DNA from: Escherichia phage vB_EcoS_ACG-M12
Sequence record: NC_019404.1
Reading direction: 5' to 3' (one strand)
Length of the DNA: 46,054 nt
Shown here: one piece after another, positions 1 through 46,054 of the stretch
Layout: each line of letters opens with the position of its first letter
How positions within the stretch are numbered: the stretch's first letter is position 1
Translations under genes and position numbers: made by a program
The notes under the pieces: generated by a model
What the model saw: the letters and a program-made list of their open reading frames with translations, nothing else
Told to the model about the DNA's origin: nothing
The model's database searches: none

Positions 1-138
1 TGAACTCTTTCTTTATATGCAAACTTGAAACAGGCGATTCTCATTTTTGTGTGATGCATTCGATTGAAAAAGTCAATAGATGAGAGAAAGAAAACGGGCA
101 ATTTACGCAACTTTTTGCAAATTAATCCTCGCCACAAG

Positions 139-400
139 GTTACATGTAACTTTAGTTATCGCGTGTAGATAATCTGCAATAGTTACGCATATAACGCCAA
201 ATCACGCGCTGGTTACAAATAAATCCCTTATATATAAACAACTTAGATTTATTATTATTATTATTATATATATGTAACTAATGTAACCATGTCATCGGGC
301 GCGTTGATTGAAAATCCTATATTGCGCGCGACTTTTATTTATATATTAGCGGAAGGTATAGCACCCCATTTAGGTCGGTTACAGCTGTCTACTCGGTTAC
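139..400. repeat. GTTAC/GTAAC iteron cluster with 12-bp perfect palindrome GTTACATGTAAC (139-150) and (ATT)5 run (251-265)
   Basis: GTTAC or GTAAC copies at about 139, 146, 182, 212, 274, 283, 378 and 396; AT-rich non-coding leader of the first + operon. Confidence 0.6.
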
Positions 401-478
401 ACTCGCAGGAATAAAGGTGTCAGCAAAATAATTTGTGTAAATTTTGAGTATAACGCTTGTCTACGCGTAATTGAGGTA

Positions 479-488
479 GTATAGTTAT
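479..488 (+). promoter_or_regulatory. -10-like box GTATAGTTAT upstream of gene 528
   Basis: Same TATAGTTA(C) box as in the repeated cassette, but without the upstream dyad box. Confidence 0.35.
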
Positions 489-527
489 CTCACACCAAAG
501 AGAGGTGTCATTGAAAGGGTTATTAAA

Positions 528-1025
528 ATGCAAAAAGTTAGTTTGGGTGAAGTTGTACGTTACATGGTCAAGAAAGCTATCAATTCTGAGAGTGGTGAGT
601 TTGTGATTCCGGTAAGCTATATAGCCGCTCAGGTTTATGGTGCTGACCCAATCGTCATTAGCAAGGAAGACATGGAAAAAGGTGGCGTGTATGACATGAC
701 AAAATTAAAGTCTTCATACGTAGCGAACACATCCAGCAGAATGCCTGAGGTCATTGAGCGAGATTTTAGAGCTAAGATATCTTTTGTTGAAGAGCTTTAT
801 GATGATTCCTATCAGGATTGCGCCAAAATCACAATGGTTAAGGGTGCGGTAAGAAAAGGTTCACGCAAGGCATCCGACCGAATGAAAGAACAAAAGATTA
901 TTGAAGGATTCAGGGAGAAATTACTATCAGTGATGCCTGACCTAAGCCACCTGGAAGGTAATGACATAATCATAGCAGTTAACGCAATCAAGGCAATGAA
1001 AGAAGTTATTAAGGAGATTAAATAA
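528..1025 (+). CDS. hypothetical early protein (165 aa)
   Basis: ATG with upstream AAAGGG; first gene of a tightly packed operon. Confidence 0.5.
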   Translation: MQKVSLGEVVRYMVKKAINSESGEFVIPVSYIAAQVYGADPIVISKEDMEKGGVYDMTKLKSSYVANTSSRMPEVIERDFRAKISFVEELYDDSYQDCAKITMVKGAVRKGSRKASDRMKEQKIIEGFREKLLSVMPDLSHLEGNDIIIAVNAIKAMKEVIKEIK

Positions 1026-1309
1026 TGATCGACTTCAACTTTGAAGTAACAAAACTGAGCCACGAAGAGATTGCTGAAATCGCAGAGAAGAATGGCAAGC
1101 CAGTTGAGTTAATCGCCGCGAATTATAACGGAATGCGCTGGGCTTTTGAGAATGGATGCGATAAGGATAAGCTAGCTGAAATCGCCAAGGAAAATATTGC
1201 TAGCAAGAAGAAGATCAAGCCGTGGTACGAGAAGCACACTCGCACTGAATGGGAGGAAGCTATGGAGTTGTGGCAGTTAATGAAGAAGCTAAACAAATTG
1301 GTAAAATAG
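1025..1309 (+). CDS. hypothetical protein (94 aa)
   Basis: ATG overlaps the upstream stop (TAATG); SD AAGGAG. Confidence 0.5.
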   Translation: MIDFNFEVTKLSHEEIAEIAEKNGKPVELIAANYNGMRWAFENGCDKDKLAEIAKENIASKKKIKPWYEKHTRTEWEEAMELWQLMKKLNKLVK

Positions 1310-1379
1310 CACTTTTTGTTAAAACTCCATGGAGGGAGTTTGGCATAATAGCTTCATTGAAATGAGAGAGGGATTCAAA
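1305..1379 (+). promoter_or_regulatory. conserved intergenic cassette (box variant AATAGCACTTTTTGTTAAA; -10-like CATAAT)
   Basis: Box starts at 1305 and spans the stop of gene 1025..1309; leader CATTGAAATGAG precedes the ATG at 1380. Confidence 0.5.
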
Positions 1380-1460
1380 ATGTACTACGACGTTATCGCT
1401 GTTTGCCTGGTTGCCATTGTTGCTATTGTTGCAATTGTTAAGATTACGGAGAAGAAGTAA
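1380..1460 (+). CDS. tiny hydrophobic peptide (26 aa, MYYDVIAVCLVAIVAIVAIVKITEKK)
   Basis: ATG preceded by GAGAGGG; single predicted transmembrane helix; below the track length cutoff. Confidence 0.35.
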   Translation: MYYDVIAVCLVAIVAIVAIVKITEKK

Positions 1461-1588
1461 TGCATACCATACAGATTAACGATTTAATTAGCGATGCCTT
1501 ACCATGGATAATCTGGTCCCTTGGATTTATGATTGTGTATATTATTGCATCCTTCGCGGATGATGCTAAAGAGGAAATTAAAGAATGA
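1460..1588 (+). CDS. small membrane protein (42 aa)
   Basis: TAATG overlap with the previous ORF; hydrophobic core WIIWSLGFMIVYIIASF; stop overlaps the next start (ATGA). Confidence 0.35.
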   Translation: MHTIQINDLISDALPWIIWSLGFMIVYIIASFADDAKEEIKE

Positions 1589-1815
1589 TTACTATCAACC
1601 TTTCAGATAAACAAGCTGCCGAGCTTAAAGAGGCGATGTCTATAAAGAAAATTCGATACGGCCAGTTTGAACGGGCAGGAGTTATGAGGGAAGTGATTAA
1701 ACAGATCAACAACCAGCAGTTCGACGTAAGTGACTTCGAGAGCTCTCGACAATACGAGGCGCTAAGCGTTAATGCTGCGTACCTGAATAGCTGGGATAAG
1801 GCGACTAAGAAATGA
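1585..1815 (+). CDS. hypothetical protein (76 aa)
   Basis: ATG, overlap-coupled to neighbours. Confidence 0.5.
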   Translation: MITINLSDKQAAELKEAMSIKKIRYGQFERAGVMREVIKQINNQQFDVSDFESSRQYEALSVNAAYLNSWDKATKK

Positions 1816-1985
1816 ATCTTGACAAAGAGGTATTAAGAGATAATTTCATAGCTCACGGAATTGATGATGAAGATTTCCTAAATTGGTTCCTTGATAAAAA
1901 AGCCGATGAGCTTGGTTTGTACTGGTTCTCAACTGGTGCGACAATGTACGAGGCATGGGTGGCAGCAATGGAGACTAATAAATGA
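1812..1985 (+). CDS. hypothetical protein (57 aa)
   Basis: ATG overlapping the upstream stop; uninterrupted frame to TGA; below the track cutoff. Confidence 0.4.
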   Translation: MNLDKEVLRDNFIAHGIDDEDFLNWFLDKKADELGLYWFSTGATMYEAWVAAMETNK

Positions 1986-2116
1986 TTTACATCCATACGT
2001 ACTATACAGGCAAGTTTAATAGCGTTAAGCATGTTCACGTGCACGATAGCTACGATAGCGCAAAGGCGCAATGGCTTGTTCTAGGTGGTGACATTAATTC
2101 ATATAGAATCGCTTAA
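1982..2116 (+). CDS. hypothetical protein (44 aa)
   Basis: ATGA overlap with the previous ORF; stop TAA directly followed by the dyad box. Confidence 0.35.
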   Translation: MIYIHTYYTGKFNSVKHVHVHDSYDSAKAQWLVLGGDINSYRIA

Positions 2117-2190
2117 TAGCACGAATTGCTAAAACTGTATTGTGGTAATTTGATATAGTTACCCTATCAACAACGAGATGGAGCATAGAG
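2115..2190 (+). promoter_or_regulatory. conserved intergenic cassette (AATAGCACGAATTGCTAAA ... TATAGTTAC ... CAACAACGAG)
   Basis: Box at 2115-2133, TATAGTTAC at 2154-2162, gene ATG at 2191. Confidence 0.55.
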
Positions 2191-2400
2191 ATGAAAGTAA
2201 AAATTATTGATGATGATTGCACTGGATTACAGGAGTTAACGCTTACAGAATGCGGCTTTCAGATTGGTGACGTGGTAGAAGTTTACGGCAAGTACAAAGA
2301 CGGAGGCCTGTCAGTTAAGGTTATTCGTAATACTGAGTTTGTTTCAGTCGGAAATGAGATTAGCTTACAGGAAGGCGAATACGAGGTGATTGAAGAATGA
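2191..2400 (+). CDS. hypothetical protein (69 aa)
   Basis: ATG with GGAG upstream. Confidence 0.5.
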   Translation: MKVKIIDDDCTGLQELTLTECGFQIGDVVEVYGKYKDGGLSVKVIRNTEFVSVGNEISLQEGEYEVIEE

Positions 2401-2576
2401 AATTTCATCAGAGCAACCCAAAGCTACAGGCCAACCACCTCGACGGCTACGCAACTTTCATTATTGCTCAGGCTTGCGGAATGCGTGAAGACCCACAAGT
2501 TCACACCATCCACATGACTGAAGAGCAAGCTCGAGAATTGGCTTACGAAATTCTTGAGCAATTGAATCGAATTTAA
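2397..2576 (+). CDS. hypothetical protein (59 aa)
   Basis: ATGA overlap with the upstream gene; open frame to TAA. Confidence 0.4.
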   Translation: MKFHQSNPKLQANHLDGYATFIIAQACGMREDPQVHTIHMTEEQARELAYEILEQLNRI

Positions 2577-2625
2577 CGCGCATAGGACGCATTTTAACGG
2601 ACTATAATTTAAGGAATACGATTAG

Positions 2626-2763
2626 ATGGACAACTACGAATTACCAAGCCAGTGGGCCAAAAGGATGATGTATGAAGCTAAGGACGGCAACGAGTCTATG
2701 GCATACTTTGAGCTTATGAACCTATGGAAAGAGCGAGAAGATAAAAATAGCACGAATAGCTAA
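2626..2763 (+). CDS. hypothetical protein (45 aa) ending ...NSTNS
   Basis: ATG with SD AAGGAA; C-terminus is encoded by the dyad box itself (AAT AGC ACG AAT AGC TAA). Confidence 0.4.
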   Translation: MDNYELPSQWAKRMMYEAKDGNESMAYFELMNLWKEREDKNSTNS

Positions 2764-2823
2764 ACGCAGTCGCCACGGATGGCATATAATTACTTTACCA
2801 ACACAACGAAGAGAGATATAAGA
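2746..2823 (+). promoter_or_regulatory. conserved intergenic cassette (box inside the 3' end of gene 2626..2763; -10 TATAAT at 2785-2790)
   Basis: AATAGCACGAATAGCTAAA followed by GGCATATAATTAC and a leader before the ATG at 2824. Confidence 0.5.
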
Positions 2824-2970
2824 ATGAAAAATGTATTTGGCATCAGCTATGAAGAAGAGTTTGTTGATTGCCTTATTTACCTGAATGAGATCTACGGAGA
2901 TGAGTTTGAATGTGATGGTGATTCACTTCATGCAAAAATAGAACTTGAAACATTTGTGGAGGTTGTTTAA
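2824..2970 (+). CDS. hypothetical protein (48 aa)
   Basis: Track ORF 2779..2970 trimmed to the in-frame ATG at 2824, because 2779 lies inside the promoter -10 box. Confidence 0.4.
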   Translation: MKNVFGISYEEEFVDCLIYLNEIYGDEFECDGDSLHAKIELETFVEVV

Positions 2971-3212
2971 TGATGTTTGGATTATCAGAAGCACACTTCA
3001 ACGCAGTTAAACGCCAGGCAGCAAAGTTGAACGAAGAGTACAGCAAGTTATCGCCAAAACAGCGCAAGGACGATAAGCAGGTTGCGGCATTGATTTCTAA
3101 GATGTGGGAACCAGTGTTCACAATCATTAGTCGAGATAGATTTGTCTGGACTAGTGGATATCTTAAGGGTCGCGTTGGTCATGACGAGAATGGTCAATCG
3201 TTGTACGAATAG
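2970..3212 (+). CDS. hypothetical protein (80 aa)
   Basis: ATG overlapping the upstream stop. Confidence 0.5.
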   Translation: MMFGLSEAHFNAVKRQAAKLNEEYSKLSPKQRKDDKQVAALISKMWEPVFTIISRDRFVWTSGYLKGRVGHDENGQSLYE

Positions 3213-3486
3213 ATTGGATTGTTAAAAAAGAGCTTGCATCACTGAGTGGAAGTATATAATATTAATCACGTAGACAGGCGAGGCCACTAAGTGGCAACGG
3301 CGCACGGAGCGCAACTACTAAGTCCGTTGCTCATTAAGTAGCGTATGCGGCACACTTCCCAGTATGGGCTTTATCCCATTAGGGACTTGTAAGACCTAGA
3401 GCAAATAGGCAATCAAATCGGTCGTAACAGGCGACGCTGGATCCGTAACCAGCAATCTTCATCTAGCAAGTCTAGCTAAAGATTAT

Positions 3487-3561
3487 GCTCTGTTAGCTTA
3501 ATGGAAAAAGCCGCAGCCTTCTAAGCTGTTGATGGTGGTTCGACTCCACCACGGGGCGCCA
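3487..3561 (+). tRNA. tRNA-Arg(UCU)-like, 75 nt with encoded CCA
   Basis: Hand-folded cloverleaf: acceptor GCTCTGT/ACGGGGC (two G-U pairs), D-stem GCTT/AAGC with GG in the loop, anticodon stem GCAGC/GCTGT with loop CTTCTAA, T-arm GGTGG-TTCGACT-CCACC, discriminator G, CCA. Confidence 0.6.
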
Positions 3562-3580
3562 AATTCAAGGAGTCCTATCA

Positions 3581-3763
3581 ATGTGGGATGTTAAGTTATC
3601 TATCAGATTAATGGGTCGCAGTTGCAAGAATTGCACTCAAGAGTACATCGCGTCAGTTGCCGCAATCAGCGCTGAGGATGCGGTAGCGAAAGTAAAGGAT
3701 ATGTCGGGCGCTGACCCTGACACCCATAAATTCCTAGTAGCTTACATTCGTGAGCGAAAGTAA
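3581..3763 (+). CDS. hypothetical protein (60 aa)
   Basis: ATG with SD AAGGAG; followed by a terminator. Confidence 0.45.
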   Translation: MWDVKLSIRLMGRSCKNCTQEYIASVAAISAEDAVAKVKDMSGADPDTHKFLVAYIRERK

Positions 3764-3809
3764 AAAGTGTTATACCCTCGTTTAATTTTCATCTCTCTCT
3801 CGTTGTTTT

Positions 3810-3834
3810 AGCCCTCGCTTGAGGGCTTTTTTTC
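3810..3834 (+). terminator. rho-independent terminator
   Basis: Hairpin AGCCCTC-gctt-GAGGGCT followed by a T7 run. Confidence 0.7.
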
Positions 3835-3844
3835 GTCTGTAATA

Positions 3845-3853
3845 TGCTATAAT
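3845..3853 (+). promoter_or_regulatory. extended -10-like element TGCTATAAT upstream of terS
   Basis: TGn-TATAAT about 24 bp upstream of the ATG at 3877; no dyad box. Confidence 0.4.
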
Positions 3854-3876
3854 CTAGCCTCAACAAAGGAGGATTT

Positions 3877-4383
3877 ATGAGTAAAGCAGCATTAAAGCTA
3901 GGTGGAGGAAACTTTAAGACCCTATACAACAAGAAGTACGGCGACATTGCCATGGTGGCAGTTAACCGAAAGTACACGCCGGAAGAGGTGTTTGATTTCG
4001 CTGTGAGATACTTCACTTGGGCTGAAGGTGAGGCAATAAAAGCAATTGAAACCGCAGCATTCCAGGGAGTTGTTAGTGAAAACCTTATCCATAAACCGAG
4101 AGTCTTCACCTTAACTGGTCTAGCTTTGTTTATTGGCGTTAAGATCGGTAGCTTTGCTCGCTGGCGTTCAGAGCCTGGGTACTCTGACGTGATGGAGTTT
4201 ATTGATAACGTAATCTATGAGCAGAAATATCAGCTTGGCGTTGCAGGTATTATCAACTCTACCATCGTTGGTAAGGAGTTAGGCATTGATAAGCCGCAGG
4301 AAATTACCATTAGCAACAACTCAACAGCTAACGACGTTGATAGCATGAAGGAAGCGCTGGAATCCGTGATTAGTAAGCTATAA
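3877..4383 (+). CDS. terminase small subunit (168 aa)
   Basis: Immediately upstream of the large terminase; SD AAAGGAGG; small oligomeric-type protein with a TLTGLALFIGV-like segment. Confidence 0.6.
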   Translation: MSKAALKLGGGNFKTLYNKKYGDIAMVAVNRKYTPEEVFDFAVRYFTWAEGEAIKAIETAAFQGVVSENLIHKPRVFTLTGLALFIGVKIGSFARWRSEPGYSDVMEFIDNVIYEQKYQLGVAGIINSTIVGKELGIDKPQEITISNNSTANDVDSMKEALESVISKL

Positions 4384-4400
4384 CAATACGAGGGTATAAC

Positions 4401-5969
4401 ATGTCTTTAGTATGGGAAGAGATGACCATTCAGGAAAAGATGGCTGTCAAGGCGATATCAGAGCATAGTTTTGAGGGCTTTTTAAGGTGTTGGTTTTCAA
4501 TAACACAAGGCGAGCGATACATCCCTAACTGGCATCACAAGTATCTTTGCCGAATTATCGACGAGATTATTGCCGGGGAGCGCAAGGACACTATCATCAA
4601 CATAGCGCCCGGTAGCGGTAAGACAGAGATCGCTTCAATCCATTTCCCAGCCTACTCAATGGTTAAGCTGAAGAAGGTGCGAAACCTCAATATATCTTTT
4701 GCCGACTCACTGGTAAAGCGCAACTCCAAGCGCGTGCGTGACCTTATCAAGTCACCAGAATTTCAGTCGCTTTGGCCTTGCAAGTTTGGCACGTGCAAGG
4801 ACGATGAGCTTCAGGTTCTTGATGAGAGCGGGAAGGTTAGGTTTGAGTCAATATCAAAGGCGGCGGGAGGTCAGATTACTGGCGCTCGTGGTGGCTATAT
4901 AACCGAAACATATAGCGGGGCCGTCTTATTAGATGATTTTGACAAGCCCGCAGATATGCTATCAGCAGTCTACCGAGCAAATAACCATGTAATGCTAAAA
5001 AACACAATTCGCTCCCGTCGTGCGAGTTCTGTAAAGGGAAAGGCAACGCCAATCATTTCGATACAGCAGCGATTGCACGTTAATGACTCAACCTGGTTCA
5101 TGATGGAAGGTGGGATGGGTATCGAATTCGATTTGATTAAGATACCAGCGTTGGTAACTGAGGATTACCTAGACACACTACCTGAATGGATTAAAGAACA
5201 GTTTGAAGAGGATGTCCTTAGTAGTGAATACATAGAGCGCGATGGAGTAAGGTATTACAGCTACTTCCCTAAAAAGGAGTCAGTCAATGACTTGGTTGCG
5301 ATGTGGGATAGTGACCCTTACACCTTCCTTAGTCAGTATCAACAAGAACCAGTAGCTCTAGGTGGCAACCTTATTAACGTAGATTGGTTCCAGCGCCTTA
5401 GCGACACGTTCAGACCTCCCGCTAAGTACGATTATAGATTTATAACTTGCGATACAGCTATGACTACAAAAAGTTATAGTGACTTCTCTGTCCTTCAATT
5501 GTGGGGTTATAAAGATGCTAAGATTTACCTTATTGACCAGCGCAGGGGGAAATGGGAAGCGCCCGAGTTAGAGGCAGAGTTAATCGATTTCGAGAAGAAA
5601 TCAAGGGCAACCAGTCAATCGGATGGTATCCTCCGAAAGATTATCATCGAGAAGAAAGCATCTGGAATCGGACTCATTCAATCAGCAAGTCGAGTCATGA
5701 GAACGCCAGTGGAACCTTATGTTCCTGATAATGACAAGTTAACAAGGGTGATGAGTGCGCTGCCACAGATTAAGGCTGGTAACGTAGTTCTTCCTGAGTC
5801 TGCGCCGTGGTTAAGCGGATTGCTTACTGAGATTGCGGCATTTACCGCTGACGACAGCCACAATCACGACGACCAAATTGATACCATGACAATGGCTATC
5901 AACCTGGTTCTGAACATTGCGGATGACCCTAAGGCGAGACTAATGCGCATAGCGGGAATAATAAAATAG
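4401..5969 (+). CDS. terminase large subunit (522 aa)
   Basis: Walker A IAPGSGKTEIAS in the N-terminal ATPase; size and position; acidic C-terminal nuclease-like region. Confidence 0.85.
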   Translation: MSLVWEEMTIQEKMAVKAISEHSFEGFLRCWFSITQGERYIPNWHHKYLCRIIDEIIAGERKDTIINIAPGSGKTEIASIHFPAYSMVKLKKVRNLNISFADSLVKRNSKRVRDLIKSPEFQSLWPCKFGTCKDDELQVLDESGKVRFESISKAAGGQITGARGGYITETYSGAVLLDDFDKPADMLSAVYRANNHVMLKNTIRSRRASSVKGKATPIISIQQRLHVNDSTWFMMEGGMGIEFDLIKIPALVTEDYLDTLPEWIKEQFEEDVLSSEYIERDGVRYYSYFPKKESVNDLVAMWDSDPYTFLSQYQQEPVALGGNLINVDWFQRLSDTFRPPAKYDYRFITCDTAMTTKSYSDFSVLQLWGYKDAKIYLIDQRRGKWEAPELEAELIDFEKKSRATSQSDGILRKIIIEKKASGIGLIQSASRVMRTPVEPYVPDNDKLTRVMSALPQIKAGNVVLPESAPWLSGLLTEIAAFTADDSHNHDDQIDTMTMAINLVLNIADDPKARLMRIAGIIK

Positions 5970-6038
5970 CACTAATTGCTAAACATTAATGCCATGGATG
6001 GTGTATAGTTACCTCACACAAGCGAAGGGAGATAAAAG
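5965..6038 (+). promoter_or_regulatory. conserved intergenic cassette (box overlaps the terL stop TAG; TATAGTTAC at 6004-6012)
   Basis: AATAGCACTAATTGCTAAA ... GTGTATAGTTACC ... AGCGAAGGGAG. Confidence 0.55.
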
Positions 6039-6347
6039 ATGAAAGCAGTATTTAAAGGTTACAAGAAAAATGGTTATCTTAATTTTACTTTTGGTAAAAT
6101 TTATGAGCTATCAACGGCAACTGAGGCTTTCGGATTCTTAAAAGTGACTGATGACGATGGATTTAATGGAGTAATTATCCCAGGTGACACCTATGATTTC
6201 GAGGTGCTGATTCCGGATGAATTTATCAATAAAAAAAGCAATTTAAATATTACATTAATGGCGAAGTGGTTACTAAGACAAAGTTCGACGATACGCTATT
6301 GTGTGTTAAGGACTTTGAAAGAGATGGCATTGATACATCATCAATAA
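6039..6347 (+). CDS. hypothetical moron-like protein (102 aa) between terL and portal
   Basis: Own cassette upstream and terminator downstream; N-terminus FKGYKKNGY resembles gene 18912. Confidence 0.5.
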   Translation: MKAVFKGYKKNGYLNFTFGKIYELSTATEAFGFLKVTDDDGFNGVIIPGDTYDFEVLIPDEFINKKSNLNITLMAKWLLRQSSTIRYCVLRTLKEMALIHHQ

Positions 6348-6391
6348 AGTTCGAGGTAAAATTCGAGTAACCACAAAAGCTATGATAAACT

Positions 6392-6413
6392 AGCCCCTAC
6401 ATGGGGCTTTTTT
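6392..6413 (+). terminator. rho-independent terminator
   Basis: AGCCCC-tacat-GGGGCT followed by a T6 run. Confidence 0.65.
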
Positions 6414-6427
6414 ATTGGAGAAATGCA

Positions 6428-7684
6428 ATGGTAAAAACAGACAGCTACGCCAATATCTTTCTTGGCGGCAGTGACGGTAGTGAGATTTACGGAAGTTTAC
6501 AGAATCAGGCGCCTACAATTCTGGCTTCGCTTTATGCGGATAATGCACTTGTGCGTCGAATTATTGACACAATCCCAGAAACAGCATTGGCAGCAGGGTT
6601 CCATATTGATGGTATTGATGACGAACCTGCGTTCTGGTCGCGCTGGGATGATCTTGAGATGACGCAGAATATCAACGATGCCTGGTCATGGGCTCGGTTG
6701 TTCGGTGGTGCGGCAATTGTCGCTATCGTTAAGGACAATAGAGCGCTAACAAGTCCAGTCAGAGAGGGTGCTGAACTTGAAACGGTTCGTGTTTACGACC
6801 GCACGCAAGTGAAAGTGCAAAATCGCGAAGAGAATCCACGTAACGCACGCTTTGGTAAGCCTCTGACGTATCGCATCACCACTAACGAAAGCGATATGTT
6901 CTACGACGTGCACTACAGTCGCATTCACATTATCGATGGCGAGCGTGTACCTAACGCAATGCGTAGACAAAATGATGGCTGGGGTCGCAGTGTCCTTTCC
7001 AGTGACATTCTCGACTCAATCAAGGATTACACCAACTGCGAGCGACTCGCCACGCAATTACTTAGACGTAAACAGCAGGCTGTATGGAAAGCGAAAGGCC
7101 TGGCTGAGTTGTGTGATGATAGCGAAGGTTTTGGCGCTGCAAGATTGCGACTGGCGCAGGTTGATAACAACAGTGGCGTAGGTCAGGCGATTGGTATTGA
7201 TGCCGAATCTGAAGAGTATAGCGTTCTAAACTCTGACATTGGTGGGATTGATGCGTTCCTGGACAAGAAGTTTGACAGAATCGTAGCACTGAGCGGTATC
7301 CATGAAATCATCCTCAAGAACAAGAACGTTGGTGGCTTATCATCCAGTCAGAATACGGCGCTTGAGACATTCCACAAGCTGATTGACCGTAAGCGCAACG
7401 CTGAACTACTGCCCATTCTTGAGTTCTTAATACCGTTCATCGTAAACGCAGAAGAATGGTCAGTTGAGTTTAGCCCTCTAGACCATGAGTCAAGCAAGGA
7501 TAAAGCGGAGGTTCTGGAGAAGAGCGTAAACAGCATCGCAGCACTAATTGCAGCCGGAGCTATGGATATCAAAGAGGCACGCGATACACTACGCACTATC
7601 GCACCAGAGATTAAGATTGGTGATAATGATATTCAGACCGAGGAATCGGAGTTAATTACAGAGACGGAGGTTGTAATTGCGTAA
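6428..7684 (+). CDS. portal protein (418 aa)
   Basis: Position after the terminase; size; acidic C-terminus; start moved to the in-frame ATG 8 nt after GGAG because the track start lies in the terminator. Confidence 0.6.
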   Translation: MVKTDSYANIFLGGSDGSEIYGSLQNQAPTILASLYADNALVRRIIDTIPETALAAGFHIDGIDDEPAFWSRWDDLEMTQNINDAWSWARLFGGAAIVAIVKDNRALTSPVREGAELETVRVYDRTQVKVQNREENPRNARFGKPLTYRITTNESDMFYDVHYSRIHIIDGERVPNAMRRQNDGWGRSVLSSDILDSIKDYTNCERLATQLLRRKQQAVWKAKGLAELCDDSEGFGAARLRLAQVDNNSGVGQAIGIDAESEEYSVLNSDIGGIDAFLDKKFDRIVALSGIHEIILKNKNVGGLSSSQNTALETFHKLIDRKRNAELLPILEFLIPFIVNAEEWSVEFSPLDHESSKDKAEVLEKSVNSIAALIAAGAMDIKEARDTLRTIAPEIKIGDNDIQTEESELITETEVVIA

Positions 7685-7749
7685 ATTAACTGGTTTCGGT
7701 GAGGGGTAATGAAAAATGAATTTGATGGCTTTTAGTGAGGAGAATTGTG

Positions 7750-8859
7750 ATGTGTAAGATCCGCTATGACAGTGCAAAGGTAAAGGTCCGATTTGATGAA
7801 AACGGATTCCTGGTTGATACCCCGATTGTTGCGCGCGTCGGGGTGCAAACCTACTACCTTCCAGACGGTACAGAACGCAGAGAATTTAGACCAGCCTCAG
7901 AGGTCTTTAAACCTGATTCTCTTGCTAGTTATCAGGGTAAACCAATTACCTTGGGTCATGTTTTTGTTAACTCAGAGAATGCCAAAGAGGTCGTTGTGGG
8001 CGCGGTATCTGGGTCAGCTATGCGTGAGGACTCTAATGTTATTGTTCCTCTAACCGTTTACGACAAGGAATCCATCGAGAAGGCAAAGTCCGGCATTGCT
8101 GGTGAGTTATCAGTAGGTTACTCCACTGTTGATATTGATTCGAAAGGTTGGGGTAGCAATGAAACTGGTGAGTATAAGCTGGACGGAGAATACCATTCAC
8201 AAGATGAAATCCCTTCTGATTGGGTCAGATTCGATGCCCTGCAAACTGAAATCAAAGTAAATCACGTCGCTCTTGTCTATCAGGGCCGCGCTGGAGTAGC
8301 CAAACTTAATTTTGACGCTCAGCAGGAAAACCCGTATACTGGCAGCGTTGATTCTATTAAAGAGGACGTAAAAGAAATGGTTAAGATTAAACTCGACGGT
8401 GCTCAGGAGTTTGAAATTGCTCCCGAAGTCGCCGCACACATTGAAGCAGTTAAGGCCGACTTAGCAAAAGAGAAAGCAAAAGCTGACGCTCTTGAAGCTG
8501 AGCGTGATGCGCTTAAGGATAAAGTTGATGCAATGCCAGCAGAAATCGAGAAAGCAGTTGCTAAAGCGAAAGCAGACGCAGACGCGCTCGCAGCTTTGGT
8601 TGCTGTTGCTGCTGATGCTGGTGTTAAAGCTGATGGTCTGGATGCTAAAGGCATTAAAGTAGCTTACGTTAAAGAAATCTCCGGCCTTGATGTTTCGGAG
8701 AAGTCTGACGCATACATCGACGCAGCGTTCGACATTGCCAAAGAATCTGATAAAATGGCTGAAGTACGTAAAGCGACTACCGCTTCCGACAAATCTGACA
8801 GCGCCGATGAGCCTAAGAAATTAGACCCGCGTGCTCGTTTAGCTAAAATTAAGAAATAA
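7750..8859 (+). CDS. prohead scaffold/protease-like protein with Ala/Lys/Glu-rich coiled-coil C-terminus (369 aa)
   Basis: Position between portal and capsid; C-terminal AKEKAKADALEAERDALKDKVDA-type low-complexity helix; start at the ATG after AGGAG. Confidence 0.5.
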   Translation: MCKIRYDSAKVKVRFDENGFLVDTPIVARVGVQTYYLPDGTERREFRPASEVFKPDSLASYQGKPITLGHVFVNSENAKEVVVGAVSGSAMREDSNVIVPLTVYDKESIEKAKSGIAGELSVGYSTVDIDSKGWGSNETGEYKLDGEYHSQDEIPSDWVRFDALQTEIKVNHVALVYQGRAGVAKLNFDAQQENPYTGSVDSIKEDVKEMVKIKLDGAQEFEIAPEVAAHIEAVKADLAKEKAKADALEAERDALKDKVDAMPAEIEKAVAKAKADADALAALVAVAADAGVKADGLDAKGIKVAYVKEISGLDVSEKSDAYIDAAFDIAKESDKMAEVRKATTASDKSDSADEPKKLDPRARLAKIKK

Positions 8860-8871
8860 GGAGTTATAAAC

Positions 8872-9381
8872 ATGGCAATTCGTTCCGTAGCACTGGCTGG
8901 TATGGTTTCTGATACTTCTCTGTATAACATCGACGGCGCTTGTGTAGTTGGCGGCAGCGATGCAATTCCGGTTGGCACTTTTGTTGGTGTTACATCCGCT
9001 CAGCCTGTAGATGGTCACAAGGTTGTTGGACTCCCAGTCGTAACTGGCTCGGCAGTTAAACCTTATGGTGTTGTTGTTAAATCTCATTACGAGACTACAG
9101 ATGGCACAGCTCGCGTAAATGAAGCGGTTAACGTAATGACTCATGGTCGAATCTGGGTACGCACCACCCTAGCAGCTGCGCCAGTTTTTGGTAGCAAGGT
9201 TTTCGTAAACGCAAGTGGCGTTGTTGTTGCTGAGGCTGCTACCACTACTTGGGAGACTGGCTTTACATTTGCTGGCGGTTACATCGCAAACACTGGCGCA
9301 GACCCACAAAAACTGAGCGTTGATGGTGCCCTAGTTGAGGTTCAGCTTATCCAATCCGCGGACTCAACCGTTGCAGCATAA
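8872..9381 (+). CDS. possible head decoration or minor capsid protein (169 aa)
   Basis: Gly/Val-rich and beta-rich; lies between scaffold and major capsid; SD AAGGAG. Confidence 0.35.
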   Translation: MAIRSVALAGMVSDTSLYNIDGACVVGGSDAIPVGTFVGVTSAQPVDGHKVVGLPVVTGSAVKPYGVVVKSHYETTDGTARVNEAVNVMTHGRIWVRTTLAAAPVFGSKVFVNASGVVVAEAATTTWETGFTFAGGYIANTGADPQKLSVDGALVEVQLIQSADSTVAA

Positions 9382-9398
9382 TAGTTAAGACTAAACTA

Positions 9399-9420
9399 AC
9401 CCGCTTCGGCGGGTTTTTTA
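9399..9420 (+). terminator. rho-independent terminator
   Basis: ACCCGC-ttcg-GCGGGT plus T6; the same hairpin sequence recurs at 14138. Confidence 0.7.
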
Positions 9421-9460
9421 TTGCCTATCATCTCATCATTGCGTGGTCTAAAAACTCGTG

Positions 9461-9466
9461 TATAAT
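9461..9466 (+). promoter_or_regulatory. -10-like TATAAT upstream of the major capsid gene
   Basis: CGTGTATAATG about 40 bp upstream of the ATG at 9505. Confidence 0.35.
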
Positions 9467-9504
9467 GAACCCGTAGACACCTAAATGAAAAGGAACAATA
9501 AAGA

Positions 9505-10449
9505 ATGGCCATTAAATTTGATGCAGAACAAGCAAAAATCACCGCTCACCTCGAGCAAATGGGCGTAGAGAAAGCTGATGCCGCTGGTATCTGGACCGTT
9601 AAGCAGCTTACGGCTACTCTGAATCGCGCTTACGAAAAAGAATATGCGGACAACTCCGTTGTTAATATCTTCCCTGTAACCAATGAAATTCCTGGTCACG
9701 CGAAGTATTTCGAATATCCAGAATTTGATGGCGTTGGTATTGCTCAGATTATCGCTGATTACTCTGACGACCTGCCGCTGGTTGATGCTTTCATGACCGA
9801 GAAACAAGGCAAAGTTTTCCGTTTCGGTAACGCATTCCTGATTTCTACCGATGAAATTAAAGCTGGCGCCGCAACTGGTCAGTCTCTGTCAACTCGCAAA
9901 CAGGCTCTGGCTTTCGAAGCGCACGACAACCTGCTGGATAAACTGGTTTGGTCTGGTTCCACTCCTCACGGTATCGTAAGCGTATTCGATCAGCCTAACA
10001 TCAACAACGTTGTTGCAACGCCAAGCTGGAGCGAGCCGCTTAACGCAATCAATGACGTAACCGCGATGATTGATGCAGTTGAGACTTCAACTCAGGGTAT
10101 CCATCATGTGACTGATATTCTGCTTCCGGCATCCTCTCGTCGAGTAATGCAGCGCCTGGTTCCGAACACAACCCTGAGCTATGGTGAGTTGTTCACTCGT
10201 AACAACCCTGGCCTGACTATTCGTTTCCTGCAGTTCCTGGATAACTACGATGGCGCAGGTGGTAAAGCCGCTCTGGCGTTTGAGAAAAACCCGCTGAACA
10301 TGTCTATCGAGATTCCAGAAGCTACAAATGTACTTCCTGGTCAACCGAAAGATTTGCACTTTAAGTACCCGGTAACTTCTAAAGCGACAGGTTTGATTGT
10401 TTATCGTCCTCTTACGATGGCTGTAATCAAAGGAATCACCTTCGCGTAA
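9505..10449 (+). CDS. major capsid protein (314 aa)
   Basis: Size and position; strong SD; flanked by terminators as expected for an abundantly expressed gene. Confidence 0.7.
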   Translation: MAIKFDAEQAKITAHLEQMGVEKADAAGIWTVKQLTATLNRAYEKEYADNSVVNIFPVTNEIPGHAKYFEYPEFDGVGIAQIIADYSDDLPLVDAFMTEKQGKVFRFGNAFLISTDEIKAGAATGQSLSTRKQALAFEAHDNLLDKLVWSGSTPHGIVSVFDQPNINNVVATPSWSEPLNAINDVTAMIDAVETSTQGIHHVTDILLPASSRRVMQRLVPNTTLSYGELFTRNNPGLTIRFLQFLDNYDGAGGKAALAFEKNPLNMSIEIPEATNVLPGQPKDLHFKYPVTSKATGLIVYRPLTMAVIKGITFA

Positions 10450-10455
10450 TAAATC

Positions 10456-10477
10456 GCCCTCTTCGGAGGGCTTTTTT
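10456..10477 (+). terminator. rho-independent terminator
   Basis: GCCCTC-ttcg-GAGGGC plus T6. Confidence 0.7.
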
Positions 10478-10504
10478 ACGTCTGTACCAAATGGATTTGT
10501 TCGG

Positions 10505-10510
10505 TTATAA
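10505..10510 (+). promoter_or_regulatory. -10-like TATAAT upstream of gene 10542
   Basis: GGTTATAATCAC about 30 bp upstream of the ATG. Confidence 0.3.
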
Positions 10511-10541
10511 TCACTCAATCAGATAAACAAAGGAGAAAAAA

Positions 10542-10787
10542 ATGATTCGTTTAGAACATACAGGCGCTTGCCTTATCGTTTACAAAGGTGAGAAATATTT
10601 ACCTGGCGACGCTTTCGAGGTTGATGTAATTTGTGACGGTCTTAAGCGCTTAATCGCAGAGGGTAAACTCACCATTGAAGGTGATGCTAAAGCAACAAAA
10701 CAGATCGCGCAAGAAGTTGTTAGCAAGAAAAAGCGCAAAGAACCGAAAACCATCTCCGAAGCTGAGACTGGTAACGAGTACAAATAA
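10542..10787 (+). CDS. hypothetical protein (81 aa)
   Basis: SD AAAGGAG; Lys-rich C-terminus. Confidence 0.45.
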   Translation: MIRLEHTGACLIVYKGEKYLPGDAFEVDVICDGLKRLIAEGKLTIEGDAKATKQIAQEVVSKKKRKEPKTISEAETGNEYK

Positions 10788-10793
10788 TAAACA

Positions 10794-10815
10794 GGGCGCT
10801 TCGGCGTCCTTTATT
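10794..10815 (+). terminator. rho-independent terminator
   Basis: GGGCGC-ttcg-GCGTCC followed by TTTATT. Confidence 0.5.
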
Positions 10816-10828
10816 GTATGGAGCTAAT

Positions 10829-11230
10829 ATGAATGATGCAATTTTGGCGTTTATGCGCTCGCTTGTTCCTGCGCTCAAGGCAGTGGATGACGAATCAATT
10901 AATGTATGGATTGATCTGGCACGTCTATATGTATGCGAAAGCAAGTTTGGAGCAGACAAAGACAAGGCTATCGCGCTTTATGCACTGCACCTGATGCTTT
11001 CTGATGGTGCATTCAAGGGTGAGAGTGAAGGCTTGGAAACATACAGTCGTAGAATGGCAAGCTATGCGCTGAGCGGTGAATTCTCCATTACCTATGATAA
11101 CCAATCAGCAATCCAGGGTGATTTATCATCCTCCTCCTGGGGCCGTATGTACAAAGCACTGCTCCGCAAGAAAGGTGGCGGCTTTGGATTGATTACTTCC
11201 GCTGGTGGCGGTGGGTGCGGTTGCCGATGA
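10829..11230 (+). CDS. head-tail connector/adaptor candidate (133 aa)
   Basis: Position in the head-to-tail block; start at the ATG after GGAG (track start is TTG). Confidence 0.4.
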   Translation: MNDAILAFMRSLVPALKAVDDESINVWIDLARLYVCESKFGADKDKAIALYALHLMLSDGAFKGESEGLETYSRRMASYALSGEFSITYDNQSAIQGDLSSSSWGRMYKALLRKKGGGFGLITSAGGGGCGCR

Positions 11231-11598
11231 ACTACAACGAAATCGAATCAATTACTCGCGCTGGCATTAACTTCTTTAGTGATGCCAATGGCGTTTACGA
11301 GATGAGCACTGGTGCTGGATATGTTGAAATCGTTAATGGCATTGAAGTAGACGTTCCAGCGCAAACATTACAACTAAAAGGCTTAGTGCGAGAAATAAAG
11401 ACGCGCGATATCGATGGTGAGTTTATCCAGTTTGGCGATAAGCGCGGAATCTTCACGTCCCAGGTTGAAATTAAGCAGGGTTATCAGATTAAAGTCGATG
11501 GCGAGACTTTTGTTGTTGTTGACCCGCGCCCAGTTAAACCAACCGGCATAGTCGTTGGTTATAGGCCAATTCTTCGCAGGGTGGCTACTTATGGCTAG
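11227..11598 (+). CDS. head-tail joining protein candidate (123 aa)
   Basis: ATGA overlap with the upstream gene; positional call. Confidence 0.4.
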   Translation: MNYNEIESITRAGINFFSDANGVYEMSTGAGYVEIVNGIEVDVPAQTLQLKGLVREIKTRDIDGEFIQFGDKRGIFTSQVEIKQGYQIKVDGETFVVVDPRPVKPTGIVVGYRPILRRVATYG

Positions 11599-12028
11599 AA
11601 ATATTGGAAGCGTGGCTACTTTTGAGAAATCTATTGCTGACTGGATTAACAGAGCAGATAAGGGATTTGAAATTGTAGTCGCCAACACGGTTACCAAGAC
11701 AGCCAACGCAATTGTGGACTTATCCCCGGTCGATACTGGTAGGTTCAAGGCTAACTGGCAAATCACCGCAAACTCACCAGCTCAGCAATCACTGAATGAG
11801 TACGATCAGACTGGTGGGCAGACAAAAACATATCTCGCCAGACAGGCTAGAGCGGTCGCTAACTCAAAAGCTACGAGTGTTATTTATATAACCAACCGAC
11901 TTGATTACGCAGCAGATCTTGAGTACGGAGCTTCAAATCAGGCTCCAGCTGGCGTTTTGGGAGTGGTGCAAGCAAGGTTGGGCAGGTATTTCCAGGAAGC
12001 GGTAGAGGAGGCTCGTCGTGCAATATGA
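11591..12028 (+). CDS. tail completion/neck protein candidate (145 aa)
   Basis: In-frame ATG overlapping the upstream stop; positional call. Confidence 0.4.
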   Translation: MARNIGSVATFEKSIADWINRADKGFEIVVANTVTKTANAIVDLSPVDTGRFKANWQITANSPAQQSLNEYDQTGGQTKTYLARQARAVANSKATSVIYITNRLDYAADLEYGASNQAPAGVLGVVQARLGRYFQEAVEEARRAI

Positions 12029-12419
12029 ATTATCATTAGCAGCAAGGAAATTCGTCGACGATTTGTTGGTAAATGAATTTCCGGTCAGGTATCCAGTTGC
12101 GTGGGAGAATTGTAAGTTTACCCCCCCTGCCGATGGCTCAATCTGGCTTAAGTACGACTACACGGAAGTTGACACCGTAACTTACGGATTAAGCAGGAAG
12201 TGCAAATACTACGTAGGCATGGTGCAGGTTTCTGTTTTCTTCAGTCCTGGAACTGGAATTGACAGGCCCAGACAGATCGCTAATCAATTGGCAGAATCTA
12301 TCGTTGATGGTACAATGCTTGACAGCGGGACCATTTATGAGTCTGGAGTTGTTAACCCCGTTATCAAATCCAAGTCTGGGTGGTTTATCCCGGTTCGTTT
12401 TTATGTTCGTCTAGACTAA
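12018..12419 (+). CDS. tail terminator candidate (133 aa)
   Basis: GTG start 7 nt after GGAGG; positional call. Confidence 0.4.
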   Translation: MQYELSLAARKFVDDLLVNEFPVRYPVAWENCKFTPPADGSIWLKYDYTEVDTVTYGLSRKCKYYVGMVQVSVFFSPGTGIDRPRQIANQLAESIVDGTMLDSGTIYESGVVNPVIKSKSGWFIPVRFYVRLD

Positions 12420-12434
12420 CAAAAGGAAAAATAC

Positions 12435-13091
12435 ATGGCCCATCTCAGCAATGGCACGCAGGTCTTCGTAGAAGGCTCTCGCGGAGCTGCAATTGACGTA
12501 ACAGCAATTTCTAACGCAGTTACACCTGTTTTAACTGTATCTGACGCATCCGGCGTGGCTGAGGGTGATTACCTGCTTTTCACCTCCTCAGCCTCTGCGC
12601 TTCTGGCTGACAAGCAAGTTCGCGTAACCGCAGTCTCTGGCACCTCGGTAACTGTTGAGGGTATTGATACCTCAAGCACTACCAAATTCCCTGCTGGTTT
12701 AACTGGTGAGGTTGTCAAGATTACTTCATGGTTCGAAGTTCCGTGCGTTCAGGACGTATCTACTGACGGCGGCGAGCAGCAGTTCGTTAACTTCCAGTGT
12801 CTTTCTGATGACCGTGAACAGCAGATTCCGACTTATAAATCTGCCGTAACAAACACCTTTACCTTTGCTCACGAGTACACCAACCCGGTTTATCCGGTTC
12901 TGCGTAACTACGATGAGTCTGGCCAGGTTGTTGCGATTCGCCTGTTCGTACCTCGCGCTCAGGAAATGCGCTTGCAGTCCGGCACTATCGCTTTCAACGA
13001 CACCCCTACCATTGGTGTTAACGAAATCGAAACGGTATCTATCGCGGTATCCATTCGTGGTCGCTTGTCCTCCGTGGCAGCTGAAGTTTAA
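12435..13091 (+). CDS. major tail protein (218 aa)
   Basis: Position directly upstream of the chaperone/tape-measure genes; followed by a strong terminator. Confidence 0.6.
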   Translation: MAHLSNGTQVFVEGSRGAAIDVTAISNAVTPVLTVSDASGVAEGDYLLFTSSASALLADKQVRVTAVSGTSVTVEGIDTSSTTKFPAGLTGEVVKITSWFEVPCVQDVSTDGGEQQFVNFQCLSDDREQQIPTYKSAVTNTFTFAHEYTNPVYPVLRNYDESGQVVAIRLFVPRAQEMRLQSGTIAFNDTPTIGVNEIETVSIAVSIRGRLSSVAAEV

Positions 13092-13098
13092 AACACAA

Positions 13099-13121
13099 AC
13101 CCTCTTCGGAGGGTTTTTTTA
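13099..13121 (+). terminator. rho-independent terminator
   Basis: ACCCTC-ttcg-GAGGGT plus T7. Confidence 0.7.
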
Positions 13122-13124
13122 TTG

Positions 13125-13200
13125 ATAGCACTTTTTGTTAAAGACTAAAAATCAAAATGCTGTATAGTTCAATCATCGAAACGAAATGAGAAATTAAGAA
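13125..13200 (+). promoter_or_regulatory. conserved intergenic cassette (GATAGCACTTTTTGTTAAA ... TGTATAGTT ... CATCGAAACGAAATGAG)
   Basis: Precedes gene 13201. Confidence 0.5.
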
Positions 13201-13467
13201 ATGAATAGTAAGTTAGAAGTATTATCCGCACTTCGCGGCCCTATTTGTGTAGCTGCGCTGGTTGCCTTTTATGCAGCAGTTCAGATTATCAACCCAACAA
13301 GAGCGGAAACAGCAAACTCTGACGCGGCAAAATACAATTCGGTTTTCTCTGAGCACAAGGCAATCTGCGAGAAGGCTTCTGGTAGCAAGATTGATCAGGT
13401 TCTGAAGTATGGCAAGGAAATCTGCGTAGATATCGCGCACGACATTGCAAAAGAAAGCACTAAGTAA
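13201..13467 (+). CDS. hypothetical protein with N-terminal hydrophobic segment (88 aa), moron-like, inside the tail module
   Basis: Own cassette; hydrophobic stretch ICVAALVAFYAAVQII near the N-terminus. Confidence 0.45.
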   Translation: MNSKLEVLSALRGPICVAALVAFYAAVQIINPTRAETANSDAAKYNSVFSEHKAICEKASGSKIDQVLKYGKEICVDIAHDIAKESTK

Positions 13468-13503
13468 TACAATAATCAAACACTAAAAAAGAGGATTAAC
13501 GAG

Positions 13504-13818
13504 ATGGCAAAGTTCAAACTTTCACTAGCGGCACTACCTGACTTTAAACTGCCTGTAAAATTCAAGCTAGCTAACGACCAGGATGTAGAGGTTATGTTCA
13601 CAGTTAAGCACAAGAAAACTTCTGAACTGCAGGAGTTGCTTAACAAGGAAAACCTGAGCACTAAAGAGCTTATTATGGCAATTGCCTCTGATTGGGATTT
13701 AGAGGAAGAGTACAATGAGGAAAACGTTAATGAGTTCTCCGATCTGTTCCCGGCTTCAACCGTTGCTTTGACTACTGCTTACATGCAGGCACTGGCGGGT
13801 CAGCGAGTAAAAAACTAA
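13504..13818 (+). CDS. tail assembly chaperone (G-like, 104 aa)
   Basis: Immediately upstream of the tape measure; ends with the slippery heptamer A_AAA_AAC then TAA. Confidence 0.6.
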   Translation: MAKFKLSLAALPDFKLPVKFKLANDQDVEVMFTVKHKKTSELQELLNKENLSTKELIMAIASDWDLEEEYNEENVNEFSDLFPASTVALTTAYMQALAGQRVKN

Positions 13819-14138
13819 AGAGGGCGGTGTATCTACAGTACCAGTCAGAGCCAACTGATGCCGAACTGGAGGCTATTGGGATGCGCCGCTCTGATTACGA
13901 AGATGAAGAGCCTGAAGTTTTACACTTCGACGAAAACATGATGAAAGCATGGGACATTTACTGTTCAATGGCTACGCAGTGGAGAGTCGGAGCTAACGGA
14001 GCTACAGGTCTAGATTACAACGTGCTAAATTTCCTCTTTAGAGTGTATAATGTCTCAGAAGAAGAATTGGTGCTCAGCGATTTACGCATCCTTGAAGCTA
14101 AGGCTCTTGAGATGATGGATAACCTGAGAAAAAAATAA
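13504..14138 (+). CDS. predicted frameshifted chaperone fusion (GT-like) via -1 slip at 13809-13815
   Basis: ORF 13827..14138 is in the -1 frame relative to 13504..13818 and has no ATG of its own (track start is GTG); classic arrangement before the tape measure. Confidence 0.5.
13809..13815 (+). other. candidate -1 programmed frameshift site A_AAA_AAC
   Basis: X_XXY_YYZ heptamer in the zero frame (GTA AAA AAC TAA); the -1 frame stays open into ORF 13827..14138. Confidence 0.55.
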
Positions 14139-14158
14139 CCCGCTTCGGCGGGTTTTCT
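14138..14158 (+). terminator. terminator-like hairpin (attenuator?)
   Basis: ACCCGC-ttcg-GCGGGT followed by TTTTCT; the tape measure gene starts 16 nt later. Confidence 0.4.
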
Positions 14159-14173
14159 ATTATGGAGGCTTAG

Positions 14174-17152
14174 ATGGCAACAAATGAATTAGCCGGAATC
14201 ACACTAGCCGTAGACGTCTCGCAGGTAGACAGGGGAACGCAATCCCTACAAAAGTTCAGACAGGCCAACCAACAGGCTGCATCTGGGATTAGTGAGTTCG
14301 TCAATGCTGAGCAGGTTGCTAAAAACCAGGCTAGAGATACCGCTCGCGCACTTGCTGAGCAACAGGCATCTTTAGCTAAATTGCAAACAGCTATTGATCC
14401 AACCGCTGCAAAGTTCCGCAAGCTGCAAGAGGCTGCTGTAGGTCTGGATAAGGCATTCGCGGCTGGAGTAGTTCCTGATGAGGAGTTTTTCCGATTAGGT
14501 GAAGCCCTTGAAACGCAGAACGCAAAACTTGCTCGTTCACGTGCGGCACTAACTGAGGAGGGTAGAGCGGCAGCTCAGGCCGCAAAAGATAAAGCAAAGG
14601 CAAAGGCTGAAGCTGATAGGTTCATTGCGTCACTTGAGCGCCAGGCTCAAGCGGCAACATTGACGCGCGAAGAGTATCTAAAGTTACAGGCTGCTCAGCT
14701 TGGCGTAAGTTCTCAGGCGGCACCTATTATTGACAGAATCGCCGATGCATCACAGAAGGCAAACACCCAGCTAATTGCTCAGAGTAAGGCTTTTCAGAAA
14801 TCAGGATTAAGCGCGGGTCAATACAAGAATGCAATTTCTCAGCTGCCAGCGCAGATTACTGATATTGGCACGTCGCTTGCTGGCGGCATTCCGATTTGGC
14901 TTATTGCAATTCAGCAAGGTGGGCAGATCAAGGATGCATTTGGCGGTATTGGTAACACATTTAGATTCGCGCTTGCAGCCTTAAACCCATTCAATGTAGC
15001 TGTTGGTGTTTTGGGTGGGGCGCTTGTAGCTCTTGGTGTTGGTGCGGCTCAGGCTGAAAGTGAATTCAGAGCATTAAACTCCGCAATTGCTTTCTCCAAC
15101 AACTCTACAATCGCATCAATTTCGCAGGTTAGAGAGTTGGTTAGCTCTGTTTCTGATGCAACAGGTGCCACCAGAGGACTTGTGACTAGCATCGCAACAA
15201 GCCTTATTGAGCAAGGGAACCTTACGCTGACGCAGATTGACAAGATTACTAAATCGACCGCAAGATGGGCGCAGTTGACAGGTAAGGATGCGAAGGAGAT
15301 TACTGGTTACTATAACCAGATTGCAAGCGACCCAATCCAGGGTTTAGTTGATTTGGATAAGCGCTTTAACTTCCTCACACAGGGGCAGTTGACGACAATC
15401 GAAAACCTGAGAAAGACAAAGGGAGAAGTTGAGGCCGTTACTGCTGCGATTGATATTTTCAGCAAGTCTCAGGAAGCCAACCTTAACGACATAGCTGCGC
15501 AGTTAACTCCGCTTGAGCTAGCCTGGAATGATTTCAGAAAGTACATCTCTGATATATGGGATGCAATTAGCCGTAGAACGGTTGGGGCTCTAAACCTGTT
15601 TGTTGACGTAATCGCCGGAACAATTGAGCAGATCAGGGTCTTCATTAATCAGGGTGATGCGCTGATTGGTGAATTCGTAATTAGCGCAACTCAGGCATTG
15701 CAGAACATTCCTGGTCTTGATGGCGTTGGTGATGATGTTATCAAGGGGCAGCAGAAGATTATCGATGCCGCCAAGAAGCAAAACCTTGAGCTAGAGAAGT
15801 CTATCAAGGAGCGCGATGCCAGAATCAGAGAGGGAGAGCTTGGTTACGTTACTCGCAGAGAAAATCAGAATACCAATGAGCAGTCAGGTACTGATGAGGA
15901 ATTTGCAAAAAGGAAGAAGGCGCTTCAGGATGAGCTTGATGCGATCAAGAAGAACAGGAAAGAAGAAAATAGTAGGGTTAAGGAGCAAAGAGATTTAACA
16001 ATTGGTTATGAATATGGCGTTCTGGCGCTTCAGGCTCAACTCAAGGCGCTTCAGGAAAACAGGGATATTGGCGCAGTAATAAGCAATGAGCGCAAGCAGT
16101 ATCTTCAGGAGGAGGCCAAATTCAGGATTCTTGAGCAGAGACAACTTGATGGCTCAATTACCAAAGAGCAAGCAAGACTTCTCATTGAAAAGGATAAAGT
16201 TCTTGAGTTAGCCAGACAGAAGGCTGAGCTAGGTGATCAGATTGTTTTGCAGGAGCGAGCTAATAAGTTAGCTGAAGATAACCGCAAGAAGATTCTTCAG
16301 ATTAACAATGAGGCAAGTAACATTGATTTGGGTGCTGGTTTATCATCTCGCGAGCAGCAGAGAGCCAAAGAGATTCAGGCTCTTCAATCCAATCAGGTTA
16401 ATGCTGGTGGTTCTGTTGATGATGTTGATTTTCAGCAATTACTGGAAGCAAGAAAGGAATACTACAAGCAGGAGGATAATCTTAGGTCAGACTGGCAATC
16501 CGGTGTAACATCCACTCTCGCCGACTTGACAGAGAAGTACACTGACTACAACCAGATTGCTAAGGACTTAACTGTTGCGGCATTCGATGGAATTACAGAA
16601 CAGATTACAAACCTTGTAACCACTGGTGAGACTAATTTCAGAGATTTCACAGCAAGCATCCTCAAAATGATTGCGAAGATTGCAACTCAGTTACTTTTGG
16701 TTAAGGCCATCGAATCAACATTGACTAGTTTTGGTGGTGGGGGAGGTAACGTGTTTGGCTCACTTGCATCTGCCATAGGTTTTGCTGGTGGCGGCTATAC
16801 TGGTGATGGTGGGAAGTATCAGCCAGCAGGAACGGTGCACCGTGGTGAGTTTGTATTCACAAAAGAAGCGACAAGCAGAATTGGCGTGAAAAACCTTTAC
16901 GCGCTGATGAAGGGTTATGCGAATGGCGGCGCTGTTGGTGGTCCTTCCGGTTATGCGAATGGTGGTTTGGTTTCTGGTGGAACTGATGTTAATGTTAGCG
17001 GCATCACTGTTAACGTAAATTCCGGTTTGGGTGGCGACTCAGAGCAAGCAAAAGCATTGCAGAGTGGCGTCAAGGCTATCGTAGCGGAAGAAATTGCTCA
17101 GTCTTTCCAGCAGGGTGGCAGGGCGTATGCCTATTTGAGAGGTTTTAACTAA
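14174..17152 (+). CDS. tail tape measure protein (992 aa)
   Basis: Largest tail gene after the chaperones; long Ala/Gln/Glu-rich coiled coil; Gly-rich C-terminal region. Confidence 0.8.
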   Translation: MATNELAGITLAVDVSQVDRGTQSLQKFRQANQQAASGISEFVNAEQVAKNQARDTARALAEQQASLAKLQTAIDPTAAKFRKLQEAAVGLDKAFAAGVVPDEEFFRLGEALETQNAKLARSRAALTEEGRAAAQAAKDKAKAKAEADRFIASLERQAQAATLTREEYLKLQAAQLGVSSQAAPIIDRIADASQKANTQLIAQSKAFQKSGLSAGQYKNAISQLPAQITDIGTSLAGGIPIWLIAIQQGGQIKDAFGGIGNTFRFALAALNPFNVAVGVLGGALVALGVGAAQAESEFRALNSAIAFSNNSTIASISQVRELVSSVSDATGATRGLVTSIATSLIEQGNLTLTQIDKITKSTARWAQLTGKDAKEITGYYNQIASDPIQGLVDLDKRFNFLTQGQLTTIENLRKTKGEVEAVTAAIDIFSKSQEANLNDIAAQLTPLELAWNDFRKYISDIWDAISRRTVGALNLFVDVIAGTIEQIRVFINQGDALIGEFVISATQALQNIPGLDGVGDDVIKGQQKIIDAAKKQNLELEKSIKERDARIREGELGYVTRRENQNTNEQSGTDEEFAKRKKALQDELDAIKKNRKEENSRVKEQRDLTIGYEYGVLALQAQLKALQENRDIGAVISNERKQYLQEEAKFRILEQRQLDGSITKEQARLLIEKDKVLELARQKAELGDQIVLQERANKLAEDNRKKILQINNEASNIDLGAGLSSREQQRAKEIQALQSNQVNAGGSVDDVDFQQLLEARKEYYKQEDNLRSDWQSGVTSTLADLTEKYTDYNQIAKDLTVAAFDGITEQITNLVTTGETNFRDFTASILKMIAKIATQLLLVKAIESTLTSFGGGGGNVFGSLASAIGFAGGGYTGDGGKYQPAGTVHRGEFVFTKEATSRIGVKNLYALMKGYANGGAVGGPSGYANGGLVSGGTDVNVSGITVNVNSGLGGDSEQAKALQSGVKAIVAEEIAQSFQQGGRAYAYLRGFN

Positions 17153-17223
17153 TAGCACTAAATGGTAAAGCCAAAAGGATTTGGCTTGCTATAATCAACT
17201 CATTAAAAGCATGAGGTGATAAA
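17151..17223 (+). promoter_or_regulatory. conserved intergenic cassette (AATAGCACTAAATGGTAAA ... TTGGCTTGCTATAATC)
   Basis: Box directly after the tape-measure stop; TGCTATAAT extended -10-like box at 17187-17195. Confidence 0.5.
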
Positions 17224-17721
17224 ATGAACTGGAATGATATTTTTGAGTATAGAGATGGGGTTCTTTATTGGAAGATTTCAACAAGCAACAAATCAAGAAA
17301 AAAGATTGGTGATGTTGCGGGTAATCAAATGAATGATGGATACATAATGGTTCAGGCATTTGGCAAAAGAATGCTTGCTCATAGGGTTGTTTGGGAAATG
17401 CATAATGGCAGAATAACTAATGGCATGCATATAGACCATTTAAACCACATAAGGAATGACAACAGGATAGAAAACCTAAGACTGGTGTCAAGAACAGAAA
17501 ACAACAGGAATAAATCACTGTCAAAAGTAAACAAAACAGGTGTTTCAGGAGTTAGATTAAAAGATGGGCTATTTGAGGTTTCGATAGGTGGAGAAAAAAA
17601 CAAGACTTACATAGGAAGGTTCTACACACTGGATGAGGCTAGAGCAGCAAGGAAATGCGCAGAATTTGAACTTAATTACCACAATAATCATGGGGATTGC
17701 AATGGCGATAGACACATTTAA
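17224..17721 (+). CDS. HNH homing endonuclease with AP2-like DNA-binding domain (165 aa)
   Basis: HRVVWEMHNG...IDHLNHIRNDNRIENLRL HNH motif; paralogue of gene 39194; inserted between the tape measure and the M-like gene. Confidence 0.75.
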   Translation: MNWNDIFEYRDGVLYWKISTSNKSRKKIGDVAGNQMNDGYIMVQAFGKRMLAHRVVWEMHNGRITNGMHIDHLNHIRNDNRIENLRLVSRTENNRNKSLSKVNKTGVSGVRLKDGLFEVSIGGEKNKTYIGRFYTLDEARAARKCAEFELNYHNNHGDCNGDRHI

Positions 17722-18052
17722 TTACTGCACTCAAATCCAAAATGGAGGCGGCTCGTTCTCTAACACGAACAACGTCAGAATTGTTAGCTTCGGCAATGGT
17801 TATCGGCAAATTGGAATCGGGGGGTATAACACAAACGTTAGAACATACTCAATGACCTATACAAACAAGAACTGGCGTGATGTGATGGACTTTTGCTTCA
17901 ACCACATCATTAACCCGTTCTTCTGGACTACTCCGCAGGGTGATACTTCAATGTTTGTGATTCAACAGGATAGTATTAGCGTGACACCAGTCAGCAAGGA
18001 AGTTCAAACTGTAAACATGCAATTCGTAGAAGTATTTAGCTCAATGCGTTAA
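17702..18052 (+). CDS. minor tail protein, lambda M-like (116 aa)
   Basis: VRIVSFGNGYRQ...TYSMTY...FFWTTPQG resembles the lambda M family as recalled from memory; start at the ATG overlapping the HNH 3' end. Confidence 0.6.
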   Translation: MAIDTFNYCTQIQNGGGSFSNTNNVRIVSFGNGYRQIGIGGYNTNVRTYSMTYTNKNWRDVMDFCFNHIINPFFWTTPQGDTSMFVIQQDSISVTPVSKEVQTVNMQFVEVFSSMR

Positions 18053-18057
18053 ACTAA

Positions 18058-18077
18058 TCCCCTGACGGGTTTTTTTA
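18058..18077 (+). terminator. weak hairpin plus T7 run
   Basis: CCC-tgac-GGG followed by TTTTTTT. Confidence 0.35.
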
Positions 18078-18089
18078 TTGGAGAACTAT

Positions 18090-18845
18090 ATGTTAAGTCC
18101 AAAGTTTGAGAATCAGTTGCAAAGCCTTTTCCCAGGCGAGATTGTGACACTAATTCAGGTTGACGGGACCTCATTCGGAAGTCTCGTTTACAACTTCCAT
18201 AATGAGAACATATCTTACACACCTGAAGAAATCATGCTGGCCCAAATGAATGGCGATCCACTACCAGAGAAAACCATCACCTTCCGCGGCGAAGAGTATG
18301 GCCCAAGACCATTTGGTATCTCTGGTATCAATATGACTTCTGACGGCAAGGCTAACAAGGTCACGTTAACGGTATCAAACGTGGACCAGCGCATTAGCGC
18401 ATTGATTCGCACATATAACGGACTTGTTAAGGCAAAGGTTACTATCTGGATCACCACGCGCGATAACATCAATGAAGACGGAAGCATTGCTGACGGGGAC
18501 TATCGCAGATTTGTTTACTTCATTGAGCGACCAAAGCAAGTTGATTACAAAACCGCATCATTTGAGCTAAGCAGCCCGATGGATATGGACGGAATTTATA
18601 TTCCTGCACGTCTTGTTCAGTCCGTTTGCTATTGGTCGTCAAGGGGGTGGTATCGTAGCGGTAATGGTTGCGACTATGCTGGCAATCGTTATTTTGACAA
18701 GGATGACAATCCAGTGTCAGACCCTTCACTTGACTTCTGCGCCGGAACGGTAAATAGCTGTAAGATTAGGTTTGGTGAGAATAATCAGCTTTCATTTGGT
18801 GGGTGCGCAGCAGCGAGCCTTCAAGCTAAAGCTAATCAGAGTTAA
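18090..18845 (+). CDS. minor tail protein, lambda L-like (251 aa)
   Basis: C-terminal four-Cys cluster (CYWSS...C...C...C) as in the L family; position after the M-like gene. Confidence 0.6.
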   Translation: MLSPKFENQLQSLFPGEIVTLIQVDGTSFGSLVYNFHNENISYTPEEIMLAQMNGDPLPEKTITFRGEEYGPRPFGISGINMTSDGKANKVTLTVSNVDQRISALIRTYNGLVKAKVTIWITTRDNINEDGSIADGDYRRFVYFIERPKQVDYKTASFELSSPMDMDGIYIPARLVQSVCYWSSRGWYRSGNGCDYAGNRYFDKDDNPVSDPSLDFCAGTVNSCKIRFGENNQLSFGGCAAASLQAKANQS

Positions 18846-18911
18846 ATAGCACGAATTGCTAAAGACGATTTAAAAAGATGGGGTATAGTTACCCAATCGA
18901 AACGAGAGGAG
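18845..18911 (+). promoter_or_regulatory. conserved intergenic cassette (AATAGCACGAATTGCTAAA ... GGTATAGTTACC ... CAATCGAAACGAGAGGAG)
   Basis: Box at 18845-18863, TATAGTTAC at 18884-18892. Confidence 0.55.
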
Positions 18912-19274
18912 ATGAAAAAAATGTTCCAAATTAAATTTAACGGATACAAAAAAGACAAAGAAGAGTGCGCTGGTTTGTTTTTTGTTGGCCACAATTACCC
19001 CTGCAGTGTTGTTGACTCAAACAGATACTATCAGACGCAGGATGAGAATGGCAATATTGTAAAGTTTAAAAGTATTTTTCGTGATGCTTGTTACGACTTT
19101 TCAAGAATTGATACTCAGAGCAAGGTATTAGACGAGCATGATAACAAGATGAAATATCGAATGAATGGTGTTGATGTCACTAAGTCATTCTTTGATGATA
19201 AGCTACTGGAAGTTGAGATGCTTAAATCAAGAGATGTTTCAGTATTTATAGATTTTGAGGTTTATTTTGAATAA
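18912..19274 (+). CDS. hypothetical moron-like protein (120 aa) between the L-like and K-like genes
   Basis: Own cassette and terminator-like hairpin; N-terminus FNGYKKDKEE resembles gene 6039. Confidence 0.5.
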   Translation: MKKMFQIKFNGYKKDKEECAGLFFVGHNYPCSVVDSNRYYQTQDENGNIVKFKSIFRDACYDFSRIDTQSKVLDEHDNKMKYRMNGVDVTKSFFDDKLLEVEMLKSRDVSVFIDFEVYFE

Positions 19275-19332
19275 ACAAAATTAGTGTTAAACTAGGTCAA
19301 TCGAAAGGTTGGCCTTTTTTATTGGAGATAAA

Positions 19333-20091
19333 ATGTTAACACCAAAGGTTAAGCTGGAAATCTTCCAGCACGCAAAAGAAATTTACCCGCATGAGTGCTG
19401 CGGAGTTGTAACGCAGAAGGGTCGGGCGCAGAAATATCACAGAATCACTAACGCCAGCAAAGACCCCGAGAACGAGTTCATTCTTGATTCAAACGAGTAT
19501 GCAGATGTTCTCTTTGAATTGGCTCACAATGAATCTATTGTTTACGTAGTTCACTCTCACACAGGCGACGGAGCAACAACAAGGCCAAGTCCTGCGGATA
19601 TTTGTAGCTGCAATGAGTGCGAGATTCCGTATGTTATCGTAAGTATCCCAGAGGGAGATATGCGGATTCTTGAGCCGTCAACCATGCCTCTGATTGGTCG
19701 CCCGTGGGGGCTTGGTAGCTTTGATTGCTGGGAGATGGTTATGTCGTTTCACAAGAAATACGGAGTAAAACTGAATGACTACCGCGTTAATTACCCGTGG
19801 TGGGAGAAACGGTACAATGAAAATATCTATGACGACAACTGGGTTGAGGAAGGATTTGAGCTGGTGAAAACTTCAGATATTCCCATTGGCTCAATGATTA
19901 TGATGCAAGTGCAAAGCGAGGTGACAAACCACGCCGGAATCTATATTGGCAATAACAGATTCATCCACCATCTATATGGTAAAATGAGTTCAGTAGATAT
20001 CTATTCCGATTACTGGCGCGAGCGCACGGTGCGAATTGTTCGCCATAAGGATTTACCAGAGGATGTAATTTATGACCCAGAAACTGATTGA
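19333..20091 (+). CDS. tail tip assembly protein, lambda K-like (MPN/JAB plus NlpC/P60-like, 252 aa)
   Basis: HPHECCG...VVHSHTGDG JAB-type metal motif; C-terminal Cys/His peptidase-like region; start at the ATG after GGAG. Confidence 0.65.
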   Translation: MLTPKVKLEIFQHAKEIYPHECCGVVTQKGRAQKYHRITNASKDPENEFILDSNEYADVLFELAHNESIVYVVHSHTGDGATTRPSPADICSCNECEIPYVIVSIPEGDMRILEPSTMPLIGRPWGLGSFDCWEMVMSFHKKYGVKLNDYRVNYPWWEKRYNENIYDDNWVEEGFELVKTSDIPIGSMIMMQVQSEVTNHAGIYIGNNRFIHHLYGKMSSVDIYSDYWRERTVRIVRHKDLPEDVIYDPETD

Positions 20092-20644
20092 TATTAAGTT
20101 AGGCCTGTCACTAGGTCGTAAGTTTGGAAAGATTCACCAGATGGCAGTGAATAGCGTGCCTGAAGCAATGCGAGCGCTTTGCTCTCAGATCCCTGCTTTC
20201 AAAGAGTTCATGAATAGCCATATAGGGCAAAACGCAAGGTACGCAGTATTTGTAGATGGTAAAAATGTGAACGAGCATCGAATCTCTGATTTTAGTGCCG
20301 TTCAGGAGATACGCATCTTGCCAATCCCGCAAGGCCGAAAGTCAGGCGGTTTGTTTCAAACAATTTTGGGTGCCGCGCTTATCACGGTAGGTATCTTCAC
20401 TGGTCAGATTTATCTTGTCGGCGCTGGCGTTTCCCTAGCTGCTGGTGGTATTGCTCAGCTGTTATCACCGCAAGCAACTGGATTGAAGACTCAGAACAAC
20501 CAAACAAGCAACCGTGCATCATACGCATTCGGATCCGCTGTAAACACAGTGGCCGCTGGATATCCAGTCTGCCTACCATATGGCTATCGAACGGTTGGCG
20601 GCTCGGTGTTTAGTGCTGGCAGCTACGCCGAAGACAATGCTTAA
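20072..20644 (+). CDS. tail assembly protein, lambda I-like (190 aa)
   Basis: Overlaps the K-like 3' end; hydrophobic Gly-rich middle segment; position before the J-like gene. Confidence 0.55.
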   Translation: MTQKLIDIKLGLSLGRKFGKIHQMAVNSVPEAMRALCSQIPAFKEFMNSHIGQNARYAVFVDGKNVNEHRISDFSAVQEIRILPIPQGRKSGGLFQTILGAALITVGIFTGQIYLVGAGVSLAAGGIAQLLSPQATGLKTQNNQTSNRASYAFGSAVNTVAAGYPVCLPYGYRTVGGSVFSAGSYAEDNA

Positions 20645-20651
20645 ATATCAT

Positions 20652-20675
20652 ACCCGCCTAGTGCGGGTTTTTTAT
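20652..20675 (+). terminator. terminator-like hairpin
   Basis: CCCGC-ctagt-GCGGG plus T6. Confidence 0.5.
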
Positions 20676-20724
20676 TTAGTGTAGAATGGCACAAATGATC
20701 AAAACAAACATGAGGCTTTGTGAT

Positions 20725-23700
20725 ATGGCTGAAGAGATTAAGATTTATGGTGCTAAGGGTGGTAGCCAGAAGCAGCACCAACCAGTGGAACAAGAAGACA
20801 ACCTGATTTCATTAAACAAGGTTAAGGTATTACTTGCGGTTGCTGACGGCGAGGTGGATCCAAACTTCTCAATGAAGGATTTATACCTTGCTGACGTTCC
20901 GGTGCAAAACCAGGATGGCAGCTACAACTACGAGGGTGTTCGCGCTGAGTTCCGTGCTGGTACGCAGTATCAGGACTATATCGCTGGCCTTGATGGTGCT
21001 AACTCAGAGATTCAGGCTTCCAGGGAAATCACAAACGACACCCCGTACATCATTGCGGTTAACAATAACCAGCTATCGGCAATTAGAGTCAAACTTTTTT
21101 GGCCTCGGTTGGTTAAGCAAGAAAGTAACGGGGACCTGAACGGAACAACCTGCGAGTATGCGATTGACCTTTCCGTTAATGGTGGAGCATATCAGGAATA
21201 CACTCGCGGAGTTGCTAACGGGAAGACCACTACAGGTTACGACCGCAGCATTCGCGTGAACCTTCCTGCAGAGTTTGATAGCGCATTGGTTCGCATCCGT
21301 AAGATTACAGCAGATTCAACAAGTAGCACGCTGGTTAACGGAATGCAGATTACAACCTATCAGGAAGTAATCGACGCTAAATTCCGCTATCCGCTTACGG
21401 CACTTGTTTATGTTGAGTTCGGCTCTGACTTGTTCCCTAACGGCATCCCGACAATCTCAATCAAGAAGCGATGGAAGTTAATTCAGGTCCCAACGAACTA
21501 TGATCCTGAGACTAGAACCTACAGCGGCACGTGGAATGGACTGTTCAAGATGGCATGTTCAAACAACCCGGCGTGGGTTCTCTATGACTTAGTGACAAAC
21601 CGCCGATATGGTCTTGATCAGCGAGAGCTTGGTGTAGGGATTGATAAATGGGGACTGTATGAAGCTGCGCAATTCTGCGACCAGATGGTGCCGGATGGTA
21701 AGGGTGGAATGGAACCGCGATATCTATGCGACATGGTTGTACAGAACAAGGTTGAGGCCTACACACTAATTCGTGACATTTGCTCAATCTTTCGTGGACT
21801 GACTTTCTATGATGGCGAAAAGATTGGTATCGTGGTTGATAAGCCTCGCAATCCATCTTACATCTTCACTAATGATAACGTTGTAAACGGATTATTCAGC
21901 CGCACTTTTGCCAGCGATAAAAGCCTTTACACTACGGCAAACGTTCAGTTTGATGATGTGGAGAACAACTATCAGCAGGATGTTGAGCCAGTATTTGAGC
22001 TCGAGGCTACTCGCCGATTTGGTTTTAACCCGGTCGACCTAACGGCAATTGGATGTACGCGAAGAAGTGAAGCAAACAGACGCGGAAGATGGCTACTGAA
22101 AACCAACCTGAGAAGCGAAACTATCAGCTTCACTACCGGGTTGGAAGGCATGATTCCGATGATTGGTGAGGTTATTGCGGTTAATGACGCTGCATGGTCG
22201 AGCAACTACCAGTTAAACCTTTCCGGTCGTATTGAATCAGTTCAGGGATTGCAGGTTTTCACCCCGTTCAAAGTTGACGCGGCACCGGGTGACAGAATTC
22301 TTCTGAACAAGCCTGACGGAAGCCCGGAAGCAAGAACTATCGCCAGCGTTTCGGAAGATGGTAGAACTATCAACCTGAATACTGCTTTTAGTTTTGTAGC
22401 TCAGCCTGACACTGTATTCGCAATCGATAAGGATAATCTGGCGCTTCAGCAGTATGTTGTGACCGGGATTCAAAAAGCAGATTCTGATGGTTCGGATTCA
22501 TTCCAGTATACGATTACCGCGGTGGAGTATGACCCGAACAAGTATGACGAGATTGACTACGGCGTTAACATTGTTGACCGTCCAACTTCAATTGTGGAAC
22601 CTGACAGATTATCGCCACCAGAAAACCTGACCGTGTCAAGTTATAGTAAGGTTGTTCAGGGCTTGTCGGTTGAGACGATGGTTATCGGATGGGATAAGGC
22701 TCCATACGCTAAAACCTACAATGTTCAATGGAGGAAAGAAAATGGTAACTGGATTAACGTACCCAGAACAGCAAGTACAGATGTTGATATCGAAGGTATT
22801 TACGCAGGAATCTATGACGTTAGGGTTCGCAGCGTATCAGATACTGAAAACGTGTCTGCCTGGTCTGACATTGTAACTGTATCACTAACTGGCAAGATTG
22901 GACGTCCTTCGGCACCTACGGTTATCACGGCGTCAACTGATGAGGTATTTGGCATCCGTGTTAAATGGGGATTCCCTGATAGCTCTGGTGATACTGCTTA
23001 CACTGAGCTTCAGCAGGTTCCTGATAATGGCGATGGTACTTACAATCCTGATAACGCAAGCTTGCTGACGTTGCTGCCTTATCCAGCCTATGAATACTGG
23101 CATACGCCTATTCAGCCAGGTAAGGTTATCTGGTATCGCGCAAGATTGATTGACAGGATCGGAAACACCTCTGATTGGTCTGATTTCGCTAGAGGCATGA
23201 GTACTGACGACGCCAACATTATCAATGATTACATCAAGGTTGATATAGAGGGTTCGGAAGGATTCAAATACCTCGAGCAGAATGCGATTCAAAAGAATCA
23301 TGACATTCAGAATCAGGCAGAGTCAATTCTTGAGAATGCATTAGCTAATGATGCCGATGTTCGCCGGATGACCAAGGAGAACGGCAAACGTAAGGCTGAA
23401 TATGTTCAGACGGTGAATCTCATAGCCGATGAAACTCAGGCACGCGTAGAGGCTCTCACCGCACTTAAAGCGCAGATAGATGATGAAGTTGTAGCATCGA
23501 TTACGAAAGTTCAGACAGCGCTAGCTACCGAGACAGAAGCAAGGACCACCGCAGACACGGCTCTATCAGCAAGACTCGGTGATAACGAGGCGGCGATAAA
23601 CCAGAAATTAGACGCATTTTCCAATGCCACCTCAACTGGCGTGCAGTACGGAATTAGTCTTGGCCTGAAATACAATGGTCAGACTTATTCATCCGGCATG

Positions 23701-24111
23701 AGCATGGAGCTCGTTGGCACTGGTGATAACGTTCGTAGTCAATTCATTTTTGACGCAAACAGGTTTGCGATCAGTAACGGCATCGGTTCTGGCTCCGGTC
23801 AGTGGCAACTACCCTTCGTTGTCGAGAACGGAAACGTAATAATCCAGAGCGCAGTAATCGGAGATGGCTCAATCACTAACGCGAAGATTGGCAATAGGAT
23901 CCAATCTAATAACTACGTTGCTGGATCTCAAGGTTGGGCGATTGATAAGTCAGGAAGTGCAGAGCTAAGTAACGCCACTGTAAGGGGTAATCTTTACGCT
24001 AACAATGGCAACTTCGCATTTAACGGAACCAATAACACGGTTCAGATTAACAATAACGGAATCACTGTAAACTTACCTAACGGAGGAAGAGTGGTAGTTG
24101 GAGTGTGGTAA
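20725..24111 (+). CDS. central tail fibre/host specificity protein, lambda J-like (about 1128 aa)
   Basis: Size, position after the I-like gene, fibronectin-like middle and Gly/Asn-rich C-terminus; start at the ATG after GAGG (alternative ATG at 20686). Confidence 0.75.
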   Translation: MAEEIKIYGAKGGSQKQHQPVEQEDNLISLNKVKVLLAVADGEVDPNFSMKDLYLADVPVQNQDGSYNYEGVRAEFRAGTQYQDYIAGLDGANSEIQASREITNDTPYIIAVNNNQLSAIRVKLFWPRLVKQESNGDLNGTTCEYAIDLSVNGGAYQEYTRGVANGKTTTGYDRSIRVNLPAEFDSALVRIRKITADSTSSTLVNGMQITTYQEVIDAKFRYPLTALVYVEFGSDLFPNGIPTISIKKRWKLIQVPTNYDPETRTYSGTWNGLFKMACSNNPAWVLYDLVTNRRYGLDQRELGVGIDKWGLYEAAQFCDQMVPDGKGGMEPRYLCDMVVQNKVEAYTLIRDICSIFRGLTFYDGEKIGIVVDKPRNPSYIFTNDNVVNGLFSRTFASDKSLYTTANVQFDDVENNYQQDVEPVFELEATRRFGFNPVDLTAIGCTRRSEANRRGRWLLKTNLRSETISFTTGLEGMIPMIGEVIAVNDAAWSSNYQLNLSGRIESVQGLQVFTPFKVDAAPGDRILLNKPDGSPEARTIASVSEDGRTINLNTAFSFVAQPDTVFAIDKDNLALQQYVVTGIQKADSDGSDSFQYTITAVEYDPNKYDEIDYGVNIVDRPTSIVEPDRLSPPENLTVSSYSKVVQGLSVETMVIGWDKAPYAKTYNVQWRKENGNWINVPRTASTDVDIEGIYAGIYDVRVRSVSDTENVSAWSDIVTVSLTGKIGRPSAPTVITASTDEVFGIRVKWGFPDSSGDTAYTELQQVPDNGDGTYNPDNASLLTLLPYPAYEYWHTPIQPGKVIWYRARLIDRIGNTSDWSDFARGMSTDDANIINDYIKVDIEGSEGFKYLEQNAIQKNHDIQNQAESILENALANDADVRRMTKENGKRKAEYVQTVNLIADETQARVEALTALKAQIDDEVVASITKVQTALATETEARTTADTALSARLGDNEAAINQKLDAFSNATSTGVQYGISLGLKYNGQTYSSGMSMELVGTGDNVRSQFIFDANRFAISNGIGSGSGQWQLPFVVENGNVIIQSAVIGDGSITNAKIGNRIQSNNYVAGSQGWAIDKSGSAELSNATVRGNLYANNGNFAFNGTNNTVQINNNGITVNLPNGGRVVVGVW

Positions 24112-24114
24112 TAA

Positions 24115-24144
24115 ATAAAGCCCCTTAATTGGGGCTTTTCTTTT
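24115..24144. terminator. bidirectional terminator between convergent genes
   Basis: AGCCCC-ttaatt-GGGGCT flanked by an A-run and a T-run. Confidence 0.65.
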
Positions 24145-25105
24145 AGTAGAAGCTTGGAATAAATGGAAGTGCCATTGATATATTTGTGTCGAAAGGGAAC
24201 TGAGCGCCAGTCTGAGTTGAATAGTTACCTATTACAGAGCCAGGAACAGCCCTAACAGAGCCTCCAGACATGCAAACGCCCTTGTATCGCAAGTTGTTAT
24301 ATCCTCCAGTAACTCTAGTCGTAGCGCCACATCTAAGAATAGGGAAGAATCCACCATTTATTGACTGATATCCATTGCTTATTTGTATAAATCCACTAAG
24401 TACGAATGGTCGCCTAACGCTTGAAAAAACAATCTGACCAGAGCTATTTGACATTGTTAGTCCTGGTCCGGCTGGTGGGGGTTCATTTCTGAATATCACC
24501 AGCTGAACATAAGTACTTGCCGAAACATCATCTGTACCTCCGTAGGTTATATCCCTGCACCATATTGTTGATCCATCTGATTCAAGTGATACGTTTGGAT
24601 TATCCCACTTGCCGAATGGTATGCCGCTAACTGGTAGCGATGCCGCCCCGTTAACCTGTATGCCTCCAACCCATGCTGCTGACATTAGTCTCGAGTTGCT
24701 TGATATAGCAAGGAAATCAGTTGAGTTCTCAACGAGTATCCCTGGGCTTGATGAAGGTGATGCTGGTAGAATTTCAAAACAATTACCCGCAAAGTCAATT
24801 ATTCGACCATTGGCACCATTGAAGTTACTAAGTGTTATCCTGCCAACTCCGTCATTAACCTTTTGGAATCCGTTCATGTAATAAACTTCAGGTATAACAT
24901 CGTAAGCATCAACGTGGACTGCCTTCGTTGGTAGGCAGAAAGCCGTAGAGCCAGGAGACATTGTCAATCCAAAATCCCACGAACTTGCTGGGGTTGAAAG
25001 TCCATTGGTATTTATTGATCCAGTCACAGCAGGTGCCCTTAATCCTGCCGTTATTTCCATCGCTGGTCTTCCGTCATTGAGGTCAATCAATATACCCTGC
25101 GGCAT
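24143..25105 (-). CDS. beta-rich Gly/Ser/Asn-rich protein (320 aa), possibly receptor-binding or tail-associated
   Basis: Composition only; last gene of the minus operon; start at the ATG after AAGGAG. Confidence 0.35.
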   Translation of the reverse strand: MPQGILIDLNDGRPAMEITAGLRAPAVTGSINTNGLSTPASSWDFGLTMSPGSTAFCLPTKAVHVDAYDVIPEVYYMNGFQKVNDGVGRITLSNFNGANGRIIDFAGNCFEILPASPSSSPGILVENSTDFLAISSNSRLMSAAWVGGIQVNGAASLPVSGIPFGKWDNPNVSLESDGSTIWCRDITYGGTDDVSASTYVQLVIFRNEPPPAGPGLTMSNSSGQIVFSSVRRPFVLSGFIQISNGYQSINGGFFPILRCGATTRVTGGYNNLRYKGVCMSGGSVRAVPGSVIGNYSTQTGAQFPFDTNISMALPFIPSFY

Positions 25106-25356
25106 TATTTCCACTCCTTGCTGCCATGATCTGCAATAGAGCCACCGTAACCGCCGCCAGCCTTGCTTTCAATTCCGGCGTAGCGAACATCAACCTCACC
25201 AGCCGGAACAACTACGCCACCTTTCCATTTAGCTACGCACACACCATTTGCTTGTGTTGCACACCAACCATCCGGGCGAGGACCAGATGAGCAACCTACC
25301 ATCATGATTGCTGCTGCGGCGATGATTGAAAGTTTGATTAATTTAGTCATTTTCAT
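25105..25356 (-). CDS. lipoprotein (83 aa), Cor-like superinfection-exclusion candidate
   Basis: Signal peptide with lipobox MMVGC|SS; small size; located next to the tail fibre genes as cor is in T1/phi80-type phages (from memory). Confidence 0.45.
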
Positions 25357-25436
25357 GTTCCTTAGAATGTGTGTTTCGTTTTGATGGAGTAATCATATCT
25401 TAACTGTTAGGTTTGTCTTTAGCTATTCGTGCTATT
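25357..25436 (-). promoter_or_regulatory. conserved intergenic cassette, minus orientation
   Basis: Reverse complement reads AATAGCACGAATAGCTAAA ... leader CCATCAAAACGAAAC before the lipoprotein gene. Confidence 0.45.
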
Positions 25437-25679
25437 CAACCATCTGTTATATTTATCCCTCTCCTTGATTGCCTTTTCAAGTGACTTGAATCTTAAAAGT
25501 AGCGGCATACAGTCAACACCCATAATTAAGGATTCGTCGCAGCTATTTGCGCCAGTCAGCCAAAGAGAGAAGTATTGTTGATCGAGGCCGTAGTTCCTGT
25601 CTTTATTGACCCTAACGCTAACAACTTTAAATTTTAAACCAGCCAACTTAACCTTATCTATAAATTCTGACTTATTCAT
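25419..25679 (-). CDS. hypothetical protein (86 aa) ending ...NSTNS
   Basis: ATG 8 nt after AAGGAG; C-terminus encoded by the dyad box. Confidence 0.45.
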   Translation of the reverse strand: MNKSEFIDKVKLAGLKFKVVSVRVNKDRNYGLDQQYFSLWLTGANSCDESLIMGVDCMPLLLRFKSLEKAIKERDKYNRWLNSTNS

Positions 25680-25753
25680 CTTGTTGCTCCTTTTTAGTTT
25701 ACCTGGAAATGGTACATCACCCATGAGATTTGTCTTTAGCAATTAGTGCTATT
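25680..25753 (-). promoter_or_regulatory. conserved intergenic cassette, minus orientation
   Basis: Reverse complement of 25735-25753 reads AATAGCACTAATTGCTAAA; precedes gene 25419..25679. Confidence 0.45.
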
Positions 25754-26050
25754 GGTTACGCGTAACCGATGTAACTCGATGTATACCATATCCATCCGCG
25801 GGAAATCAGTTACGCCATATTGCGCACAGTTACGCTTTAGTTACACTAAAATATCTATATATATAAAGGGTTTAGATAATTATTATTATTATCTATATAT
25901 ATAGTGTAACTGCTGCAACTCATAATATTGGTATGTTGCGTTTGTTTTTCTATATGATGATTATCTTTGTTATCTGGCGTGGCTAAATGGATGTAGGGTG
26001 TGGTGCACCACATAAAAGATACCGTTACATTGGTTACATGTGAGTTACAT
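25754..26050. repeat. GTTAC/GTAAC iteron cluster with 14-bp perfect palindrome GGTTACGCGTAACC (25754-25767) and (TTA)n run (about 25878-25891)
   Basis: Direct repeats CAGTTACGC at 25808 and 25827; further GTTAC copies at 25839, 25906, 26023, 26033, 26045; divergent intergenic region. Confidence 0.6.
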
Positions 26051-26177
26051 TGAGGATTTATGCGGTCTGCGGTGGCTAAAAACGTAACAAAGGAGAGCCT
26101 ATACATGAAATTACGTCATTTGACGCGTAATCATAATTTATTAATCGGTGATATCTATTGGACTGCGCTGCCACCCT

Positions 26178-26225
26178 CTCATATGATCAACCCATCGAAA
26201 GCAAACAACCATAGAGAGACGCAAA
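26178..26225 (+). promoter_or_regulatory. -10-like box plus CCATCGAAAGC leader upstream of gene 26226
   Basis: CTCATATGATCAACCCATCGAAAGC resembles the cassette leader; no dyad box. Confidence 0.3.
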
Positions 26226-26420
26226 ATGGCTTACTTCATCATTAAAGAGAAAAACAACGCACTATTCGGCGACTGCTACTTCGGAGGTGAGGCAGGTTAC
26301 ACTACAGATAAGAATGAGGCAGACCGATTTGAAACGAAGGAAGATGCCAAATCTGTCCTGACCGGATACTTCACAGAAGAAGATTTTAAATTGGTTAAGA
26401 TTGTTAAGGTTAAGGAGTGA
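26226..26420 (+). CDS. hypothetical protein (64 aa)
   Basis: ATG after AGAGAGA; first gene of the recombination operon. Confidence 0.45.
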   Translation: MAYFIIKEKNNALFGDCYFGGEAGYTTDKNEADRFETKEDAKSVLTGYFTEEDFKLVKIVKVKE

Positions 26421-26423
26421 ATC

Positions 26424-26621
26424 ATGAAGGCTTTTATAGACATAAATAAGTCACCATACAACGACGAACCGGATCCTGAGGTAAGAATAAGGATAAAATT
26501 TAAAACTGGAAGAGAGATAAACATAACAACAACATGCTCTGGTATATCAAAAGCGATAATGGGATGCAGTGAAATCCCTGTAGATGTATCACTTAGAAAT
26601 GTAGAGGTTAAAATAAAATGA
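26424..26621 (+). CDS. hypothetical protein (65 aa)
   Basis: SD AAGGAG; overlap-coupled to the exonuclease gene. Confidence 0.45.
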   Translation: MKAFIDINKSPYNDEPDPEVRIRIKFKTGREINITTTCSGISKAIMGCSEIPVDVSLRNVEVKIK

Positions 26622-27583
26622 CATTCAAAGTCTACACGCGAGAAGAGTTAAGCAACGAAGAGTACCACTCTGAAACTGATCACATCTCTGGCAGTTCACT
26701 AGTTGAGATTATCCAGGGTTCACCAGCAAAGTGGAAGTTCAAGCAGCTCAACAGTTGTAGCAAGGCTCTTAAGTTTGGCACATTAAGCCACTGCATGATT
26801 CTAGAACAAGATGTGTTCGATAAAGAATACCTTCGAGCAACAGACCTTGAAGCTATTGAGGGGTTAATTACAAGTCAGACCGCATTATCGGCAGCACTGA
26901 AAAAAGTTGGTGTAGCTGGCACGTCAGGGAAGGGCTATAGCGAGCTTGTAGAGATGATGTATCGCTCTGGTGAGGATTGGCCTATTAAATGGTTAATTGA
27001 GCAGCAGGAGAGCGCTCAGGCTCTTGTAGAGGGTAAGGAACTGGTAAGCGCAGCGGACTACGACAAAGTGGTAGCGATGCGCGAGGTTCTCTGCAACATT
27101 CCGGCATATGATAAGATTGTTAACAGCGAAACGGCGCAGAAAGAGTTATCAATCTTTGGTGAGATTCTCGGTGTAGGAGTGAAGATTCGAATTGATCACG
27201 TAGATGTAATTGATGGTGTTGTGATGATCAACGATTACAAGACGACGGCAGATGCAGGCCCTGAAGGATTCGGCAAATCGGCCTTCTCTCACGGATACCT
27301 GGCAAAAATGTCACTTCAGCGCGATCTGTTTGTTAAGGCATTTAACGAAAAGAGAAAGGTCGTAGTTGGCCTTCTGGCGCAGGAGAAGGTGGAACCATAC
27401 CTTCCTATGAGGTACATATTGACTGACGAGCAACTTCGCATTGGAAGGCTACAGTATATTGAAGCGCTAGCTACTTACAAGAAGTGCAAAGAGCTTGATA
27501 TTTGGCCTGGTTATTCAAATGGAATTACAGAGCAAGAACTGATGATTCCTGATTGGGCAATTAAGCAGTATAAAGAGATCTAA
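26618..27583 (+). CDS. PD-(D/E)XK recombination exonuclease (321 aa)
   Basis: IDHVDV...MINDYKTT catalytic D...D/E-x-K arrangement; directly upstream of Erf and SSB. Confidence 0.6.
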   Translation: MTFKVYTREELSNEEYHSETDHISGSSLVEIIQGSPAKWKFKQLNSCSKALKFGTLSHCMILEQDVFDKEYLRATDLEAIEGLITSQTALSAALKKVGVAGTSGKGYSELVEMMYRSGEDWPIKWLIEQQESAQALVEGKELVSAADYDKVVAMREVLCNIPAYDKIVNSETAQKELSIFGEILGVGVKIRIDHVDVIDGVVMINDYKTTADAGPEGFGKSAFSHGYLAKMSLQRDLFVKAFNEKRKVVVGLLAQEKVEPYLPMRYILTDEQLRIGRLQYIEALATYKKCKELDIWPGYSNGITEQELMIPDWAIKQYKEI

Positions 27584-27655
27584 ATAGCACGAATTGCTAA
27601 AAAAAATGGGATATCTGAGGTATAGTTATCCCATCAACAGCGAACGAGGTTAAAG
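27583..27655 (+). promoter_or_regulatory. conserved intergenic cassette (AATAGCACGAATTGCTAAA ... GGTATAGTTATCC ... CATCAACAGCGAACGAGG)
   Basis: Box at 27583-27601; TATAGTTA at 27621-27628. Confidence 0.55.
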
Positions 27656-28306
27656 ATGCAAATTTCAGAATCATGCAAATCAATTTTAAACGCGCTACAC
27701 ACTGCAAAAGCAATGTTTGCAAAGGCTGAGCGCTCTAAGCAGAACTCGCACCTTAAAAACAAGTACGCAACATTAGATGATGTTTTAGCAGCCGTGGAGC
27801 CTGGTTTAGATGAGTGTGGGCTTGTAATGTTTCAGAGCGTAATTGATAGTGAAGCAACGGGGCTGCTAAAGGTAGAGACAAAGCTATTCCACGCAGAGTC
27901 AGGGGAGTGGGTTAGCTTCTTAATGATTGTTCCAATCAGCAAGAATGATGCTCAAGGTTACGGTTCTGCGCTCACATATGCTCGACGCTACGGCATTACA
28001 GCAGCTTTAGGTCTTAGTCAGGCAGATGACGATGGTAATCTAGCAGCGAAAGGTGTTAAAGACTTTAAGCGTGAGCTTGAAAAGTGCAACACTCTTGATG
28101 AGCTTCGTAACGTCTGGAAAGAAGCCAAGCAATCACTAGATGCTGCTGGATGGAAGGTTTTCGAACCTCACATTATCGAGCGAAAGGCAGAGATTGAGGC
28201 TAACGCGGCAACTGGCTTCAACCCAGCTACGCCAAAGAAAGTTGCAGAAAAAAGTAGTACTCAAGAAAAAGTTGAAGTAGAATCTCAACAAATCGACACA
28301 TTCTAA
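27656..28306 (+). CDS. erf: Erf-family single-strand annealing protein (216 aa)
   Basis: NSHLKNKYATLDDVLAAVEP and GSALTYARRYG segments match P22 Erf signature regions as recalled from memory. Confidence 0.65.
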   Translation: MQISESCKSILNALHTAKAMFAKAERSKQNSHLKNKYATLDDVLAAVEPGLDECGLVMFQSVIDSEATGLLKVETKLFHAESGEWVSFLMIVPISKNDAQGYGSALTYARRYGITAALGLSQADDDGNLAAKGVKDFKRELEKCNTLDELRNVWKEAKQSLDAAGWKVFEPHIIERKAEIEANAATGFNPATPKKVAEKSSTQEKVEVESQQIDTF

Positions 28307-28353
28307 ATTAAACGGGGCTTCGGCCCCAACATAAAACGAGAAGAGAGAATAAC

Positions 28354-28815
28354 ATGCACGTAATTACAGGTCAGATTCGCAAAGCTCCTTACACTAAAGA
28401 TGGTCAGAATGCCAAAGGTAACTGGAAAATGTACGCCATCGAGATGAGCGAATCATACAAGACTAAAGATGGCGAGCGTAAGTACAGTAATTACCGGATT
28501 ACGATGTTTGCCAGTGAGGCGCAGATTAGTTGGTATGATGAAGCATTTCAGGAAGGAAAAGTTATTTCTGTTAGTGGTGATTCATTGGCGGTTAATGAGC
28601 GTGAGCATAATGGAAAGGTTTATATTACGCTTGAGTTGCAGAATCCTCGATTGATGTTTAGCCAGCGCGGCAGTGAATTAGCTACACAGCAACAGCGCCA
28701 GCAGCATCAGCAACAGCAGCGGCAGCAACCACAGCATCAAAGCCAGTTTGAAGACGATATTCCGTTTGCTCCTATTGGTCTTCAGTACGGTATGTCAAAT
28801 ATTTATGTACTATAA
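28354..28815 (+). CDS. ssb: single-stranded DNA-binding protein (153 aa)
   Basis: Gln-rich linker QQQRQQHQQQQRQQ followed by the acidic tip FEDDIPF; unusual 15-aa extension after DDIPF. Confidence 0.7.
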   Translation: MHVITGQIRKAPYTKDGQNAKGNWKMYAIEMSESYKTKDGERKYSNYRITMFASEAQISWYDEAFQEGKVISVSGDSLAVNEREHNGKVYITLELQNPRLMFSQRGSELATQQQRQQHQQQQRQQPQHQSQFEDDIPFAPIGLQYGMSNIYVL

Positions 28816-29215
28816 AGTCTGTTTCAAATGTGGTGGGCTTAAGCCCATCACGGAGTTCTATAAACATAAAGCCATGGCTGACGGACGTGTAAATAAGTGT
28901 AATGAATGCAATAATGTTGATGTTAAATCAAATAGAAAATCAAAAATAGAATATTACAGAGAGTACGATAGAGAAAGGGGCAATAGACAGAAGGATGGTT
29001 ACGTTAAGGAGTATAGATCAAGAAACCCCATAAAATATAATTGCCACACGATTTTAAATAACGCTATAAGGGATGGTAAGATCAATAAAAAACCTTGCGA
29101 GGTTTGCGGGAATGATAAGGCGGTAGCTCATCATGATGATTACTCAAAACCAATGGATGTAAGATGGCTATGCCAAGCTCACCATATGCAATGGCACGCA
29201 GAAAACGGAGAATGA
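28805..29215 (+). CDS. HNH endonuclease with zinc ribbon (136 aa)
   Basis: CxxC ... CxxC (CFKCGG, CNEC) and AHHDDYS...WLCQAHHMQWH; start at the in-frame ATG overlapping the ssb 3' end (track start is TTG). Confidence 0.6.
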   Translation: MYYKVCFKCGGLKPITEFYKHKAMADGRVNKCNECNNVDVKSNRKSKIEYYREYDRERGNRQKDGYVKEYRSRNPIKYNCHTILNNAIRDGKINKKPCEVCGNDKAVAHHDDYSKPMDVRWLCQAHHMQWHAENGE

Positions 29216-29231
29216 TTAAACGGATAAAAGA

Positions 29232-29257
29232 TAAGGCCCCCTTCGGGGCCTTTTTTA
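29232..29257. terminator. bidirectional terminator between convergent genes
   Basis: AGGCCCCC-ttcg-GGGGCCT plus T6. Confidence 0.7.
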
Positions 29258-32074
29258 CGAAGCTGTATTTACCTGAAGATATGCACCATTAGTTGCACCA
29301 AACCATGCGTAAGCAGATCCGTAAGTTGTTGGGTTGTCATTTAAAATGAAATCACCCGCTCTAATTACGCACTTTGCTCCATATGTATCAGTGGGTCTTG
29401 CACTAAACCCATAGTCAACATATCTAAAACCAACCTTCGTTACGTTATCGTTAAGCGGGAAGATCCTTAAGAAGCTGGAATCTCTAAAGTCATTGTTCCT
29501 GAAAATTCCTCCTGTAAAGTTATCCATATCAAACATTGTTGTTAAACTTGAAGCAACAGTATTCATGAACTTGTTGCCTTCATATGTCGGAGCTACTACT
29601 TCATAGCCAACTCTTAGCTGAACAAATCCCCCATCAATAATATTGTCCTTGACTATTGGATATTGCCCGCCGATTGCTAAGCCACCAAACCCAGGTGTAA
29701 ATTTGCAACTATTATTACTAAATATAGTGCCAACCCACGCCTGATTTGTAAGGTATGGTGCCTTAGTGTCTGTCATGGTGTTCCCGGTGATAATCAATCC
29801 ATTCTTGGCCTGGATTCCCTCCTGGTAGCCCTGAATCGCTACGCCGCCACCAATCATAATGTTGCTGGATATAATAATGTTGCTCAACCCCTCATTAACA
29901 CCCCAATCACTTTCTGCATCATTTGTTATCAGTAAGTAGTGAGAAGAAGCCCTGCCAGTAGCGTCCGTAGTTATAATGCTTGTATTGCCTTTGCATATAA
30001 CATTGTTTGCCGCAAAAACCTCAACAAACATACCAGCACCTTCGTAGTAGTTATCCGTAACCGTTACGTTATTGCCAGCCGGGGTTATCCTTGACTGGAT
30101 AGATATTGGATAATAGAACTTGTTGGCGTGAGCGTAAGACCTTCGGCTTCCCTCGGATATTGCATAATCCTCCGCGAAAGTATGCCATGCCCTTCCTGAC
30201 TGTTTTGTTGTGTTTCCTATAAACTCTGAGTAGTCACAGTTTCTTGTGATTAAGCAGTAGTTAGCGTTGTATCTGAAGCTTGAATTTCTAAGAGATACGA
30301 ATGCATTAGGTAAGCCATTAAGAGCATCGGCATTAACAAAGGCCCTCGAGGCATTAACCTCCATACCCTCGATCACAACTGATGCGCATCCTTCAACCAT
30401 AAAACCAAACCAGTCTTCTCTTGGTTTATGCTCTGTATCCGTTGGTTGGATTGAGTAATCTGAAAAGTCAGTATTCCAGTTGAGTCCGCTAGCTTTAAAT
30501 GTGCAATATTTAAGCCCGAAAACAACCCTCTCGGGTGATGTGCTTCCAGAGATATCAATATCAACATCATTATTGGCAAAAATGTCAACAGTAAGTCCAT
30601 TGAGGAAGAATGCCGTTTGCCTTAACACTCTGTACTTATCATTGTACTGAACACCATCGGAGAATGAGACTTTCAGTCTTCCAGCGCTAATTCTTACCTT
30701 CCTGTTTGTATTGTGACCAAGGTTTATACATGCCATAACCGAGGCGTTTGATTCATTAACTCCAGACACATCATGACCAGCCCATTCGGTATGGATATCA
30801 TCAACACCTCCCGTAAACCTAACCCAGCAACCATTTTTACCTGGTGATGTCTCACCCGCTCCGCTAAGGAATCCTGGGAGCGTGGAATATGTACCATCAA
30901 ATGGAACTGTTGGGCTAAAGATGGTAACCCCATTGTGACTACTCTTGCTTACTGATGGATCCCAGTAAAACAAACCACCTCCAGAGTTTGCTCCAGAAAT
31001 ATAAGACCTGACATTTGCCAAGTTTCCATTCGTAGTTGGTTGCCGGATTAGTTCATAAATTGAATTAACTGAAGATAGCCCTAAATTACTCCTGGCAAGG
31101 CTTTTATCTTCAATATCAGAGAAATTCAATGATTTGTTGAAAGTCTCAGATTTTGAATAAACATCAAGTAAGCCCCTTACTCGCTGGGCGCTAGCTCCGC
31201 CAACCTGACTTCCTGATGCGACATAAAGCGCCTCTCTTGAATAGTAAGTTTTGCTTGGTGCCGTGCCAGTCTGAGTTAAATCAATCACCCTGTACGCATT
31301 ATCTGAGCCGGTAGATGCTGAAACTTGTATGTTCTTAACACCAGTAAGCCCCCTTGCTGACTTAACCTCAATCGTACAAAGTGTGCTATCGGAGTAGGTT
31401 GTATTTATCACCTCTGGAGCGTTGATCATTGCTGACTTTTGGCATAGGTATCTAGCCCCGGACTTGAAATCAAACGTATTCCAGTCAAGTTCTGTCAACT
31501 GAGGTGTATTCGAGCCACCAATACCAATATTGGCAAGAGTTACCAAAGTACCAGCGTCACCAGCATTATTAATTGCTGCAATTGTAGCGTCACGGGCAGC
31601 TGTTGTTGTGTTTCTTGCACTAACAGCAGTAGCAGCGCTATCTGCGGCGGCAATCTGGCTAGCTAAAGCATCCGCTGCTCCTTGCACTGACTGGCTTGCC
31701 AATTGCTCAAAGCGAGGCCAATCAAAAGAATCCTGACCAATGAAATCAATCAGGCTCTGAATGCTAGTTTCCCTACTCTGATAATAACGAAGTGTCTCCG
31801 CTACATTTTGAGCCAAACCCTGAACGCTAATCCCATCATGAGCAAGAATGGCATATCCAGTACCAGCAGGAACAGTTTCGCCATTTGGGTTATATACAGA
31901 CAATGAAGTGTCGCTGGTGATTTCAGAGATGGTGTAAATCTGCACAGGCTCTGTTTTGAATACAATTGTAGCACCAACACGGATTAGCGTTAGTGGCATG
32001 GTCCATTGAGTGCCAACACCAGTAACTTGACCGTTAGCTGCTAAACTGGCAGTTCCAGTATCATAAATTGCCAT
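29255..32074 (-). CDS. tail fibre/receptor-binding protein, possibly with a beta-helix domain (939 aa)
   Basis: N-terminus MAIYDTGTASLAANGQVTGVGTQW typical of fibre N-termini; Ala-rich shaft; Asn/Gly/Thr-rich C-terminal two-thirds; start at the ATG after GGAG. Confidence 0.6.
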   Translation of the reverse strand: MAIYDTGTASLAANGQVTGVGTQWTMPLTLIRVGATIVFKTEPVQIYTISEITSDTSLSVYNPNGETVPAGTGYAILAHDGISVQGLAQNVAETLRYYQSRETSIQSLIDFIGQDSFDWPRFEQLASQSVQGAADALASQIAAADSAATAVSARNTTTAARDATIAAINNAGDAGTLVTLANIGIGGSNTPQLTELDWNTFDFKSGARYLCQKSAMINAPEVINTTYSDSTLCTIEVKSARGLTGVKNIQVSASTGSDNAYRVIDLTQTGTAPSKTYYSREALYVASGSQVGGASAQRVRGLLDVYSKSETFNKSLNFSDIEDKSLARSNLGLSSVNSIYELIRQPTTNGNLANVRSYISGANSGGGLFYWDPSVSKSSHNGVTIFSPTVPFDGTYSTLPGFLSGAGETSPGKNGCWVRFTGGVDDIHTEWAGHDVSGVNESNASVMACINLGHNTNRKVRISAGRLKVSFSDGVQYNDKYRVLRQTAFFLNGLTVDIFANNDVDIDISGSTSPERVVFGLKYCTFKASGLNWNTDFSDYSIQPTDTEHKPREDWFGFMVEGCASVVIEGMEVNASRAFVNADALNGLPNAFVSLRNSSFRYNANYCLITRNCDYSEFIGNTTKQSGRAWHTFAEDYAISEGSRRSYAHANKFYYPISIQSRITPAGNNVTVTDNYYEGAGMFVEVFAANNVICKGNTSIITTDATGRASSHYLLITNDAESDWGVNEGLSNIIISSNIMIGGGVAIQGYQEGIQAKNGLIITGNTMTDTKAPYLTNQAWVGTIFSNNSCKFTPGFGGLAIGGQYPIVKDNIIDGGFVQLRVGYEVVAPTYEGNKFMNTVASSLTTMFDMDNFTGGIFRNNDFRDSSFLRIFPLNDNVTKVGFRYVDYGFSARPTDTYGAKCVIRAGDFILNDNPTTYGSAYAWFGATNGAYLQVNTAS

Positions 32075-32096
32075 TATGTAAAGTCTCCATTTGTAA

Positions 32097-32115
32097 AATA
32101 GCACGAATTGCTAAA
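32097..32115. promoter_or_regulatory. isolated dyad box AATAGCACGAATTGCTAAA at the 5' end of the tail fibre gene, without a downstream -10 or leader
   Basis: Only copy not followed by a TATAGTTAC box and leader; lies between a TACAAT-like element and the SD of the minus-strand fibre gene. Confidence 0.4.
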
Positions 32116-32140
32116 GTGGATTGTAGCATCTTTAGGGCAT

Positions 32141-32162
32141 AAAAAAACCTCCCGAAGGAGGT
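32141..32162 (-). terminator. rho-independent terminator for the minus-strand primase transcript
   Basis: Reverse complement reads ACCTCC-ttcg-GGAGGT plus T7. Confidence 0.65.
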
Positions 32163-33088
32163 TAGTTATTCAATAAATCACTTGCCTTATATATCTTCTT
32201 CCTTATTCCGCTCTTGAATGAGTTTTCATCATTTGGTATTACCACATCAAGATTGCGATCATCAGCAACGGCGAGTAAATCAAAATCATGACGAGTACAA
32301 GCGACGCGTAACTTGTAGTCTCTAAGCGCATAAGCAACCATTTCCATGTTGTAACTGGAGTAGCAAACAAGCACACACCGGTTGCCAGTAGCAAGATGAA
32401 CGCGAACACCATCAATCCAATTATCGACCAGATAAGAGTACTCATCATCCTTAAGGGAACCAATAACAGAAACAGATTGGCGAGAATAATCTTTTGCAGC
32501 ATAACTAACATCTCCTTCCTCATTGATAAACATTACATTGCACATTTCTTCTGATATACCGTCACTATAAGCCATGAAGCACGGTATTGCGTGTATTAAT
32601 TCACCGGATTTTGTCCTACCAACATCAAATCCAAACTCGCTATAAATACCCTCGTATGTACTTAGCGGGGTTGATTCTACTCTTTCCGTCCTTTCCAGTA
32701 TCTCTAAGCATCTTTCGTGGTCAATCTGCGCGCCCATCTTGTATGGTGATGTCCTCGATGCTCTTTTGTTTGCTTTAGCTACTATCTCAACTGGAACCAG
32801 ATTTAACCAGTCACCTAATACATTTATACACTCACTAAAAGACTCTCCTCTTAGTTTCTGCACCCACAAAATTCCATCGCCTGACCCACACTGGTTGCAA
32901 ATGATTCCACCATCCCCAGGTTCACTAACTTTATCAGTCCACCTGCTACGGTCATTACCGCCACAATACAAGCATGGTTGATGCTTCTTAGTTTTAAAGA
33001 AGTTTGGGTCTGCCCCGCAAATCTGAACCATTGCGTCAGCCCATAAACCTTTCATCTTTTGTAGTACTTCTTTCTTATCGTGATTCAT
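32162..33088 (-). CDS. DNA primase-like protein with N-terminal zinc-binding motif (308 aa)
   Basis: CLYCGG-x17-CNQCG zinc ribbon near the N-terminus; start at the ATG 5 nt after GGAGG. Confidence 0.45.
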   Translation of the reverse strand: MNHDKKEVLQKMKGLWADAMVQICGADPNFFKTKKHQPCLYCGGNDRSRWTDKVSEPGDGGIICNQCGSGDGILWVQKLRGESFSECINVLGDWLNLVPVEIVAKANKRASRTSPYKMGAQIDHERCLEILERTERVESTPLSTYEGIYSEFGFDVGRTKSGELIHAIPCFMAYSDGISEEMCNVMFINEEGDVSYAAKDYSRQSVSVIGSLKDDEYSYLVDNWIDGVRVHLATGNRCVLVCYSSYNMEMVAYALRDYKLRVACTRHDFDLLAVADDRNLDVVIPNDENSFKSGIRKKIYKASDLLNN

Positions 33089-33143
33089 ATGCACCTCCAT
33101 AAACAATAAAGGCACCATACATAATGTAGAGTGCCAATGTTTA

Positions 33144-33650
33144 TCAAATCGTGCTTTTTTTCTCTGCTTCTCTCTTTTTCTTATTCTCTTCTTTAATCTT
33201 ACGCCATGATCTGGCAGGCGGCTTTGTTGCTAACTCCTCTTTCTTAACAACTCTAAGCATTTCTCGACGGTCACAACGCAATGTTAAAGGCTTACCATTA
33301 CTATCAAATCGAAGGTCTGGACGAATGAAGCTAGCTCGATAACCCTCGCCTGTACGCTTGTACTTACCGTGTAATTTCTGCGCACCTTTAGCTGAAATCA
33401 TTCCGCGTTTACACCATTCAGAAACTACTGCATGTGTCACATTAGCGGCTTTTGCTAGCTTCGATTTACCACCATAAAAATCAAGTACAATCTCAAGTCG
33501 GGCGCGTAAACTAGCTCTCACCTCATCCTTCAAAGTGTAGTAGCCATAAGGTCGACTACGTTCTTTCTTGTCTTCACCGCGATGAGTTCCGTTATTACCA
33601 TTTAATGTGCGCTTGTCTACTTCACCAGTTGATGCCGCAATTCTCGTCAT
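33144..33650 (-). CDS. HTH DNA-binding protein with basic C-terminal tail (168 aa)
   Basis: LAKAANVTHAVVSEWCKRGMISAKGAQKL helix-turn-helix-like segment; Lys/Glu-rich tail; divergent from the helicase gene. Confidence 0.45.
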   Translation of the reverse strand: MTRIAASTGEVDKRTLNGNNGTHRGEDKKERSRPYGYYTLKDEVRASLRARLEIVLDFYGGKSKLAKAANVTHAVVSEWCKRGMISAKGAQKLHGKYKRTGEGYRASFIRPDLRFDSNGKPLTLRCDRREMLRVVKKEELATKPPARSWRKIKEENKKKREAEKKSTI

Positions 33651-33661
33651 TATCAATCTCC

Positions 33662-33750
33662 AATAGCACTTTTTGTTAAAAGTCGTTTTGATTTAGTGTT
33701 AGTATTGTACTCAACAAAACGCCACAACACAAATTAATAGGGCTTAACAA
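33662..33750 (+). promoter_or_regulatory. conserved intergenic cassette (AATAGCACTTTTTGTTAAA variant) in a divergent promoter region
   Basis: Box at 33662-33680; TAGTAT-like -10; precedes the helicase ATG at 33751. Confidence 0.45.
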
Positions 33751-35745
33751 ATGCTTCCCGTAGAAAAACTCGTTGCTAACTTTGATAAGAGTCGCCTTGC
33801 AGAGATTAAGCGTGATTACTCATTTGGTGAGATAACTCCTTACGACTTTCAATGCGTGACATTTGATGCAATTGGTAAAGCAATTGGCAAGTACGAAGCT
33901 CCATTTATCGCAGACCTTTCTGTATCTGCAGGTAAGACAATCATCTTGGCGATGATTGGTAAGAGAATGGAGCAACTCGGCCTTCCTTATATGGTTCTTT
34001 CTCGCCAGTCAGAGATAGTTAGCCAGGATAGCGAGGAGCTTCGTAACTTCGGTATCCGTAATAGCGTATATTGCGCTGGCCTTAACGTTAAATCAGTTTA
34101 CTACCCAACCATAGTGGCAAGCGAAGGAACGGCAGCTAATGGGTTGTTTAAGGGACTTGGTGACTATGTTCCGGCAGTTATCGCTATAGACGAGTGCCAC
34201 ATGGTGGATCACATGGATATAGTCGAAGCAGAAGAGAACGAAGAAACGTTTGAGCAAATGAGCACCGCAAAAGGTGAGATGGTTTTCAAGGATGGTGAGT
34301 ATACTGGCTTAACTGGTACAGGTCGTTCGCAATACACTTTAATCATTACAGAGATGAAACGGCGTTGCCGTGAGAAATACAAGCGCGAACTACGCATCTT
34401 CGGTCTTACTGGTAGCCCGTATCGCGATAACAATCATATCGTGGTAAGCAACCAAAATATTCGAGGATTTTGGCGTAAGACGGTTATGCAGGTTCCAACT
34501 AATTACCTGGTGGATTTAGGGTTTGTTGTCCCAACCGTTTACGGTGAGGTTGGTGATTTGGGTTATGACCTTGCTGAGTTTACGCCAGATGGTTCTGATG
34601 GGGTTAAAGACTTCACGAAGAAAGACCTGAATGCAATGGAGGAGAAGATTCACCAAAGCCAATCTATGACACAAAAGATTATGCAGTTCGCAGCTAAGTT
34701 TATGGAGACGAGGAACGCAGCACTTGTTACCTGTTCCGGTAAGCGTCATTGCGAAGAAGCAGCCGCCGCTCTTCCTGAAGGTGTAACATGGGCTATAGTA
34801 ACCAACTCAACAGGCGAGAAGAAACGCCGTGAGATTCTAGCTGACGCATCTGAGGGTAAGTATAAATTCATCTTTCAGATTGGTTGCTTAACGACCGGTG
34901 TCAATGTCCCACCGTGGGACACATCAATAATTCTCCGTAAGGTTGGCAGCATTACATTGCTTATTCAGCTTTTGGGTCGTGGCATGCGCATCCTGAAGAG
35001 GAAACATAAAGAGATGGGAATGGTTAAAGATGACCATGTGGTATTGGACTTCGCAGGCACGCTTGATGATATGGCTGAGTTGTACTTTGACCCAATCATA
35101 GAGGAGGTTCAAGACCAGAAATTCAAGTCTTCTCGTAAAGGTGGTGATGATCCAAGAGTGTGCCCAGCATGTAGCTATGAGAACTCGCCATTTGCTCGTC
35201 GTTGTAATAATTTTATCGACGGTAAAAGGTGTGAGCACTTCTTTCAGTTTCGTACTTGTGATGACATTGAAGACCCACAGACAAAGGTTATATTAAAGAA
35301 GGGGTGTGGCGAGAAGAACGACATTGCTGCCAAAAACTGTAGATGTTGTGGTGAGATGTTAATTGACCCTAATGCAAAACTTTCCGGCAAGATGTACCGT
35401 CAGGGGGATTGGTTGCGAGTTTACGGATTTGGCATTGGTTTAACAAAGAATCAAACTGGCATAGTTGCCCGTTACGAAATCATGGCGCATAGTGGTCAGA
35501 AGTTCATTGCATATGAAACATTCTTTCCAGAAAGTGACCATCGAGTTTGCTCTGTTAAGTGGAAAGCATTTTGCCAGACTCACATACAGAACAAAACAGA
35601 GGCTTTTAGGATTGGTCGCTTGCGTAATGCGAAAATGATAATGACAAATGCCAGCCAGTTCCGTGAGCCAATGCGAGTGACTCATAGAAGAAATCAGAAA
35701 GGCCGGGATATTATAGCTAATAAATCTTTTACTATGGAGGATTGA
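33751..35745 (+). CDS. SF2 DNA helicase with C-terminal Cys-rich zinc-ribbon region (664 aa)
   Basis: Walker A SVSAGKT, DExH box IAIDECHMV, motif VI-like QLLGRGMR; multiple CxxC pairs at the C-terminus. Confidence 0.7.
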   Translation: MLPVEKLVANFDKSRLAEIKRDYSFGEITPYDFQCVTFDAIGKAIGKYEAPFIADLSVSAGKTIILAMIGKRMEQLGLPYMVLSRQSEIVSQDSEELRNFGIRNSVYCAGLNVKSVYYPTIVASEGTAANGLFKGLGDYVPAVIAIDECHMVDHMDIVEAEENEETFEQMSTAKGEMVFKDGEYTGLTGTGRSQYTLIITEMKRRCREKYKRELRIFGLTGSPYRDNNHIVVSNQNIRGFWRKTVMQVPTNYLVDLGFVVPTVYGEVGDLGYDLAEFTPDGSDGVKDFTKKDLNAMEEKIHQSQSMTQKIMQFAAKFMETRNAALVTCSGKRHCEEAAAALPEGVTWAIVTNSTGEKKRREILADASEGKYKFIFQIGCLTTGVNVPPWDTSIILRKVGSITLLIQLLGRGMRILKRKHKEMGMVKDDHVVLDFAGTLDDMAELYFDPIIEEVQDQKFKSSRKGGDDPRVCPACSYENSPFARRCNNFIDGKRCEHFFQFRTCDDIEDPQTKVILKKGCGEKNDIAAKNCRCCGEMLIDPNAKLSGKMYRQGDWLRVYGFGIGLTKNQTGIVARYEIMAHSGQKFIAYETFFPESDHRVCSVKWKAFCQTHIQNKTEAFRIGRLRNAKMIMTNASQFREPMRVTHRRNQKGRDIIANKSFTMED

Positions 35746-35746
35746 A

Positions 35747-36166
35747 ATGAAGATTACAGATAAAGAAGATTACATTGAGTTTTACCCGGGTGCTGTAAAA
35801 TCATGTCCAAAGGAGGATGACGAACAAATCTTTTGCTCTGATTGGGTTAAGTACCATTATCCGCAGATTGTTTACTGGCACACGATTAATGAAAATAAGA
35901 AGACCATAGGGCAAGCAAGAAAAGACCAGGCGAAAGGACTCCTTAAGGGCGTATCAGACTGCTTATTCCTGATACCTGAATCAATGCGAGGCAAATACCC
36001 TTTTGGAGCCATAGAGCTAAAGAGGGCAGGAAAAACTCAAGCAAGCCCTGTCAGCGATGAACAAAAGGTTTTCTTAAAAAGCGTAAGGGAATCAGGCGGT
36101 TTCTCTGCTGTAGCCTACGGTCGCGAAGGTTTTCTTGCAGCATTCAAAGAAATGATTTCAAAATAG
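35747..36166 (+). CDS. VRR-NUC domain nuclease (139 aa)
   Basis: D...E-x-K arrangement (SDCLF...GAIELKRAGKTQ...Q) characteristic of VRR-NUC as recalled; coupled to the helicase. Confidence 0.5.
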   Translation: MKITDKEDYIEFYPGAVKSCPKEDDEQIFCSDWVKYHYPQIVYWHTINENKKTIGQARKDQAKGLLKGVSDCLFLIPESMRGKYPFGAIELKRAGKTQASPVSDEQKVFLKSVRESGGFSAVAYGREGFLAAFKEMISK

Positions 36167-36242
36167 CACGAATTGCTAAAGAAGATTTTAAAGGATGGGG
36201 TATAGTTACTCCATCGAAACGAAACGCAGAGAGAGAAACAAA
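36162..36242 (+). promoter_or_regulatory. conserved intergenic cassette (AATAGCACGAATTGCTAAA ... GGTATAGTTACTCCATCGAAACGAAACG)
   Basis: Box overlaps the stop TAG of the VRR-NUC gene; TATAGTTAC at 36201-36209. Confidence 0.55.
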
Positions 36243-36440
36243 ATGGCTACTATCTATACAGGAATCAACTACGAGTCACGCAAAACTGGTTACATCTACG
36301 AGCTAGTCGTTACTGAAGATGGTTACATTCTCGAGGATATCGACGACTCAAATTACGCATTCGAAGTTACCCCAACATACAAAGATGATTTAGAAACTGT
36401 TAAAAACGCATTTGGCGAAAAATTTGATGAGGTATCATAA
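36243..36440 (+). CDS. hypothetical small protein (65 aa)
   Basis: In-frame ATG after AGAGAGAGAAACAAA (track start is upstream, inside the cassette). Confidence 0.4.
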   Translation: MATIYTGINYESRKTGYIYELVVTEDGYILEDIDDSNYAFEVTPTYKDDLETVKNAFGEKFDEVS

Positions 36441-36598
36441 TGAGAGAGGCAATCGTAAACTGGAAAACCGGAGAAGATTCAAAGTTCTTCTTCAATACAT
36501 TCTCACAATATATTGACAAGTTTGTTTTCGTGATTGATGGTGGATGTGAGGTTGTTGTTCCAATTAATCTGGTTGATGTATTGGAGGTATCAGAATAA
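36440..36598 (+). CDS. hypothetical small protein (52 aa)
   Basis: TAATG overlaps at both ends; below the track cutoff. Confidence 0.35.
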   Translation: MREAIVNWKTGEDSKFFFNTFSQYIDKFVFVIDGGCEVVVPINLVDVLEVSE

Positions 36599-36819
36599 TG
36601 GCAATTTTTACATTTGAGAATCAATGGGAAGTATTTAAATTAATGGCAGTCCAGGAGCTAAAGAAATCTGGGTATAACAAAAACCCATGGGACTTAGTAT
36701 TTTGTCTTGACATGAGCTTTGAAGAAGACTACCTGAATACCGACATCGAAACATGGCGCGACCGCATGGTTGCTGATATCGAAGAAATGAAGAAAGATTG
36801 CCATGAGGATTTCTTATGA
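36598..36819 (+). CDS. hypothetical small protein (73 aa)
   Basis: ATG overlap-coupled. Confidence 0.4.
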   Translation: MAIFTFENQWEVFKLMAVQELKKSGYNKNPWDLVFCLDMSFEEDYLNTDIETWRDRMVADIEEMKKDCHEDFL

Positions 36820-37016
36820 TTAATAATAGACCGTTCGTTGTTACGTTTAAGCCAAGAAACAACACCCCACGGATGGATATTGATGAGTACCTTCTGAAAC
36901 GAGGAAATAGCTATTTTGTTCTTGAAATTTCAGCAGACTCAGATAGGTATATAGTAAAAAACGATGCTGGTATTGTTGTTAGTGTTTCAAAATTGGATGT
37001 GGAGATTGTGAGATGA
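36816..37016 (+). CDS. hypothetical small protein (66 aa)
   Basis: ATGA overlap. Confidence 0.4.
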   Translation: MINNRPFVVTFKPRNNTPRMDIDEYLLKRGNSYFVLEISADSDRYIVKNDAGIVVSVSKLDVEIVR

Positions 37017-37207
37017 TTAATGCAACTTGTGTAAAAGCAAATGGTTCCTTTACTCTACTTGAAGATTACGAAATTATCTTTAATTCAGATGGTGCAATAA
37101 CAGTATTAAGCGATGATGGATGCTATTGGTTCGTTAGTTATCAAGGTGATGGGTATTACGGGTGTAGAGATTCTAATGGAAAAGAAGTTAGCTTCTTAGT
37201 AGAATAG
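37013..37207 (+). CDS. hypothetical small protein (64 aa) with YQGDGYY motif
   Basis: Shares SYQGDGYY with gene 40864 (AEYQGDGYY). Confidence 0.4.
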   Translation: MINATCVKANGSFTLLEDYEIIFNSDGAITVLSDDGCYWFVSYQGDGYYGCRDSNGKEVSFLVE

Positions 37208-37277
37208 CATTTTTTGTTAAAACTAAAATCCACGGATGGATTATATTAAACACATCAACAGCGCAGAGGATTGAGAT
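37203..37277 (+). promoter_or_regulatory. conserved intergenic cassette (AATAGCATTTTTTGTTAAA variant)
   Basis: Box overlaps the stop TAG of gene 37013; GGATTATATTAAACACATCAACAGCGCAGAGG. Confidence 0.45.
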
Positions 37278-37403
37278 ATGAAAATTGTAGACAAAGAGAT
37301 GTTCGAAATTGCACAGACCTATGCAAGTGACGCAGTTAAAACAGGCTCAGAATATTGCTGGATGTGTGCTAAAGAATACCTGAAAATGGCTTACGGATTA
37401 TGA
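37278..37403 (+). CDS. hypothetical small protein (41 aa)
   Basis: ATG after GAGGATTGAG; ATGA overlap with the next gene; below the track cutoff. Confidence 0.3.
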   Translation: MKIVDKEMFEIAQTYASDAVKTGSEYCWMCAKEYLKMAYGL

Positions 37404-37648
37404 TCGTTGAAACCGGACGCGCCGCAGTGTGGGCTCATTGTGGAGAGGCTGGATTGCAAGATGACATTAAGCAGATATCTAGATTCTTTGATATAAAAGA
37501 TATCAGCGTCGTGTTCAATGGCAAATTCTCTTACATGGATGAGCGCCCAAGAAAATACGTAAGAGTTAAGCCAGGCGTCAGGATTGATGTTAACGAGTTC
37601 CTTAAATCTGAGGGATTCAAGTTTAAGATAACGAAGCCTAAGGATTGA
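37400..37648 (+). CDS. hypothetical protein (82 aa)
   Basis: ATG, overlap-coupled. Confidence 0.4.
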   Translation: MIVETGRAAVWAHCGEAGLQDDIKQISRFFDIKDISVVFNGKFSYMDERPRKYVRVKPGVRIDVNEFLKSEGFKFKITKPKD

Positions 37649-37902
37649 GTATGTTGGGTTTAGATTTTCAGCCAGAGCATTACGATTTAGTATATGGTCA
37701 AAGTGGTGCAAAGTTTAGAGCGATACCTATTGCTGATTGGTTCCCTCCTGATTATGTGGATGTGAACGCAAAAACTAAAGACGGGAAGTGGGTTCAGATT
37801 TACTACTCCCCAGCATGCGGAAACCTTTGTATGACTGACATTGATCAGAAATTAGCAATTAGTGCGGAAGTTATAGACTACTGGTTGAAAGAAGTTGAAT
37901 GA
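37645..37902 (+). CDS. hypothetical protein (85 aa)
   Basis: ATG, overlap-coupled. Confidence 0.4.
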   Translation: MSMLGLDFQPEHYDLVYGQSGAKFRAIPIADWFPPDYVDVNAKTKDGKWVQIYYSPACGNLCMTDIDQKLAISAEVIDYWLKEVE

Positions 37903-37985
37903 AGAGCCTGATACTAGTAGCATTAGTCCAACTATTTAGCTTTACTATCTTATATTTTATCGTAATGAATTAAGGAACTTATATA

Positions 37986-39122
37986 ATGGCAACTGCAAAA
38001 ATTACCAACGAACAGCTTCTTGAAGAGCTGATTAACGGCATGACCAACAAGGCCATTGCAGAGAAGTACGGAATGAACATTCGCAATGTTGAGTTGCGTC
38101 GCAGTAAATTGGCGAAGCAGGGTGAATGGCATGGAAACCCAGGCATCAAGAAGCTAGTTCCTGACGGTTATTTGGTCAAAGGCACATCAACGATGATTGA
38201 TGCCGAAGGTAACGAAAAGCTGCGCTGGGTTAAAACATCCGTAGATAATGAGCGCCTTGAGGTTTTAATGGAGCAAGCCCGAGAAGCATTCTGCTCTGAT
38301 TTGCCAAAGGCTATTCCATCTGAATCACCGAATGTTAACTTTGATGACAACACGCTTGCGATGTATCCAGTCTTTGACTTGCACATTGGAGCAATGGCTC
38401 ACAAACATGAGTGTGGCGAAAACTACGACACAGAAACAGCAGAGAAGGTTATGAATGGTTTCTTTGACTACGCTGTAGATAAGGCTCCGAACTCAAAGAA
38501 TGCCGTGCTTGTTCTTGGTGGTGATTTCTTGCATTACGATTCATTAGAGGCAAAAACACCAGCGTCAGGCCATATCTTAGATTCTGACAGCCGTTACGCA
38601 AAGATTGTTTATGTCGCAATCCGTTCAGTGCGACGTGCAATTTCTAGAATGATGGAAAAGCATCAAGTTATTGATATTAAAGTAATAAGTGGAAACCACG
38701 ACGAGGCAGGGATGGTTTGGCTGCGCGCTGCGCTTGCTGCGTTTTATGAAGATGAACCGCGCGTAAATGTTGATGTTAGCCCAGCCGCAATGATGATGAC
38801 CAGCTTTGGAACTACGCTTATTGGATACACCCACGGGCATCAAATGCGAAAAGCAGATACGCGACTAACTGTTATGGCAACCGATTTTCGTAAGTTATTT
38901 GGTCAAAGTGAGTATGTTTACACACATAGTGGCCACTGGCATTCGCAGAAGATTACAGAAACAAACTTGGGTATTGATGAGGTTCATGGGCAGCTTGGAA
39001 GCCCTGACGCGTACTCAGCAAATGGCGGATGGCGCTCTCAACGTCAAGCGGCGGTTATTGTCTACCATAAAGAATTCGGTGAAGTTGGCCGCTTCATTTG
39101 TCGCCCTAAAATGTTTGGATAA
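37986..39122 (+). CDS. metallophosphoesterase (calcineurin-like) with N-terminal HTH-like domain (378 aa)
   Basis: DLHIG (DxH), GGDFLHYD (GDxxD), GNHDE (GNHD/E), later HGH and GHWH motifs; N-terminal NKAIAEKYGMNIRNVELRR helix-turn-helix-like. Confidence 0.6.
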   Translation: MATAKITNEQLLEELINGMTNKAIAEKYGMNIRNVELRRSKLAKQGEWHGNPGIKKLVPDGYLVKGTSTMIDAEGNEKLRWVKTSVDNERLEVLMEQAREAFCSDLPKAIPSESPNVNFDDNTLAMYPVFDLHIGAMAHKHECGENYDTETAEKVMNGFFDYAVDKAPNSKNAVLVLGGDFLHYDSLEAKTPASGHILDSDSRYAKIVYVAIRSVRRAISRMMEKHQVIDIKVISGNHDEAGMVWLRAALAAFYEDEPRVNVDVSPAAMMMTSFGTTLIGYTHGHQMRKADTRLTVMATDFRKLFGQSEYVYTHSGHWHSQKITETNLGIDEVHGQLGSPDAYSANGGWRSQRQAAVIVYHKEFGEVGRFICRPKMFG

Positions 39123-39193
39123 TAGCACATTTTGTTAAAACAGTAGCCGCGAAAGCGGCTATTATTGTTTTATACAAACGGGAGGGGATTTAA
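39121..39193 (+). promoter_or_regulatory. conserved intergenic cassette (AATAGCACATTTTGTTAAA variant) containing hairpin TAGCCGC-gaaa-GCGGCTA
   Basis: Precedes the HNH gene at 39194. Confidence 0.45.
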
Positions 39194-39688
39194 ATGGATT
39201 GGAATGATTTTCTTGAGTATAGAGATGGCAGGCTTTACTGGACTGACCCGCATTCAACAAAACTCAAGCCAGGTGATGAGGCTGGCAGCAGGCACCATAT
39301 GGGTTATTGGTACATTCGCAGATATGACAAAACAATGTCAAGGCACAGAATCGTATGGGAGATGCACAACGGACCAATACCAGAAGGCATGGAGATAGAT
39401 CATATAAATCACGCCCCTGGTGATGACAGGATTGAAAACCTAAGAATGGTCACAAGAAGGCAAAACAATCAAAACAAGAAATTAGATGGAAGAAATACAA
39501 GCGGACACGTCGGGGTCAGCTTGAACAAGAAGACAAACAAATGGAGAGCAATGATAGGCATAAAGGGAGAGGACGGAAAGAGGAAAACTCTATACGTTTA
39601 CTATGGTGATTCTTTCGATGACGCAGTGTCAGCAAGAAAGAGAGCTGAGGTTGAGTACTCATTTCACGAAAATCACGGAAGAAGCTAG
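39194..39688 (+). CDS. HNH homing endonuclease with AP2-like domain (164 aa), paralogue of gene 17224
   Basis: MDWNDFLEYRDGRLYW ... HRIVWEMHNG ... IDHINH ... RIENLR; clear paralogy with the 17224 protein. Confidence 0.75.
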   Translation: MDWNDFLEYRDGRLYWTDPHSTKLKPGDEAGSRHHMGYWYIRRYDKTMSRHRIVWEMHNGPIPEGMEIDHINHAPGDDRIENLRMVTRRQNNQNKKLDGRNTSGHVGVSLNKKTNKWRAMIGIKGEDGKRKTLYVYYGDSFDDAVSARKRAEVEYSFHENHGRS

Positions 39689-39689
39689 A

Positions 39690-39764
39690 AATAGCACTTT
39701 TTGCCTAAAGCATGCCGTATAAATGCGGCATAATTACCACATCGAAACGAGATGAGGAATTGTA
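39690..39764 (+). promoter_or_regulatory. conserved intergenic cassette (AATAGCACTTTTTGCCTAAA ... GGCATAATTACCACATCGAAACGAG)
   Basis: Precedes gene 39765; contains hairpin ATGCCG...CGGCAT. Confidence 0.5.
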
Positions 39765-40238
39765 ATGATTTACGTATTTGATATCGATGGAACTATAGCT
39801 AATAATGAACATAGAAGTCACCTCTTGCCATACAGTGACCTTCACTTGACTTCAAGTTGGAAGGATTACAATAAAGCCTGTTCTGGAGACTCACCAATAA
39901 TCCCAATGATAAACATGATGAACAAACTTGCGGAATTATGTCAGGTTTACATTATGACCTCCAGAAGTGATGAAGTTGAATGGAGAACACTTGAGTGGCT
40001 TCAGGATAATGAGGTTGAGTATGATTCGATATACATGAGAAGTCGACATGACAACCGAAAAGATTACAAAATAAAAGAGGAATGGCTTAATGAAATCAGT
40101 GGTGGCGATAAAAGCAATGTGGTTATTTTTGAAGATAACCCACAAGTAATTAAGCACCTAAGGAGTTGCGGATACACCGTTATGGCCGTATGTGAATATG
40201 AAGAACTACCTAAAGATTGCGAATCTCACGGAGAATGA
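39765..40238 (+). CDS. HAD-superfamily phosphatase (157 aa), possibly a 3'-phosphatase or nucleotidase
   Basis: N-terminal DxDGT motif (VFDIDGTIA) and a later acidic motif, consistent with a HAD fold. Confidence 0.5.
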   Translation: MIYVFDIDGTIANNEHRSHLLPYSDLHLTSSWKDYNKACSGDSPIIPMINMMNKLAELCQVYIMTSRSDEVEWRTLEWLQDNEVEYDSIYMRSRHDNRKDYKIKEEWLNEISGGDKSNVVIFEDNPQVIKHLRSCGYTVMAVCEYEELPKDCESHGE

Positions 40239-40240
40239 AA

Positions 40241-40795
40241 ATGACTAAATTATTTATCCTTAATGGCCCCGCTGGAGTTGGTAAGGATACTATAGCGGAT
40301 ATCATGGTTGAGACTGGTGTCGCCAAAGAAAAGGTATCATTCAAGTCACCAATGTTTAACGTTGCTAGAGGTATTCTTTCAATAGATGAATTCGATTGGT
40401 TTATTGAAAACTACAACAATCGCGACGAGAAGGAGAAACATCAGAAAATTCTAGGTGGAAAAAGCATTCGAGAGTTCATGATCTGGATTAGCGAGTCTGT
40501 AATGAAGCCAGTCTTTGGTGATGATGTTTTTGGTAAAAGGCTCGCCCAGTCACTTAGTGATGGTTGCTACATTTGCGCTGACGGTGGATTTGCTAGCGAG
40601 ATTAAGCCACTGATCGACGCTGGTGTTGAGGTCACGTTAATCAGATTGCATAGGGCGGGGCACACATTTGATGGCGATAGTCGCTCATACATTCACGGGG
40701 TGTGCGCAAGAGAAATTGATGTTCGTGTTGTTGGTGGTGATATTGATGGAACATCAGCATTGGTAAGGCACGTAATAAATAGCACTAATTGCTAA
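40241..40795 (+). CDS. P-loop kinase, dNMP-kinase-like (184 aa) ending ...NSTNC
   Basis: KLFILNGPAGVGKDTIADIM resembles the T4 gp1 dNMP kinase N-terminus (from memory); ATG directly after the HAD gene stop; C-terminus encoded by the dyad box. Confidence 0.5.
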   Translation: MTKLFILNGPAGVGKDTIADIMVETGVAKEKVSFKSPMFNVARGILSIDEFDWFIENYNNRDEKEKHQKILGGKSIREFMIWISESVMKPVFGDDVFGKRLAQSLSDGCYICADGGFASEIKPLIDAGVEVTLIRLHRAGHTFDGDSRSYIHGVCAREIDVRVVGGDIDGTSALVRHVINSTNC

Positions 40796-40863
40796 AGATA
40801 ATAATAAAAACTGAGTTATCATTAACACATCGAAACGAGATGAAACAAACGAGGAAACACAAG
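40778..40863 (+). promoter_or_regulatory. conserved intergenic cassette (AATAGCACTAATTGCTAAA ... CACATCGAAACGAG)
   Basis: Box forms the last codons of the kinase gene; leader precedes the ATG at 40864. Confidence 0.5.
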
Positions 40864-41040
40864 ATGACTAAAATGATTTATTGCACCAAGAACAACTCCA
40901 AGACGCTTCCATTTACAGTTAACCAGCCGTACAATGCAGAGTATCAGGGTGACGGATATTACAAGATTTACGGAGACGATATGACGTGGATTTTAGCACC
41001 GATTGATGGTTCGCTTGTTGAATTTATTATCGCAGAATAG
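40864..41040 (+). CDS. hypothetical small protein (58 aa) with YQGDGYY motif
   Basis: In-frame ATG after ACGAGGAAACACAAG; paralogous motif with gene 37013. Confidence 0.4.
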   Translation: MTKMIYCTKNNSKTLPFTVNQPYNAEYQGDGYYKIYGDDMTWILAPIDGSLVEFIIAE

Positions 41041-41065
41041 CGCATCTAAAACATAGCTTTACAAG

Positions 41066-41093
41066 TGGGGGCCTTTTGGCTCCCTTTTTTTTG
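41066..41093 (+). terminator. rho-independent terminator
   Basis: Imperfect GC hairpin GGGGGCC...GGCTCCC followed by a T8 run. Confidence 0.55.
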
Positions 41094-41169
41094 CTTCTTT
41101 TCCGAACAGGGCTACTGTATCATGTTTACACTAACTTAAACATTGACAAATAGACAAATGGAGGATCAC

Positions 41170-41385
41170 ATGAGGGAAGTAATCAACGCCGCTACGGCGT
41201 CAACTGGAGGGGCAGCGGTAACTGGAGCGGCAACTGGTCAGATGACTATAGCAATAATCAGCCTTATCGCTTTAATCATTTTTGGTGCGTGGGGTGCTTA
41301 CTGGAAGTTTAAGGATAGCCAGGCGATTCGGCGCGCTCTTGAATCAGGAGACTTAAAAACAGCAATCAAGATAAGGAGTAAGTAA
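41170..41385 (+). CDS. holin candidate (71 aa)
   Basis: Single transmembrane helix IAIISLIALIIFGAWGAYW; charged C-terminus; immediately upstream of the endolysin; start at the ATG after GGAGG. Confidence 0.55.
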   Translation: MREVINAATASTGGAAVTGAATGQMTIAIISLIALIIFGAWGAYWKFKDSQAIRRALESGDLKTAIKIRSK

Positions 41386-41871
41386 ATGAAGCAGAAGCTG
41401 CTAATTAGCGCGGCTACGGCTACGGCAATATACATCGCAGCACCGCTTATTGAGCTCGTAGAGGGTGTGGAAAACAAGCCTTACATGGACATTGCTGGAA
41501 TCCCTACTGTTTGCTCTGGCGTTACTGGCCCTGACGTTGTTTGGGGTAAGACCTACAGCAACAGGGAATGCCGGAACTTACTGGAGAAGCACATTCAGAT
41601 TCATGCCAGGCATGTTCAGAATGCAGTTACCTACCCAATCGCACCTCAGACAAGAGCGGCTTTAATCAGCTTTAGCTACAACGTTGGTGGAAATGCGATG
41701 AGGAATTCAACGGCAGTTCGACTTATTAATCAGGGTAAAGTTGAGCAGGGTTGCAATGCTCTCGGGATGTGGAATAAGGCTCGGGTTAACGGAAAGCTAA
41801 AGGTAGTTAAAGGCCTGGTTAACAGGAGAAACGAGGAGATTAAGTTATGCTTAAGTGGATTGCAGCGTTAG
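41386..41871 (+). CDS. endolysin, GH24 lysozyme family (161 aa)
   Basis: Catalytic arrangement E-x8-D-x5-T (LVEGVENKPYMDIAGIPT), as in the P22 gp19/T4 e lysozyme family; N-terminal hydrophobic segment. Confidence 0.75.
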   Translation: MKQKLLISAATATAIYIAAPLIELVEGVENKPYMDIAGIPTVCSGVTGPDVVWGKTYSNRECRNLLEKHIQIHARHVQNAVTYPIAPQTRAALISFSYNVGGNAMRNSTAVRLINQGKVEQGCNALGMWNKARVNGKLKVVKGLVNRRNEEIKLCLSGLQR

Positions 41872-42236
41872 TAATGTGCATGGCTTTATCTGGATGCTCA
41901 GCAACTGAAGTCCTGACCGGATTGATTGGAAGTAAACCAGATGTCACTGCGCAGGTTGGAGCGGCTAACAATAAAGTCGGCGTTGGTGCTTCCGTTAGTA
42001 GCGACTCCAGCAATTCCAGTGAAGCCACTGTAAGGGATTCTAAGGTTGGGAGCCTGGATAGCTCAAGCAGAAAAAAGACCTCCGACAATTCAATTAAGGC
42101 ATCAACAATCACTGCCGAAAAGATTGAGATTACAAACAATGAATCATCATCACTACCGTGGATTGGTACTGGCGTTATGTTCTGCCTGGTTCTTATTCTT
42201 CTGGCAATTATCTTAAGACGTAAAAAAGCCCCTTAA
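41847..42236 (+). CDS. unimolecular spanin-like lipoprotein (129 aa)
   Basis: Lipobox ALSGC|S at the N-terminus plus C-terminal transmembrane helix LPWIGTGVMFCLVLILLAIIL; overlaps the endolysin 3' end, as for the T1 gp11-type u-spanin (from memory). Confidence 0.6.
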   Translation: MLKWIAALVMCMALSGCSATEVLTGLIGSKPDVTAQVGAANNKVGVGASVSSDSSNSSEATVRDSKVGSLDSSSRKKTSDNSIKASTITAEKIEITNNESSSLPWIGTGVMFCLVLILLAIILRRKKAP

Positions 42237-42251
42237 TAGGGGCTATATTTT
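42221..42251. terminator. bidirectional terminator between convergent genes
   Basis: AGCCCC-ttaata-GGGGCT flanked by A- and T-rich runs; overlaps the spanin stop. Confidence 0.55.
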
Positions 42252-42586
42252 TAGCTAAATAACTCGTCGTCAGTCATGTTTCCTATGTTCATCATTTCCT
42301 TTATGTACTTACTATCATAACCGTTCAGTGCTTCGAAGTTAAACTCAAAAGGCCTCTTCAAACTCCCTCTACTAACAAACTCACCACACTTACCATCAAT
42401 ATATCCTGAGCTTAACATCTTTGCGCAGAACTCCTTTGAAGCTGCACTGCAAAACTTCCGATGTGGCAAACCTGCCGCCTTGCTAAACCTCTCTGAATCT
42501 TTGTGCTTGTATATGAATCGCGCCAAATGCTGGCGCGTAAAATAACTGTAGGACTCGCAAAATCTGTATAAATCAAGAAGAAACAT
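42251..42586 (-). CDS. hypothetical protein (111 aa)
   Basis: ATG start; directly downstream of the DUF3987-like gene on the minus strand. Confidence 0.45.
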   Translation of the reverse strand: MFLLDLYRFCESYSYFTRQHLARFIYKHKDSERFSKAAGLPHRKFCSAASKEFCAKMLSSGYIDGKCGEFVSRGSLKRPFEFNFEALNGYDSKYIKEMMNIGNMTDDELFS

Positions 42587-42589
42587 AAA

Positions 42590-44173
42590 TCACCCCATTA
42601 CACGTGGATTAACATAAACACGGTCATCAATCATGCAAACGTAGTTACGTTCTTCAAGCATTGGGATTAAGTGGTCCTTAATCTTCGTCATTACACCGGC
42701 CTGAGATTCGAATGGCTTAACCTTTCTTGCTGACTCATACAGCGCGCGAAGGCTAACAAAACCTTTACCAGCCTTACCCATTTTCAAAGCCAGGTCGATA
42801 AGTTTATTCATCTCTGCGTTATCACCAGCATGACCTGCGGCATTAGCAGAAGATAAATATGTTTTGCTTAACTCGTTAAACATTAATACCGCCTCCTGCA
42901 TGGTTTCTAATTCAATCTCACGAGACTTTTTAGGATTGCCACCTTCTTCAGATACCCAATTGCGAACAGTATGAATAACCGAAGCTATACGGATTGCCTG
43001 CTTGTCAAATTTACCAAGTGCGCCTCGTAACATAGTGTGACTGTATTTACCTCCATCACGTAAGTGCGGTTCCATATCCTGGCGAGCACGGTTTAGATAA
43101 CGCATGGCTGAATCACTAATAGTTAGCTTAACATCCACCTCACTCATGATGTTGTGAATAAGTTTAAAGTAAGTCGCCTTAAGCGCTCCATCAATAGGTT
43201 CATAAGTTGAGCGACCTTCATCATCAACAAAAACACGTTCACCTAAGAATGATTTCTCACGAACAAGCAAAAAACGCTCTGATACACCGATACCGCGAGC
43301 ACCAGCATTCATGATTGCGTTGATTGTCTCATCTTGTGCAATTACAGAGATGCAACCCAGCGCAGTAAAAGACATGTTGTTTTCAGCGTTAGCACGAGCA
43401 ATAGAAACATCGCCAGAGTCCCATGCCTTAAGAACCAATTCACTGTTTGTCTTTTTGCTCCCGTCGCCATAAGTCATGCCTAATAATGAGTTTACAGAAG
43501 TTGCTTCATCAGATATTACAGCAAAGTTACCTTGACGGAAGTTAATTCGCGCAAGACCTTCTGGAGTTGTATCAGATACCGGAAAAACAACATCGCATAA
43601 CTTCTCTAACTTCTCCTCAAGATTCTCTTTATCCTCAAATAATCTCGCCATTTCAGAAGGTGATTGCTCCTGCTTCATTTCTTTAGCGAGAGAAGATAGT
43701 TTTGCCATAATCTTTTTTCGTTCACGCTTACGTTCCTCGTTGATTCTGTCTCGTTCAGCAATCATTGGCGCAGTTGCCAGGCTGTTAATTGCTGATTTAC
43801 CAGTTGAAGGAGGTTGGCTTGTAACAACATAAAGCGCGGTTGGCTGAGTTGTTCCGTGATACTCAACGGTAAAACGACCCAGCATTGCAGAAGATACGCA
43901 GCCTAAAAAGTGCATATAGGCAGAAGATGATGGGAACTGTACTGATCGGGCGATGTTGGCTGACAGCTTGCCTACCACATCAAAATCATTCCCGAGGCTT
44001 ATTACAGGATATTTATCATTGCAATTCTCAACCTCTACTGGGTCCTTCCAGAATGACTGAGCATATCGCATACCGTTCGCTTTAATTGCCACACGAAGCG
44101 GGGAGATGCCTTGCTGCTGCGCAATAGCCATAACCTGGTCAACACTCAACTTACTGGATTCGAACTCAAACAT
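42590..44173 (-). CDS. P-loop NTPase, DUF3987-like, putative replication/helicase-associated protein (527 aa)
   Basis: Walker-A-like YVVTSQPPSTGKSAIN; size; start at the ATG 10 nt after GGAG (track start is GTG). Confidence 0.45.
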   Translation of the reverse strand: MFEFESSKLSVDQVMAIAQQQGISPLRVAIKANGMRYAQSFWKDPVEVENCNDKYPVISLGNDFDVVGKLSANIARSVQFPSSSAYMHFLGCVSSAMLGRFTVEYHGTTQPTALYVVTSQPPSTGKSAINSLATAPMIAERDRINEERKRERKKIMAKLSSLAKEMKQEQSPSEMARLFEDKENLEEKLEKLCDVVFPVSDTTPEGLARINFRQGNFAVISDEATSVNSLLGMTYGDGSKKTNSELVLKAWDSGDVSIARANAENNMSFTALGCISVIAQDETINAIMNAGARGIGVSERFLLVREKSFLGERVFVDDEGRSTYEPIDGALKATYFKLIHNIMSEVDVKLTISDSAMRYLNRARQDMEPHLRDGGKYSHTMLRGALGKFDKQAIRIASVIHTVRNWVSEEGGNPKKSREIELETMQEAVLMFNELSKTYLSSANAAGHAGDNAEMNKLIDLALKMGKAGKGFVSLRALYESARKVKPFESQAGVMTKIKDHLIPMLEERNYVCMIDDRVYVNPRVMG

Positions 44174-44244
44174 CTTAATGCTCCATCTCGTTAATGTGCG
44201 GGTATTATATAACACCCGCTCAGTATGTCTTTATCTTTTAGTGC

Positions 44245-44598
44245 TTATTTGTATTGCGCCTCGAATTTGTAAGTCTCGCAGAGCGTCTTGAAGCCAACTT
44301 CCTCATCTCGGTAAAGCTGCCAGGCATTGCCTTCTTTGTCATAGATGTAACCAGCATTTTGGCCCAGGCCAGCGTGCATGTTTACCTGATATCTCTTTCC
44401 TTCCGCGAACACTTTAGAGACGCCACTCTTATGGTTAACCTTTGTGCAATACAGAGTCTTGGTCTTGATGTATTTGCCGCGCTCTGTAAGGTTCTTCCAT
44501 TTTCCATTAACCTTGATTTGCTCTACACCATCTTTAACGCGAGCCTTGAACAAATCGTTATCGCTTGAAACCCAGTGTTTTGTAATCGTAGTAGTCAT
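44245..44598 (-). CDS. hypothetical protein (117 aa)
   Basis: In-frame ATG after GAGAGGG; track start is further upstream. Confidence 0.4.
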   Translation of the reverse strand: MTTTITKHWVSSDNDLFKARVKDGVEQIKVNGKWKNLTERGKYIKTKTLYCTKVNHKSGVSKVFAEGKRYQVNMHAGLGQNAGYIYDKEGNAWQLYRDEEVGFKTLCETYKFEAQYK

Positions 44599-44599
44599 T

Positions 44600-44761
44600 T
44601 TAAGCCCTCTCTTTCGTTTTCCACATAAATTTGTTTGGTACTGATTTGCGAACGATTCGCACAACAATCTTATCTGTCTTTTGCACTAAGCCGTAAATCT
44701 TGCCGTCAAGTGATGAGCGGTATACTGCCTCTTCCATCTCGTCGTAAAAGTTGTCGAACAT
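44600..44761 (-). CDS. hypothetical small protein (53 aa)
   Basis: ATG after GGAGATGAGAA; the frame ends at TAA immediately before the next ATG; below the track cutoff. Confidence 0.3.
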   Translation of the reverse strand: MFDNFYDEMEEAVYRSSLDGKIYGLVQKTDKIVVRIVRKSVPNKFMWKTKERA

Positions 44762-44832
44762 TTCTCATCTCCCGTCTCGATGGAAAGATAATGCCGTATC
44801 TCACATAAATGCTTTTAGCAATTCGTGCTATT
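44762..44832 (-). promoter_or_regulatory. conserved intergenic cassette, minus orientation
   Basis: Reverse complement of 44814-44832 reads AATAGCACGAATTGCTAAAAGC; leader CCATCGAGACGGGAG. Confidence 0.45.
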
Positions 44833-44975
44833 GCGCGCCTTTTGTATCGCCTTAAGCATAATCTCATGACTCTCAAGCAAGTCCTCGCGGAACCAGTCGC
44901 CGCAAGGCCAGCCCTTTCCGCTGTATGCGCTGATGACCTCGAGATCGAAATAATTTATCTCAGATGGTAGTAGCA

Positions 44976-45218
44976 TCATTTCACCTCATCAAAAGTTGCA
45001 ATCCCAGGAATAAACATTCCAACCTTCCAGCCTGCAATGGCAATCCATCCAGAATCGTGCTTGTGCGGTCGATCAGCGCCTTTAATTAACCACTCGTTCG
45101 GGATTGTCTTGCCGTTAATGATTAGAGGCTCAGCGTCGTATACAGAGCCTTTTACGAATGGTGTTAAGGCTTTCTTGTCAGTGCTATTGATAACGTTAGT
45201 GCAGATTATTTTAGTCAT
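44976..45218 (-). CDS. hypothetical protein (80 aa)
   Basis: ATG start; overlap-coupled. Confidence 0.4.
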   Translation of the reverse strand: MTKIICTNVINSTDKKALTPFVKGSVYDAEPLIINGKTIPNEWLIKGADRPHKHDSGWIAIAGWKVGMFIPGIATFDEVK

Positions 45219-45402
45219 TTACAACCTCGTACTCACCTTTATAAACAGCGACCTCTTCATTCACATTGTTGACAATCACTGCTAAACAAAGAGCACCCAA
45301 ATATTTTACCACTTCGTACTCGCAGCCAAGCGTCAGACCATAGTCCTCACATGAACGTCCACTGCAATCTAAATCTTCGAATTTAACTAACTTAATTTTC
45401 AT
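45211..45402 (-). CDS. hypothetical small Cys-containing protein (63 aa)
   Basis: ATG start; CSGRSC and GCEYE motifs. Confidence 0.4.
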   Translation of the reverse strand: MKIKLVKFEDLDCSGRSCEDYGLTLGCEYEVVKYLGALCLAVIVNNVNEEVAVYKGEYEVVND

Positions 45403-45412
45403 ATCTCAATCC

Positions 45413-45592
45413 TCAAATAAATGGCAAGCATTCGACGCAGCCAAGCCCATCACAGCACATGAATTCATCTTCTGACTGGAACTGCTTTGCTAAATCAATG
45501 TCTAGCCTTCCGCGCAACACAAGGTCGGTGTAATCTTCATTAAGCCCAATCAGTGCGCACTCGTTACGTAACTCATCTTTATTCTTTTTCAT
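45413..45592 (-). CDS. hypothetical small protein (59 aa) with CCDGLGCVEC motif
   Basis: ATGA overlap with the upstream gene; below the track cutoff. Confidence 0.3.
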   Translation of the reverse strand: MKKNKDELRNECALIGLNEDYTDLVLRGRLDIDLAKQFQSEDEFMCCDGLGCVECLPFI

Positions 45593-45756
45593 TTATCCTG
45601 GCCTTTTAAATTATGACGCTCTCTCAGAACTTCAACCCATTCTTGCGCGTCATTCTCTCTCATGAAGAAACTTAACTTTGGGTACTTGTGAAACCCTTTA
45701 AGTTCAACTATCCAATGGCCACCTTCGTAACTATAACTAACTTTCTTCTCTGTCAT
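45589..45756 (-). CDS. hypothetical small protein (55 aa)
   Basis: Open frame from ATG to the TGA that overlaps the next ATG; below the track cutoff. Confidence 0.3.
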   Translation of the reverse strand: MTEKKVSYSYEGGHWIVELKGFHKYPKLSFFMRENDAQEWVEVLRERHNLKGQDK

Positions 45757-45995
45757 TTTGTTACCTTTTGAGTTTTTTTTGTTATCGACATCTCTTCAAC
45801 GTACTCGCTACAACTCGGGATTTTACTCCCGGCCCGGCATCCTAACAAAAGGACCCGCTCGGCGCTTTGGTGGGTGAGGTAACGCTTCCTCACATTGCGC
45901 GGTATCATTTACCCTTTTTAGTCCCTTTCGGGAGTGACTCAGAGTCTGCTACCGTGTCGATGAAATGAAGTATACGCACATCGATTCAATATGTC

Positions 45996-46014
45996 TTTAG
46001 CAAAAAGTGCTATT
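45996..46014 (-). promoter_or_regulatory. dyad box, minus orientation (reverse complement AATAGCACTTTTTGCTAAA), at the head of the terminal minus operon
   Basis: Followed in the minus direction by about 240 nt of GC-rich structured leader before the first small gene. Confidence 0.4.
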
Positions 46015-46054
46015 TATCAGATTACCCAGAACCACTGGTATCATAAAGGCATTA

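Follow-up and report, generated by a model that had tools for sequence, protein, structure and literature searches.

Partial intrinsic terminators set differential expression in phage late operons, as the T7 terminator T-phi does after gene 10. In lambdoid phages, the morons of Hendrix and colleagues are promoter-gene-terminator units inserted between conserved genes, and in T4-type phages PeSL (promoter-early stem-loop) regulatory cassettes reportedly mediate modular shuffling (Arbiol et al. 2010). In the part of PMC11447400 that cites Roberts et al. 2004, the late region of T1 is described as a set of terminator-flanked "transcriptons" with an ATAGCAC repeat. The public records of T1, EC3a, and AHP24 (AY216660.1, KY398841.1, and KF771236.1) mark Rho-independent terminators at the junctions considered here.

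The window, by which we mean the whole 46,054-nucleotide stretch analysed (NC_019404.1), is a 46-kb T1-like coliphage, vB_EcoS_ACG-M12 (Drexlerviridae, Braunvirinae, Guelphvirus), with 96% identity to ECH1. It shares family and gene order with T1 and the T1-like phages, and it shares with the latter the terminators after the decoration, capsid, DUF7444-position, tail tube, GT chaperone, M, I, and J genes (the tail tube terminator is not in the T1 record itself), the adjoining of several terminators to annotated ribosome-binding sites, and the ATAGCAC...TAAA repeat upstream of genes. No difference is categorical; ACG-M12 carries one hairpin at two junctions, and some slots that many relatives leave empty are filled in it by two phrog_14592 cassettes and an HNH insertion. 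The hairpin finding is thus real but ordinary, since the same layout is already annotated in relatives. We consider it probable, given the sequence features, that the hairpins are ordinary Rho-independent terminators for the host RNA polymerase, splitting the late structural region into short transcription units.

Intergenic DNA makes up 984 of the 20,235 nt (4.9%) of the late region (3877-24111), and every strong plus-strand hairpin/T-run site in that region is intergenic. Over positions 1-20000 there are 29 terminator-like sites compared with 16.8 in shuffles, which is a moderate excess only. The stems are GC-rich, 6-9 bp long, and capped in most cases by UUCG tetraloops (-9.7 to -13.9 kcal/mol), and each hairpin has a T-run 3′ of the stem and the orientation of the genes. 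The earlier note had taken such hairpins for terminators, and as terminator-type elements they are borne out by their stems, U-tracts, and conserved positions. Their sequences, positions, conservation, and covariation, like the presence or absence of the cassettes described below, are read directly from the genomes. A literature search for transcript 3′-end or coverage data on ACG-M12 or any T1-like phage found none.

We surveyed 77 Drexlerviridae loci and counted a terminator if it lay within 45 nt of a stop codon. By this measure a terminator follows the major capsid protein (MCP) gene in 75 of 76 genomes, the major tail protein (MTP) gene in 77/77 (never with an immediate Shine-Dalgarno behind it), and the tail-chaperone T frame in 77/77, where a hairpin and U-tract stand between that frame and the tape-measure protein (TMP) gene. 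Terminators likewise follow DUF7444 (40/43), M (66/75), and I (29/29), and they follow L in 0/75. Each well-sampled junction has 19-29 distinct hairpins, so it is the position of the terminator that the family conserves and not the stem sequence.

The sites fall into two classes; that transcription ends at them, how efficiently it does so, and that the promoter-like modules are active we infer from the letters of the genome. In the first class, a promoter-like module comes within 20-60 nt of the terminator. These sites, all on the plus strand, stand behind the small gene that precedes TerS, the decoration gene, the gene for the major capsid protein, and that for the major tail protein. The terminator upstream of TerS (3810..3834; hairpin AGCCCTCGCTTGAGGGCT and seven T residues; -12.5 kcal/mol, z -3.3) is conserved in relatives and has on its 3′ side TCGTCTGTAATATGCTATAATC, a promoter of the extended -10-like type. 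After the decoration/cement gene (9392..9423; TAAACT, the first copy of hairpin AACCCGCTTCGGCGGGTT, then TTTTTTATTG; -12.0 kcal/mol) comes the promoter-like element of the major capsid gene (9439..9466; TTGCGT, 16 nt, TATAAT), which is conserved across Braunvirinae and Rogunavirinae. The terminator after the major capsid gene (10456..10477; GCCCTCTTCGGAGGGC and six T residues; -12.2 kcal/mol, z -3.5) has the promoter-like ACGTCTGTA...TATAATC on its 3′ side. The one after the major tail gene (13097..13124; AAACCCTCTTCGGAGGGTTT, then TTTTATTG, or GG-U7-AU; -11.5 kcal/mol, z -3.7) precedes a module at 13126..13168 (TAGCACTTTTTGTTAA, 21 nt, TATAGT) from which g13201 and the G/GT chaperone genes would be transcribed. 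With promoter-like modules behind these terminators, abundant proteins would get their own transcripts and the genes downstream would be reset. Two further terminators lie after the tail assembly gene I (20652..20674, plus strand; ACCCGCCTAGTGCGGGT and TTTTTAT) and between the J-like tail gene (plus strand) and a convergent minus-strand gene (24117..24142; bidirectional, -13.9 kcal/mol).

In the second class, the U-tract leads straight into the Shine-Dalgarno of the next gene, namely portal, connector, TMP, L, or K. A weak terminator after the DUF7444 gene (10793..10816, plus strand; AGGGCGCTTCGGCGTCCT, then TTATTGTATGGAG; -11.6 kcal/mol, z -1.5), for example, has directly behind it the Shine-Dalgarno for the connector ATG at 10829. 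Because there is no space for a promoter between hairpin and Shine-Dalgarno, transcripts of these five genes must cross the hairpin, so that some read-through is logically required and the sites must be leaky; they would serve as fixed step-downs, not switches. The proposal in the earlier note that read-through couples the next gene to partial termination thus stands for portal, L, and K, to which TMP and the connector gene can be added, and falls for the site at 13099, which has a promoter-like module and no adjoining ribosome-binding site. As with T7 T-phi, a leaky terminator, its leakiness here judged from sequence, would follow a structural gene of high expression, and the essential genes beyond it would rely on read-through; unlike that system, ACG-M12 uses the host polymerase and not a phage RNAP, and it has many more sites, several of them followed by new, putative promoters rather than read-through.

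Three of the junctions in the second class contain TTTATTGGAG, which occurs exactly at 6411, 18074, and 19318 compared with 0.12 expected. All three are on the plus strand: before portal (6386..6420; TAAACTA, hairpin at 6392-6408, TTTTTTATTGGAG; -13.3 kcal/mol, z -3.1), at the M-L junction (18050..18083; M stop inside TAAACTA, a degenerate hairpin, TTTTTTTATTGGAG), and before K (19288..19327; TAAACTA, hairpin AGGTCAATCGAAAGGTTGGCCT at 19294-19315, TTTTTTATTGGAG; -13.5 kcal/mol, z -4.1). The claim that four terminators run directly into this sequence and an ATG holds for portal, L, and K, whose ATG codons at 6428, 18090, and 19333 come behind GGAG. It fails at 13099, where the site reads TTTTTTTATTGATAGCAC..., shares only TTTATTG with TTTATTGGAG, and is followed by a promoter-like module rather than a ribosome-binding site; the next start codon lies ~85 nt from the site, behind that module. 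The hairpin named at 18058 is itself degenerate in ACG-M12, with ~3-4 GC pairs, a local fold z of -0.65, and no call in our scan, and it is a proper 5-6 bp stem in relatives. Across 8 junctions in 6 genomes (3 subfamilies) and 3 slots, TTTTTATTGGAG is invariant while the stems vary.

We do not regard TTTATTGGAG as the dedicated restart signal that had been proposed, because TTTTTT(T)AT matches the (U)n-purine-U with which the terminator itself ends, and GGAG is a Shine-Dalgarno of the usual kind; the plausible restarts, after 3810, 9398, 10456, and 13097, use separate promoter-like modules. We read TTTTTT(T)ATTGGAG as a composite in which (U)6-7 and A-U are the terminator 3′ end and GGAG is the Shine-Dalgarno of the next gene; for the A of the A-U, the T in the conserved TAAACTA upstream is a further possible pairing partner. 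In the HUB model of intrinsic terminators, GC(U)7RU is a determinant of termination (bioRxiv 10.64898/2026.05.29.728758), and 6 ACG-M12 sites end in SS-(U)6-7-A-U, which has the U-tract of that motif, its purine (position -2), and its last U (position -1); the sites at 14137 and 10793 do not match this end. The ACG-M12 ends differ from that model in that most have GG or CC, not GC, at -11/-10 and U6, not U7, and they are placed from the sequence.

The 20-mer AACCCGCTTCGGCGGGTTTT is indeed present twice, exactly and on the plus strand, at 9398-9417 and 14137-14156, and a variant of it, AACCCTCTTCGGAGGGTTTT at 13098, differs by 2 mutually compensating mismatches. Shuffled sequence gives 0 expected repeats but is the wrong null, because the 20-mer is widespread in viral DNA: it occurs exactly in at least 120 IMG/VR stretches (GC 0.30-0.67), nearly all dissimilar to the ACG-M12 window, and 3 of these at least 120 matches have it twice within one contig. 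A duplicated hairpin is found in only 1 of 64 Drexlerviridae family regions. At the decoration-MCP junction the hairpin is biallelic among relatives through a double compensatory change, with CCTCC/GGAGG in most of them, and CCCGC/GCGGG is retained at T-TMP. The two copies differ at their 3′ ends (GG-UUUUUU-AU at 9398 and GG-UUUUCU-AU at 14137) and in what follows, a capsid promoter-like element in the first case and TMP, reachable by read-through only, in the second. On these sequence comparisons, we take the identity of the two hairpins to be a lineage-specific coincidence involving a terminator word that is very common, and the exactness of the match, which the earlier note had pointed out, has no demonstrated meaning, given that most relatives differ at decoration-MCP and the word is common in unrelated phages. 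It is unlikely that the two share an origin through short-patch recombination, either from one site to the other or from a single donor to both; if they did, such terminators would behave as small mobile regulatory units. The match does extend to 29 nt with 2 mismatches (A-N-T-AACCCGCTTCGGCGGGTTTT-N-TATT), decoration-MCP is mosaic in relatives, rogunavirus AHP24 also having the CCCGC allele together with an identical TTTTTTATTGCC tail, and a 28-mer ending in GGGTTTTTTATTGCC occurs in 13 unrelated viral contexts compared with 2.1 expected under positional independence. However, the remaining flanks of the two copies are unrelated, the T-TMP copy is invariant in the 17/17 Braunvirinae loci examined while the decoration-MCP site varies, and the small sequence space of a 7-bp AACC..C-UUCG-G..GGUU hairpin makes convergence plausible.

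The second copy lies directly upstream of TMP, as had been noted, with 17 nt between it and the TMP ATG. The junction (14136..14176, plus strand) consists of the T stop codon (TAA, 14136-14138), the hairpin AACCCGCTTCGGCGGGTT at 14137-14154, which overlaps that stop codon (centroid -11.8 kcal/mol), TTTTCTATT, a GGAGG Shine-Dalgarno at 14164-14168, and the ATG at 14174. The U-tract is interrupted (UUUUCUAU; UUUUCU), a weakening consistent with a leaky site. Upstream on the same strand, a slippery heptamer A_AAA_AAC (13809..13815) adjoins the G stop codon (13816-13818) and would direct the -1 frameshift from tail chaperone G into the T frame; Pfam assigns Phage_TAC_4 and DUF1799 to the two chaperone frames. 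Among relatives the hairpin has 26 variants of -10.5 to -14.9 kcal/mol, with one degenerate exception of only -6.0, and in 77/77 genomes its first base falls at -2 to +2 nt relative to where the T stop codon ends, a tighter spacing than at the MCP (3-22 nt) or MTP (2-23 nt) junctions. In an alignment of phylogenetically related sequences, anchored on the loop manually, 93% of cells are paired, 6 of 8 pairs vary on both sides, and 0 of 500 shuffles score as high. With RNAalifold on an unbiased alignment of 20 diverse genomes, the terminator hairpin alone is recovered, with 4 compensatory pairs.

An attenuator had been suggested from the position of this hairpin; in the regulated sense, an alternative RNA structure or a factor would toggle termination and read-through for tape-measure expression. 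The site directly before TMP and the weakened U-tract would suit it, as would a helix between the T-frame end and the TMP ribosome-binding site that is suggested by a single-sequence fold, but this helix lacks significance (z -0.95), and in the 20 diverse genomes RNAalifold finds neither it nor any other alternative structure to be conserved. No upstream sequence complementary to the 5′ arm was found, and the region has no Rfam family match. The attenuator reading is therefore disfavoured, and we judge it very improbable. The tight placement of the hairpin at the T stop codon and the canonical slippery site next to the G stop would suit a ribosome that has shifted from G into T, halts at the T stop, covers the 5′ arm, and blocks the hairpin so that RNA polymerase goes on into TMP. 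If so, TMP would be transcribed mainly where GT is being made, with its mRNA output tied to frameshift frequency. In outgroup siphophages the T stop instead overlaps the TMP start, so some T-TMP coupling is evidently selected, and published work, in the part of bioRxiv 10.64898/2026.07.06.736697 that cites it, reports that stop codons less than ~20 nt from a terminator hairpin lower termination by ribosome hindrance. Still, tight spacing may just reflect genome compaction with the stop codon AA used as A-tract, tight transcription-translation coupling would be needed in late infection, and an in-frame GGAGG and ATG (13868/13881) could start T without frameshifting and dilute the link; we think such coupling quite improbable.

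Fixed, leaky termination, which we prefer, has its own difficulties. Predicted strength sorts poorly with the presence of a downstream promoter, and M-L and TerL-portal have good U-tracts, yet essential genes lie downstream without a promoter. A terminator 3′ of TerL would also depress portal and head genes relative to terminase, which, barring high read-through or some further input, is the reverse of the stoichiometry one would expect. The high read-through needed by promoterless essential genes directly downstream would be explained if the hairpins terminated little and chiefly kept exonucleases off the 3′ ends that processing leaves on the capsid and tail tube mRNA upstream, and their very stable cUUCGg tetraloops and their position just behind the most abundant structural genes agree with this. 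But conserved U-tracts and (U)6-7-AU ends are features of termination and not exonuclease blocks, the promoter-like modules behind four sites make sense only if transcription stops there, and protective and terminator roles are not exclusive; we consider a chiefly protective role unlikely.

The TTTATTGGAG-type junction is also the 3′ boundary of moron-like cassettes placed in intergenic slots that vary between genomes, and this varied placement multiplies TTTTTT(T)ATTGGAG. The cassettes, which share phrog_14592 paralogues and a common promoter-like module, are present or absent at TerL-portal, M-L, and L-K depending on the genome. In ACG-M12, the plus-strand cassette at 5967-6420 has its module at 5967..6009 (direct-repeat motif TAGCACTAATTGCTAA, 21 nt, TATAGT) and a phrog_14592 small-protein gene at 6039..6369, which, compared with EC3a and PCEc3, carries a frameshift in an A7 run (6231-6237). 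The cassette at 18847-19327, on the same strand, has its module at 18847..18889 (TAGCACGAATTGCTAA, 21 nt, TATAGT) and a phrog_14592 gene at 18912..19274 that is missing from the L-K junction in most relatives. Like the PeSL elements, these are conserved stem-loop and promoter sequences that flank variable genes and could supply short homology for gene gain and loss, a likeness seen at the sequence level; phage family, promoter type, and element order differ. As in morons, each unit combines a promoter-like module with one small gene and a terminator, and genomes differ in whether it lies between the conserved neighbours. They differ from morons in occurring in a virulent T1-like phage, in having a terminator that regenerates the Shine-Dalgarno of the downstream gene, and in placing one gene family, phrog_14592, in three different slots.

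The window is a complete T1-like siphophage genome (46,054 nt) with megablast matches to about 120 records; ECH1 (Drexlerviridae, Braunvirinae, Guelphvirus) is 96.4% identical to it over the region of interest. Exactly the same length of 46,054 nt is found in ECH1 (MN164484.2) and SCS31 (ON081052.1), which diverge from the window by about 4% and about 8%, respectively, over the 6-kb region compared. The late structural region is on the + strand and begins with TerS, TerL, a small gene, portal, protease and the decoration (cement) protein. The major capsid protein MCP (9505-10449) comes next, then a DUF7444 gene followed by connector and neck genes, the major tail protein MTP (12435-13091), a small gene, the tail assembly chaperones G (13504-13818) and T (13827-14138), the tape measure protein TMP (14174-17152), and an HNH endonuclease gene. 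The region ends with M, L, a small gene, K, I, and J in that order.

Terminator hairpins, named here by position, punctuate this region. All strong sites in 3877-24111 are intergenic, and such gaps account for 984 of the 20,235 nt (4.9%). The stems are 6-9 bp long and GC-rich, mostly with a cUUCGg tetraloop, and they have a T-run 3′ and the orientation of the genes. The expected hairpin forms at 10 of the 11 sites that were folded, with energies of -9.7 to -13.9 kcal/mol and z < -2.6 at most sites; only 18058 deviates, its hairpin being degenerate in the window. Most sites are no more than 22 nt from the upstream stop codon, and many are 0-8 nt from it; the 3810 hairpin lies about 46 nt past the preceding small ORF. 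A T6-T7 run follows the hairpins at 3810, 6392, 9398, 10456, 13097, 18058, 19294, and 20652, and the U-tract is short or interrupted at 14137 (TTTTCTATT), 10793 (TTTATTG), and 24117. The sites combine a GC-rich hairpin, a 3′ U-tract, a position after a stop codon and compensatory changes in relatives, which marks them as predicted intrinsic (Rho-independent) terminators. A role at the DNA level, as pac, origin, or nick sites, was also considered, and the orientation with transcription, the post-stop positions, and the restriction of U-tracts to the sense strand, apart from 24117 between convergent genes, speak otherwise. An Rfam scan of the window matched tRNA as its sole family. The literature searched yielded no transcript data for T1-like phages, and the RNA-seq in PMC13250531 is from a T5-like phage.

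The terminators were followed across the family using 13 annotated relatives from three subfamilies and 63 further Drexlerviridae loci from IMG/VR, which together with the window make 77 Drexlerviridae loci (the window plus 76). The IMG/VR loci were retrieved with the T protein, as were 17 more distant loci, mainly outgroup siphophages, and a terminator-like hairpin was scored if it lay within 45 nt of the stop codon. Such a hairpin follows MTP in 77/77 genomes, T in 77/77, MCP in 75/76, I in 29/29, DUF7444 in 40/43, the decoration gene in 51/56, and M in 66/75, and it follows L in 0/75. The well-sampled junctions hold 19-29 distinct hairpin sequences each; across the family, the position of the terminators is kept and their sequence is not. 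At the capsid gene, the window has a terminator and then a predicted promoter, whereas T1-like tunaviruses have a promoter and then a hairpin with a T-run in the 5′ leader before the capsid gene (about 9670-9765 in SH6, locus L013). The T1 record annotates both the capsid-leader promoter and the hairpin, at 15062-15131.

The earlier note had drawn attention to an identical hairpin used twice, and this is correct, as there are exact copies of the 20-mer AACCCGCTTCGGCGGGTTTT at 9398 and 14137; at 13098 there is a variant, AACCCTCTTCGGAGGGTTTT, whose two changes are mutually compensating. The weight placed on this identity is not borne out. In Braunvirinae relatives, the hairpin at T|TMP (the junction from the chaperone T frame to the tape measure gene) is invariant. 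At decoration|MCP, there are two versions of the hairpin, separated by a double compensatory change: the window, ECH1, SCS31, PCEc3, and AHP24 (a rogunavirus) have CCCGC/GCGGG, and eight other relatives have CCTCC/GGAGG. The identity of the two sites is therefore limited to one lineage. A duplicated core hairpin of any kind is present in 1 of 64 family regions. At least 120 IMG/VR stretches contain the 20-mer; among the matches listed, almost all are without similarity to the window, GC content spans 0.30-0.67, and three contigs carry the 20-mer twice. The tunavirus SH6 has it as well, upstream of TerS. The 20-mer is a common terminator word rather than a paired signal.

The two copies in the window differ in the U-tract. 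The U-tract at 9398 is GG-UUUUUU-AU (UUUUUUAU), and a conserved promoter-like element for MCP follows it (TTGCGT, 16 nt, TATAAT). The U-tract at 14137 is GG-UUUUCU-AU (UUUUCUAU), in which the C is invariant in 17 Braunvirinae loci, and there is no promoter ahead of TMP. A candidate paired promoter, GTGTATAATG at 9458 and 14043, was rejected because three matches with at most one mismatch, against 2.9 expected, are what chance gives; its 14043 copy is within coding sequence. A longer 28-mer, AACCCGCTTCGGCGGGTTTTTTATTGCC (9398-9425 in the window), recurs without change in 13 viral contexts whose flanks are unrelated, among the matches listed, against 2.1 expected on the assumption of positional independence (IMG/VR loci L108, L121, L122, L123, L141, L152, L179, L188, L190, L192, L196, L202, L211, and L213). 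Several of these contexts continue into GGAG and an ATG. The recurrence may come from strong convergence, or the terminator may be a small mobile unit.

The hairpin at 14137 had been placed close before TMP, which is right in outline: the distance to the TMP start is 17 nt, and the hairpin overlaps the TAA of the T frame (14136-14138). Among the 77 Drexlerviridae loci, the T|TMP hairpin has 26 variants, with energies of -10.5 to -14.9 kcal/mol except for one degenerate variant (L067) at -6.0 kcal/mol. Measured from the stop codon's end, its start is at -2 to +2 nt, and its 3′ end is 15-25 nt before the TMP ATG. When the loops were used to anchor the alignment, pairing was kept in 93% of cells and both sides had changed in 6 of 8 pairs; the observed covariation was equaled by 0 of 500 shuffles, and slid controls fell far below it. 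RNAalifold on a MAFFT alignment of 20 diverse genomes recovered this hairpin as the sole structure, with four compensatory pairs. In the outgroup siphophages, the T stop overlaps the TMP start and there is no hairpin there.

How this site might act on TMP can be read in several ways. The suggestion that it is an attenuator would call for an antiterminator, and in the RNAalifold result on 20 genomes the terminator alone is conserved; a complement to the 5′ arm of the hairpin was looked for upstream of 14137 and was absent, and no Rfam family apart from tRNA was matched in the window. Folding a single sequence suggested a long-range helix between the end of the T frame and the TMP ribosome-binding site; this helix was discarded, having a z of -0.95 and not being kept in the 20 genomes. 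We also considered that the terminator in the T stop codon is a ribosome-gated valve on transcription into TMP, a reading we think improbable. By this reading, a ribosome that had shifted by -1 out of the G frame and into T would reach the T stop behind RNA polymerase and block the hairpin, and transcription would go on into TMP only with the hairpin blocked. The output of TMP mRNA would then follow synthesis of the GT chaperone proportionally, and ribosome gating would stand in, transcriptionally, for the stop-start overlap of T and TMP in other siphophages. If true, it would tie programmed frameshifting to transcription termination. Annotators of T1-like phages may find it useful that every one of the 77 family loci has the T|TMP terminator and that it overlaps the chaperone stop codon. 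Within the T frame, an ATG (13881) comes after an in-frame GGAGG (13868-13872), and several relatives annotate T as an independent gene from that point; T may be made both alone and as the GT fusion.

Several terminators had been described as running directly into a shared motif plus ATG, and at three sites they do: TTTATTGGAG is exact at 6411, 18074, and 19318 (0.12 expected) and leads to the ATG of portal, L, and K, respectively. The description does not apply to 13099, which reads TTTTTTTATTGATAGCAC and then a promoter-like module, with the next gene about 85 nt off. For 18058, the motif does run into the L ATG, but the hairpin is degenerate in the window and has a normal stem in relatives. 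An alignment of eight junctions, from six genomes in three subfamilies and from three slots, keeps TTTTTATTGGAG invariant and (G)TTAAACTAG conserved upstream of the stem, and the stems themselves vary. TTTATTGGAG is explained by three things: the 3′ end of a terminator, base pairing, and a Shine-Dalgarno sequence. Its GGAG part is the ribosome-binding site of the next gene, and its TTTTTT(T)AT part would suit the terminator's own 3′ element. A 2026 preprint (bioRxiv 10.64898/2026.05.29.728758) reports GC(U)7RU in strong terminators, where the purine is at -2 and the last U at -1 from the release site, and a resemblance of this motif to the elemental pause signal. Six of 11 window sites match the relaxed form SS-U6-8-RU (ending in SS-U6-7-AU), those without this ending being 14137, 10793, 3810, 10456, and 24117. 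The exact GC-U7-RU is found at 0 of 11 window sites and at 9 of 77 family sites at T|TMP. In 98 unrelated viral contexts among the matches listed, the tail after the AACCCGCTTCGGCGGGTTTT hairpin is TT[A/T][A/T]TG. The tail A can pair with T of TAAACTA, which lengthens the stem; this pairing would fit the improvement of termination by adenosines directly 5′ of the hairpin that is reported (bioRxiv 10.64898/2026.07.06.736697). TAAACTA is not in excess genome-wide (6 observed, 7.6 expected), and only its placement is nonrandom, 4 of the 6 copies standing immediately 5′ of a hairpin.

Promoter-like modules follow the terminators at 3810, 9398, 10456, and 13097. The ATAGCAC repeat is a 16-nt near-palindrome, TAGCACNNNNTGNTAA, present in 20 copies in the window versus 1.17 expected, for example on the + strand at 2117, 5967, 13126, 17153, 18847, 27585, 36164, and 40780 and on the - strand at 25434, 25751, 44830, and 46012. 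It almost always points as the local genes do, many copies come directly after a stop codon, and 16 of 19 intergenic copies lie exactly 21 nt before a TATAGT/TATAAT-like hexamer, many then followed by ATCGAAACGA. This rigid spacing puts the center of TAGCACNNNNTGNTAA near -43, a placement that would resemble an activator-dependent promoter. The repeat, as aaATAGCACnnnTTGnTAAAA, has been described in TLS, T1, Rtp, and Rogue1 without an assigned function (PMC11447400), and a literature search for the bare word ATAGCAC gave unrelated primer sequences only.

From this arrangement, we infer how the region most likely works. At 3810, 9398, 10456, and 13097, the terminator would end one unit and the promoter-like module would open the next, by which the capsid and tail-tube genes would be isolated as strongly expressed units. 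The terminators at 6392, 10793, 14137, 18058, and 19294 would serve as fixed step-downs; there is no promoter space before the essential gene at these sites, and therefore read-through would be required. Thus, the coupling of downstream genes by read-through that was proposed earlier is reasonable as a fixed design, and the idea of an attenuator is not supported. The poorest family matches to SS-U6-8-RU are at DUF7444|connector (10%) and T|TMP (35%), and the decoration, MCP, MTP, M, and I junctions match at 53-83%. These poor matches would suit designed leakiness at DUF7444|connector and T|TMP, with M|L off-pattern. Predicted strength sorts 10793 and 14137 by the presence of a downstream promoter and fails to do so at M|L and TerL|portal, and therefore we do not put it forward as a rule. 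Close stop codons are a plausible general source of leakiness, as ribosomes stopping close to a hairpin lower termination according to work cited in bioRxiv 10.64898/2026.07.06.736697.

Much of this is familiar. In the T1 record, an annotated rho-independent terminator comes right behind the G-T frameshift product, with 8 nt between it and the TMP ribosome-binding site, and several other terminators adjoin ribosome-binding sites. The EC3a record marks a terminator at T|TMP, where its sequence is that of the window, the AHP24 record annotates equivalent terminators, and papers on T1-like phages give 16-21 terminators per genome. Late genes divided by terminators, with promoters and repeats inside the units, agree with the transcriptons described for T1 and TLS. 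The feature is real and functional-looking, yet ordinary and already annotated in relatives, and because terminator-punctuated late operons are already described for T1, it has little weight as a discovery. It offers a family-wide example of how gene dosage in a virion operon may be set by fixed terminators, terminator-promoter pairs, and terminator-RBS fusions, and it shows how easily a recurring terminator word is over-read.

Two small genes, 6039-6369 and 18912-19274, belong to cassettes. Both are phrog_14592, both are preceded by one promoter-like module (TAGCACnnnnTGCTAA, 21 nt, TATAGTTAC...ATCGAAACGA), and both are followed by TAAACTAG-hairpin-TTTTTTATT abutting GGAG. BLASTP of the two proteins against each other gave no match (E 0.21), and their kinship is visible through the shared PHROG profile only. 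TerL|portal, M|L, and L|K each have a cassette in some genomes and none in others. In PCEc3, EC3a, OzMSK, and BEK2, L|K measures 13 nt, versus 490 nt, with the cassette, in the window; JulesPiccard has a cassette with the same hairpin at M|L rather than L|K. As units of promoter, gene, and terminator between genes that are adjacent in relatives, the window cassettes are morons, with a predicted promoter and with a terminator that would recreate the downstream ribosome-binding site. It may also help annotators that such cassettes shift between junctions sharing one terminator-RBS sequence. Paralogues of phrog_14592 ("virion structural protein") occupy the three slots TerL|portal, M|L, and L|K across Braunvirinae genomes, with two copies each in the window and JulesPiccard (locus L007 coordinates 2248-2625 and 14371-14745).

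The gene at 6039-6347 has a frameshift at an A7 run (6231-6237), a state common to ECH1 and SCS31. EC3a has A8, PCEc3 holds the ancestral frame by an interrupted run of the same length, and the ancestral C terminus ...SSIKFEVKFE* runs on in another frame to 6369. Loss of function as a pseudogene, a sequencing error in the homopolymer, or slippage-dependent expression could each account for this. At TMP|M (17153-17721), the window has an HNH endonuclease gene with its own putative repeat-motif promoter. In most relatives (L003-L009), this junction is 33 nt, with a hairpin, GGGGCTTCGGCCCC, that abuts the M ribosome-binding site and has no U-tract; JulesPiccard has a comparable HNH insertion located at L|K.

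Some copies of the repeat are unusual in their setting. One, within 32099-32163, points along the + strand where the genes are on the - strand, and it is followed by the reverse complement of the - strand terminator AACCTCCTTCGGGAGGTT (32146-32163); this copy may be an orphan, or it may be the promoter of a transcript antisense to the primase gene. In 39123-39168, a terminator-like hairpin, AGTAGCCGCGAAAGCGGCTATT (39142-39163), lies inside the 21-nt spacer that separates a repeat copy from its -10-like hexamer. Finally, the J-like tail gene has no Shine-Dalgarno sequence, and a -10-like TAGAAT (20682-20687) comes directly after the I|J terminator, 7 nt upstream of the annotated ATG (20695). 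This sequence is kept in all relatives examined, and the transcript of the J-like gene may be leaderless.

Follow-up and report, generated by a model that had tools for sequence, protein, structure and literature searches.

In Escherichia phage vB_EcoS_ACG-M12 (NC_019404.1), two small overlapping reading frames, G and T, are flanked by the major tail gene on one side and the tape measure gene on the other. The window, by which we mean the whole stretch of DNA that was analysed, is 46,054 nt long. Its DNA is 96.7% identical to that of Escherichia virus ECH1, and the ORFs of phage vB_EcoS_SCS31 have the same coordinates as those of the window. Both ECH1 and vB_EcoS_SCS31 belong to the Drexlerviridae (Braunvirinae, Guelphvirus) and are related to Rtp and T1. 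The features of the locus are as follows.

12435..13091, + strand: gene of the major tail (tube) protein, the upstream synteny marker; 218-aa ORF, annotated at identical coordinates in ECH1
13201..13467, + strand: extra 88-aa ORF, located 3' of the major tail gene and 5' of G
13489..13495, + strand: Shine-Dalgarno sequence AAGAGGA of gene G, 8 nt 5' of ATG 13504
13504..13818, + strand: gene G, starting at ATG 13504; its zero-frame product is a tail assembly (tape measure) chaperone of 104 aa
13809..13815, + strand: slippery heptamer A_AAA_AAC, in phase, covering the last two sense codons of G
13816..13818, + strand: TAA stop codon of G, directly 3' of the heptamer, which would be bypassed after a shift
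13815..14138, + strand: T segment, which extends G in the −1 frame by 107 codons and a stop, starting at the re-read C13815
13504..13815 joined to 13815..14138, + strand: predicted GT fusion, 211 aa, with the junction ...QRVKN-LKRAVYLQYQ...
13818..13829, + strand: AAGAGG (13818-13823), GCG and GTG (13827-13829), a possible start of a free 103-aa T, judged incidental
13821..13892, + strand: predicted stimulatory RNA hairpin, 72 nt, starting 5 nt after the heptamer
14137..14154, + strand: terminator-like hairpin with a UUCG loop followed by a T-rich tail, overlapping the stop codon of T and lying 5' of the tape measure gene
14174..17152, + strand: tape measure gene, the downstream synteny marker; its product of 992 aa, phrog_24 (E=1.6e-232), is presumed to be the client of the chaperone

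The order is thus major tail gene, G, T and tape measure gene, with the extra 88-aa ORF before G. This bears out an earlier note on this DNA, made from its letters only, which had recognised a G/GT arrangement upstream of a tape measure gene. Homologues of the 12435..13091 product are annotated as major tail protein in EC3a and 2725-N35, and homologues of the 14174..17152 product carry the tape measure annotation in relatives. A terminator is annotated at the place equivalent to 14137..14154 in EC3a, PhiKpNIH-2 and Stevie.

Identity of the two products

The G product matches Pfam PF08748 (Phage_TAC_4) over its full length (E=4.4e-33, 114.6 bits for a cut-off of 21.1), and it also matches phrog_569. 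The T product matches PF08809 (DUF1799), with E=2.8e-16 and 59.9 bits for a cut-off of 26. Both are found in phrog_17368, a profile of 213 positions in which G corresponds to positions 1-107 and T to positions 109-210. Since this single profile spans G and then T, fused G-T proteins are already present in phage databases. Judged by these matches, the pair is a straightforward member of the Drexlerviridae tape measure chaperone pairs (Phage_TAC_4 plus DUF1799; phrog_17368).

Homology to the T segment was detected by tblastn in 1,155 phage records, and it begins at the first −1 codon past the heptamer. An exhaustive search of 1.84 billion representative proteins yielded 512 homologues of T. The distant ones, which are recorded with arbitrary upstream starts, can all be aligned exactly from (K)KLK.AA.AL, that is, on the translation that runs from the slip site onward. 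Homologues of G share the C-terminal end motif R-x-K/G-N-stop. No entry with a sequence relationship to the pair was found in the PDB.

The slip site and the −1 frame

Read from the sequence, G ends with the zero-frame codons CGA (13804), GTA (13807), AAA (13810), AAC (13813) and TAA (13816-13818). Because the gene ends in this way, A_AAA_AAC has the form X_XXY_YYZ, is correctly phased and leaves no gap before the stop codon, and the codons GTA AAA AAC TAA confirm both the place and the phase that the earlier note had given it, at the 3' end of ORF 13504..13818. That the downstream ORF is in the −1 frame and open from the slip site was also found to be correct. ORF 13827..14138 is in the −1 frame relative to G, the difference 13827-13503 being divisible by 3. 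This frame is open from 13734, which lies 25 codons 5' of the heptamer and 27 codons ahead of the final sense codon in G. Its end is TAA 14136-14138, 36 nt 5' of the tape measure gene.

An estimate of the number of heptamers expected by chance was made. In-phase XXXYYYZ heptamers occur 39 times in the 11,367 codons of the + strand ORFs of the window. At this rate, the 27-codon overlap would contain one by chance with a probability of about 9%, and the final two sense codons would carry one with a probability of about 0.3%. In a single sequence the heptamer is only suggestive; it is the comparative data, reported below, that put the site far beyond chance.

Conservation of the junction among relatives

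Junctions were collected from 68 IMG/VR loci, using the T segment as query, and from annotated GenBank loci, and each was analysed by script. This gave 60 distinct junctions from relatives, whose T part is 33-100% identical to that of the window. With two exceptions, their T lies in the −1 frame with respect to the C-terminus of G. A perfect in-phase heptamer was present at the equivalent site in 50 of the 60 junctions (A_AAA_AAC in 34, G_GGA_AAC in 15, A_AAA_AAG in one), and a reduced in-phase site in eight others, GCA_AAG_GTC for the Rogunavirinae-like clade and GCA_AAA_GTT for the Weberviruses. The stop codon abuts the heptamer in almost all relatives.

The two exceptions to the −1 relation were an in-frame G-T fusion, located on a contig of 811 nt with 2.6x coverage, and phage 2725-N35, whose record shows five A rather than six. 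One locus (L038) was considered as a +1 arrangement and rejected, the indel being inside the body of G and the junction a normal GCA AAA AAC TAA. In another (L058), A_AAA_AAG is placed ten codons 5' of the stop. A third (L061) retains the −1 relation and a G C-terminus in ...RRKN followed by the stop; a perfect heptamer was not confirmed in it.

Inspection of the heptamers revealed that their type varies, A_AAA_AAC giving Lys and G_GGA_AAC giving Gly in G, and that the X_XXY_YYZ form stays, which indicates selection on the nucleotides. Several relatives have a −1 frame that opens only six codons 5' of the slip site, and this leaves no alternative location for the shift in those phages. The sequence hallmarks of the candidate −1 programmed frameshift put forward in the earlier note are present, and they are conserved among relatives down to 33% identity in T.

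Variability at each codon position was measured on a set of 32 distinct, ungapped Drexlerviridae sequences. 5' of the heptamer, the most variable positions were the third positions of the G frame (1.50 bits, versus 0.77 and 0.48). 3' of the heptamer, they were the third positions of the T frame (1.23 bits, versus 0.49 and 0.40). The T-frame third positions were also the most variable within the short stretch of four codons that separates the heptamer from GTG 13827 (0.81 bits, versus 0.36 and 0.22). By this measure, the heptamer is the exact point where the coding signature of the G frame gives way to that of the −1 frame.

A predicted hairpin 3' of the slip site

Folding of the 95 nt located 3' of the heptamer (13816-13910) predicted a hairpin with an MFE of −35.1 kcal/mol. 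Its lower stem of 14 bp would pair 13821-13834 with 13879-13892, and its inner stem 13836-13845 with 13865-13869 and 13874-13878. The distance of 5 nt from the heptamer is the usual one for stimulators of −1 frameshifting. The structure was more stable than expected from dinucleotide shuffles (z=−4.3, none of 200 as stable) and from synonymous recodings of the same peptide (z=−3.7, none of 500).

Different hairpins were predicted at the equivalent position in other clades. T1-like genomes have a short one, GGGCGGUUU...AAACCGCC, with z=−5.1 versus recoding over 41 nt, and the Weberviruses and several high-GC lineages have their own distinct hairpins after the slip site. In the Rogunavirinae-like clade, neither a perfect heptamer nor a hairpin was found. 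The recoding control used the codon usage of the window and is biased for the high-GC relatives L045, L059 and L064, and the results relied upon are those for the window, T1 and the Weberviruses.

Within the clade of the window, the arms of the hairpin are nearly invariant, and no compensatory substitutions were found in them. Diversity within the clade is low at 13834-13923, yet equally low in other parts of T. Given the lack of compensatory changes and of a distinctively low diversity, we infer a role of the hairpin rather than demonstrate it.

Other ways of expressing T

T could also be made as a free protein of 103 aa, either by initiation at GTG 13827 with the help of AAGAGG 13818-13823, or by reinitiation after TAA 13816, and the heptamer would then be coincidental. 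The earlier note had stated that the downstream ORF has neither an ATG nor a Shine-Dalgarno sequence of its own. The first part of this statement stands, as no ATG is found near the start (the first one of the −1 ORF is at 13881, and the GTG at 13827). The second part is inexact, since AAGAGG is found 3 nt before GTG 13827; this motif lacks conservation, is poorly spaced and falls within predicted base pairs. Unlike most relatives, the window and some close relatives have this GTG (an ATG in ECH1) with GAGG 3 nt upstream. The distance from the stop codon to the GTG is only 8 nt, which is compatible with translational coupling, and every close relative is annotated with two separate small genes (GenBank records of ECH1, SCS31, EC3a, BEK2 and JeanPiccard).

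Against such a start, the spacer between AAGAGG and GTG 13827 (3 nt, GCG) is below the usual length, and the predicted hairpin has all twelve bases of 13818-13829, motif and GTG included, in pairs. AAGAGG corresponds to Lys-Arg codons in the T frame, and in EC3a and Rtp-like relatives it is replaced by AAACGA (AACGAG in place of AGAGGG). More generally, the four T-frame codons that precede GTG 13827 encode L-K/R-R/K-A throughout the 32 sequences, with Arg written as AGG, CGA, CGG or CGC, so that the changes are synonymous and the peptide LKRA is kept. At the codon aligned with GTG 13827, eight of these sequences have GTG and one has ATG, a start codon in nine out of 32, whereas the other 23 have GTT (13), GTA (6) or GTC (4). 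In T1, damhaus and several others, no ATG, GTG or TTG was found in the T frame, from the upstream stop to 30 codons past the heptamer. The T gene of lambda offers a precedent: like that of the window, it has a GTG beside the slip site and is recorded in RefSeq as a separate CDS from it, yet it is made as a gpGT fusion.

According to this alignment, the position of GTG 13827 is a valine codon and not a conserved start. Because LKRA is conserved and the start is not, the conserved expression of T is that of a C-terminal extension of G. A free T from GTG 13827, obtained by initiation or re-initiation, may be a minor by-product in the clade of the window, and the pattern of substitutions indicates that it is not maintained by selection. 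As an explanation of the locus as a whole, with a coincidental heptamer, it is improbable.

Transcriptional slippage would be another way to join the two frames. If RNA polymerase inserted an additional A while copying the A6 run 13809-13814, T would come in frame with G and the junction would be ...VKK-LKRAV.... The record of 2725-N35 with five A suggests that the length of the run is labile, at least in sequencing. However, known cases of bacterial transcriptional slippage involve runs of about 9 or more. Moreover, 15 of the 60 junctions have G_GGA_AAC and others only CAAAAG or CAAAG, in which the homopolymer is too short, whereas all of these remain compatible with ribosomal slippage. What is conserved is the phase-specific X_XXY_YYZ pattern, and not the run length. 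We therefore regard an origin of the fusion at the transcriptional step as very improbable.

Finally, the idea that the T frame is unexpressed and the overlap a chance open frame can practically be discarded, as T matches Pfam DUF1799, has homologues in the 1,155 phage records and among the 512 representative proteins mentioned above, and exhibits a third-position-biased variability in its own frame.

Proposed mechanism

A −1 ribosomal frameshift at 13809-13815 very probably produces the 211-aa GT fusion, as judged from the comparison of sequences. Most ribosomes would stop at TAA 13816, at the end of G, and release the 104-aa chaperone, and a minority would slip back by one base on A_AAA_AAC (13809-13815). 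In this slip, tRNA-Lys would leave AAA and re-pair with AAA, and tRNA-Asn would leave AAC and re-pair with AAA. After the shift, C13815 would be read a second time, now opening the codon CTA, and translation would proceed in the −1 frame as far as 14138, so that the product would be a G-T fusion of 211 aa in which ...QRVKN is followed by LKRAVYL.... The hairpin 13821-13892, and possibly also the adjacent stop codon, probably pauses the ribosome and sets the frequency of the shift. The same hairpin would mask the incidental AAGAGG/GTG.

By analogy with gpG and gpGT of lambda, the tape measure protein would be bound by the G part, and the major tail protein would be brought in through the T part. 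Such a system would require G in large excess over GT, and the finished virion would contain neither protein. A_AAA_AAC causes far less shifting in E. coli than A_AAA_AAG does (PMC5009743), and the efficiency of the shift may for this reason be low here. The earlier note had suggested a search for the fusion peptide by mass spectrometry, of virions or of infected cells. The GT product would probably be missed in virions, since in lambda neither form of the chaperone is part of the virion. Our searches found no proteomic, reporter or genetic data on the fusion for this phage or for other Drexlerviridae.

The diversity of signals invites a broader speculation, namely that the frameshift signal of this chaperone family was rebuilt several times, with hairpins swapped for unrelated ones and some clades having only A_AAR. 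We consider this unlikely. Two clades seem to have only the A_AAR tetranucleotide, the Rogunavirinae-like clade (GCA_AAG_GTC_TAA, no hairpin) and the Weberviruses (GCA_AAA_GTT_TAA). If the signal had indeed been repeatedly rebuilt, the adjacent stop codon, and not the tandem slip with a structure, might be the common stimulator.

Consequences for annotation

In the records of Guelphvirus and close relatives, G and T are often mislabelled as "tail length tape measure protein" or "hypothetical protein". Elsewhere in the Drexlerviridae, T1 and damhaus included, T is uncalled or truncated to an internal ATG. The correct annotation is a single chaperone gene, with a 104-aa product and a 211-aa product of −1 frameshifting. 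Such a frameshift is already known in kind, and it is known at the orthologous site in related phages, where it is annotated (Stevie, Sanco). The main value of the present analysis lies in the correction of the annotation in Guelphvirus, and it brings nothing new on the biology of frameshifting or of tail assembly. As a by-product, the collection of junctions provides a comparative set of shift sites and position-equivalent hairpins, which can be used for calibrating frameshift predictors.

Comparison with known systems

A likeness exists with the haloarchaeal siphoviruses HCTV-1, -2 and -5, whose hosts are archaea. At their g-t sites, three heptamers are the same as in the family of the window, and the likeness is in the choice of the shift site only.

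In lambda, gpG is reportedly extended to gpGT by a −1 frameshift at G_GGA_AAG, work that is attributed to Levin and colleagues in 1993 and to Xu and colleagues in 2004, 2013 and 2014. Lambda and the window both have a short chaperone ORF with a −1 extension between the major tail and tape measure genes, and in both an in-phase X_XXY_YYZ heptamer is located close to where G ends. The G_GGA_AAC found in 15 relatives of the window is only one base away from the lambda site. In contrast, the stop codon of G is 5 codons past the heptamer in lambda and abuts it in the window, the A-site codon is AAG (Lys) in lambda and AAC (Asn) in the window, and the lambda proteins are longer, with 140 and about 279 aa. 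The Pfam families also differ, PF08748 and PF08809 for the window versus PF06894 (Phage_TAC_2) and PF06223 (Phage_tail_T) for lambda. No significant similarity was found by blastp between G and T of the window and lambda G and GT (E>0.05). Similarly, G and T gave no match to PF06894 or PF06223 at E<=1, versus 9e-62 and 2e-14 for lambda's own proteins. The window pair is of the positional and mechanistic class of lambda G/GT, and its membership in the lambda protein families is not demonstrable by sequence.

Facts on lambda were taken from the review of Atkins et al. 2016 (PMC5009743) and from PMC3296357. The G:GT ratio of about 30:1 is critical for assembly (Atkins et al. 2016, PMC5009743). 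G binds the tape measure protein and the T domain binds the major tail protein (Atkins et al. 2016, PMC5009743), and mature virions contain neither gpG nor gpGT (PMC5009743). Frameshifts of the G/GT type are widely conserved among long-tailed phages (Atkins et al. 2016, PMC5009743).

Closer to the window, the frameshift of the tape measure chaperone is conserved in T1-like phages and described as analogous to lambda G/GT (PMC4319613, PMC6763657; Stevie and Skenny genome papers). In our literature search, no paper was found that ties Guelphvirus to frameshifting, and DUF1799 was found in only one, unrelated genome paper. Stevie (NC_027350) and the Klebsiella phages Sanco (MK618657) and Skenny have genes orthologous to those of the window (40-59% identity for G, 49-62% for T), with the same synteny and the same −1 relation. 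The clade of the window is distinguished by a GTG or ATG at T codon 5 and by its 72-nt hairpin, in place of the short hairpin of T1-like genomes.

The junction of Citrobacter phage Stevie, GTA AAA AAC TAA, is identical to that of the window, and it is covered by a curated joined CDS. This CDS spans 632 nt; with one nucleotide added, the length is 633 nt, or 3 x 211 codons including the stop, which fits a −1 shift. Klebsiella phage Sanco has a joined CDS named "tape measure chaperone frameshift protein", and its site is only GCA AAA GTT, whereas the window has the full heptamer. Thus, the joined form is already annotated in Stevie and Sanco, whereas the records of Guelphvirus and its close relatives still list two separate genes.

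Probable frameshift arrangement in relatives of the chaperone cassette

The -1 relation between the tail assembly chaperone gene G and its DUF1799 extension T was retained in two clades despite an incomplete heptamer. The full heptamer was absent from the Rogunavirinae-like loci L017-L021 and L078 (Klebsiella phage Opt-79), where the site reads GCA_AAG_GTC_TAA, and from the Webervirus loci L005-L007 and L077, where it reads GCA_AAA_GTT_TAA. In both clades no start codon was found close to the beginning of T, and for the Rogunavirinae-like clade a downstream hairpin was not predicted (z>0). These phages perhaps shift by single-tRNA-Lys slippage on A_AAR. A high-GC relative (L061/L062; IMG/VR 3300037458_002000 and 3300037461_001774) also retains the -1 relation, together with the C-terminus of G (...RRKN*); its T frame is open for about 420 codons upstream, covering all of G and the preceding gene, and its heptamer appears to be G_AAA_AAC, imperfect as X_XXY_YYZ.

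Departures from the two-frame organization were inspected at two loci. In L008 (ENA ERZ27336856 NODE_101157, positions 173-793, on a contig of 811 nt with 2.6x coverage), a single 206-aa ORF (protein P0014) carries Phage_TAC_4 and DUF1799 in frame, with the junction ...GTT TAC CTA CTG AGG GCG.... Either the G-T fusion occurs naturally, with no frameshift involved, or the contig was misassembled. In phage 2725-N35 (MN840485.1, around 1870-1880 of the locus), the homopolymer at the slip site is one A short, five rather than six (GTAAAAACTAA), as a result of which G is annotated as a 117-aa product that enters the +1 frame and overlaps T. The missing A probably reflects a sequencing error in the slippery homopolymer, although the variant could be genuine.

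A possible internal start of T lies at 13868-13883 in the window. There, ATG 13881 (T codon 23) is preceded 8 nt upstream by GGAGG, which makes it a good-looking candidate, and the Met of codon 23 is where gene callers and database entries (the 84-aa forms P0002 and P0005) from other clades begin T. This GGAGG is specific to the window, the relatives having GGAAG.

Divergence and organization of the tail module

The Guelphvirus SCS31 (ON081052.1) has the same length (46,054) and the same ORF coordinates as the window. ECH1 (MN164484.2) shares 96.7% identity with the window at coordinates offset by one base. Between SCS31 and the window, 108 of the 1,397 sites in 13101-14497 differ; the differences cluster in G (about 16% there), and almost none fall in 13798-13903. 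Such comparisons suggest mosaic exchange in the tail module among Guelphviruses.

Three further features were located around G and T:

13097-13116, terminator-like hairpin with UUCG loop and T-rich tail, directly 3' of the major tail gene
13201-13467, ORF of 88 aa lying 3' of the major tail gene and 5' of G, matching phrog_22925 (unknown function)
14137-14154, terminator-like hairpin with UUCG loop and T-rich tail, spanning the T stop codon, 5' of the tape measure gene

The hairpins flank the 88-aa ORF, G and T, and records of relatives have terminators annotated at equivalent positions. They may set graded expression levels for the genes of the tube, the chaperone and the tape measure. The 88-aa ORF had no match in a Pfam search and carries the label "hypothetical" in every relative.

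Comparison with known systems

The window differs from the canonical order of major tail gene, G, T and tape measure gene (V-G-T-H) by the inserted 88-aa ORF. In phage lambda (L081, NC_001416; 1216-1650), RefSeq gives T as a separate CDS starting at GTG, with no joined GT product, although GT is the experimentally established product. That relatives have T annotated as a gene of its own consequently does not count against frameshifting.

Follow-up and report, generated by a model that had tools for sequence, protein, structure and literature searches.

The pairing of an LptD-directed receptor-binding protein (RBP) with an exclusion lipoprotein is already known (Maffei 2021, Black 2025, Dunbar 2025). 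The LptD-dependent phages of the BASEL collection include Bas01, Oekolampad (Bas18) and TheodorHerzl (Bas14), and the product of the J-like gene is thought to carry a separate RBP at its distal end (PMC8594841). The laboratory contaminant OzMSK is unable to infect lptD loop-deletion mutants; its gene 038 was assigned as the LptD RBP, and it was proposed that the RBP base docks on the tail (Black et al., PMC13035648). LptD dependence has been shown for OzMSK (PMC13035648) and, among close homologues, likewise for Bas01/02 and Bas18. From the structural side, the Oekolampad RBP has been solved with open-state LptDE (Dunbar et al., PMC12685063; PDB 9RQI/9RPT/9RPW). The complex of Rtp45, the lipoprotein of phage Rtp, with LptDE has been obtained by cryo-EM: Rtp45 sits on the periplasmic side of LptD, where its residues 30-35 pair with LptD residues 318-323 in a beta-sheet, and it contains a disulfide between Cys30 and Cys38 and reaches up the barrel lumen with a hairpin; loop 4 on the extracellular side of LptD is thereby moved by as much as 20 A, a position in which the RBP cannot bind (PMC12685063). 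That paper reports the complex and no in vivo exclusion assay, so that exclusion is, even for Rtp45, still deduced from structure (PMC12685063). A structure of the lipoprotein Llp with FhuA (8A60) is cited in PMC13164509.

Here we compare with these systems the locus downstream of the J-like gene of Escherichia phage vB_EcoS_ACG-M12. The stretch analysed, hereafter the window, comprises 46,054 nucleotides (NC_019404.1) and represents the complete genome of a Guelphvirus (Drexlerviridae). On the basis of the families and orthologues found, the gene order, the translational coupling and the conservation of key residues, we regard the locus as, almost certainly, a host-recognition and self-exclusion module of the LptD type found in small T1-like siphophages.

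Organization of the locus

The features on which the following sections are based are:

20686..24111, plus strand: J-like central tail fibre/tail tip gene (ORF; annotated as 'tail protein' in ECH1; 89% nucleotide identity to rtp43 through the stop codon)
24117..24138, both strands: bidirectional intrinsic terminator hairpin, AAAGCCCC-loop-GGGGCTTT (terminator scan and sequence reading)
24143..25105, minus strand: gene of the 320-aa predicted terminal RBP of the LptD class, DUF6453 (Pfam, PDB, orthology)
25105..25356, minus strand: gene of the predicted Rtp45-type outer-membrane lipoprotein, 83-aa ORF (Pfam PF24052, PDB 9rps_D, lipobox and Cys pair in the sequence)
25392..25435, minus strand: promoter-like element of the lipoprotein-RBP pair (promoter scan; motif kept in relatives)
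25419..25679, minus strand: small accessory gene, 86 aa, phrog_4423 (PHROG, E 7.7e-41)
25709..25752, minus strand: second copy of the promoter-like motif, 5' of the 86-aa gene (direct repeat D1; motif search)

The three minus-strand ORFs of 320, 83 and 86 aa that an earlier note on this DNA had described are all present where it placed them, and the strong family match obtained for each indicates genuine genes rather than ORFs arisen by chance. They are convergent with the J-like gene, and the hairpin terminator that the scan of both strands located at 24117-24138 is common to this gene and the RBP gene. The RBP/lipoprotein pair lies directly downstream of the J gene, the same order being found in Rtp, Bas01 and OzMSK. 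Over positions 24000-26300, the window is 99.5% identical in nucleotide sequence to Escherichia virus ECH1, a Guelphvirus (Braunvirinae, Drexlerviridae) whose annotated gene coordinates agree with those of the window, and 96.7% identical to vB_EcoS_SCS31; in ECH1, the RBP, lipoprotein and 86-aa genes are annotated as 'membrane protein', 'hypothetical protein' and 'hypothetical protein', respectively.

As for the gene calls, the 320-aa ORF starts with an ATG preceded, 8 nt upstream, by the ribosome-binding site AAGGAG, and this start codon overlaps the stop codon of the lipoprotein gene as TAATG; the lipoprotein and RBP genes are translationally coupled through this overlap. In the 83-aa lipoprotein ORF, a second ATG at 25350 would give a protein of 81 aa, and this is probably the true start, since both the spacing of the ribosome-binding site and the homologues favour it. 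The 86-aa ORF has an ATG start with the ribosome-binding site AAAAGGAG ahead of it.

The 320-aa protein

The composition of the 320-aa protein (G 11.9%, S 11.6%, N 6.9%) bears out its description as Gly/Ser/Asn-rich. The statement that it has no recognisable motif does not hold, since the homology search placed it in the family DUF6453 (PF20051; E 1.2e-140, 468.3 bits, cut-off 25 bits), with residues 4-297 aligned on profile positions 1-291 of 291. It also matched phrog_1265 (E 6.7e-130) and, over residues 2-315, the Oekolampad RBP of the LptDE complexes (PDB 9rpt_C/9rpw/9rqi; E 4.8e-65), and homologues were retrieved from 412 phage records. The amino acid identity is 96% to OzMSK_038 and 41% to both Rtp44 and Bas01_0028, and tblastn gave about 42% to the Oekolampad (Bas18) and about 40% to the TheodorHerzl (Bas14) homologue, at 100% coverage. 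The protein thus shares more than 30% identity, at near-full coverage, with the RBPs of phages with experimental LptD dependence, which is the criterion for this RBP class taken from bioRxiv 10.64898/2026.04.02.716166. Moreover, its N-terminal segment (M-x-QGI-x-IDLNDGR...) is invariant in the four aligned Drexlerviridae RBPs and largely kept in that of Oekolampad, which fits the proposal that the RBP base docks on the tail. To judge from these matches, the 320-aa protein is the main terminal RBP, dedicated to this task and belonging to the LptD class, and not the accessory receptor-binding or exclusion component that had been supposed. The phage would be expected to behave like its LptD-dependent relatives, with the RBP sitting on the virion.

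Both GenBank and PHROG label this protein 'membrane protein'; we rejected this label, since a homologue has been obtained as a purified, separate phage protein and its structure determined in complex with LptDE. No signal peptide was seen on reading the RBP sequence by eye. Low-copy tail tip proteins are easily missed in virion mass spectrometry. Mass spectrometry of the related phages AHP24, AHS24, AHP42 and AKS96 identified seven virion proteins, and the RBP was not one of them (PMC4070988).

A dual requirement for NupG and LptD, as in Bas01, was also considered and is disfavoured. Indeed, the J gene of the window is Rtp-like (89% nucleotide identity, continuous) and has no similarity to Bas01 at 23360-23534, within the region reported as NupG-specific. 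It is therefore more likely that the phage would require LptD only, without NupG.

The lipoprotein and the Cor/Llp families

The 83-aa lipoprotein with the lipobox VGC|SS that the earlier note had recognized is confirmed by the sequence, which has a K-rich N terminus, a hydrophobic segment and MVGC followed by SS. Read in this way, the type II signal peptide consists of MKMTKLIK, 12 residues, G-C and then SS, and the residue at +2 is not an inner-membrane retention residue. The protein matched the full profile (1-80) of Pfam PF24052 (Phage_lipoprotein; E 1e-38, 131.6 bits, cut-off 27 bits) and, in the PDB, chain 9rps_D, that is, Rtp45 with LptDE and LptM (E 9.3e-38). Its identity is 86% to Rtp45, 88% to OzMSK_039 and 83% to Bas01_0029. 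The Cys30/Cys38 pair is invariant among the homologues compared, and five of the six residues of the LptD-pairing strand (residues 30-35) are kept, this strand reading CATQAN here and CATQAS in Rtp45; relative to Rtp45, the window lipoprotein has a 5-residue insertion near its C-terminus. The assignment of the lipoprotein as a receptor-blocking superinfection-exclusion factor whose target would be LptD is supported by this homology, and the protein of this phage would be expected to act in the same manner in vivo.

This part of the earlier proposal, which had been of a Cor/Llp-type receptor-blocking lipoprotein, can thus be retained through the 86% identity to the LptDE-bound Rtp45, whereas the membership in the Cor/Llp family has to be abandoned. 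According to the latter idea, the lipoprotein would belong to this family and attack a TonB-dependent receptor, for example FhuA, and the 320-aa protein would be only an accessory without a known family. The lipobox and the location beside the J gene do resemble cor of T1, and the GenBank record of phage vB_Ec-G8 labels the homologue 'Cor superinfection exclusion protein'. However, no homology of the mature domain to the Cor family (T1, phi80, N15, HK022) was found. The BLASTP alignment with T1 Cor is limited to residues 8-27, i.e., 20 residues that correspond to the signal peptide and lipobox; T1 Cor scores 17.7 bits against PF24052, under the threshold of 27 bits; and the match to the PHROG Cor family (phrog_1119) has an E-value of 0.011 and covers residues 8-36 only. 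Similarly, the PDB search at E<=0.01 gave only 9rps_D for the lipoprotein, the Llp chain being presumed to be in the library. Furthermore, the nearest characterised homologue of the lipoprotein binds LptD, and the 320-aa protein belongs to DUF6453 and is a homologue of a solved RBP. We therefore consider a Cor/FhuA system at this locus extremely unlikely and, as far as these alignments can tell, already refuted at the family level. The lipoprotein appears to resemble Cor and Llp in its working logic and not in its family, its predicted receptor being LptD rather than FhuA.

The comparison of the two proteins with their homologues provides a further indication. Across the phage database, conservation is usually higher in the mature domain of the lipoprotein than in the RBP; the identities are 86% versus 41% against Rtp and 64% versus 30% against Klebsiella phages. 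This is what would be expected if the lipoprotein bound a conserved periplasmic surface and the RBP tracked variable outer loops.

Homologues of both the RBP and the lipoprotein were also observed, unlinked, in Kuravirus (Gordonclarkvirinae) podophages such as Ptacy1479. The DUF6453 protein of this type (91 bits) is encoded directly after the distal long-tail-fibre gene, and the PF24052 lipoprotein (124 bits, lipobox LTGC) is annotated as 'transcriptional regulator' and lies amid small, mostly hypothetical genes. A link between Kuravirus and LptD is not made in the literature that we examined on Kuravirus, SU10 and the extended BASEL collection.

The 86-aa gene

The 86-aa protein matched phrog_4423, a family without assigned function, and gave no Pfam, NCBIfam or PADLOC match; the NCBIfam and PADLOC scans yielded nothing useful for any of the three proteins. 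An AlphaFold model built from a 6-sequence alignment (pLDDT 82) has an alpha-beta3-alpha arrangement, for which Foldseek found no match in the PDB at E<0.1. Folds resembling a dsRBD or ribosomal protein S5 were matched weakly (TM about 0.3), and we do not take these matches as evidence.

The three genes had been proposed to form one operon, and it is conceivable that they are a single functional unit in which the 86-aa protein aids RBP assembly or exclusion. They share the same strand, 62 nt separate the 86-aa gene from the lipoprotein gene and no terminator lies between them, so that read-through transcription is likely. However, the RBP/lipoprotein pair is intact in Rtp, which has no gene at the position of the 86-aa one, and in OzMSK and Bas01, which have a methyltransferase there. 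Moreover, homologues of the 86-aa gene are found in T-even phages between frd.2 and frd.1, as well as in Phapecoctavirus and Webervirus, where their neighbours are clusters of small, mostly unannotated ORFs and not tail genes. Finally, the lipoprotein gene retains a conserved promoter-like motif of its own. A three-gene operon is thus not established, given the separate motif copies and the absence or replacement of the 86-aa gene in close relatives, and we hold a shared function of the three genes to be very unlikely. The 86-aa gene is, as its distribution indicates, an independent variable cassette outside the RBP/exclusion module, from which transcription may read through into the lipoprotein-RBP pair.

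Promoter-like motif and possible mosaic junctions

The promoter-like element 5' of the lipoprotein gene consists of ATAGCACGAATAGCTAAAGACA (25435-25414, with the -35-like hexamer AAGACA), a 16-nt spacer and TATGAT (25397-25392), and overlaps the final codons of the 86-aa gene. The second copy of the motif, 5' of the 86-aa gene, reads ATAGCACTAATTGCTAAAGACA, 16 nt, TACCAT. The two copies form a 28-nt direct repeat (D1), 89% identical and 317 nt apart, which brackets the exchangeable cassette. The 22-nt consensus is ATAGCAC(G/T)AAT(T/A)GCTAAAGACA and contains the short inverted repeat TAGCA-N5-TGCTA; short forms of this conserved promoter/stem-loop motif are ATAGCACGAATTGCTAAAG and ATAGCACGAAT. 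The Rtp genome paper is said to have reported inverted repeats as well. In the window, the 22-mer occurs at 8 sites and its 11-nt core at 11, about 0 to 1 being expected by chance, and those sites that were compared with the ORF table are located at gene boundaries. At these sites, the motif is followed on the same strand by a TATAGT-like -10, a conserved leader and an ATG, except at 32098, where a terminator-like hairpin follows. Whatever lies upstream, the motif is kept 5' of the lipoprotein gene in the four phages compared (the window, OzMSK, Rtp and Bas01).

The nucleotide comparison with OzMSK revealed a homology that covers the J gene and continues without interruption as far as the first motif copy (25436), where it is lost, to reappear at the second copy (25731). 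Together with the motif copies, this suggests that the lipoprotein-RBP pair forms a unit of its own, equipped with a promoter-like element. In the comparison with Rtp, the J gene aligned with 89% nucleotide identity as far as the terminator; no nucleotide similarity was detectable in the RBP body (24143-25071), and a similarity of 77% reappeared in the ~11 codons at the start of the RBP gene, in the lipoprotein gene and in the promoter of the latter. One might speculate that the locus is built of separately exchangeable pieces, with the stem-loop/promoter motif and the first ~11 RBP codons as recombination junctions, so that the Rtp45-type lipoprotein is kept while the RBP bodies (alleles with 41% identity) and the upstream cassettes are swapped. 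We put this forward as a tentative and, on balance, rather unlikely reading. If it were true, the locus would be to the Drexlerviridae what the 'promoter-early stem-loop' shuffling system is to T4, and one lipoprotein would cross-exclude all the LptD-binding RBP classes, possibly including those of the Kuravirus podophages.

Proposed mechanism

In the module that we propose, the lipopolysaccharide translocon LptDE would serve as the terminal receptor; the loop-bearing tip of the RBP would insert into its extracellular side, and this would lead to the commitment to DNA ejection. The lipoprotein (81-83 aa), co-translated with the RBP, would be exported, receive its lipid at Cys22 and, having Ser at +2, travel on to the outer membrane, where it would bind the periplasmic side of LptD near strands 5-8. 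Its beta-hairpin would then go up the barrel lumen and force the extracellular loop 4 outward, and the RBPs of incoming phages, as well as those of progeny meeting cell debris, would be unable to bind LptD. The 86-aa gene would be an independent cassette inserted between two copies of the promoter/stem-loop motif.

A different view may be taken of the benefit of such a lipoprotein. It might mainly spare progeny virions a futile ejection on LptD in the debris of lysed cells, instead of excluding competitors, and might perturb LPS export late in infection. Debris protection has been proposed for T5 Llp and Rtp45, and reportedly also in the Rtp genome paper. The idea requires a binding mechanism identical to that proposed above, and the TAATG coupling with a late structural protein fits late expression. 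It is also in agreement with the statement that exclusion factors prevent adsorption both to infected cells and to post-lysis fragments (PMC12685063). However, it differs from the module described above in the selective benefit only, not in the molecular mechanism, and neither toxicity nor an effect on LPS export is reported in the literature examined. We regard it as possible, if somewhat doubtful, that debris protection is the main role.

From a practical viewpoint, an LptD RBP would replace a 'membrane protein' and an exclusion lipoprotein a 'hypothetical protein' in the annotation, and the receptor of the phage can be predicted with confidence. LptD is essential and conserved, and this makes LptD phages attractive for therapy and, at the same time, stubborn laboratory contaminants; the exclusion lipoprotein, in turn, would represent a way of shutting the outer face of LptD from the periplasm.

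Comparison with known systems

Since the locus is 99.5% identical in nucleotides to that of ECH1, its RBP 96% identical to one tested for LptD and its lipoprotein 86% identical to a solved one, the window adds nothing new to the known module. The closest of the described systems is that of the LptD-dependent laboratory contaminant OzMSK (Escherichia phage vB_ecoS_OzMSK, or MSK), whose genes 038 and 039 encode the RBP (96%) and the lipoprotein (88%). These genes follow the J gene in the position and orientation seen here, and the stretch between the J gene and the promoter motif, both included, aligns without interruption at 90.6% nucleotide identity. The two phages differ in the upstream cassette: OzMSK has a DNA methyltransferase there, the window the 86-aa gene.

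Rtp (Rtpvirus) shares the gene order, a J gene 89% identical in nucleotides and Rtp45, the lipoprotein of the Rtp45-LptDE(M) structure (PDB 9RPS), which is 86% identical and keeps the Cys30-Cys38 pair and the LptD-pairing strand. Rtp44, however, is another RBP allele (41% in amino acids, without nucleotide similarity over 24143-25071), Rtp is devoid of the third gene, and the 5-residue insertion at the C-terminal end belongs to the lipoprotein of the window. Oekolampad (Bas18, Dhillonvirus) harbors both protein families in a locus downstream of a J-like gene, and its RBP is 42% identical; its lipoprotein, however, is only about 37% identical, and it belongs to another genus.

More distantly, T5, with pb5 (Oad) and Llp, and T1, with its FhuA locus and Cor, also combine a dedicated RBP for an outer-membrane protein with a small periplasm-facing lipoprotein that inactivates the receptor from inside. 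Their proteins are unrelated in sequence to those described here, and their receptor is FhuA, a TonB-dependent transporter, instead of LptD. Furthermore, T5 Llp acts through long-range allostery, whereas Rtp45 physically displaces the loop EL4 (PMC12685063).

Receptor-Related Genes of the Phage and Their Relatives

Along the J gene (the J-like tail gene, 20686-24111, plus strand), similarity to phage Rtp is continuous (89% at the nucleotide level), whereas similarity to Bas01 is lost at 23360-23534 (about aa 891-949). This segment falls within a part of GpJ that has been reported as particular to Bas01 and CPL00221, two phages that depend on NupG; a NupG co-requirement is therefore probably absent in the window phage.

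Across the phage records compared, the mature domain of the Rtp45-type lipoprotein (25105-25356), the predicted exclusion factor, is usually better conserved than the partner RBP (the DUF6453 receptor-binding protein, 24143-25105). Identities are, for example, 86% versus 41% between the window and Rtp, 71% versus 41% for phages of the DSM 12242 group, and 64% versus 30% for Klebsiella Webervirus, Oekolampad being the exception (37% for the lipoprotein and 42% for the RBP).

Both protein families are also encoded, unlinked, by Kuravirus/Gordonclarkvirinae podophages. In Escherichia phage Ptacy1479 (Kuravirus), the genes of the two families occupy L011:2447-2725 and L012:3944-4975, on two separate loci; the DUF6453 protein (91 bits) is encoded directly 3' of the distal long-tail-fibre gene, and the Rtp45-family lipoprotein (124 bits, lipobox LTGC) amid small, mostly hypothetical genes. 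Matches by tblastn were also found in other phages of ~67-82 kb, including SU7, Bas88, Bas90, Bas92, MN03, and 172-1. The occurrence of these homologues points to LptD as a possible receptor of the podophages as well; in the Kuravirus papers examined, LptD is not mentioned in this role.

A Repeated Promoter-Like Motif

A conserved motif, ATAGCAC(G/T)AAT(T/A)GCTAAAG, which embeds the inverted repeat TAGCA-N5-TGCTA, recurs in the window; its 11-nt core, ATAGCAC(G/T)AAT, is present 11 times, and the full 22-mer is matched at eight of these sites when up to three mismatches are allowed.

Copies of the motif core located by motif search
2116, 2747, 5966, 18846, 27584, 32098, 36163, 40779, plus strand
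25435, 25752, 44831, minus strand

All the copies but one (10/11) are followed on the same strand by a TATAGT-like -10 element and a leader resembling CCATCGAAACGA, then by a ribosome-binding site and an ATG, in place of which the copy at 32098 has a terminator-like hairpin downstream. The motif is also carried by Rtp, OzMSK, Bas01, and one Klebsiella Drexlerviridae phage, and it is probably a regulated promoter/operator of the family. The Rtp genome reportedly contains 10 conserved inverted repeats tied to the regulator Rtp52.

The Divergent Intergenic Region and the Variable Cassette

The region 25753-26225 separates minus-strand genes from plus-strand recombination genes and holds several kinds of repeat, many GTAAC/GTTAC copies among them. 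It may be regulatory or origin-like.

Features within 25753-26225
25754-25767, perfect palindrome GGTTACGCGTAACC
25852-25865 and 25890-25903, two identical TATCTATATATATA repeats
25855-26106, minus strand, 83-aa ORF distinct from that of the lipoprotein

This ORF is probably non-coding, since it has no family match and no counterpart in the annotation of the relative ECH1.

The 86-aa gene (25419-25679, minus strand) is flanked by two motif copies (25409-25753) forming a 28-nt direct repeat, 89% identical and 317 nt apart. Homology with OzMSK stops at one copy and restarts at the other, exactly at both; between them, OzMSK and Bas01 harbor a methyltransferase and Rtp nothing. This looks like cassette exchange via recombination at the motif copies, an arrangement reminiscent of the promoter-early stem-loops of T4.

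Follow-up and report, generated by a model that had tools for sequence, protein, structure and literature searches.

Two divergent intergenic regions of this phage genome, A and B, lie 25.6 kb from each other and each hold a copy of the same module, in which short boxes are arrayed on both sides of an A+T-rich core, and chance is ruled out as the source of the GTTAC enrichment within them. We tentatively read the pair as twin replication origins, built on a module that is conserved across the Drexlerviridae, and give this reading of the sequence somewhat less than an even chance.

Sequence likeness of regions A and B

T1 belongs to the original set of seven T phages, and T1-like phages are notorious contaminants of laboratories and fermentations. 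The window, by which we mean the whole stretch of 46,054 bp that was analysed, is a complete T1-like phage genome, circularly permuted. Like ECH1 (MN164484.2), with which it shares 99% identity, it is a Guelphvirus (Drexlerviridae, Braunvirinae), and across regions A and B it is 100% identical to vB_EcoS_SCS31 (SCS31), whose boxes are spelled as they are here. Region B (25725-26059, 335 bp) separates a leftward unit, made up of 25419-25724, a Phage_lipoprotein-family gene (25105-25356) and a membrane protein gene, from a rightward unit for exonuclease VIII, Erf and SSB. Region A (828 bp) is also a divergent intergenic region and spans the record ends (45757..46054 plus 1..527); the first rightward gene after it, at 528-1025, is the DUF7174 gene. 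Rfam covariance models detected no RNA family in regions A or B, their sole match in the window being a tRNA at 3487-3558.

Genome-wide, GTTAC occurs 113 times against 68.5±7.5 expected. Exact GTTAC/GTAAC copies number 11 in 25755-26088 and 8 in 139-400, and the longer word GTTACA is present seven times in region A and six times in region B, compared to 18 times in the remaining 44.9 kb, so that 13 of the 31 copies fall within 2.5% of the genome. An unbiased 6-mer screen placed GTTACA at the top of the words common to both regions, with 24-fold enrichment. A further GTTAC cluster at 36205-36370 was considered as a member of the module and rejected, as it is coding, has all its copies on one strand and is differently flanked.

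The first-pass annotation had proposed that region B matches region A architecturally, a claim that would fall if the two were no more alike than expected for AT-rich DNA of this composition. Local alignment of A with B over ~120 bp gave a score of 77, part of which comes from the simple repeats (TTA)n and (TA)n, compared to 22.6±3.3 for dinucleotide shuffles (maximum 40) and 30 for the next best location in the genome. Similarity thus exceeds chance level, and the proposed spacing of about 25.6 kb between two modules is borne out. The two modules are old paralogues: as a rule, identity is higher between orthologous copies of different phages than between A and B. Concerted evolution of A and B, assessed by identity within and between phages, was rejected on the same pattern; the exception is module A of Rtp, which looks converted to a B-type copy.

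Layout and conservation of the module

Alignment of 14 B and 4 A modules from Braunvirinae and Rogunavirinae, together with repeat analysis, yielded a common plan of ~300 bp consisting of three boxes on the minus strand, four on the plus strand, the A+T core, two boxes on the minus strand and three on the plus strand. The distal clusters, of three boxes each, lie ~50 bp to the left and ~90-110 bp to the right. In the window, module B occupies 25754-26088 and module A 137-402, with ~12 boxes in B (11 exact GTTAC copies plus degenerate ones) and ~10 in A. The term iteron used in the first-pass annotation is apt, since the boxes are short and helically phased, change orientation across the core and vary together in the A and B copies of a given phage. 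Its description of region B as a real GTTAC region was also confirmed, the palindrome, the direct repeats, the GTTAC copies, the TTA run and the one further motif listed with them all being present. It had extended the region to 26225; the right ~140 bp of that interval (~26090-26225) are a decayed gene fragment outside the repeat module.

Module B opens with the distal-left cluster (25754..25785, minus strand, 9-bp period), which consists of GGTTACGCGTAACC at 25754-25767, ATGTAAC at 25769-25775 and ATGTATA at 25779-25785. The cluster is kept as TAC(G/A)CGTAAC-CGATGTAAC-TCGATGTATAC in the 14 B modules. GGTTACGCGTAACC is a perfect 14-bp palindrome, a form found only in SCS31 and ES, most relatives reading GTATACGCGTAACC. 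The second element of the common plan, the CATCCGCGGAAAAT box, is shared by the B modules and Rtp module A; here it takes the form of a CATCCGCGGGAAAT box at 25793..25806, which no B module lacks; module A of Rtp has it too, module A of the window does not. TCCGCG is the most enriched 6-mer common to regions A and B of Rtp. The left array (25807..25847, plus strand) comprises four boxes in 10/10/11-bp phasing, CAGTTACGCC, the degenerate ATATTGCGCA, CAGTTACGCT and TAGTTACACT, whose ACGC/TTACA cores are invariant over the 18 aligned modules. Within it the direct repeat CAGTTACGC occurs twice, at 25807-25815 and 25827-25835; the second copy had been placed correctly before, the first one base too far right, at 25808.

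The core of module B (25846..25904, 86% A+T) includes TTTAGA, (TTA)4 at 25878-25892, weak promoter-like hexamers and two copies of TATCTATATATATA (25852-25865 and 25890-25903). ATTATTATTATTA is invariant in the cores of the 18 modules, which also hold TATATA and TTTA(G/C). We propose the B core as a putative unwinding element. To its right follow two inverted boxes, GTGTAACT and CTGCAACT (25904..25920, minus strand, 9-bp period), and the pair AGTTACACTA/TAGTGTAACT forms a perfect 10-bp inverted repeat spanning the core. Repeat analysis placed the distal-right cluster at 26022..26052 on the plus strand, where three GTTACAT boxes are spaced by 9 and 11 bp. It aligns with TATACAC-TATACAC-GTTACAT in Rtp and EC3a at identical spacing. 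In those two phages a small gene is annotated whose N-terminus overlaps the cluster; in the window the overlapping reading frame has decayed, yet the boxes are kept. A further conserved box, AACGTAAC, lies at 26082..26088 on the minus strand, with AAAAACGTAAC invariant in SCS31, Rtp and EC3a.

Module A follows the same order. A palindrome-like GGTTACATGTAAC at 137..151 precedes a left array of four plus-strand boxes in exactly 10-bp phasing (TAGTTACGCA, TATAACGCCA, AATCACGCGC and TGGTTACAAA; 180..219), a core of 89% A+T with TTAGAT and (TTA)6 at 249-266 (218..273), the inverted boxes ATGTAACT and ATGTAACCA as the right array (272..289, minus strand, 9-bp period) and a distal-right cluster TCGGTTACA-GCTGTCTAC-TCGGTTACA, also with a 9-bp period (375..402, plus strand).

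Abutting module B and facing the leftward gene is an element of another kind, ATAGCACTAATTGCTAAA (25735..25752, minus strand), which is not a GTTAC box. It is a copy of the T1-family 21-nt repeat, represented in the window by 21 copies against 0.6 expected, and is probably part of the leftward operon's own promoter. This direct repeat of T1-like phages (aaATAGCACnnnTTGnTAAAA) was described for TLS (PMC11447400). Both it and the GTTAC boxes are family-wide and intergenic; however, their sequences differ, and the modules are unmentioned in that study. Compared with ATAGCACnnnTTGnTAAA, the GTTAC boxes gave no match, only the flanking element at 25735-25752 doing so.

Positions and spacings of the B module are kept at ~80% identity in 132 phage records. 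As the first-pass annotation had suggested checking in related phages, both copies are retained, in Rtp, AKS96, phiEB49, T1 and TLS and in every genome examined. The strongest single result is the uniqueness of the cores, which are 56-59 bp long and 86-89% A+T: in four genomes from four subfamilies, 60-bp windows of at least 85% A+T were found at the two module cores only, namely at 210-292 and 25836-25911 in this phage, 199-304 and 29997-30090 in T1, 212-295 and 28084-28159 in Rtp, and 196-283 and 28809-28887 in TLS. No other DNA of this genome should melt as readily as the cores. The modules had been placed at the boundaries of early transcription units. Both regions are indeed divergent here; in TLS, however, both genes flanking module B point rightward and no leftward gene adjoins it, so that a divergent setting does not define the module. 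This TLS copy nevertheless keeps the core and flanking boxes in a spelling of its own, AGAACAA on the left and TGTTTCCATTGTTCT on the right.

Neither the perfect palindrome nor the GTTAC spelling is a hallmark of the module, both being lineage-specific. The conserved box core is T(T/A)AC(G/A)C or xTTACA, and the boxes of most relatives read TATACGC/TTTACGC. Words common to or enriched in A and B are GTTACA in SCS31, GTTACA and TAACAC in T1, GTGAAC, AGAACA and TGGAAC in TLS, and TATACA plus TCCGCG in Rtp. At least three boxes (25809, 26024 and 26033) are spelled TATAC in relatives and GTTAC here, with the spacing unchanged. These patterns support the view that the boxes are protein-binding elements under selection. 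As the spelling is phage-specific yet common to A and B, it points away from a host factor and to a binder that would be phage-encoded and co-evolving. The sites of OmpR- or ArcA-like regulators resemble the boxes in being direct repeats at 10-11 bp; such host response-regulator sites were rejected as an explanation, since box spelling differs among phages of the same host and since no host transcription factor was required in a Keio screen of the T1-like phage LL5 (PMC7229145). The outcome of that screen also fits a phage-encoded binder. Comparison of box spelling with the putative recognition helices of the gp23-like helix-turn-helix protein, the helicase winged-helix domain and DUF7174 gave no clean pattern over four phages, a number too small for the purpose.

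The same data bear on the possibility that A and B have no specific function and are A+T-rich, low-complexity DNA produced by composition or by the drift of an old duplication. The share of (TTA)n and (TA)n in the alignment score fits such a reading, as does the weak comparison of the left arm alone, which scored 25 between A and B (shuffles 16.2±2.8, maximum 33). Drift or composition would, however, hardly be expected to keep box positions and spacing across subfamilies in both copies at ~80% identity, to retain both copies in all genomes examined, to spare boxes where the overlapping reading frame has decayed, or to change box spelling in concert within a lineage, and we consider this the least probable of the explanations weighed here, with a very small chance of being right.

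Origin, promoter and packaging readings

The first-pass annotation had suggested a shared regulator or an origin function for the two modules. The two-copy module is borne out, and between these functions we shift the weight to the origin. Under this reading a phage-encoded, sequence-specific protein would bind the boxes on both sides of the core, and the best candidate for this role would be the MCM-like DUF3987 helicase, which would make contact by the winged-helix domain at its C-terminus. The bound protein would melt the core, load itself and unwind the DNA bidirectionally, whereupon the phage primase and the host polymerase would begin synthesis; outward promoters adjoining the module may aid opening. 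We infer both the identity of the binder and the start of replication at the modules.

The DUF3987 helicase is named as the candidate binder on its predicted fold and its gene linkage. The gene (42590..44173, minus strand) belongs to the operon headed by module A; from its start the distance is ~1.6 kb to that module and 16 kb to module B. An AlphaFold model of the protein (pLDDT 87) shows an AAA+ helicase of MCM-like form ending in a winged-helix domain, and its C-terminal residues 451-521 match many winged-helix domains. A phmmer search of the PDB sequences with the helicase and the helix-turn-helix protein returned no match. Two further genes of the replication module encode a Cro/YdaS-like helix-turn-helix protein (33159-33650, minus strand) and a zinc-ribbon primase (32162-33088, minus strand), and in distant relatives the DUF3987 helicase gene stands in a single operon with the helix-turn-helix and primase genes.

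Distant relatives of the helicase (L021, L022 and L024; 36-40% identity) carry elements of comparable design near its gene. In L021, a 557-bp gap heading a helicase-primase-DEAD helicase operon contains 10/21 CTTACA copies around (CAA)11; in L024, (TAA)9 is found ~450 bp upstream of the helicase gene together with CTTAC boxes spaced by 9-10 bp; and L022 and L023 have an AT core containing (TAG)4 directly downstream of the helicase gene, past a terminator. Beyond A+T-rich runs, the T1-like modules showed no significant sequence homology to these gaps, and the likeness is therefore claimed as architectural only. A protein-anchored search of IMG/VR for more loci recovered only close relatives with RecE and nothing with DUF7174.

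A more specific version of the origin reading, in which the MCM-like helicase recognises boxes of 5-7 bp by its winged-helix domain and loads itself to fire both origins, and the trinucleotide run serves as a single-strand binding track in the manner of the DnaA-trio of bacterial origins, is doubtful. The track would be (TTA)n here and (TAA)9, (CAA)11 or (TAG)4 in the distant relatives.

Other sequence signals of replication did not mark the modules. GC skew tracks the direction of transcription, flips at each change and says nothing on origins, and none of the DnaA boxes (TTWTNCACA; four in the window), 65 GATC sites and four IHF cores lies inside A or B. Two origins in a 46-kb genome would be unusual, which counts against the origin reading, as do the distance between module A and the helicase gene and the lack of a clean match between box spelling and recognition helices. 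Several origins are present in T4, T7 and herpes simplex virus. In the literature searched we found no mapped origin for T1 or for the family, no early regulatory circuit for T1, no transcriptome or start-site data for any T1-like phage, and no description of GTTAC-box modules. The 2024 re-analysis of TLS reported no origin-type repeats and listed open questions on intergenic repeats (PMC11447400).

The main competitor is an early bidirectional promoter with operator or enhancer arrays: two host sigma-70 promoters placed back to back in the core would fire the divergent early operons, and the phased boxes would bind a phage regulator that switches off or boosts both loci simultaneously; we take this to be a serious possibility, with roughly a third of the weight. 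Both copies head early-type operons, and in most B modules a rightward TTTACT/TTTAGA-17/18-TATATT, which spans the (TTA)n run and scores 7.9-9.1 in a position-weight scan, and a leftward TATAAT with a poor -35 are conserved in position. These hexamers are weaker where the critical final T of the -10 candidate is missing, as in the window (TATATA) and in TLS (TATATC or TATATA), and DNA of 86-89% A+T yields promoter-like hexamers by chance. GTTACA itself matches the -35 hexamer at four of six positions and is paired with AATAAT by promoter prediction, and other groups have annotated predicted promoters at the modules. However, higher-scoring promoters are found outside the module, beside each first gene: in region A the best sigma-70-like promoter, TTGTCT-17-TATAGT (457..485, plus strand), lies 43 bp before the first rightward gene, and corresponding sites are TTGACT-16-TATAAT at 30319 in T1 and ATGTCA-17-TATAAT at 28200 and TTGATA-16-TAATAT at 477 in Rtp. 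The leftward operons for their part carry the 21-nt repeat, whose 3' end is -35-like.

The placement of the left array relative to the rightward hexamers is that of upstream activator sites, phage-specific spelling would suit a phage regulator as well as an initiator, and the Cro/YdaS-like protein shows that the phage encodes a helix-turn-helix protein. Gene arrangement argues the other way, as module B of TLS would have no leftward gene to drive and the third divergent region of the genome (33651-33750) is without such a module. Moreover, the (CAA)11 and (TAA)9 runs of the distant relatives, at 27-33 bp, are too long for promoter spacers. Transcription-activated origins exist, and for this reason the two readings, origin and promoter, do not shut each other out and may both hold.

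The position of module A near the ends of sequence records suggests a third function, in which module A would belong to the pac region that a P22-like small terminase recognises, and B would be either a further copy or a vestige of one. The records of T1, Rtp and TLS as well as the window begin ~200 bp left of the module-A core, the T1 record annotates a terminal repeat of 2.8 kb from base 1 onward, and restriction mapping and a match to the motif AGATTT led the TLS authors to set pac at base 1. Record starts and the TLS placement together imply that module A is near pac, and module A contains AGATTTAT. A unique pac would not be expected to have another full copy at a distance of 25.6 kb that all genomes examined keep; submolar-fragment data for TLS indicate a single series start; AGATTT is missing from module B, which has AGATAAT, and from Rtp module A; and the analogous element of the distant relatives lies beside replication rather than terminase genes. 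We consider a packaging function improbable. Whatever probability the origin, promoter, packaging and no-function readings leave over goes to something else.

Comparison with known origins and promoters

The closest parallel to the twin-origin reading is offered by the staphylococcal pathogenicity island (SaPI) ori, in which 6-12 penta- or hexanucleotide iterons surround an AT-rich centre with at least two per side in opposite directions and are bound by the winged-helix domain of a self-loading AAA+ Rep helicase (PMC9371898). The modules compare well in iteron number (~12 in B and ~10 in A), in positions kept across 18 modules and in the sequence of four plus-strand boxes, A+T core and two minus-strand boxes found in both copies. 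The phage, too, encodes an AAA+ helicase with a C-terminal winged helix, as predicted by the structural model. In contrast, the SaPI ori is located directly downstream of the rep gene, an arrangement seen in the distant relative L022 only and not here, and the phage differs further in having two copies per genome, extra distal clusters and a conserved trinucleotide run. Neither helicase nor iterons have detectable sequence similarity to those of SaPI.

Herpes simplex virus oriS/oriL and the SV40 core origin with its GAGGC pentamers likewise combine an A+T centre with inverted short sites, an analogy of layout only. Origins of the herpes simplex and SV40 type have an origin-binding helicase, lie between divergent early genes and can number more than one per genome; the proteins and hosts concerned are unrelated to those of the phage. 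The lambda-type origin and the DnaA-dependent oriC share repeats beside A+T-rich DNA with the modules. However, lambda iterons are 19 bp long and lie inside the initiator gene, whereas the phage boxes are much shorter and the module is not inside a gene. Bidirectional sigma-70 promoters resemble the modules in the back-to-back -10-like hexamers found in most relatives' cores and in the divergent genes; a plain sigma-70 promoter, in contrast, has neither flanking box arrays nor distal clusters, and the hexamers are poor in the window and in TLS.

With the twin modules, two short and sharply delimited stretches of DNA and one named candidate protein are available for study. If they are origins, the large, uncharacterised DUF3987 helicase family would be linked to origin recognition, the SaPI/MCM-like model of a self-loading initiator would reach virulent enterobacterial phages, and a handle would be available to engineer or disable T1-like phages. 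Should the doubtful self-loading version with its single-strand track prove true, SaPI/MCM-style initiation would operate with two origins in a classical virulent coliphage. If the modules are instead promoters and operators, they would define the early switch of the family.

The module in related phages, and loci of distant relatives

In phage Rtp, module A (130-300) shares 75% identity with module B of the same genome (27990-28160), whereas comparison with module A of other phages gives only 59-62%. Since Rtp module A also carries a CCGCGG box, these sequence comparisons suggest that it was converted by module B through gene conversion. TCCGCG occurs five times in the Rtp A region. T1 and TLS each possess a tandem repeat of their own, with a unit of 8-9 bp, approximately 100-130 bp right of the A+T-rich core: three copies of GATTAACAC in T1 (401-431), and GTGAACAC, GTGAACAGC and GATGGAACA in TLS (411-436 and 28996-29020). 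Their position is equivalent to that of the GTTACAT cluster of the window.

The records of T1, Rtp, TLS and the window (4/4) all start ~200 bp left of the module-A core, the same place to which the TLS authors assigned pac, the packaging start site. Separate short repeats are found in the DNA at these starts, namely GATTTGATTTGATT in TLS and repeats containing TTGCA/GCAAT in T1 and Rtp.

Among the loci encoding distant relatives of the DUF3987 helicase, metagenomic contig L024 terminates within a (TAA)9 run (1-30), and the left half of its module is missing because the assembly probably broke at this repeat. At locus L022, a single operon (8344-11075) encodes a YdaS/Cro-like helix-turn-helix protein, a zinc-ribbon primase and the DUF3987 helicase; in T1-like phages, by contrast, these three genes are divided over two loci (33650-32162 and 44173-42590).

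Reading frames in and beside module B

Two mechanical ORFs cross the A+T-rich core of module B, 25746-25904 (+, 52 aa) and 25855-26106 (-, 83 aa). Both would give low-complexity, Y/N/I-rich products, and some related GenBank records carry a "hypothetical protein" annotated over this DNA. The two ORFs are very likely spurious.

The nearest gene on the right (26060-26420) is split. The C-terminal part (26226-26420) shares 83% identity with EC3a gp41, with Rtp gp46 as a close match in the same alignment, while the N-terminal part (26105-26245) lies in another frame, is truncated and reaches only 35% identity. The ATG at 26105 has a strong ribosome-binding site upstream. The annotation ECH1_41 probably represents a decayed fragment.

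GTTAC outside the modules and the 21-nt repeat

Beyond both modules, GTTAC is somewhat over-represented in the whole window (~94 copies versus 68±7.5 expected); our guess is that codon usage lies behind this excess. Five copies, all on the + strand, fall within a small coding gene at 36205-36370. This cluster was rejected as part of the system formed by the boxes of modules A and B, as it is coding, has flanks (GTTACT, GTTACC) unlike those of the module boxes and consists of copies that look like codon pairs (GGT TAC).

The 21-nt T1-family repeat ATAGCACnnnTTGnTAAA has 21 sites in the window with at most 2 mismatches, compared to 0.6 expected, for example at 1306-1323 (+), 25735-25752 (-), 33663-33680 (+) and 45996-46013 (-). 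Copies are mostly oriented along transcription; that at 32098-32115 lies on the strand opposite to its flanking genes. Because TTGCTAAAGACA at its 3' end resembles a -35 element and, at several sites, a TAnnnT hexamer follows at a spacing of 16-17 bp, the 21-nt repeat may represent the phage's own promoter type.

Follow-up and report, generated by a model that had tools for sequence, protein, structure and literature searches.

The acidic tip of the SSB C-terminus (SSB-Ct) is a hub that recruits about 17-20 genome-maintenance proteins, and its extreme C-terminal position is regarded as essential. The SSB of phage T7, gp2.5, binds partners through an acidic tail that ends in Phe. This protein is mentioned in 10.1101/2025.11.11.687766. 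When GFP is fused to the C-terminus of SSB, ExoI is no longer bound, and the fusion protein has to be accompanied by a wild-type copy (PMC7293020). Phage SSB genes may also have mobile neighbours: segG of T4, a promoter-less free-standing gene for a GIY-YIG endonuclease, lies next to gene 32 and spreads with co-conversion (PMC2988022). More generally, nuclease genes have been reported at recombination boundaries, and free-standing HNH genes at mosaic boundaries (PMC10448857).

We analysed a window consisting of the complete genome (46,054 bp) of Escherichia phage vB_EcoS_ACG-M12 (Drexlerviridae, Guelphvirus), in which the ssb reading frame does not end at the tip and an endonuclease gene begins inside the additional codons. 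Our results show that the SSB of this phage bears a tip followed by a tail. As a whole, they make it probable that tail and endonuclease gene arrived as a homing block, and that the tail is selected independently of the endonuclease.

The ssb gene of ACG-M12 and the insertion at its 3'-end

The ssb gene (ORF 28354..28815, + strand) encodes 153 residues and ends in ...QHQSQFEDDIPF(138)-APIGLQYGMSNIYVL(153)-TAA; written out, the C-terminus is ...QSQFEDDIPF-APIGLQYGMSNIYVL-stop, and tip and tail together give the terminal peptide ...QFEDDIPFAPIGLQYGMSNIYVL-COOH. Its product is a genuine SSB. It matched the PHROG family phrog_44 (E 5.6e-31), and an AlphaFold model based on 53 homologues had a barrel at residues 1-106 (block-mean pLDDT 77-94) followed by disorder from residue 107 to 153, tail included. 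Nearly all of the top 50 Foldseek matches of this model in the PDB were SSB/PriB OB folds (probability 1.0, target TM 0.5-0.6); searches of Pfam and NCBIfam gave no match for the SSB. The OB core and the disordered linker with an acidic D-D-I-P-F that characterise the SSB class are thus present, but the tip is not the extreme C-terminus with a free terminal Phe, since 15 residues come after Phe138. A sequence-only reading of this DNA had already reported both a 15-residue extension past DDIPF and the start of an HNH gene within it. Both hold: the frame reads 15 more residues to a TAA, and the ATG at 28805 lies in a different frame and gives an 11-nt overlap with ssb. The coordinates of all features are collected in Table 1.

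Table 1. Features of the ssb region of phage ACG-M12 (window positions).
Feature	Position	Strand	Basis
ssb OB-fold ssDNA-binding domain, residues 1-106	28354..28671	+	phrog_44, AlphaFold, Foldseek
Q-rich disordered linker, residues 107-131	28672..28746	+	pLDDT < 50; low-complexity Q/R/P
SSB-Ct-type acidic tip FEDDIPF, residues 132-138	28747..28767	+	Sequence; closest homologues
15-residue tail APIGLQYGMSNIYVL and TAA, residues 139-153, Y-type	28768..28815	+	Motif on at least 5 unrelated carrier families
Free-standing homing-endonuclease-like gene, 136 aa, ATG within tail codons	28805..29215	+	ORF
457-bp block (tail and endonuclease), absent in EC3a and AHP24	28768..29224	+	DNA alignment
TTA AAC GGA TAA, relic of the ancestral last codons of the endonuclease (LNG-stop)	29216..29227	+	Sequence, alignment, phiEB49-type protein end
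Bidirectional intrinsic terminator, right-hand homology, in HNH-plus and HNH-less alleles	29233..29252	.	Annotated in EC3a, AHP24
Horizontally exchanged block of ssb, tail and endonuclease	28354..29224	+	Segment-wise identities

The same reading had raised a sequencing or assembly frameshift near 28770, which would mask a stop directly after DDIPF. Besides its prior plausibility, this explanation has on its side that two of the phages with an identical extension, ECH1 and SCS31, have genomes of precisely the same length as ACG-M12 and may not be independent. The records of ACG-M12, ECH1 (MN164484.2) and SCS31 (ON081052.1) have 46,054 bp each, yet they are 94-97.6% identical in the region (97.6% for the SSB region of ACG-M12 and ECH1), which would be improbable had each been assembled independently de novo and suggests a reference-guided assembly or coordinates. 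Independent support comes therefore from phiEB49, a separate genome of 47,180 bp with the identical extension, and from metagenomic contigs. The same frame was found in phiEB49 and, in diverged versions of the extension, in ENA, Logan and IMG/VR contigs; moreover, the 45 nt past the Phe codon are free of stops in all frames and the original TAA is located 457 bp downstream. We consider such an error next to impossible. Recoding that would expose the tip was also rejected, neither of the alternative frames having a stop near it.

Comparison with relatives showed where the additional DNA begins and ends. In phages without the HNH gene, SSB ends in ...FEDDIPF-stop (EC3a) or ...SDEEDIPF-stop (AHP24), with a bidirectional terminator directly after each. 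Among the 120 closest SSB homologues, 113 end in ..IPF (107 fit the strict acidic pattern and 6 more end in ..D[SV]IPF) and only seven carry the 15-residue tail. When the DNA of ACG-M12 was aligned with EC3a and AHP24, homology stopped exactly after the Phe codon and restarted at a TAA (29225-29227), which is the stop found directly after Phe in the HNH-less alleles and which precedes the terminator common to both. The idea of an internalised tip was thus borne out by a 457-bp indel lying precisely between the codon of Phe138 and the original TAA. In phiEB49 the endonuclease ORF itself reaches the TAA that matches 29225-29227, and the protein ends in ...NGEGLNG. The ACG-M12 endonuclease stops at a TGA four codons before that position (..AENGE-stop versus ..AENGEGLNG-stop); the same early TGA occurs in ECH1, and it is a minor truncation of an otherwise conserved C-terminus (..NGE(G/A)LN..).

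The insertion is part of a longer mosaic segment. Against phiEB49, which belongs to another subfamily (Rogunavirinae), the block at 28354-29224 showed 92-99% identity (99.0% for the OB domain of ssb, 92.2% for linker and tip, 98.2% for tail and HNH gene), in contrast to the flanks, with 62-63% for erf and 70-78% for the fibre gene. The reverse pattern was seen against the congener EC3a, with 84-88% in erf, 68% in the ssb OB domain and 93% at the 3'-end of the fibre gene. The megablast match to phiEB49 spanned ~28277-29544 of the window. A phiEB49-like block amid diverged flanks indicates homing with co-conversion of the flanks, to judge from the alignments, and homing of the endonuclease would account for the mosaic boundaries that T1-like phages used in therapy show at ssb. 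A GC-rich hairpin, CGGGGCTTCGGCCCCA, is located between erf and ssb at 28313-28328, at the left edge (~28277-28354) of this block, and it scored as a terminator on the minus strand only.

Other, unrelated HNH genes were observed in T1-like phages at the exo-erf and erf-ssb junctions and upstream of exo (positions 905-1378 of L004, which is AHP24, and 1-289 and 1996-2499 of L005, with Pfam HNH_3 in L005), each overlapping or abutting its neighbour. Their occurrence at several junctions suggests that the exo-erf-ssb module is a homing endonuclease hotspot.

Could the tail instead be ancestral to T1-type SSBs, lost in most lineages, with the endonuclease inserted behind it later? In other phage groups the tail does predate the endonuclease (phi92 versus its relative nieznany). 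For T1-type SSBs, however, 113 of the 120 are tail-less, and the tail and the endonuclease gene form one indel with the original TAA kept. Aligned with its relatives, as the sequence-only reading had proposed, the SSB of HNH-less T1-like phages ends in ...IPF-stop, and all seven tail-bearing T1-type SSBs have an endonuclease or a remnant of one. In addition, the PHROG and TIGRFAM profiles of SSB end at the tip. An ancestral tail seems to us very improbable, and we favour the entry of tail and endonuclease gene in one step.

Conservation and distribution of the tail

Behind the tip, the consensus of the tail was A-P-I-G-L-Q-(Y/E)-G-(K/R)-x-x-(I/L)-(H/Y)-x-(I/L)-stop, and a tip-tail module was defined as 15 residues fitting this consensus directly after ..[DE]x[IVL]PF, then a stop. 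The ACG-M12 tail fits 12 of the 13 specified positions, with M replacing K/R at position 9. Scanning viral contigs with the pattern [DE]D[IV]PF-xxxGxQxG gave 32 loci, 29 of which have a tail of 15 or 16 residues fitting the consensus; about 20 of the tail-bearing loci (about two thirds) have no endonuclease within 800 nt.

The carriers of the tail were diverse: canonical E. coli-type SSBs, the T1-type SSB, gp2.5-like proteins, phrog_2544 and proteins of 315-408 residues. The SSB scaffolds bearing the motif were of at least five unrelated kinds (those of phi92, rV5 and epsilon34, of Vibrio and Pseudomonas phages, and of phage-plasmids). Two tip-plus-tail query peptides were matched over at least 80% of their length in 119 and 153 phage records of GenBank; among the carriers are phi92, rV5, PVP-SE1, GAP31, epsilon34, mEpX2 and numerous Vibrio phages. 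The tip-tail was also matched in 62 records of plasmids, mostly non-mobilizable ones of 85-95 kb, showing that the module is not limited to lytic phages. Some of these matches (H221-H228) are annotated SSBs on Enterobacter and Salmonella plasmids of ~85-95 kb, probably phage-plasmids.

The arrangement behind the tail also varied. The tail of phi92 gp156 has a terminator after it and no endonuclease; nieznany has an identical tail with the endonuclease start inside it; ORF214 of rV5 has both tail and endonuclease; and gp35 of epsilon34, a TIGR00621 SSB, ends in the variant tail APVTLPFPRHAIHAI with no endonuclease. Outside the genus, then, the same extension does occur without an adjacent HNH gene (phi92, epsilon34 and about 20 IMG/VR contigs), which the sequence-only reading had named as a finding that would count against it. 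When we searched with the tail core only, 22 of the 24 real tails were directly behind a tip; the tail is obligately joined to the tip.

To judge from its substitution pattern, the tail is a conserved peptide under purifying selection, independent of the endonuclease. Most differences among the four T1-type tails fall at third codon positions, and across 32 unique sequences the codon-position entropy was saturated at third positions with first and second positions nearly fixed, a pattern that holds also at codons not imposed by the search pattern. In the carrier frame, pN/pS within subtypes was 0.21 (E-type) and 0.30 (Y-type), values to be read with the caveat that the collection patterns lower pN; frame +1 gave about 1 and frame +2 more than 2. 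The tail-bearing loci without endonuclease had a pS of 0.57-0.83, so their DNA is not nearly identical.

These data bear on the simplest account of the extension, in which the cassette removed the stop of ssb by accident and the ribosome reads through an untranslated leader, giving 15 meaningless residues. Tail and endonuclease are indeed a single indel relative to the HNH-less T1-like phages, and other endonuclease loci (L020, L028, L033, L039, L082) show miscellaneous, read-through-like tails of 4-36 residues. Against this account, the 15-residue motif is found on unrelated carriers without the endonuclease, the low pN/pS of 0.2-0.3 is confined to the carrier frame, the stop is fixed at codon 16 in 28 of the 32 sequences, and the tail has survived decay of the endonuclease in the T1-like L005 (19 contigs) and in L007. 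Mere read-through is accordingly most improbable. The proposal that the HNH insertion remodelled the 3'-end of ssb was therefore right as regards a 457-bp insertion containing the endonuclease gene, but not as regards a tail that would be a by-product of the endonuclease leader.

A different possibility is that the tail serves the endonuclease, supplying its start codon and ribosomes or its recognition site, the peptide being conserved as a consequence. In Y-type tails the ATG of the endonuclease arises from TAT-GG (Y7-G8; nieznany, rV5) or TAT-GT (Y13-V14; ACG-M12), the K codon of the K-x-C-F-K-C-G motif of the endonuclease uses the tail stop, and endonuclease genes occur at both borders of the tail DNA, as would be expected if that DNA were within the recognition site. 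On the other hand, around two thirds of the tail-bearing loci keep the tail with no endonuclease, the phi92 tail is followed by a terminator, the substitutions are synonymous in the carrier frame with a pN/pS above 2 in the endonuclease frame, and E-type tails have a stop in the overlapping frame of the endonuclease, which starts after the tail. We regard this possibility as unlikely, and selection on the peptide itself remains our preferred reading.

The phage group of L361 and L367 illustrated how the two elements combine. These two loci are the exceptions to the joining of tip and tail in the search with the tail core: the endonuclease separates the tip from the tail, and the cassette brings a stop (in L367 its own ATT CCT TTC TAA), so that the carrier ends in a free ..IPF and intact tail-coding DNA is stranded downstream. 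Four members of the group (L337, L350, L334 and L351) have the tail with no endonuclease, and in L341 the endonuclease comes after the tail, as in ACG-M12. The presence of three allelic states in one phage group implies that tail and endonuclease are separable, and that insertion of the endonuclease takes place on either side of the tail DNA or at a tail-less tip. Among 125 non-redundant endonuclease contexts, the tail was upstream in 17, downstream in 2 and missing in 106. With an orphan tail downstream in just 2 of the 125, splitting of a tail-bearing allele was rejected as the general rule for this endonuclease.

The endonuclease and its association with tip-encoding gene ends

The endonuclease ORF of ACG-M12 runs from the ATG at 28805 to a stop at 29213-29215. 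The encoded protein of 136 residues has a Cys-rich N-terminal ribbon and a C-terminal beta-beta-alpha unit with HHDD...H, and we consider it a putative beta-beta-alpha-Me (HNH / EndoVII-like) homing endonuclease of predicted activity and target. Searches of Pfam and NCBIfam gave no match, Pfam HNH included, and neither a sequence search of the PDB nor Foldseek with the endonuclease model returned anything significant. We found no promoter or terminator on the + strand between ssb and this ORF, and no Shine-Dalgarno sequence before the ATG at 28805. The missing Shine-Dalgarno sequence, together with an ATG 8 nt upstream of the ssb stop, makes translational coupling to ssb the most likely means of expression.

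As in homing endonuclease genes, presence and absence alternate at one precise site: ACG-M12, ECH1 and phiEB49 have the gene, and EC3a and AHP24 lack it. Further such pairs are nieznany versus phi92, and L361 and L367 versus L337 and L350. A group I intron or intein was rejected, since a ribozyme would not fit in and downstream sequence for splicing is missing. The ORF of 411 nt and 37 preceding nt of tail take up the 457-bp insert, after which only TAA and the terminator follow; in L367 the ORF takes up 462 of the 475 nt inserted.

Homologues of the endonuclease were detected by tblastn in 503 GenBank phage records. The first three inspected, from unrelated phages, each lie directly behind a gene with an SSB-type tip, ending in ..DFDDDIPFN-stop (Vibrio phage K367), ..DDDIPF-MYIGGQEGRMFLHMI-stop (Pseudomonas phage SYP) and ..GMPF-stop (coliphage SKA49). 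In a sample of 80 IMG/VR loci with homologues of 38-96% identity, a tip-bearing ORF end was directly upstream of the endonuclease in 73. The tip Phe of these 73 was followed by no residue in 17, by one in 41 (N in 34), by 2-6 in 3, by 15 in 4 and by other lengths of 7-40 in 8. Once the last 45 residues had been cut off, the upstream carrier cores fell into 17 sequence clusters, and the first downstream ORFs formed 59 clusters among 75. The tip-coding end is the sole constant among the endonuclease contexts. In a reciprocal control, the endonuclease followed 59 of 103 DDIPFN-TAA sites versus 3 of 106 DDDIPF-TAA sites. The lineage is specialised on tip-encoding gene ends, and it occupies positions after the tail, between tip and tail, and after a tail-less tip. 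We rejected the idea that the 45-nt leader is the 3'-end of a gene from an earlier home of the endonuclease; the genes upstream of its distant homologues are tip-bearing and SSB-like.

Several features of these gene ends were recorded besides. Beside the endonuclease, the tip is most often followed by a single extra residue (41 of the 80 loci; ..DDIPFN-stop, more rarely S, K or R); this state also occurs without the endonuclease (44 of 103 DDIPFN sites), and one residue past Phe should already remove the free Phe carboxylate (loci of the L009 and L015-L091 type). Endonuclease-bearing DDIPFN loci (L092-L201, e.g. L103, L190 and L197) have a common structured leader, AAT TAA GTCCC...GGGAC GTAAAA, then an ACCTC...GAGGT pairing, which would sequester the Shine-Dalgarno sequence of the endonuclease; the leader has the appearance of a conserved element for control of translation within the cassette. 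A comparable hairpin, GCCC...GGGC GTAAAA, perhaps a footprint, was seen in about 20 nearly identical DDIPFN contigs that lack the endonuclease. A separate class of tip-bearing proteins is encoded upstream of the endonuclease in L045, L047, L066, L071, L072 and L077: ..DD(E)IPF is followed by a hydrophobic, transmembrane-like tail of 12-22 residues (for example DDDIPF-LWLLAFVAAACSQVIA-stop), the ORF has an ATGA overlap with the endonuclease, and the parts upstream are K/A/P-rich rather than Q-rich.

The course of events that we propose begins with an endonuclease lineage that would target the DNA encoding the SSB tip. Such DNA would be common to unrelated phage SSBs because of a host-interaction constraint, and its conservation would let the element jump between non-homologous ssb genes, a donor with tip, tail and endonuclease dragging its tail into the recipient. 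Homing to motif DNA shared by non-homologous genes would explain both the crossing between phage families and the reshuffling of SSB C-termini. For ACG-M12, a donor allele of this kind would have met a tail-less T1-type ssb; the tail and the promoter-less free-standing endonuclease gene would have entered as one 457-bp block, directly behind the codon of the final Phe and in front of the TAA that had followed it, the left crossover having occurred within the tip-coding DNA or upstream of it. The unit of ssb, tail and endonuclease would later have been exchanged between Drexlerviridae subfamilies by recombination, leaving the co-conversion tract.

Possible roles of the tail and comparison with known systems

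In view of the loss of ExoI binding on fusion of GFP, the tail would be expected to block canonical SSB-Ct docking unless it is removed. It may prevent the terminal Phe and its free carboxylate from docking into partner pockets, and we infer that its effect is to re-specify the tip, to mask it or to regulate it. Since the peptide is under selection and strictly contiguous with the tip, the candidate functions could be ranked. Our tentative first choice is a composite or second motif for interaction, by which the tip would be re-specified; a regulatory mask or removable cap is rather unlikely, a constraint tied to expression or recognition of the endonuclease slightly more so, and a signal for degradation or remodelling is the least likely of the four. 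A role in nascent-peptide arrest or coupling also appears unlikely, given the terminator after the tail stop of phi92 and the normal spacers at the endonuclease-less loci. The tail does not fit QL[SD]LF, the beta-clamp-binding motif. Its likeness to the MuA-type degron of ClpX (RRKKAI; PMC8138137), with basic residues and then A-I/L, is superficial only.

It is conceivable, although we put it forward with reserve, that the tip-tail is an undescribed composite short linear motif which can be grafted onto any SSB scaffold by phages, prophages and phage-plasmids, which alters the action of the tip (by re-targeting it to a particular partner from host or phage, or as a removable 'pro-tip' cap) and which a tip-homing endonuclease spreads among non-homologous ssb genes. 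If this were true, a mobile element would be transferring a protein-interaction motif rather than a gene. That a selected tail occurs on a large number of phage SSBs without relation to one another speaks against the tip having to end the protein, and the tail could reveal a new partner or regulatory mode of phage SSBs, or internal tips that work. The well-studied phages rV5, phi92, PVP-SE1 and epsilon34 carry the tail, making it directly testable with peptides.

In the literature that we covered, which was incomplete, so that an earlier description is possible, neither the tail nor the association of an endonuclease with the SSB tip was found described. What appears new is the widespread selected tail and the tip-specialised endonuclease; SSB C-termini and free-standing homing endonuclease genes are known kinds. 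The SSB-Ct of E. coli (...MDFDDDIPF-COOH) and its phage and plasmid copies resemble the ACG-M12 protein in the OB fold, the disordered linker and the D-D-I-P-F, but in ACG-M12 the motif is internal, with 15 conserved residues after it, and we would expect docking of the canonical kind to be altered or lost. The sequence pattern of some tip-tail carriers resembles gp2.5; gp2.5, however, stops at the aromatic residue, whereas the tip-tail proteins run 15 conserved residues further.

With T4 segG the ACG-M12 gene shares a promoter-less free-standing organisation adjoining, and in ACG-M12 presumably targeting, a phage SSB gene, together with co-conversion of flanking markers. It differs in that its lineage is probably beta-beta-alpha-Me and not GIY-YIG, that the SSB is of the OB/SSB-Ct type and not gp32, and that genes of this type lie at the 3' tip-coding end, alter the SSB coding sequence and span many unrelated phage families. 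Like T4 mobE, the nicking HNH enzymes of T5 (such as SciA) and I-HmuI, it encodes a small Cys/His-rich protein, in ACG-M12 a putative nuclease, with presence/absence polymorphism at a mosaic boundary, but it has no Pfam HNH match. Finally, each of those enzymes is directed to one orthologous gene, whereas the target that we propose here would be the DNA of a short interaction motif common to non-homologous genes.

Follow-up and report, generated by a model that had tools for sequence, protein, structure and literature searches.

A predicted beta-helix tailspike at the lateral-fibre locus of a T1-like Escherichia phage, most likely directed at the O6-family O-antigen

The closest solved relatives of the protein described here are Depo32 (7vz3/7vyv) and DpK2 (7lzj), which we take to be the lateral depolymerase tailspikes of the Klebsiella Drexlerviridae phages GH-K3 and RAD2, respectively, their PDB entries being named only 'Depolymerase'. 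Both degrade the Klebsiella K2 capsule. They share with our protein a homologous N-terminal anchor and neck and the same type of lateral-fibre locus, but past residue 182 there is only a resemblance in fold; the anchor family is common to them and the enzyme family is not. The receptor module of our protein belongs instead to a lineage shared with prophage tailspikes of Salmonella and Citrobacter, and its probable target is not the Klebsiella K2 capsule but an O-antigen of the O6 family. The podovirus endoglycosidases HK620, P22 and Sf6 are more distant, having only the fold in common with it (10-13% sequence identity). Our protein differs from them in having a siphovirus lateral-fibre anchor, and its putative catalytic residues could not be mapped onto those of HK620 or P22. 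Membership of the P22-type tailspike endorhamnosidase family was also discarded, as neither a Pfam P22-tailspike match nor a PDB sequence match past the N-terminus was obtained.

Two further systems are informative on the receptor. Phage phiEB49 (Drexlerviridae, Rogunavirinae, Lindendrivevirus) encodes gp24 at the same locus as our gene (regulator, primase, tail fibre, endonuclease, ssb); although it comes from a different subfamily and is longer (997 aa versus 939 aa), gp24 reaches an identity of 60% across the whole protein and of 72% within the receptor module. This phage gives 0 PFU on waaL, wzy and waaG mutants of CFT073, while loss of the K2 capsule has no effect (PMC12488582). We infer that this O6 dependence is due to gp24, an assignment that the cited study does not make. 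In the O16-dependent siphoviruses of the genera Kagunavirus and Skatevirus the tailspike domain makes the O-antigen an essential receptor (BASEL 2025, PMC11990801). As in our protein, those tailspikes are modular: the anchor varies and the beta-helix receptor-binding domain is exchanged horizontally. Kagunavirus genomes contain a 39% homologue of our module. Their genes come immediately after that of the J-like fibre and encode the sole receptor-binding protein (PMC11990801), whereas our gene stands apart, at the Drexlerviridae lateral-fibre locus in the midst of replication genes, and no tailspike lies behind the J-like fibre.

The window, that is the whole stretch of DNA analysed, is the complete 46,054-nucleotide genome of Escherichia phage vB_EcoS_ACG-M12 (NC_019404.1), a Guelphvirus of the Drexlerviridae ~98% identical to phage ECH1. 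The ORF list and its translation confirm a real minus-strand reading frame with its ATG at 32074 and its stop at 29255-29257 (Table 1). An alternative GTG start at 32104 would add 10 codons and was ruled out because homology to relatives begins at Met1 of the ATG form. The ECH1 counterpart, ECH1_48, has identical coordinates in GenBank under the annotation "tail fiber protein" and is 97% identical to our protein, most of the 24 amino-acid differences being clustered at residues 818-900. The phrog_24092 family matches the protein over its full length. The locus lies between primase/regulator and recombination genes, on the strand opposite to the structural genes, and has the same neighbours in ECH1, CEB_EC3a and phiEB49. 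Both hairpins flanking the gene have equivalents annotated as terminators in CEB_EC3a, on both strands in the case of the one at the 3' side. The J-like protein that the first-pass annotation had named as partner in host-range determination was also located in the genome.

Table 1. Coordinates of the tailspike gene, the segments it encodes and associated features (residue numbers refer to the 939-aa protein).
Feature	Coordinates	Strand	Evidence
J-like central tail fibre ("tail protein" in ECH1)	20695..24111	+	phrog_31 'central tail fiber J', E = 0
G+C-rich hairpin and T-run directly 3' of the stop, terminator between convergent genes	29233..29252	-	terminator scan: 8 pairs, 6 G-C
Complete tailspike ('tail fiber') gene, 939 aa + stop	29255..32074	-	ORF list, ECH1_48, phrog_24092
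Residues 866-939, C-terminal domain past the beta-helix	29258..29479	-	AlphaFold2 model
Residues 443-865, capping helix at 443-456 followed by the body of the right-handed parallel beta-helix	29480..30748	-	
Stretch with candidate catalytic or substrate-binding acidic residues	30020..30640	-	35-sequence alignment
Residues 333-442, conserved opening segment of the receptor-binding module (GGGLFYWD…HNGVTIFSPTVPFDG)	30749..31078	-	homologue matches, PF27114
Residues 286-332, flexible linker with module junction (contains SDIEDKSLARSNLGLSSVNSIYELI)	31079..31219	-	pLDDT, alignment ends
Residues 183-285, small beta-rich connector domain of the N-terminal module	31220..31528	-	pLDDT, strands, co-inheritance
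Residues 111-182, Ala-rich helical neck/shaft, probably trimeric coiled coil	31529..31744	-	composition, AlphaFold2, Depo32 alignment
Residues 1-110, N-terminal virion-anchor domain, Drexlerviridae lateral-fibre type	31745..32074	-	phmmer vs PDB
Hairpin and T-run separating the primase and tailspike genes	32146..32163	-	terminator scan

The first-pass annotation had read the protein as an N-terminal attachment domain followed by an Ala-rich shaft and a repetitive, N/G/T/S-rich C-terminal two-thirds, possibly a beta-helix. The attachment domain is borne out by homology, since residues 1-182 match Depo32 and DpK2 with E-values of 4.5e-33 to 5.4e-32 (phmmer, PDB), identity being near-continuous over residues 1-102 while residues 111-182 align to the neck region of Depo32; the matches to PHROG tail-fibre families are confined to this N-terminus. 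The shaft likewise agrees with an Ala content of 25% in residues 121-200 and with a helix predicted at 119-170, which together with another at 87-112 has low pLDDT in the AlphaFold2 monomer model. Low confidence is the usual outcome when the helical neck of a trimeric coiled coil is modelled as a monomer. Further on, residues 190-280 contain several strands at pLDDT ~71-92, residues 285-330 fall below 50, and residues 866-939 form mixed strands and one helix with high pLDDT. What had been taken as the C-terminal two-thirds is really a connector domain and linker (183-332) plus a separately inherited module (333-939). The enrichment in N, G, T and S holds against the proteome (35.7% in the whole protein versus 25.3%, SD 4.8%, in the remaining phage proteins) but is not particular to the C-terminal part, as every segment has about the same 33-36%. 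Regarding repetition, self-BLAST returned only the identity match and TRF nothing meaningful; the repetition is structural only, as the coils of the modelled beta-helix.

We found that the AlphaFold2 model folds the C-terminal ~600 residues as short beta-strands arranged in a right-handed parallel beta-helix with a small domain behind it, in agreement with the earlier suggestion. As in tailspikes as a class, the receptor-binding part consists mainly of this helix. Besides the podovirus tailspikes, the fold matches include capsule lyases and depolymerases; tailspike structures align over 430-480 residues and bare beta-helix enzymes over ~330-360. According to the model, the lateral receptor-binding protein is a stubby beta-helix tailspike, presumably trimeric, and not a thin fibre. 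A thin tail fibre with a C-terminal intramolecular chaperone (Peptidase_S74; T5 pb1-like tips) was considered and rejected, the Pfam scan giving no Peptidase_S74 match and the modelled C-terminus being a beta-helix with no fibrous tip. Some siblings with the same N-terminal module do carry PF13884 (P0052, P0059, P0060). An esterase or deacetylase was also ruled out by the beta-helix fold; tail proteins known to deacetylate O-antigen or Vi adopt an SGNH-type fold.

The gene is a mosaic of two modules with separate histories. The anchor (residues 1-110) occurs at 60-90% identity in many fibres with other C-termini, and residues 183-285 are co-inherited with 1-182 in fibres whose C-termini are unrelated. 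Alignments to relatives of the N-terminal module end at residues 311-343, and those to relatives of the C-terminal module begin at 318-351. The C-terminal module is found behind P22 Head_binding, CBA120-type Tail_spike_N or Drexlerviridae anchors, while the N-terminal module precedes other C-termini; a separate particle-binding domain, a linker and exchangeable modules are features of tailspikes. Among 632 matches in the representative library, most cover only residues 333-442, at 40-55% identity. Scans of the protein against NCBIfam and against a Pfam-A copy that predates PF27114 gave 0 families; PF27114 'Phage_tail_beta' is the precomputed assignment of the 97%-identical ECH1 protein and of nearly all homologues. 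Recombination at the conserved linker has probably swapped the C-terminal module among siphovirus, P22-like and CBA120-type anchors.

The homologues of the C-terminal module point to its substrate. A search of 5426 E. coli genomes (blastn 'distant') gave just one weak match of 270 bp in prophages, and the serotype was therefore approached through prophages of Salmonella and Citrobacter and through Wzy. At 58-62% identity the module is present in prophage tailspikes of Citrobacter and of the Salmonella O40 serovars Johannesburg, Bukavu and Millesi, and a Morganella copy has 37%; a 38% subfamily was also detected in one Salmonella O43 serovar. In Salmonella and Citrobacter the homologues are found where P22-like or lambda-like prophages have their tailspike, and they directly adjoin gtrABC O-antigen-modification operons. 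In agreement, the nearest homologues of the O6 Wzy outside E. coli are from Salmonella (including serovar 40:z4,z23) and Citrobacter (~60%) and from Morganella (42%), so the taxa with an O6-like Wzy are those carrying the module in prophages. One Citrobacter assembly contains the tailspike and an O6-like cluster together, and the O-antigen clusters are collinear with 53-68% identity. The copies of the module in E. coli O6 phages and in Salmonella O40 and Citrobacter prophages are ~40% divergent, Morganella being further apart, and the wzx, wzy and glycosyltransferase genes of the matching clusters have diverged to a similar degree. A literature search for the chemical structure of the Salmonella O40 polysaccharide, or for a stated relationship between O40 and E. 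coli O6, returned nothing usable, and the probable relatedness of the two polysaccharides is read from the gene clusters.

Taken together, we favour, with a probability of about 0.65, a lateral tailspike of a T1-like siphovirus directed at the O6-family O-antigen, probably acting as an endo-glycoside hydrolase. The N-terminal module (residues 1 to ~330, comprising anchor, Ala-rich helical neck and connector) would attach the protein, presumably a trimer, to the tail tip. The C-terminal module (~333-939), with its entry segment, capping helix, right-handed parallel beta-helix and small C-terminal domain, would bind the host O-antigen and cleave the polysaccharide through conserved carboxylates, the candidates being E515, E635, E685 and D479. 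Cleavage would allow the virion to descend through the O-antigen layer and reach the outer membrane, the site of action of the J-like central fibre.

Regarding the enzymatic activity, D479, E515, R516, E635 and E685 are invariant in an alignment of 35 homologues reaching down to 25% identity, and E553, E561 and D583 are near-invariant in it (at least 90% conserved). The invariant acidic residues D479, E515, E635 and E685 support, at the level of sequence conservation, a glycoside hydrolase with these as candidate residues; they are the sole enzymatic signature of the protein, and the local libraries gave no sequence match to a glycoside-hydrolase, lyase, Pfam or NCBIfam family. A PDB profile search with the alignment of the module recovered only the foreign N-terminal anchors of homologues and marginal beta-helix fragments, so that PDB sequence and profile searches yield no solved close relative. 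The E. coli O6 cluster makes GDP-mannose, encodes four glycosyltransferases together with an epimerase and lacks internal uronic-acid genes, and for this reason a lyase was considered unlikely and hydrolysis is the probable activity. A less probable explanation, though the strongest of the alternatives, may be a non-catalytic tailspike in which the beta-helix binds the O6-type O-antigen reversibly as a lectin-like adhesin, positioning the phage without cutting. The persistence of invariant Glu, Asp and Arg in a module that has otherwise diverged speaks against such an adhesin, as does the placement of all close homologues at classical tailspike positions of P22-like prophages. The characterised tailspikes of that class (P22, Sf6, HK620) are endoglycosidases. 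Also, enzymatic pectin-lyase-like tailspikes occur throughout the small siphoviruses (BASEL 2025, PMC11990801).

Related phages with a known host indicate which O-antigen is involved. PCEc3, isolated on ATCC 25922, has a module with 96% identity to ours, and Kagunavirus 536P11, whose host, strain 536, is implied by the phage name, one with 39%; the host paired with phiEB49 is CFT073. All three strains have the O6 wzy, a gene found in only 154 of the 5426 complete E. coli genomes (2.8%), and together with the probiotic Nissle 1917 they are members of serogroup O6. The target is most likely the O-antigen of E. coli O6 and its relatives, and an O6-family O-antigen is strongly inferred. That the protein is an O-antigen tailspike of another specificity, with the O6 link a coincidence of laboratory isolation strains, seems improbable: the records of this phage, ECH1 and SCS31 give their hosts only as E. 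coli or Escherichia sp., with no serotype, model uropathogenic strains are over-represented among isolation hosts, and there are the 24 amino-acid differences from ECH1, but the near-identity to the PCEc3 module, the occurrence of so rare a wzy in three of three known hosts and the match of taxa between module and O6-like Wzy and clusters, which is independent of the choice of laboratory strains, oppose it. Slightly less probable still is a depolymerase of capsule or exopolysaccharide (K antigen, colanic acid), an analogy suggested by Depo32 and DpK2, the sole solved proteins with sequence homology, and by the capsule enzymes among the fold matches, given that this homology ends in the neck with beta-helix modules unrelated in sequence, that the three known hosts have O6 in common but differ in their K antigens, that the prophage homologues adjoin gtr operons and track the O-antigen cluster and not a capsule locus, and that O-antigen mutants resist phiEB49, which infects a K2-capsule mutant no less well than the wild type (PMC12488582). 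The glycan target and the host-range role foreseen in the first-pass annotation are thus upheld by the gtrABC-adjacent homologues, the O6 hosts of related phages and the O6 dependence of phiEB49 (PMC12488582).

More tentatively, there may be a cross-genus lineage of O-antigen tailspike domains, so far uncharacterised, that has co-diverged with its substrate and of which the C-terminal module would be the first to be recognised. Its catalytic site (E515, E635, E685, D479) would fall outside every described glycoside-hydrolase family. The O-antigen may also be an obligatory receptor, and not a mere barrier, for a T1-like phage that retains a J-type central fibre, which the genetics of phiEB49 suggest.

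Among uropathogenic E. coli, O6 is one of the major serogroups. The general picture of tailspike function remains unchanged by an O6-family tailspike at this locus, which is an ordinary kind of phage protein. If the assignment is true, the narrow host range of this T1-like phage group would be accounted for by an O6-specific tailspike, which would also supply the gene behind the published O6 dependence of phiEB49. The protein may serve as a reagent to detect O6 or to trim LPS, and the clean module boundary as a swap point to retarget small siphoviruses. Furthermore, the parallel divergence of tailspike module and O-antigen cluster over four genera may constitute a test case for phage-glycan co-evolution.

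That the minus-strand gene at 29255-32074 is annotated as a tail fibre is already known, and the class is a well known one; what is new is that its product is read as a tailspike with a beta-helix, from a lineage not yet characterised and with a putative O6-family specificity. The AlphaFold2 monomer model, built from a 56-sequence alignment, has a mean pLDDT of 80.4, and Foldseek against the PDB returned CBA120 TSP2, Acinetobacter Fri1 gp49, APK14 gp49 and the HK620 tailspike, all with probability 1.0. Because of the predicted strands and these tailspike matches, we consider that the right-handed parallel beta-helix suspected in the first-pass annotation is present. The N-terminal attachment domain and Ala-rich shaft described there were also borne out. 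In a PDB sequence search residues 1-182 matched the 'Depolymerase' entries 7vz3, 7vyv and 7lzj (E 4.5e-33 to 5.4e-32), with no match beyond residue 182; phrog_24092 matched the full length while other PHROG tail-fibre families matched mainly the N-terminus, and Ala makes up 25% of residues 121-200. These PDB entries correspond to Depo32 and DpK2, from T1-like phages that infect Klebsiella; the tailspike has the anchor family in common with them, but not the enzyme family. The proposed enrichment in Asn, Gly, Thr and Ser holds for the protein (35.7% versus 25.3%, SD 4.8%, in the other ORFs) but is not peculiar to the C-terminal two-thirds, since all segments have 33-36%. Likewise, the region described as repetitive has short regular strands in the prediction, but no internal sequence repeats were found in the protein.

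Coordinates of the tailspike gene, its predicted domains and related features (residues refer to the 939-aa protein)
Feature	Position	Strand	Source or remark
Tailspike ORF	GTG 32104 or ATG 32074 to stop 29255	-	ORF list
Terminator-like hairpins flanking the tailspike gene	29252-29233 and 32163-32146	-	Terminator scan; agree with annotated CEB_EC3a terminators
J-like central fibre	20695-24111		
Predicted membrane protein	24143-25105	-	320 aa
ssb	28354-28815	+	
HNH-type endonuclease gene	28805-29215	+	
Beta-rich domain	residues 1-80		AlphaFold2, modest confidence
Helices	residues 87-112 and 119-170		AlphaFold2, low confidence, as is to be expected when a trimeric neck is modelled as a monomer
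Small domain	residues about 190-285		AlphaFold2, pLDDT about 71-92
Disordered linker	residues 285-330		AlphaFold2
Short regular strands after capping helix 443-456	residues 335-939		AlphaFold2, mostly pLDDT >90
E. coli O6 cluster	L003 (CFT073) 19575-31582		
gtrA/gtrB/gtrC-like operon, Citrobacter prophages	L004-L006 10245-13290		
gtrA/gtrB/gtrC-like operon, Salmonella prophage	L010 8197-11239		

The ATG form is the correct start because GGAG lies upstream, homology with relatives begins at Met1 and the annotated 'tail fiber protein' ECH1_48 has exactly these coordinates (29255-32074). The complete phage genome has 46,054 bp, as have its relatives Escherichia virus ECH1 (MN164484.2; Drexlerviridae, Braunvirinae, Guelphvirus) and vB_EcoS_SCS31, to which the gene region is 98.1% and 97.8% identical, respectively. 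Over 20255-41104 there are 276 substitutions and no indels relative to ECH1. They are clustered in 27000-27500 (56, exonuclease VIII gene), 29000-30000 (42, C-terminal end of the tailspike), 23500-24000 (30, C-terminal end of the J-like fibre) and 36500-37000 (25), which looks like patchy recombination that includes both host-range genes. Despite the 97.8% DNA identity of the gene, this phage and SCS31 share a C-terminal module with 100% protein identity. The gene stands apart from the structural block, with primase/regulator genes on one side and recombination genes on the other, at a lateral-fibre locus that is conserved in CEB_EC3a and phiEB49 too; by contrast, Kagunavirus and Skatevirus encode their O16 tailspikes behind J (PMC11990801). 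Mobile endonuclease genes border the fibre gene at varying positions: an HNH-type gene lies between it and ssb here, in ECH1 and in phiEB49, and CEB_EC3a has one between primase and regulator instead. The ssb product carries a Gln-rich low-complexity tract (…QQQRQQHQQQQRQQPQHQSQFEDDIPF) before its usual acidic tail. Directly after the J-like fibre, on the opposite strand, a predicted membrane protein (phrog_1265, 'moron/host takeover') equals the tailspike in its high N+G+T+S content (36.6%); related phages have receptor-binding or superinfection-exclusion genes at this site.

A search with residues 200-939, together with BLAST alignments, shows that the protein consists of two modules inherited independently. 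The N-module (residues 1 to about 311-343) is found at 60-90% identity in fibres of 570-960 aa from phage contigs of about 45 kb, whose unrelated C-termini bear Beta_helix, Pectate_lyase_3 or Peptidase_S74 domains. The C-module (318/333-939) occurs in phiEB49 gp24 (72% identity) and, at 58-62%, behind P22 Head_binding (PF09008) or CBA120-type Tail_spike_N (PF18668) N-termini, the Citrobacter phage K1M 'tail spike' among them; a wider set at 33-40% includes Kagunavirus, Kayfunavirus and Vectrevirus phages. The junction falls in the disordered linker, around '…DKSLARSNLGLSSVNSIYELI…'. It is followed by an entry segment, residues 333 to about 442 (GGGLFYWD…HNGVTIFSPTVPFDG), assigned to PF27114 'Phage_tail_beta' by precomputed Pfam annotation and 40-55% identical across hundreds of otherwise different proteins, which may be the upstream homology used in module exchange.

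In Salmonella, the module homologue belongs to a P22-like prophage, with gp7, gp20 and gp16 ahead of it and gtrCBA and the integrase behind it; in Citrobacter, it directly follows a GpJ-like gene and precedes gtrCBA. The gtr operons, of the O-antigen glucosylation type, directly follow the tailspike homologue in these loci. A tailspike next to a gtr operon is the standard layout in O-antigen-specific temperate phages, and lysogens would modify the same polysaccharide that the prophage tailspike targets. The carriers named within Salmonella comprise serovars Johannesburg, Bukavu and Millesi, which belong to O40 in the Kauffmann-White scheme, plus '40:-:1,5'; the 38% subfamily includes one O43 houtenae strain. 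E. coli O6 is known to vary in its side-branch sugar, as the title of Jann et al. (1994) indicates.

Among phages with E. coli hosts, module identity is 96% for PCEc3 (ATCC 25922), 72% for phiEB49 (CFT073) and 39% for 'Kagunavirus 536P11', whose name suggests strain 536 as host. [quoted passage not shown] Outside E. coli, the nearest O6 Wzy homologues (56-62%) occur in Salmonella (one carrier being arizonae serovar 40:z4,z23), Citrobacter portucalensis, C. freundii, C. braakii and Enterobacter hormaechei, and, Enterobacter excepted, these taxa are those with the tailspike module in prophages. Morganella is the most distant for both (Wzy 42%, tailspike 37%). Tailspike and O6-like cluster are found together in the Citrobacter assembly GCA_030332445.1. 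The clusters of CFT073, Citrobacter and Salmonella are collinear; their wzx, wzy and three or four of their glycosyltransferases share 53-68% protein identity, a divergence similar to that of the module; no statement on this relationship was found in the searched literature. From prophage context, isolation hosts, phiEB49 genetics, Wzy distribution, co-occurrence and cluster synteny, we infer that the module recognises an O6-family O-antigen. The E. coli cluster differs from those of Citrobacter and Salmonella (L009, L014) by one glycosyltransferase and the position or presence of an epimerase gene. Additionally, 'Pseudomonas phage PsgS01F' (stated host Pseudomonas syringae pv. garcae) and vB_EcoS_UALMA_PCEc3 both have 44,679 bp, and their matches to the tailspike gene (PP134917.1, PQ314493.1) are practically alike; the Pseudomonas label looks doubtful.

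Regarding activity, the fold does not discriminate, its top matches including hydrolases, lyases, epimerases and adhesins, and sequence searches of the tailspike for a hydrolase or lyase family gave no match. In a 35-sequence alignment reaching down to 25% identity, D479, E515, R516, R628, T632, E635, E685 and Y750 are invariant, and conservation is 90% or higher at E553, W555, E561, D583, W630 and H712. In the DSSP string of the model, E515, E553, E635 and E685 are each at or just before a strand start in successive coils, a placement that would fit a carboxylate line along one face. A tailspike that binds only, without cleavage, seems rather improbable, since the acidic residues kept across this alignment favour catalysis and the P22, Sf6 and HK620 tailspikes, at the equivalent prophage position, are endoglycosidases. 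A beta-eliminating lyase is unlikely because the O6 cluster, which encodes GDP-mannose synthesis, one epimerase and four glycosyltransferases, contains no genes for uronic acids, which makes a glycoside hydrolase the natural candidate. In this sense, we estimate a probability of roughly 0.6-0.7 that the tailspike hydrolyses its polysaccharide. It may work in a mode similar to the HK620 and P22 tailspikes, but by sequence it falls outside their families.

We propose that a trimer would be anchored at the tail tip by residues 1 to about 110 and extended by the Ala-rich neck, that the beta-helix would bind O6 chains and probably cleave them, thereby bringing the virion closer to the outer membrane, and that the J-like central fibre would then finish adsorption. 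According to a proposal of the BASEL authors (PMC8594841), the O-antigen bound by the lateral fibres of Drexlerviridae is a primary receptor, but a dispensable one; for this module, the phiEB49 data suggest that O-antigen is indispensable.
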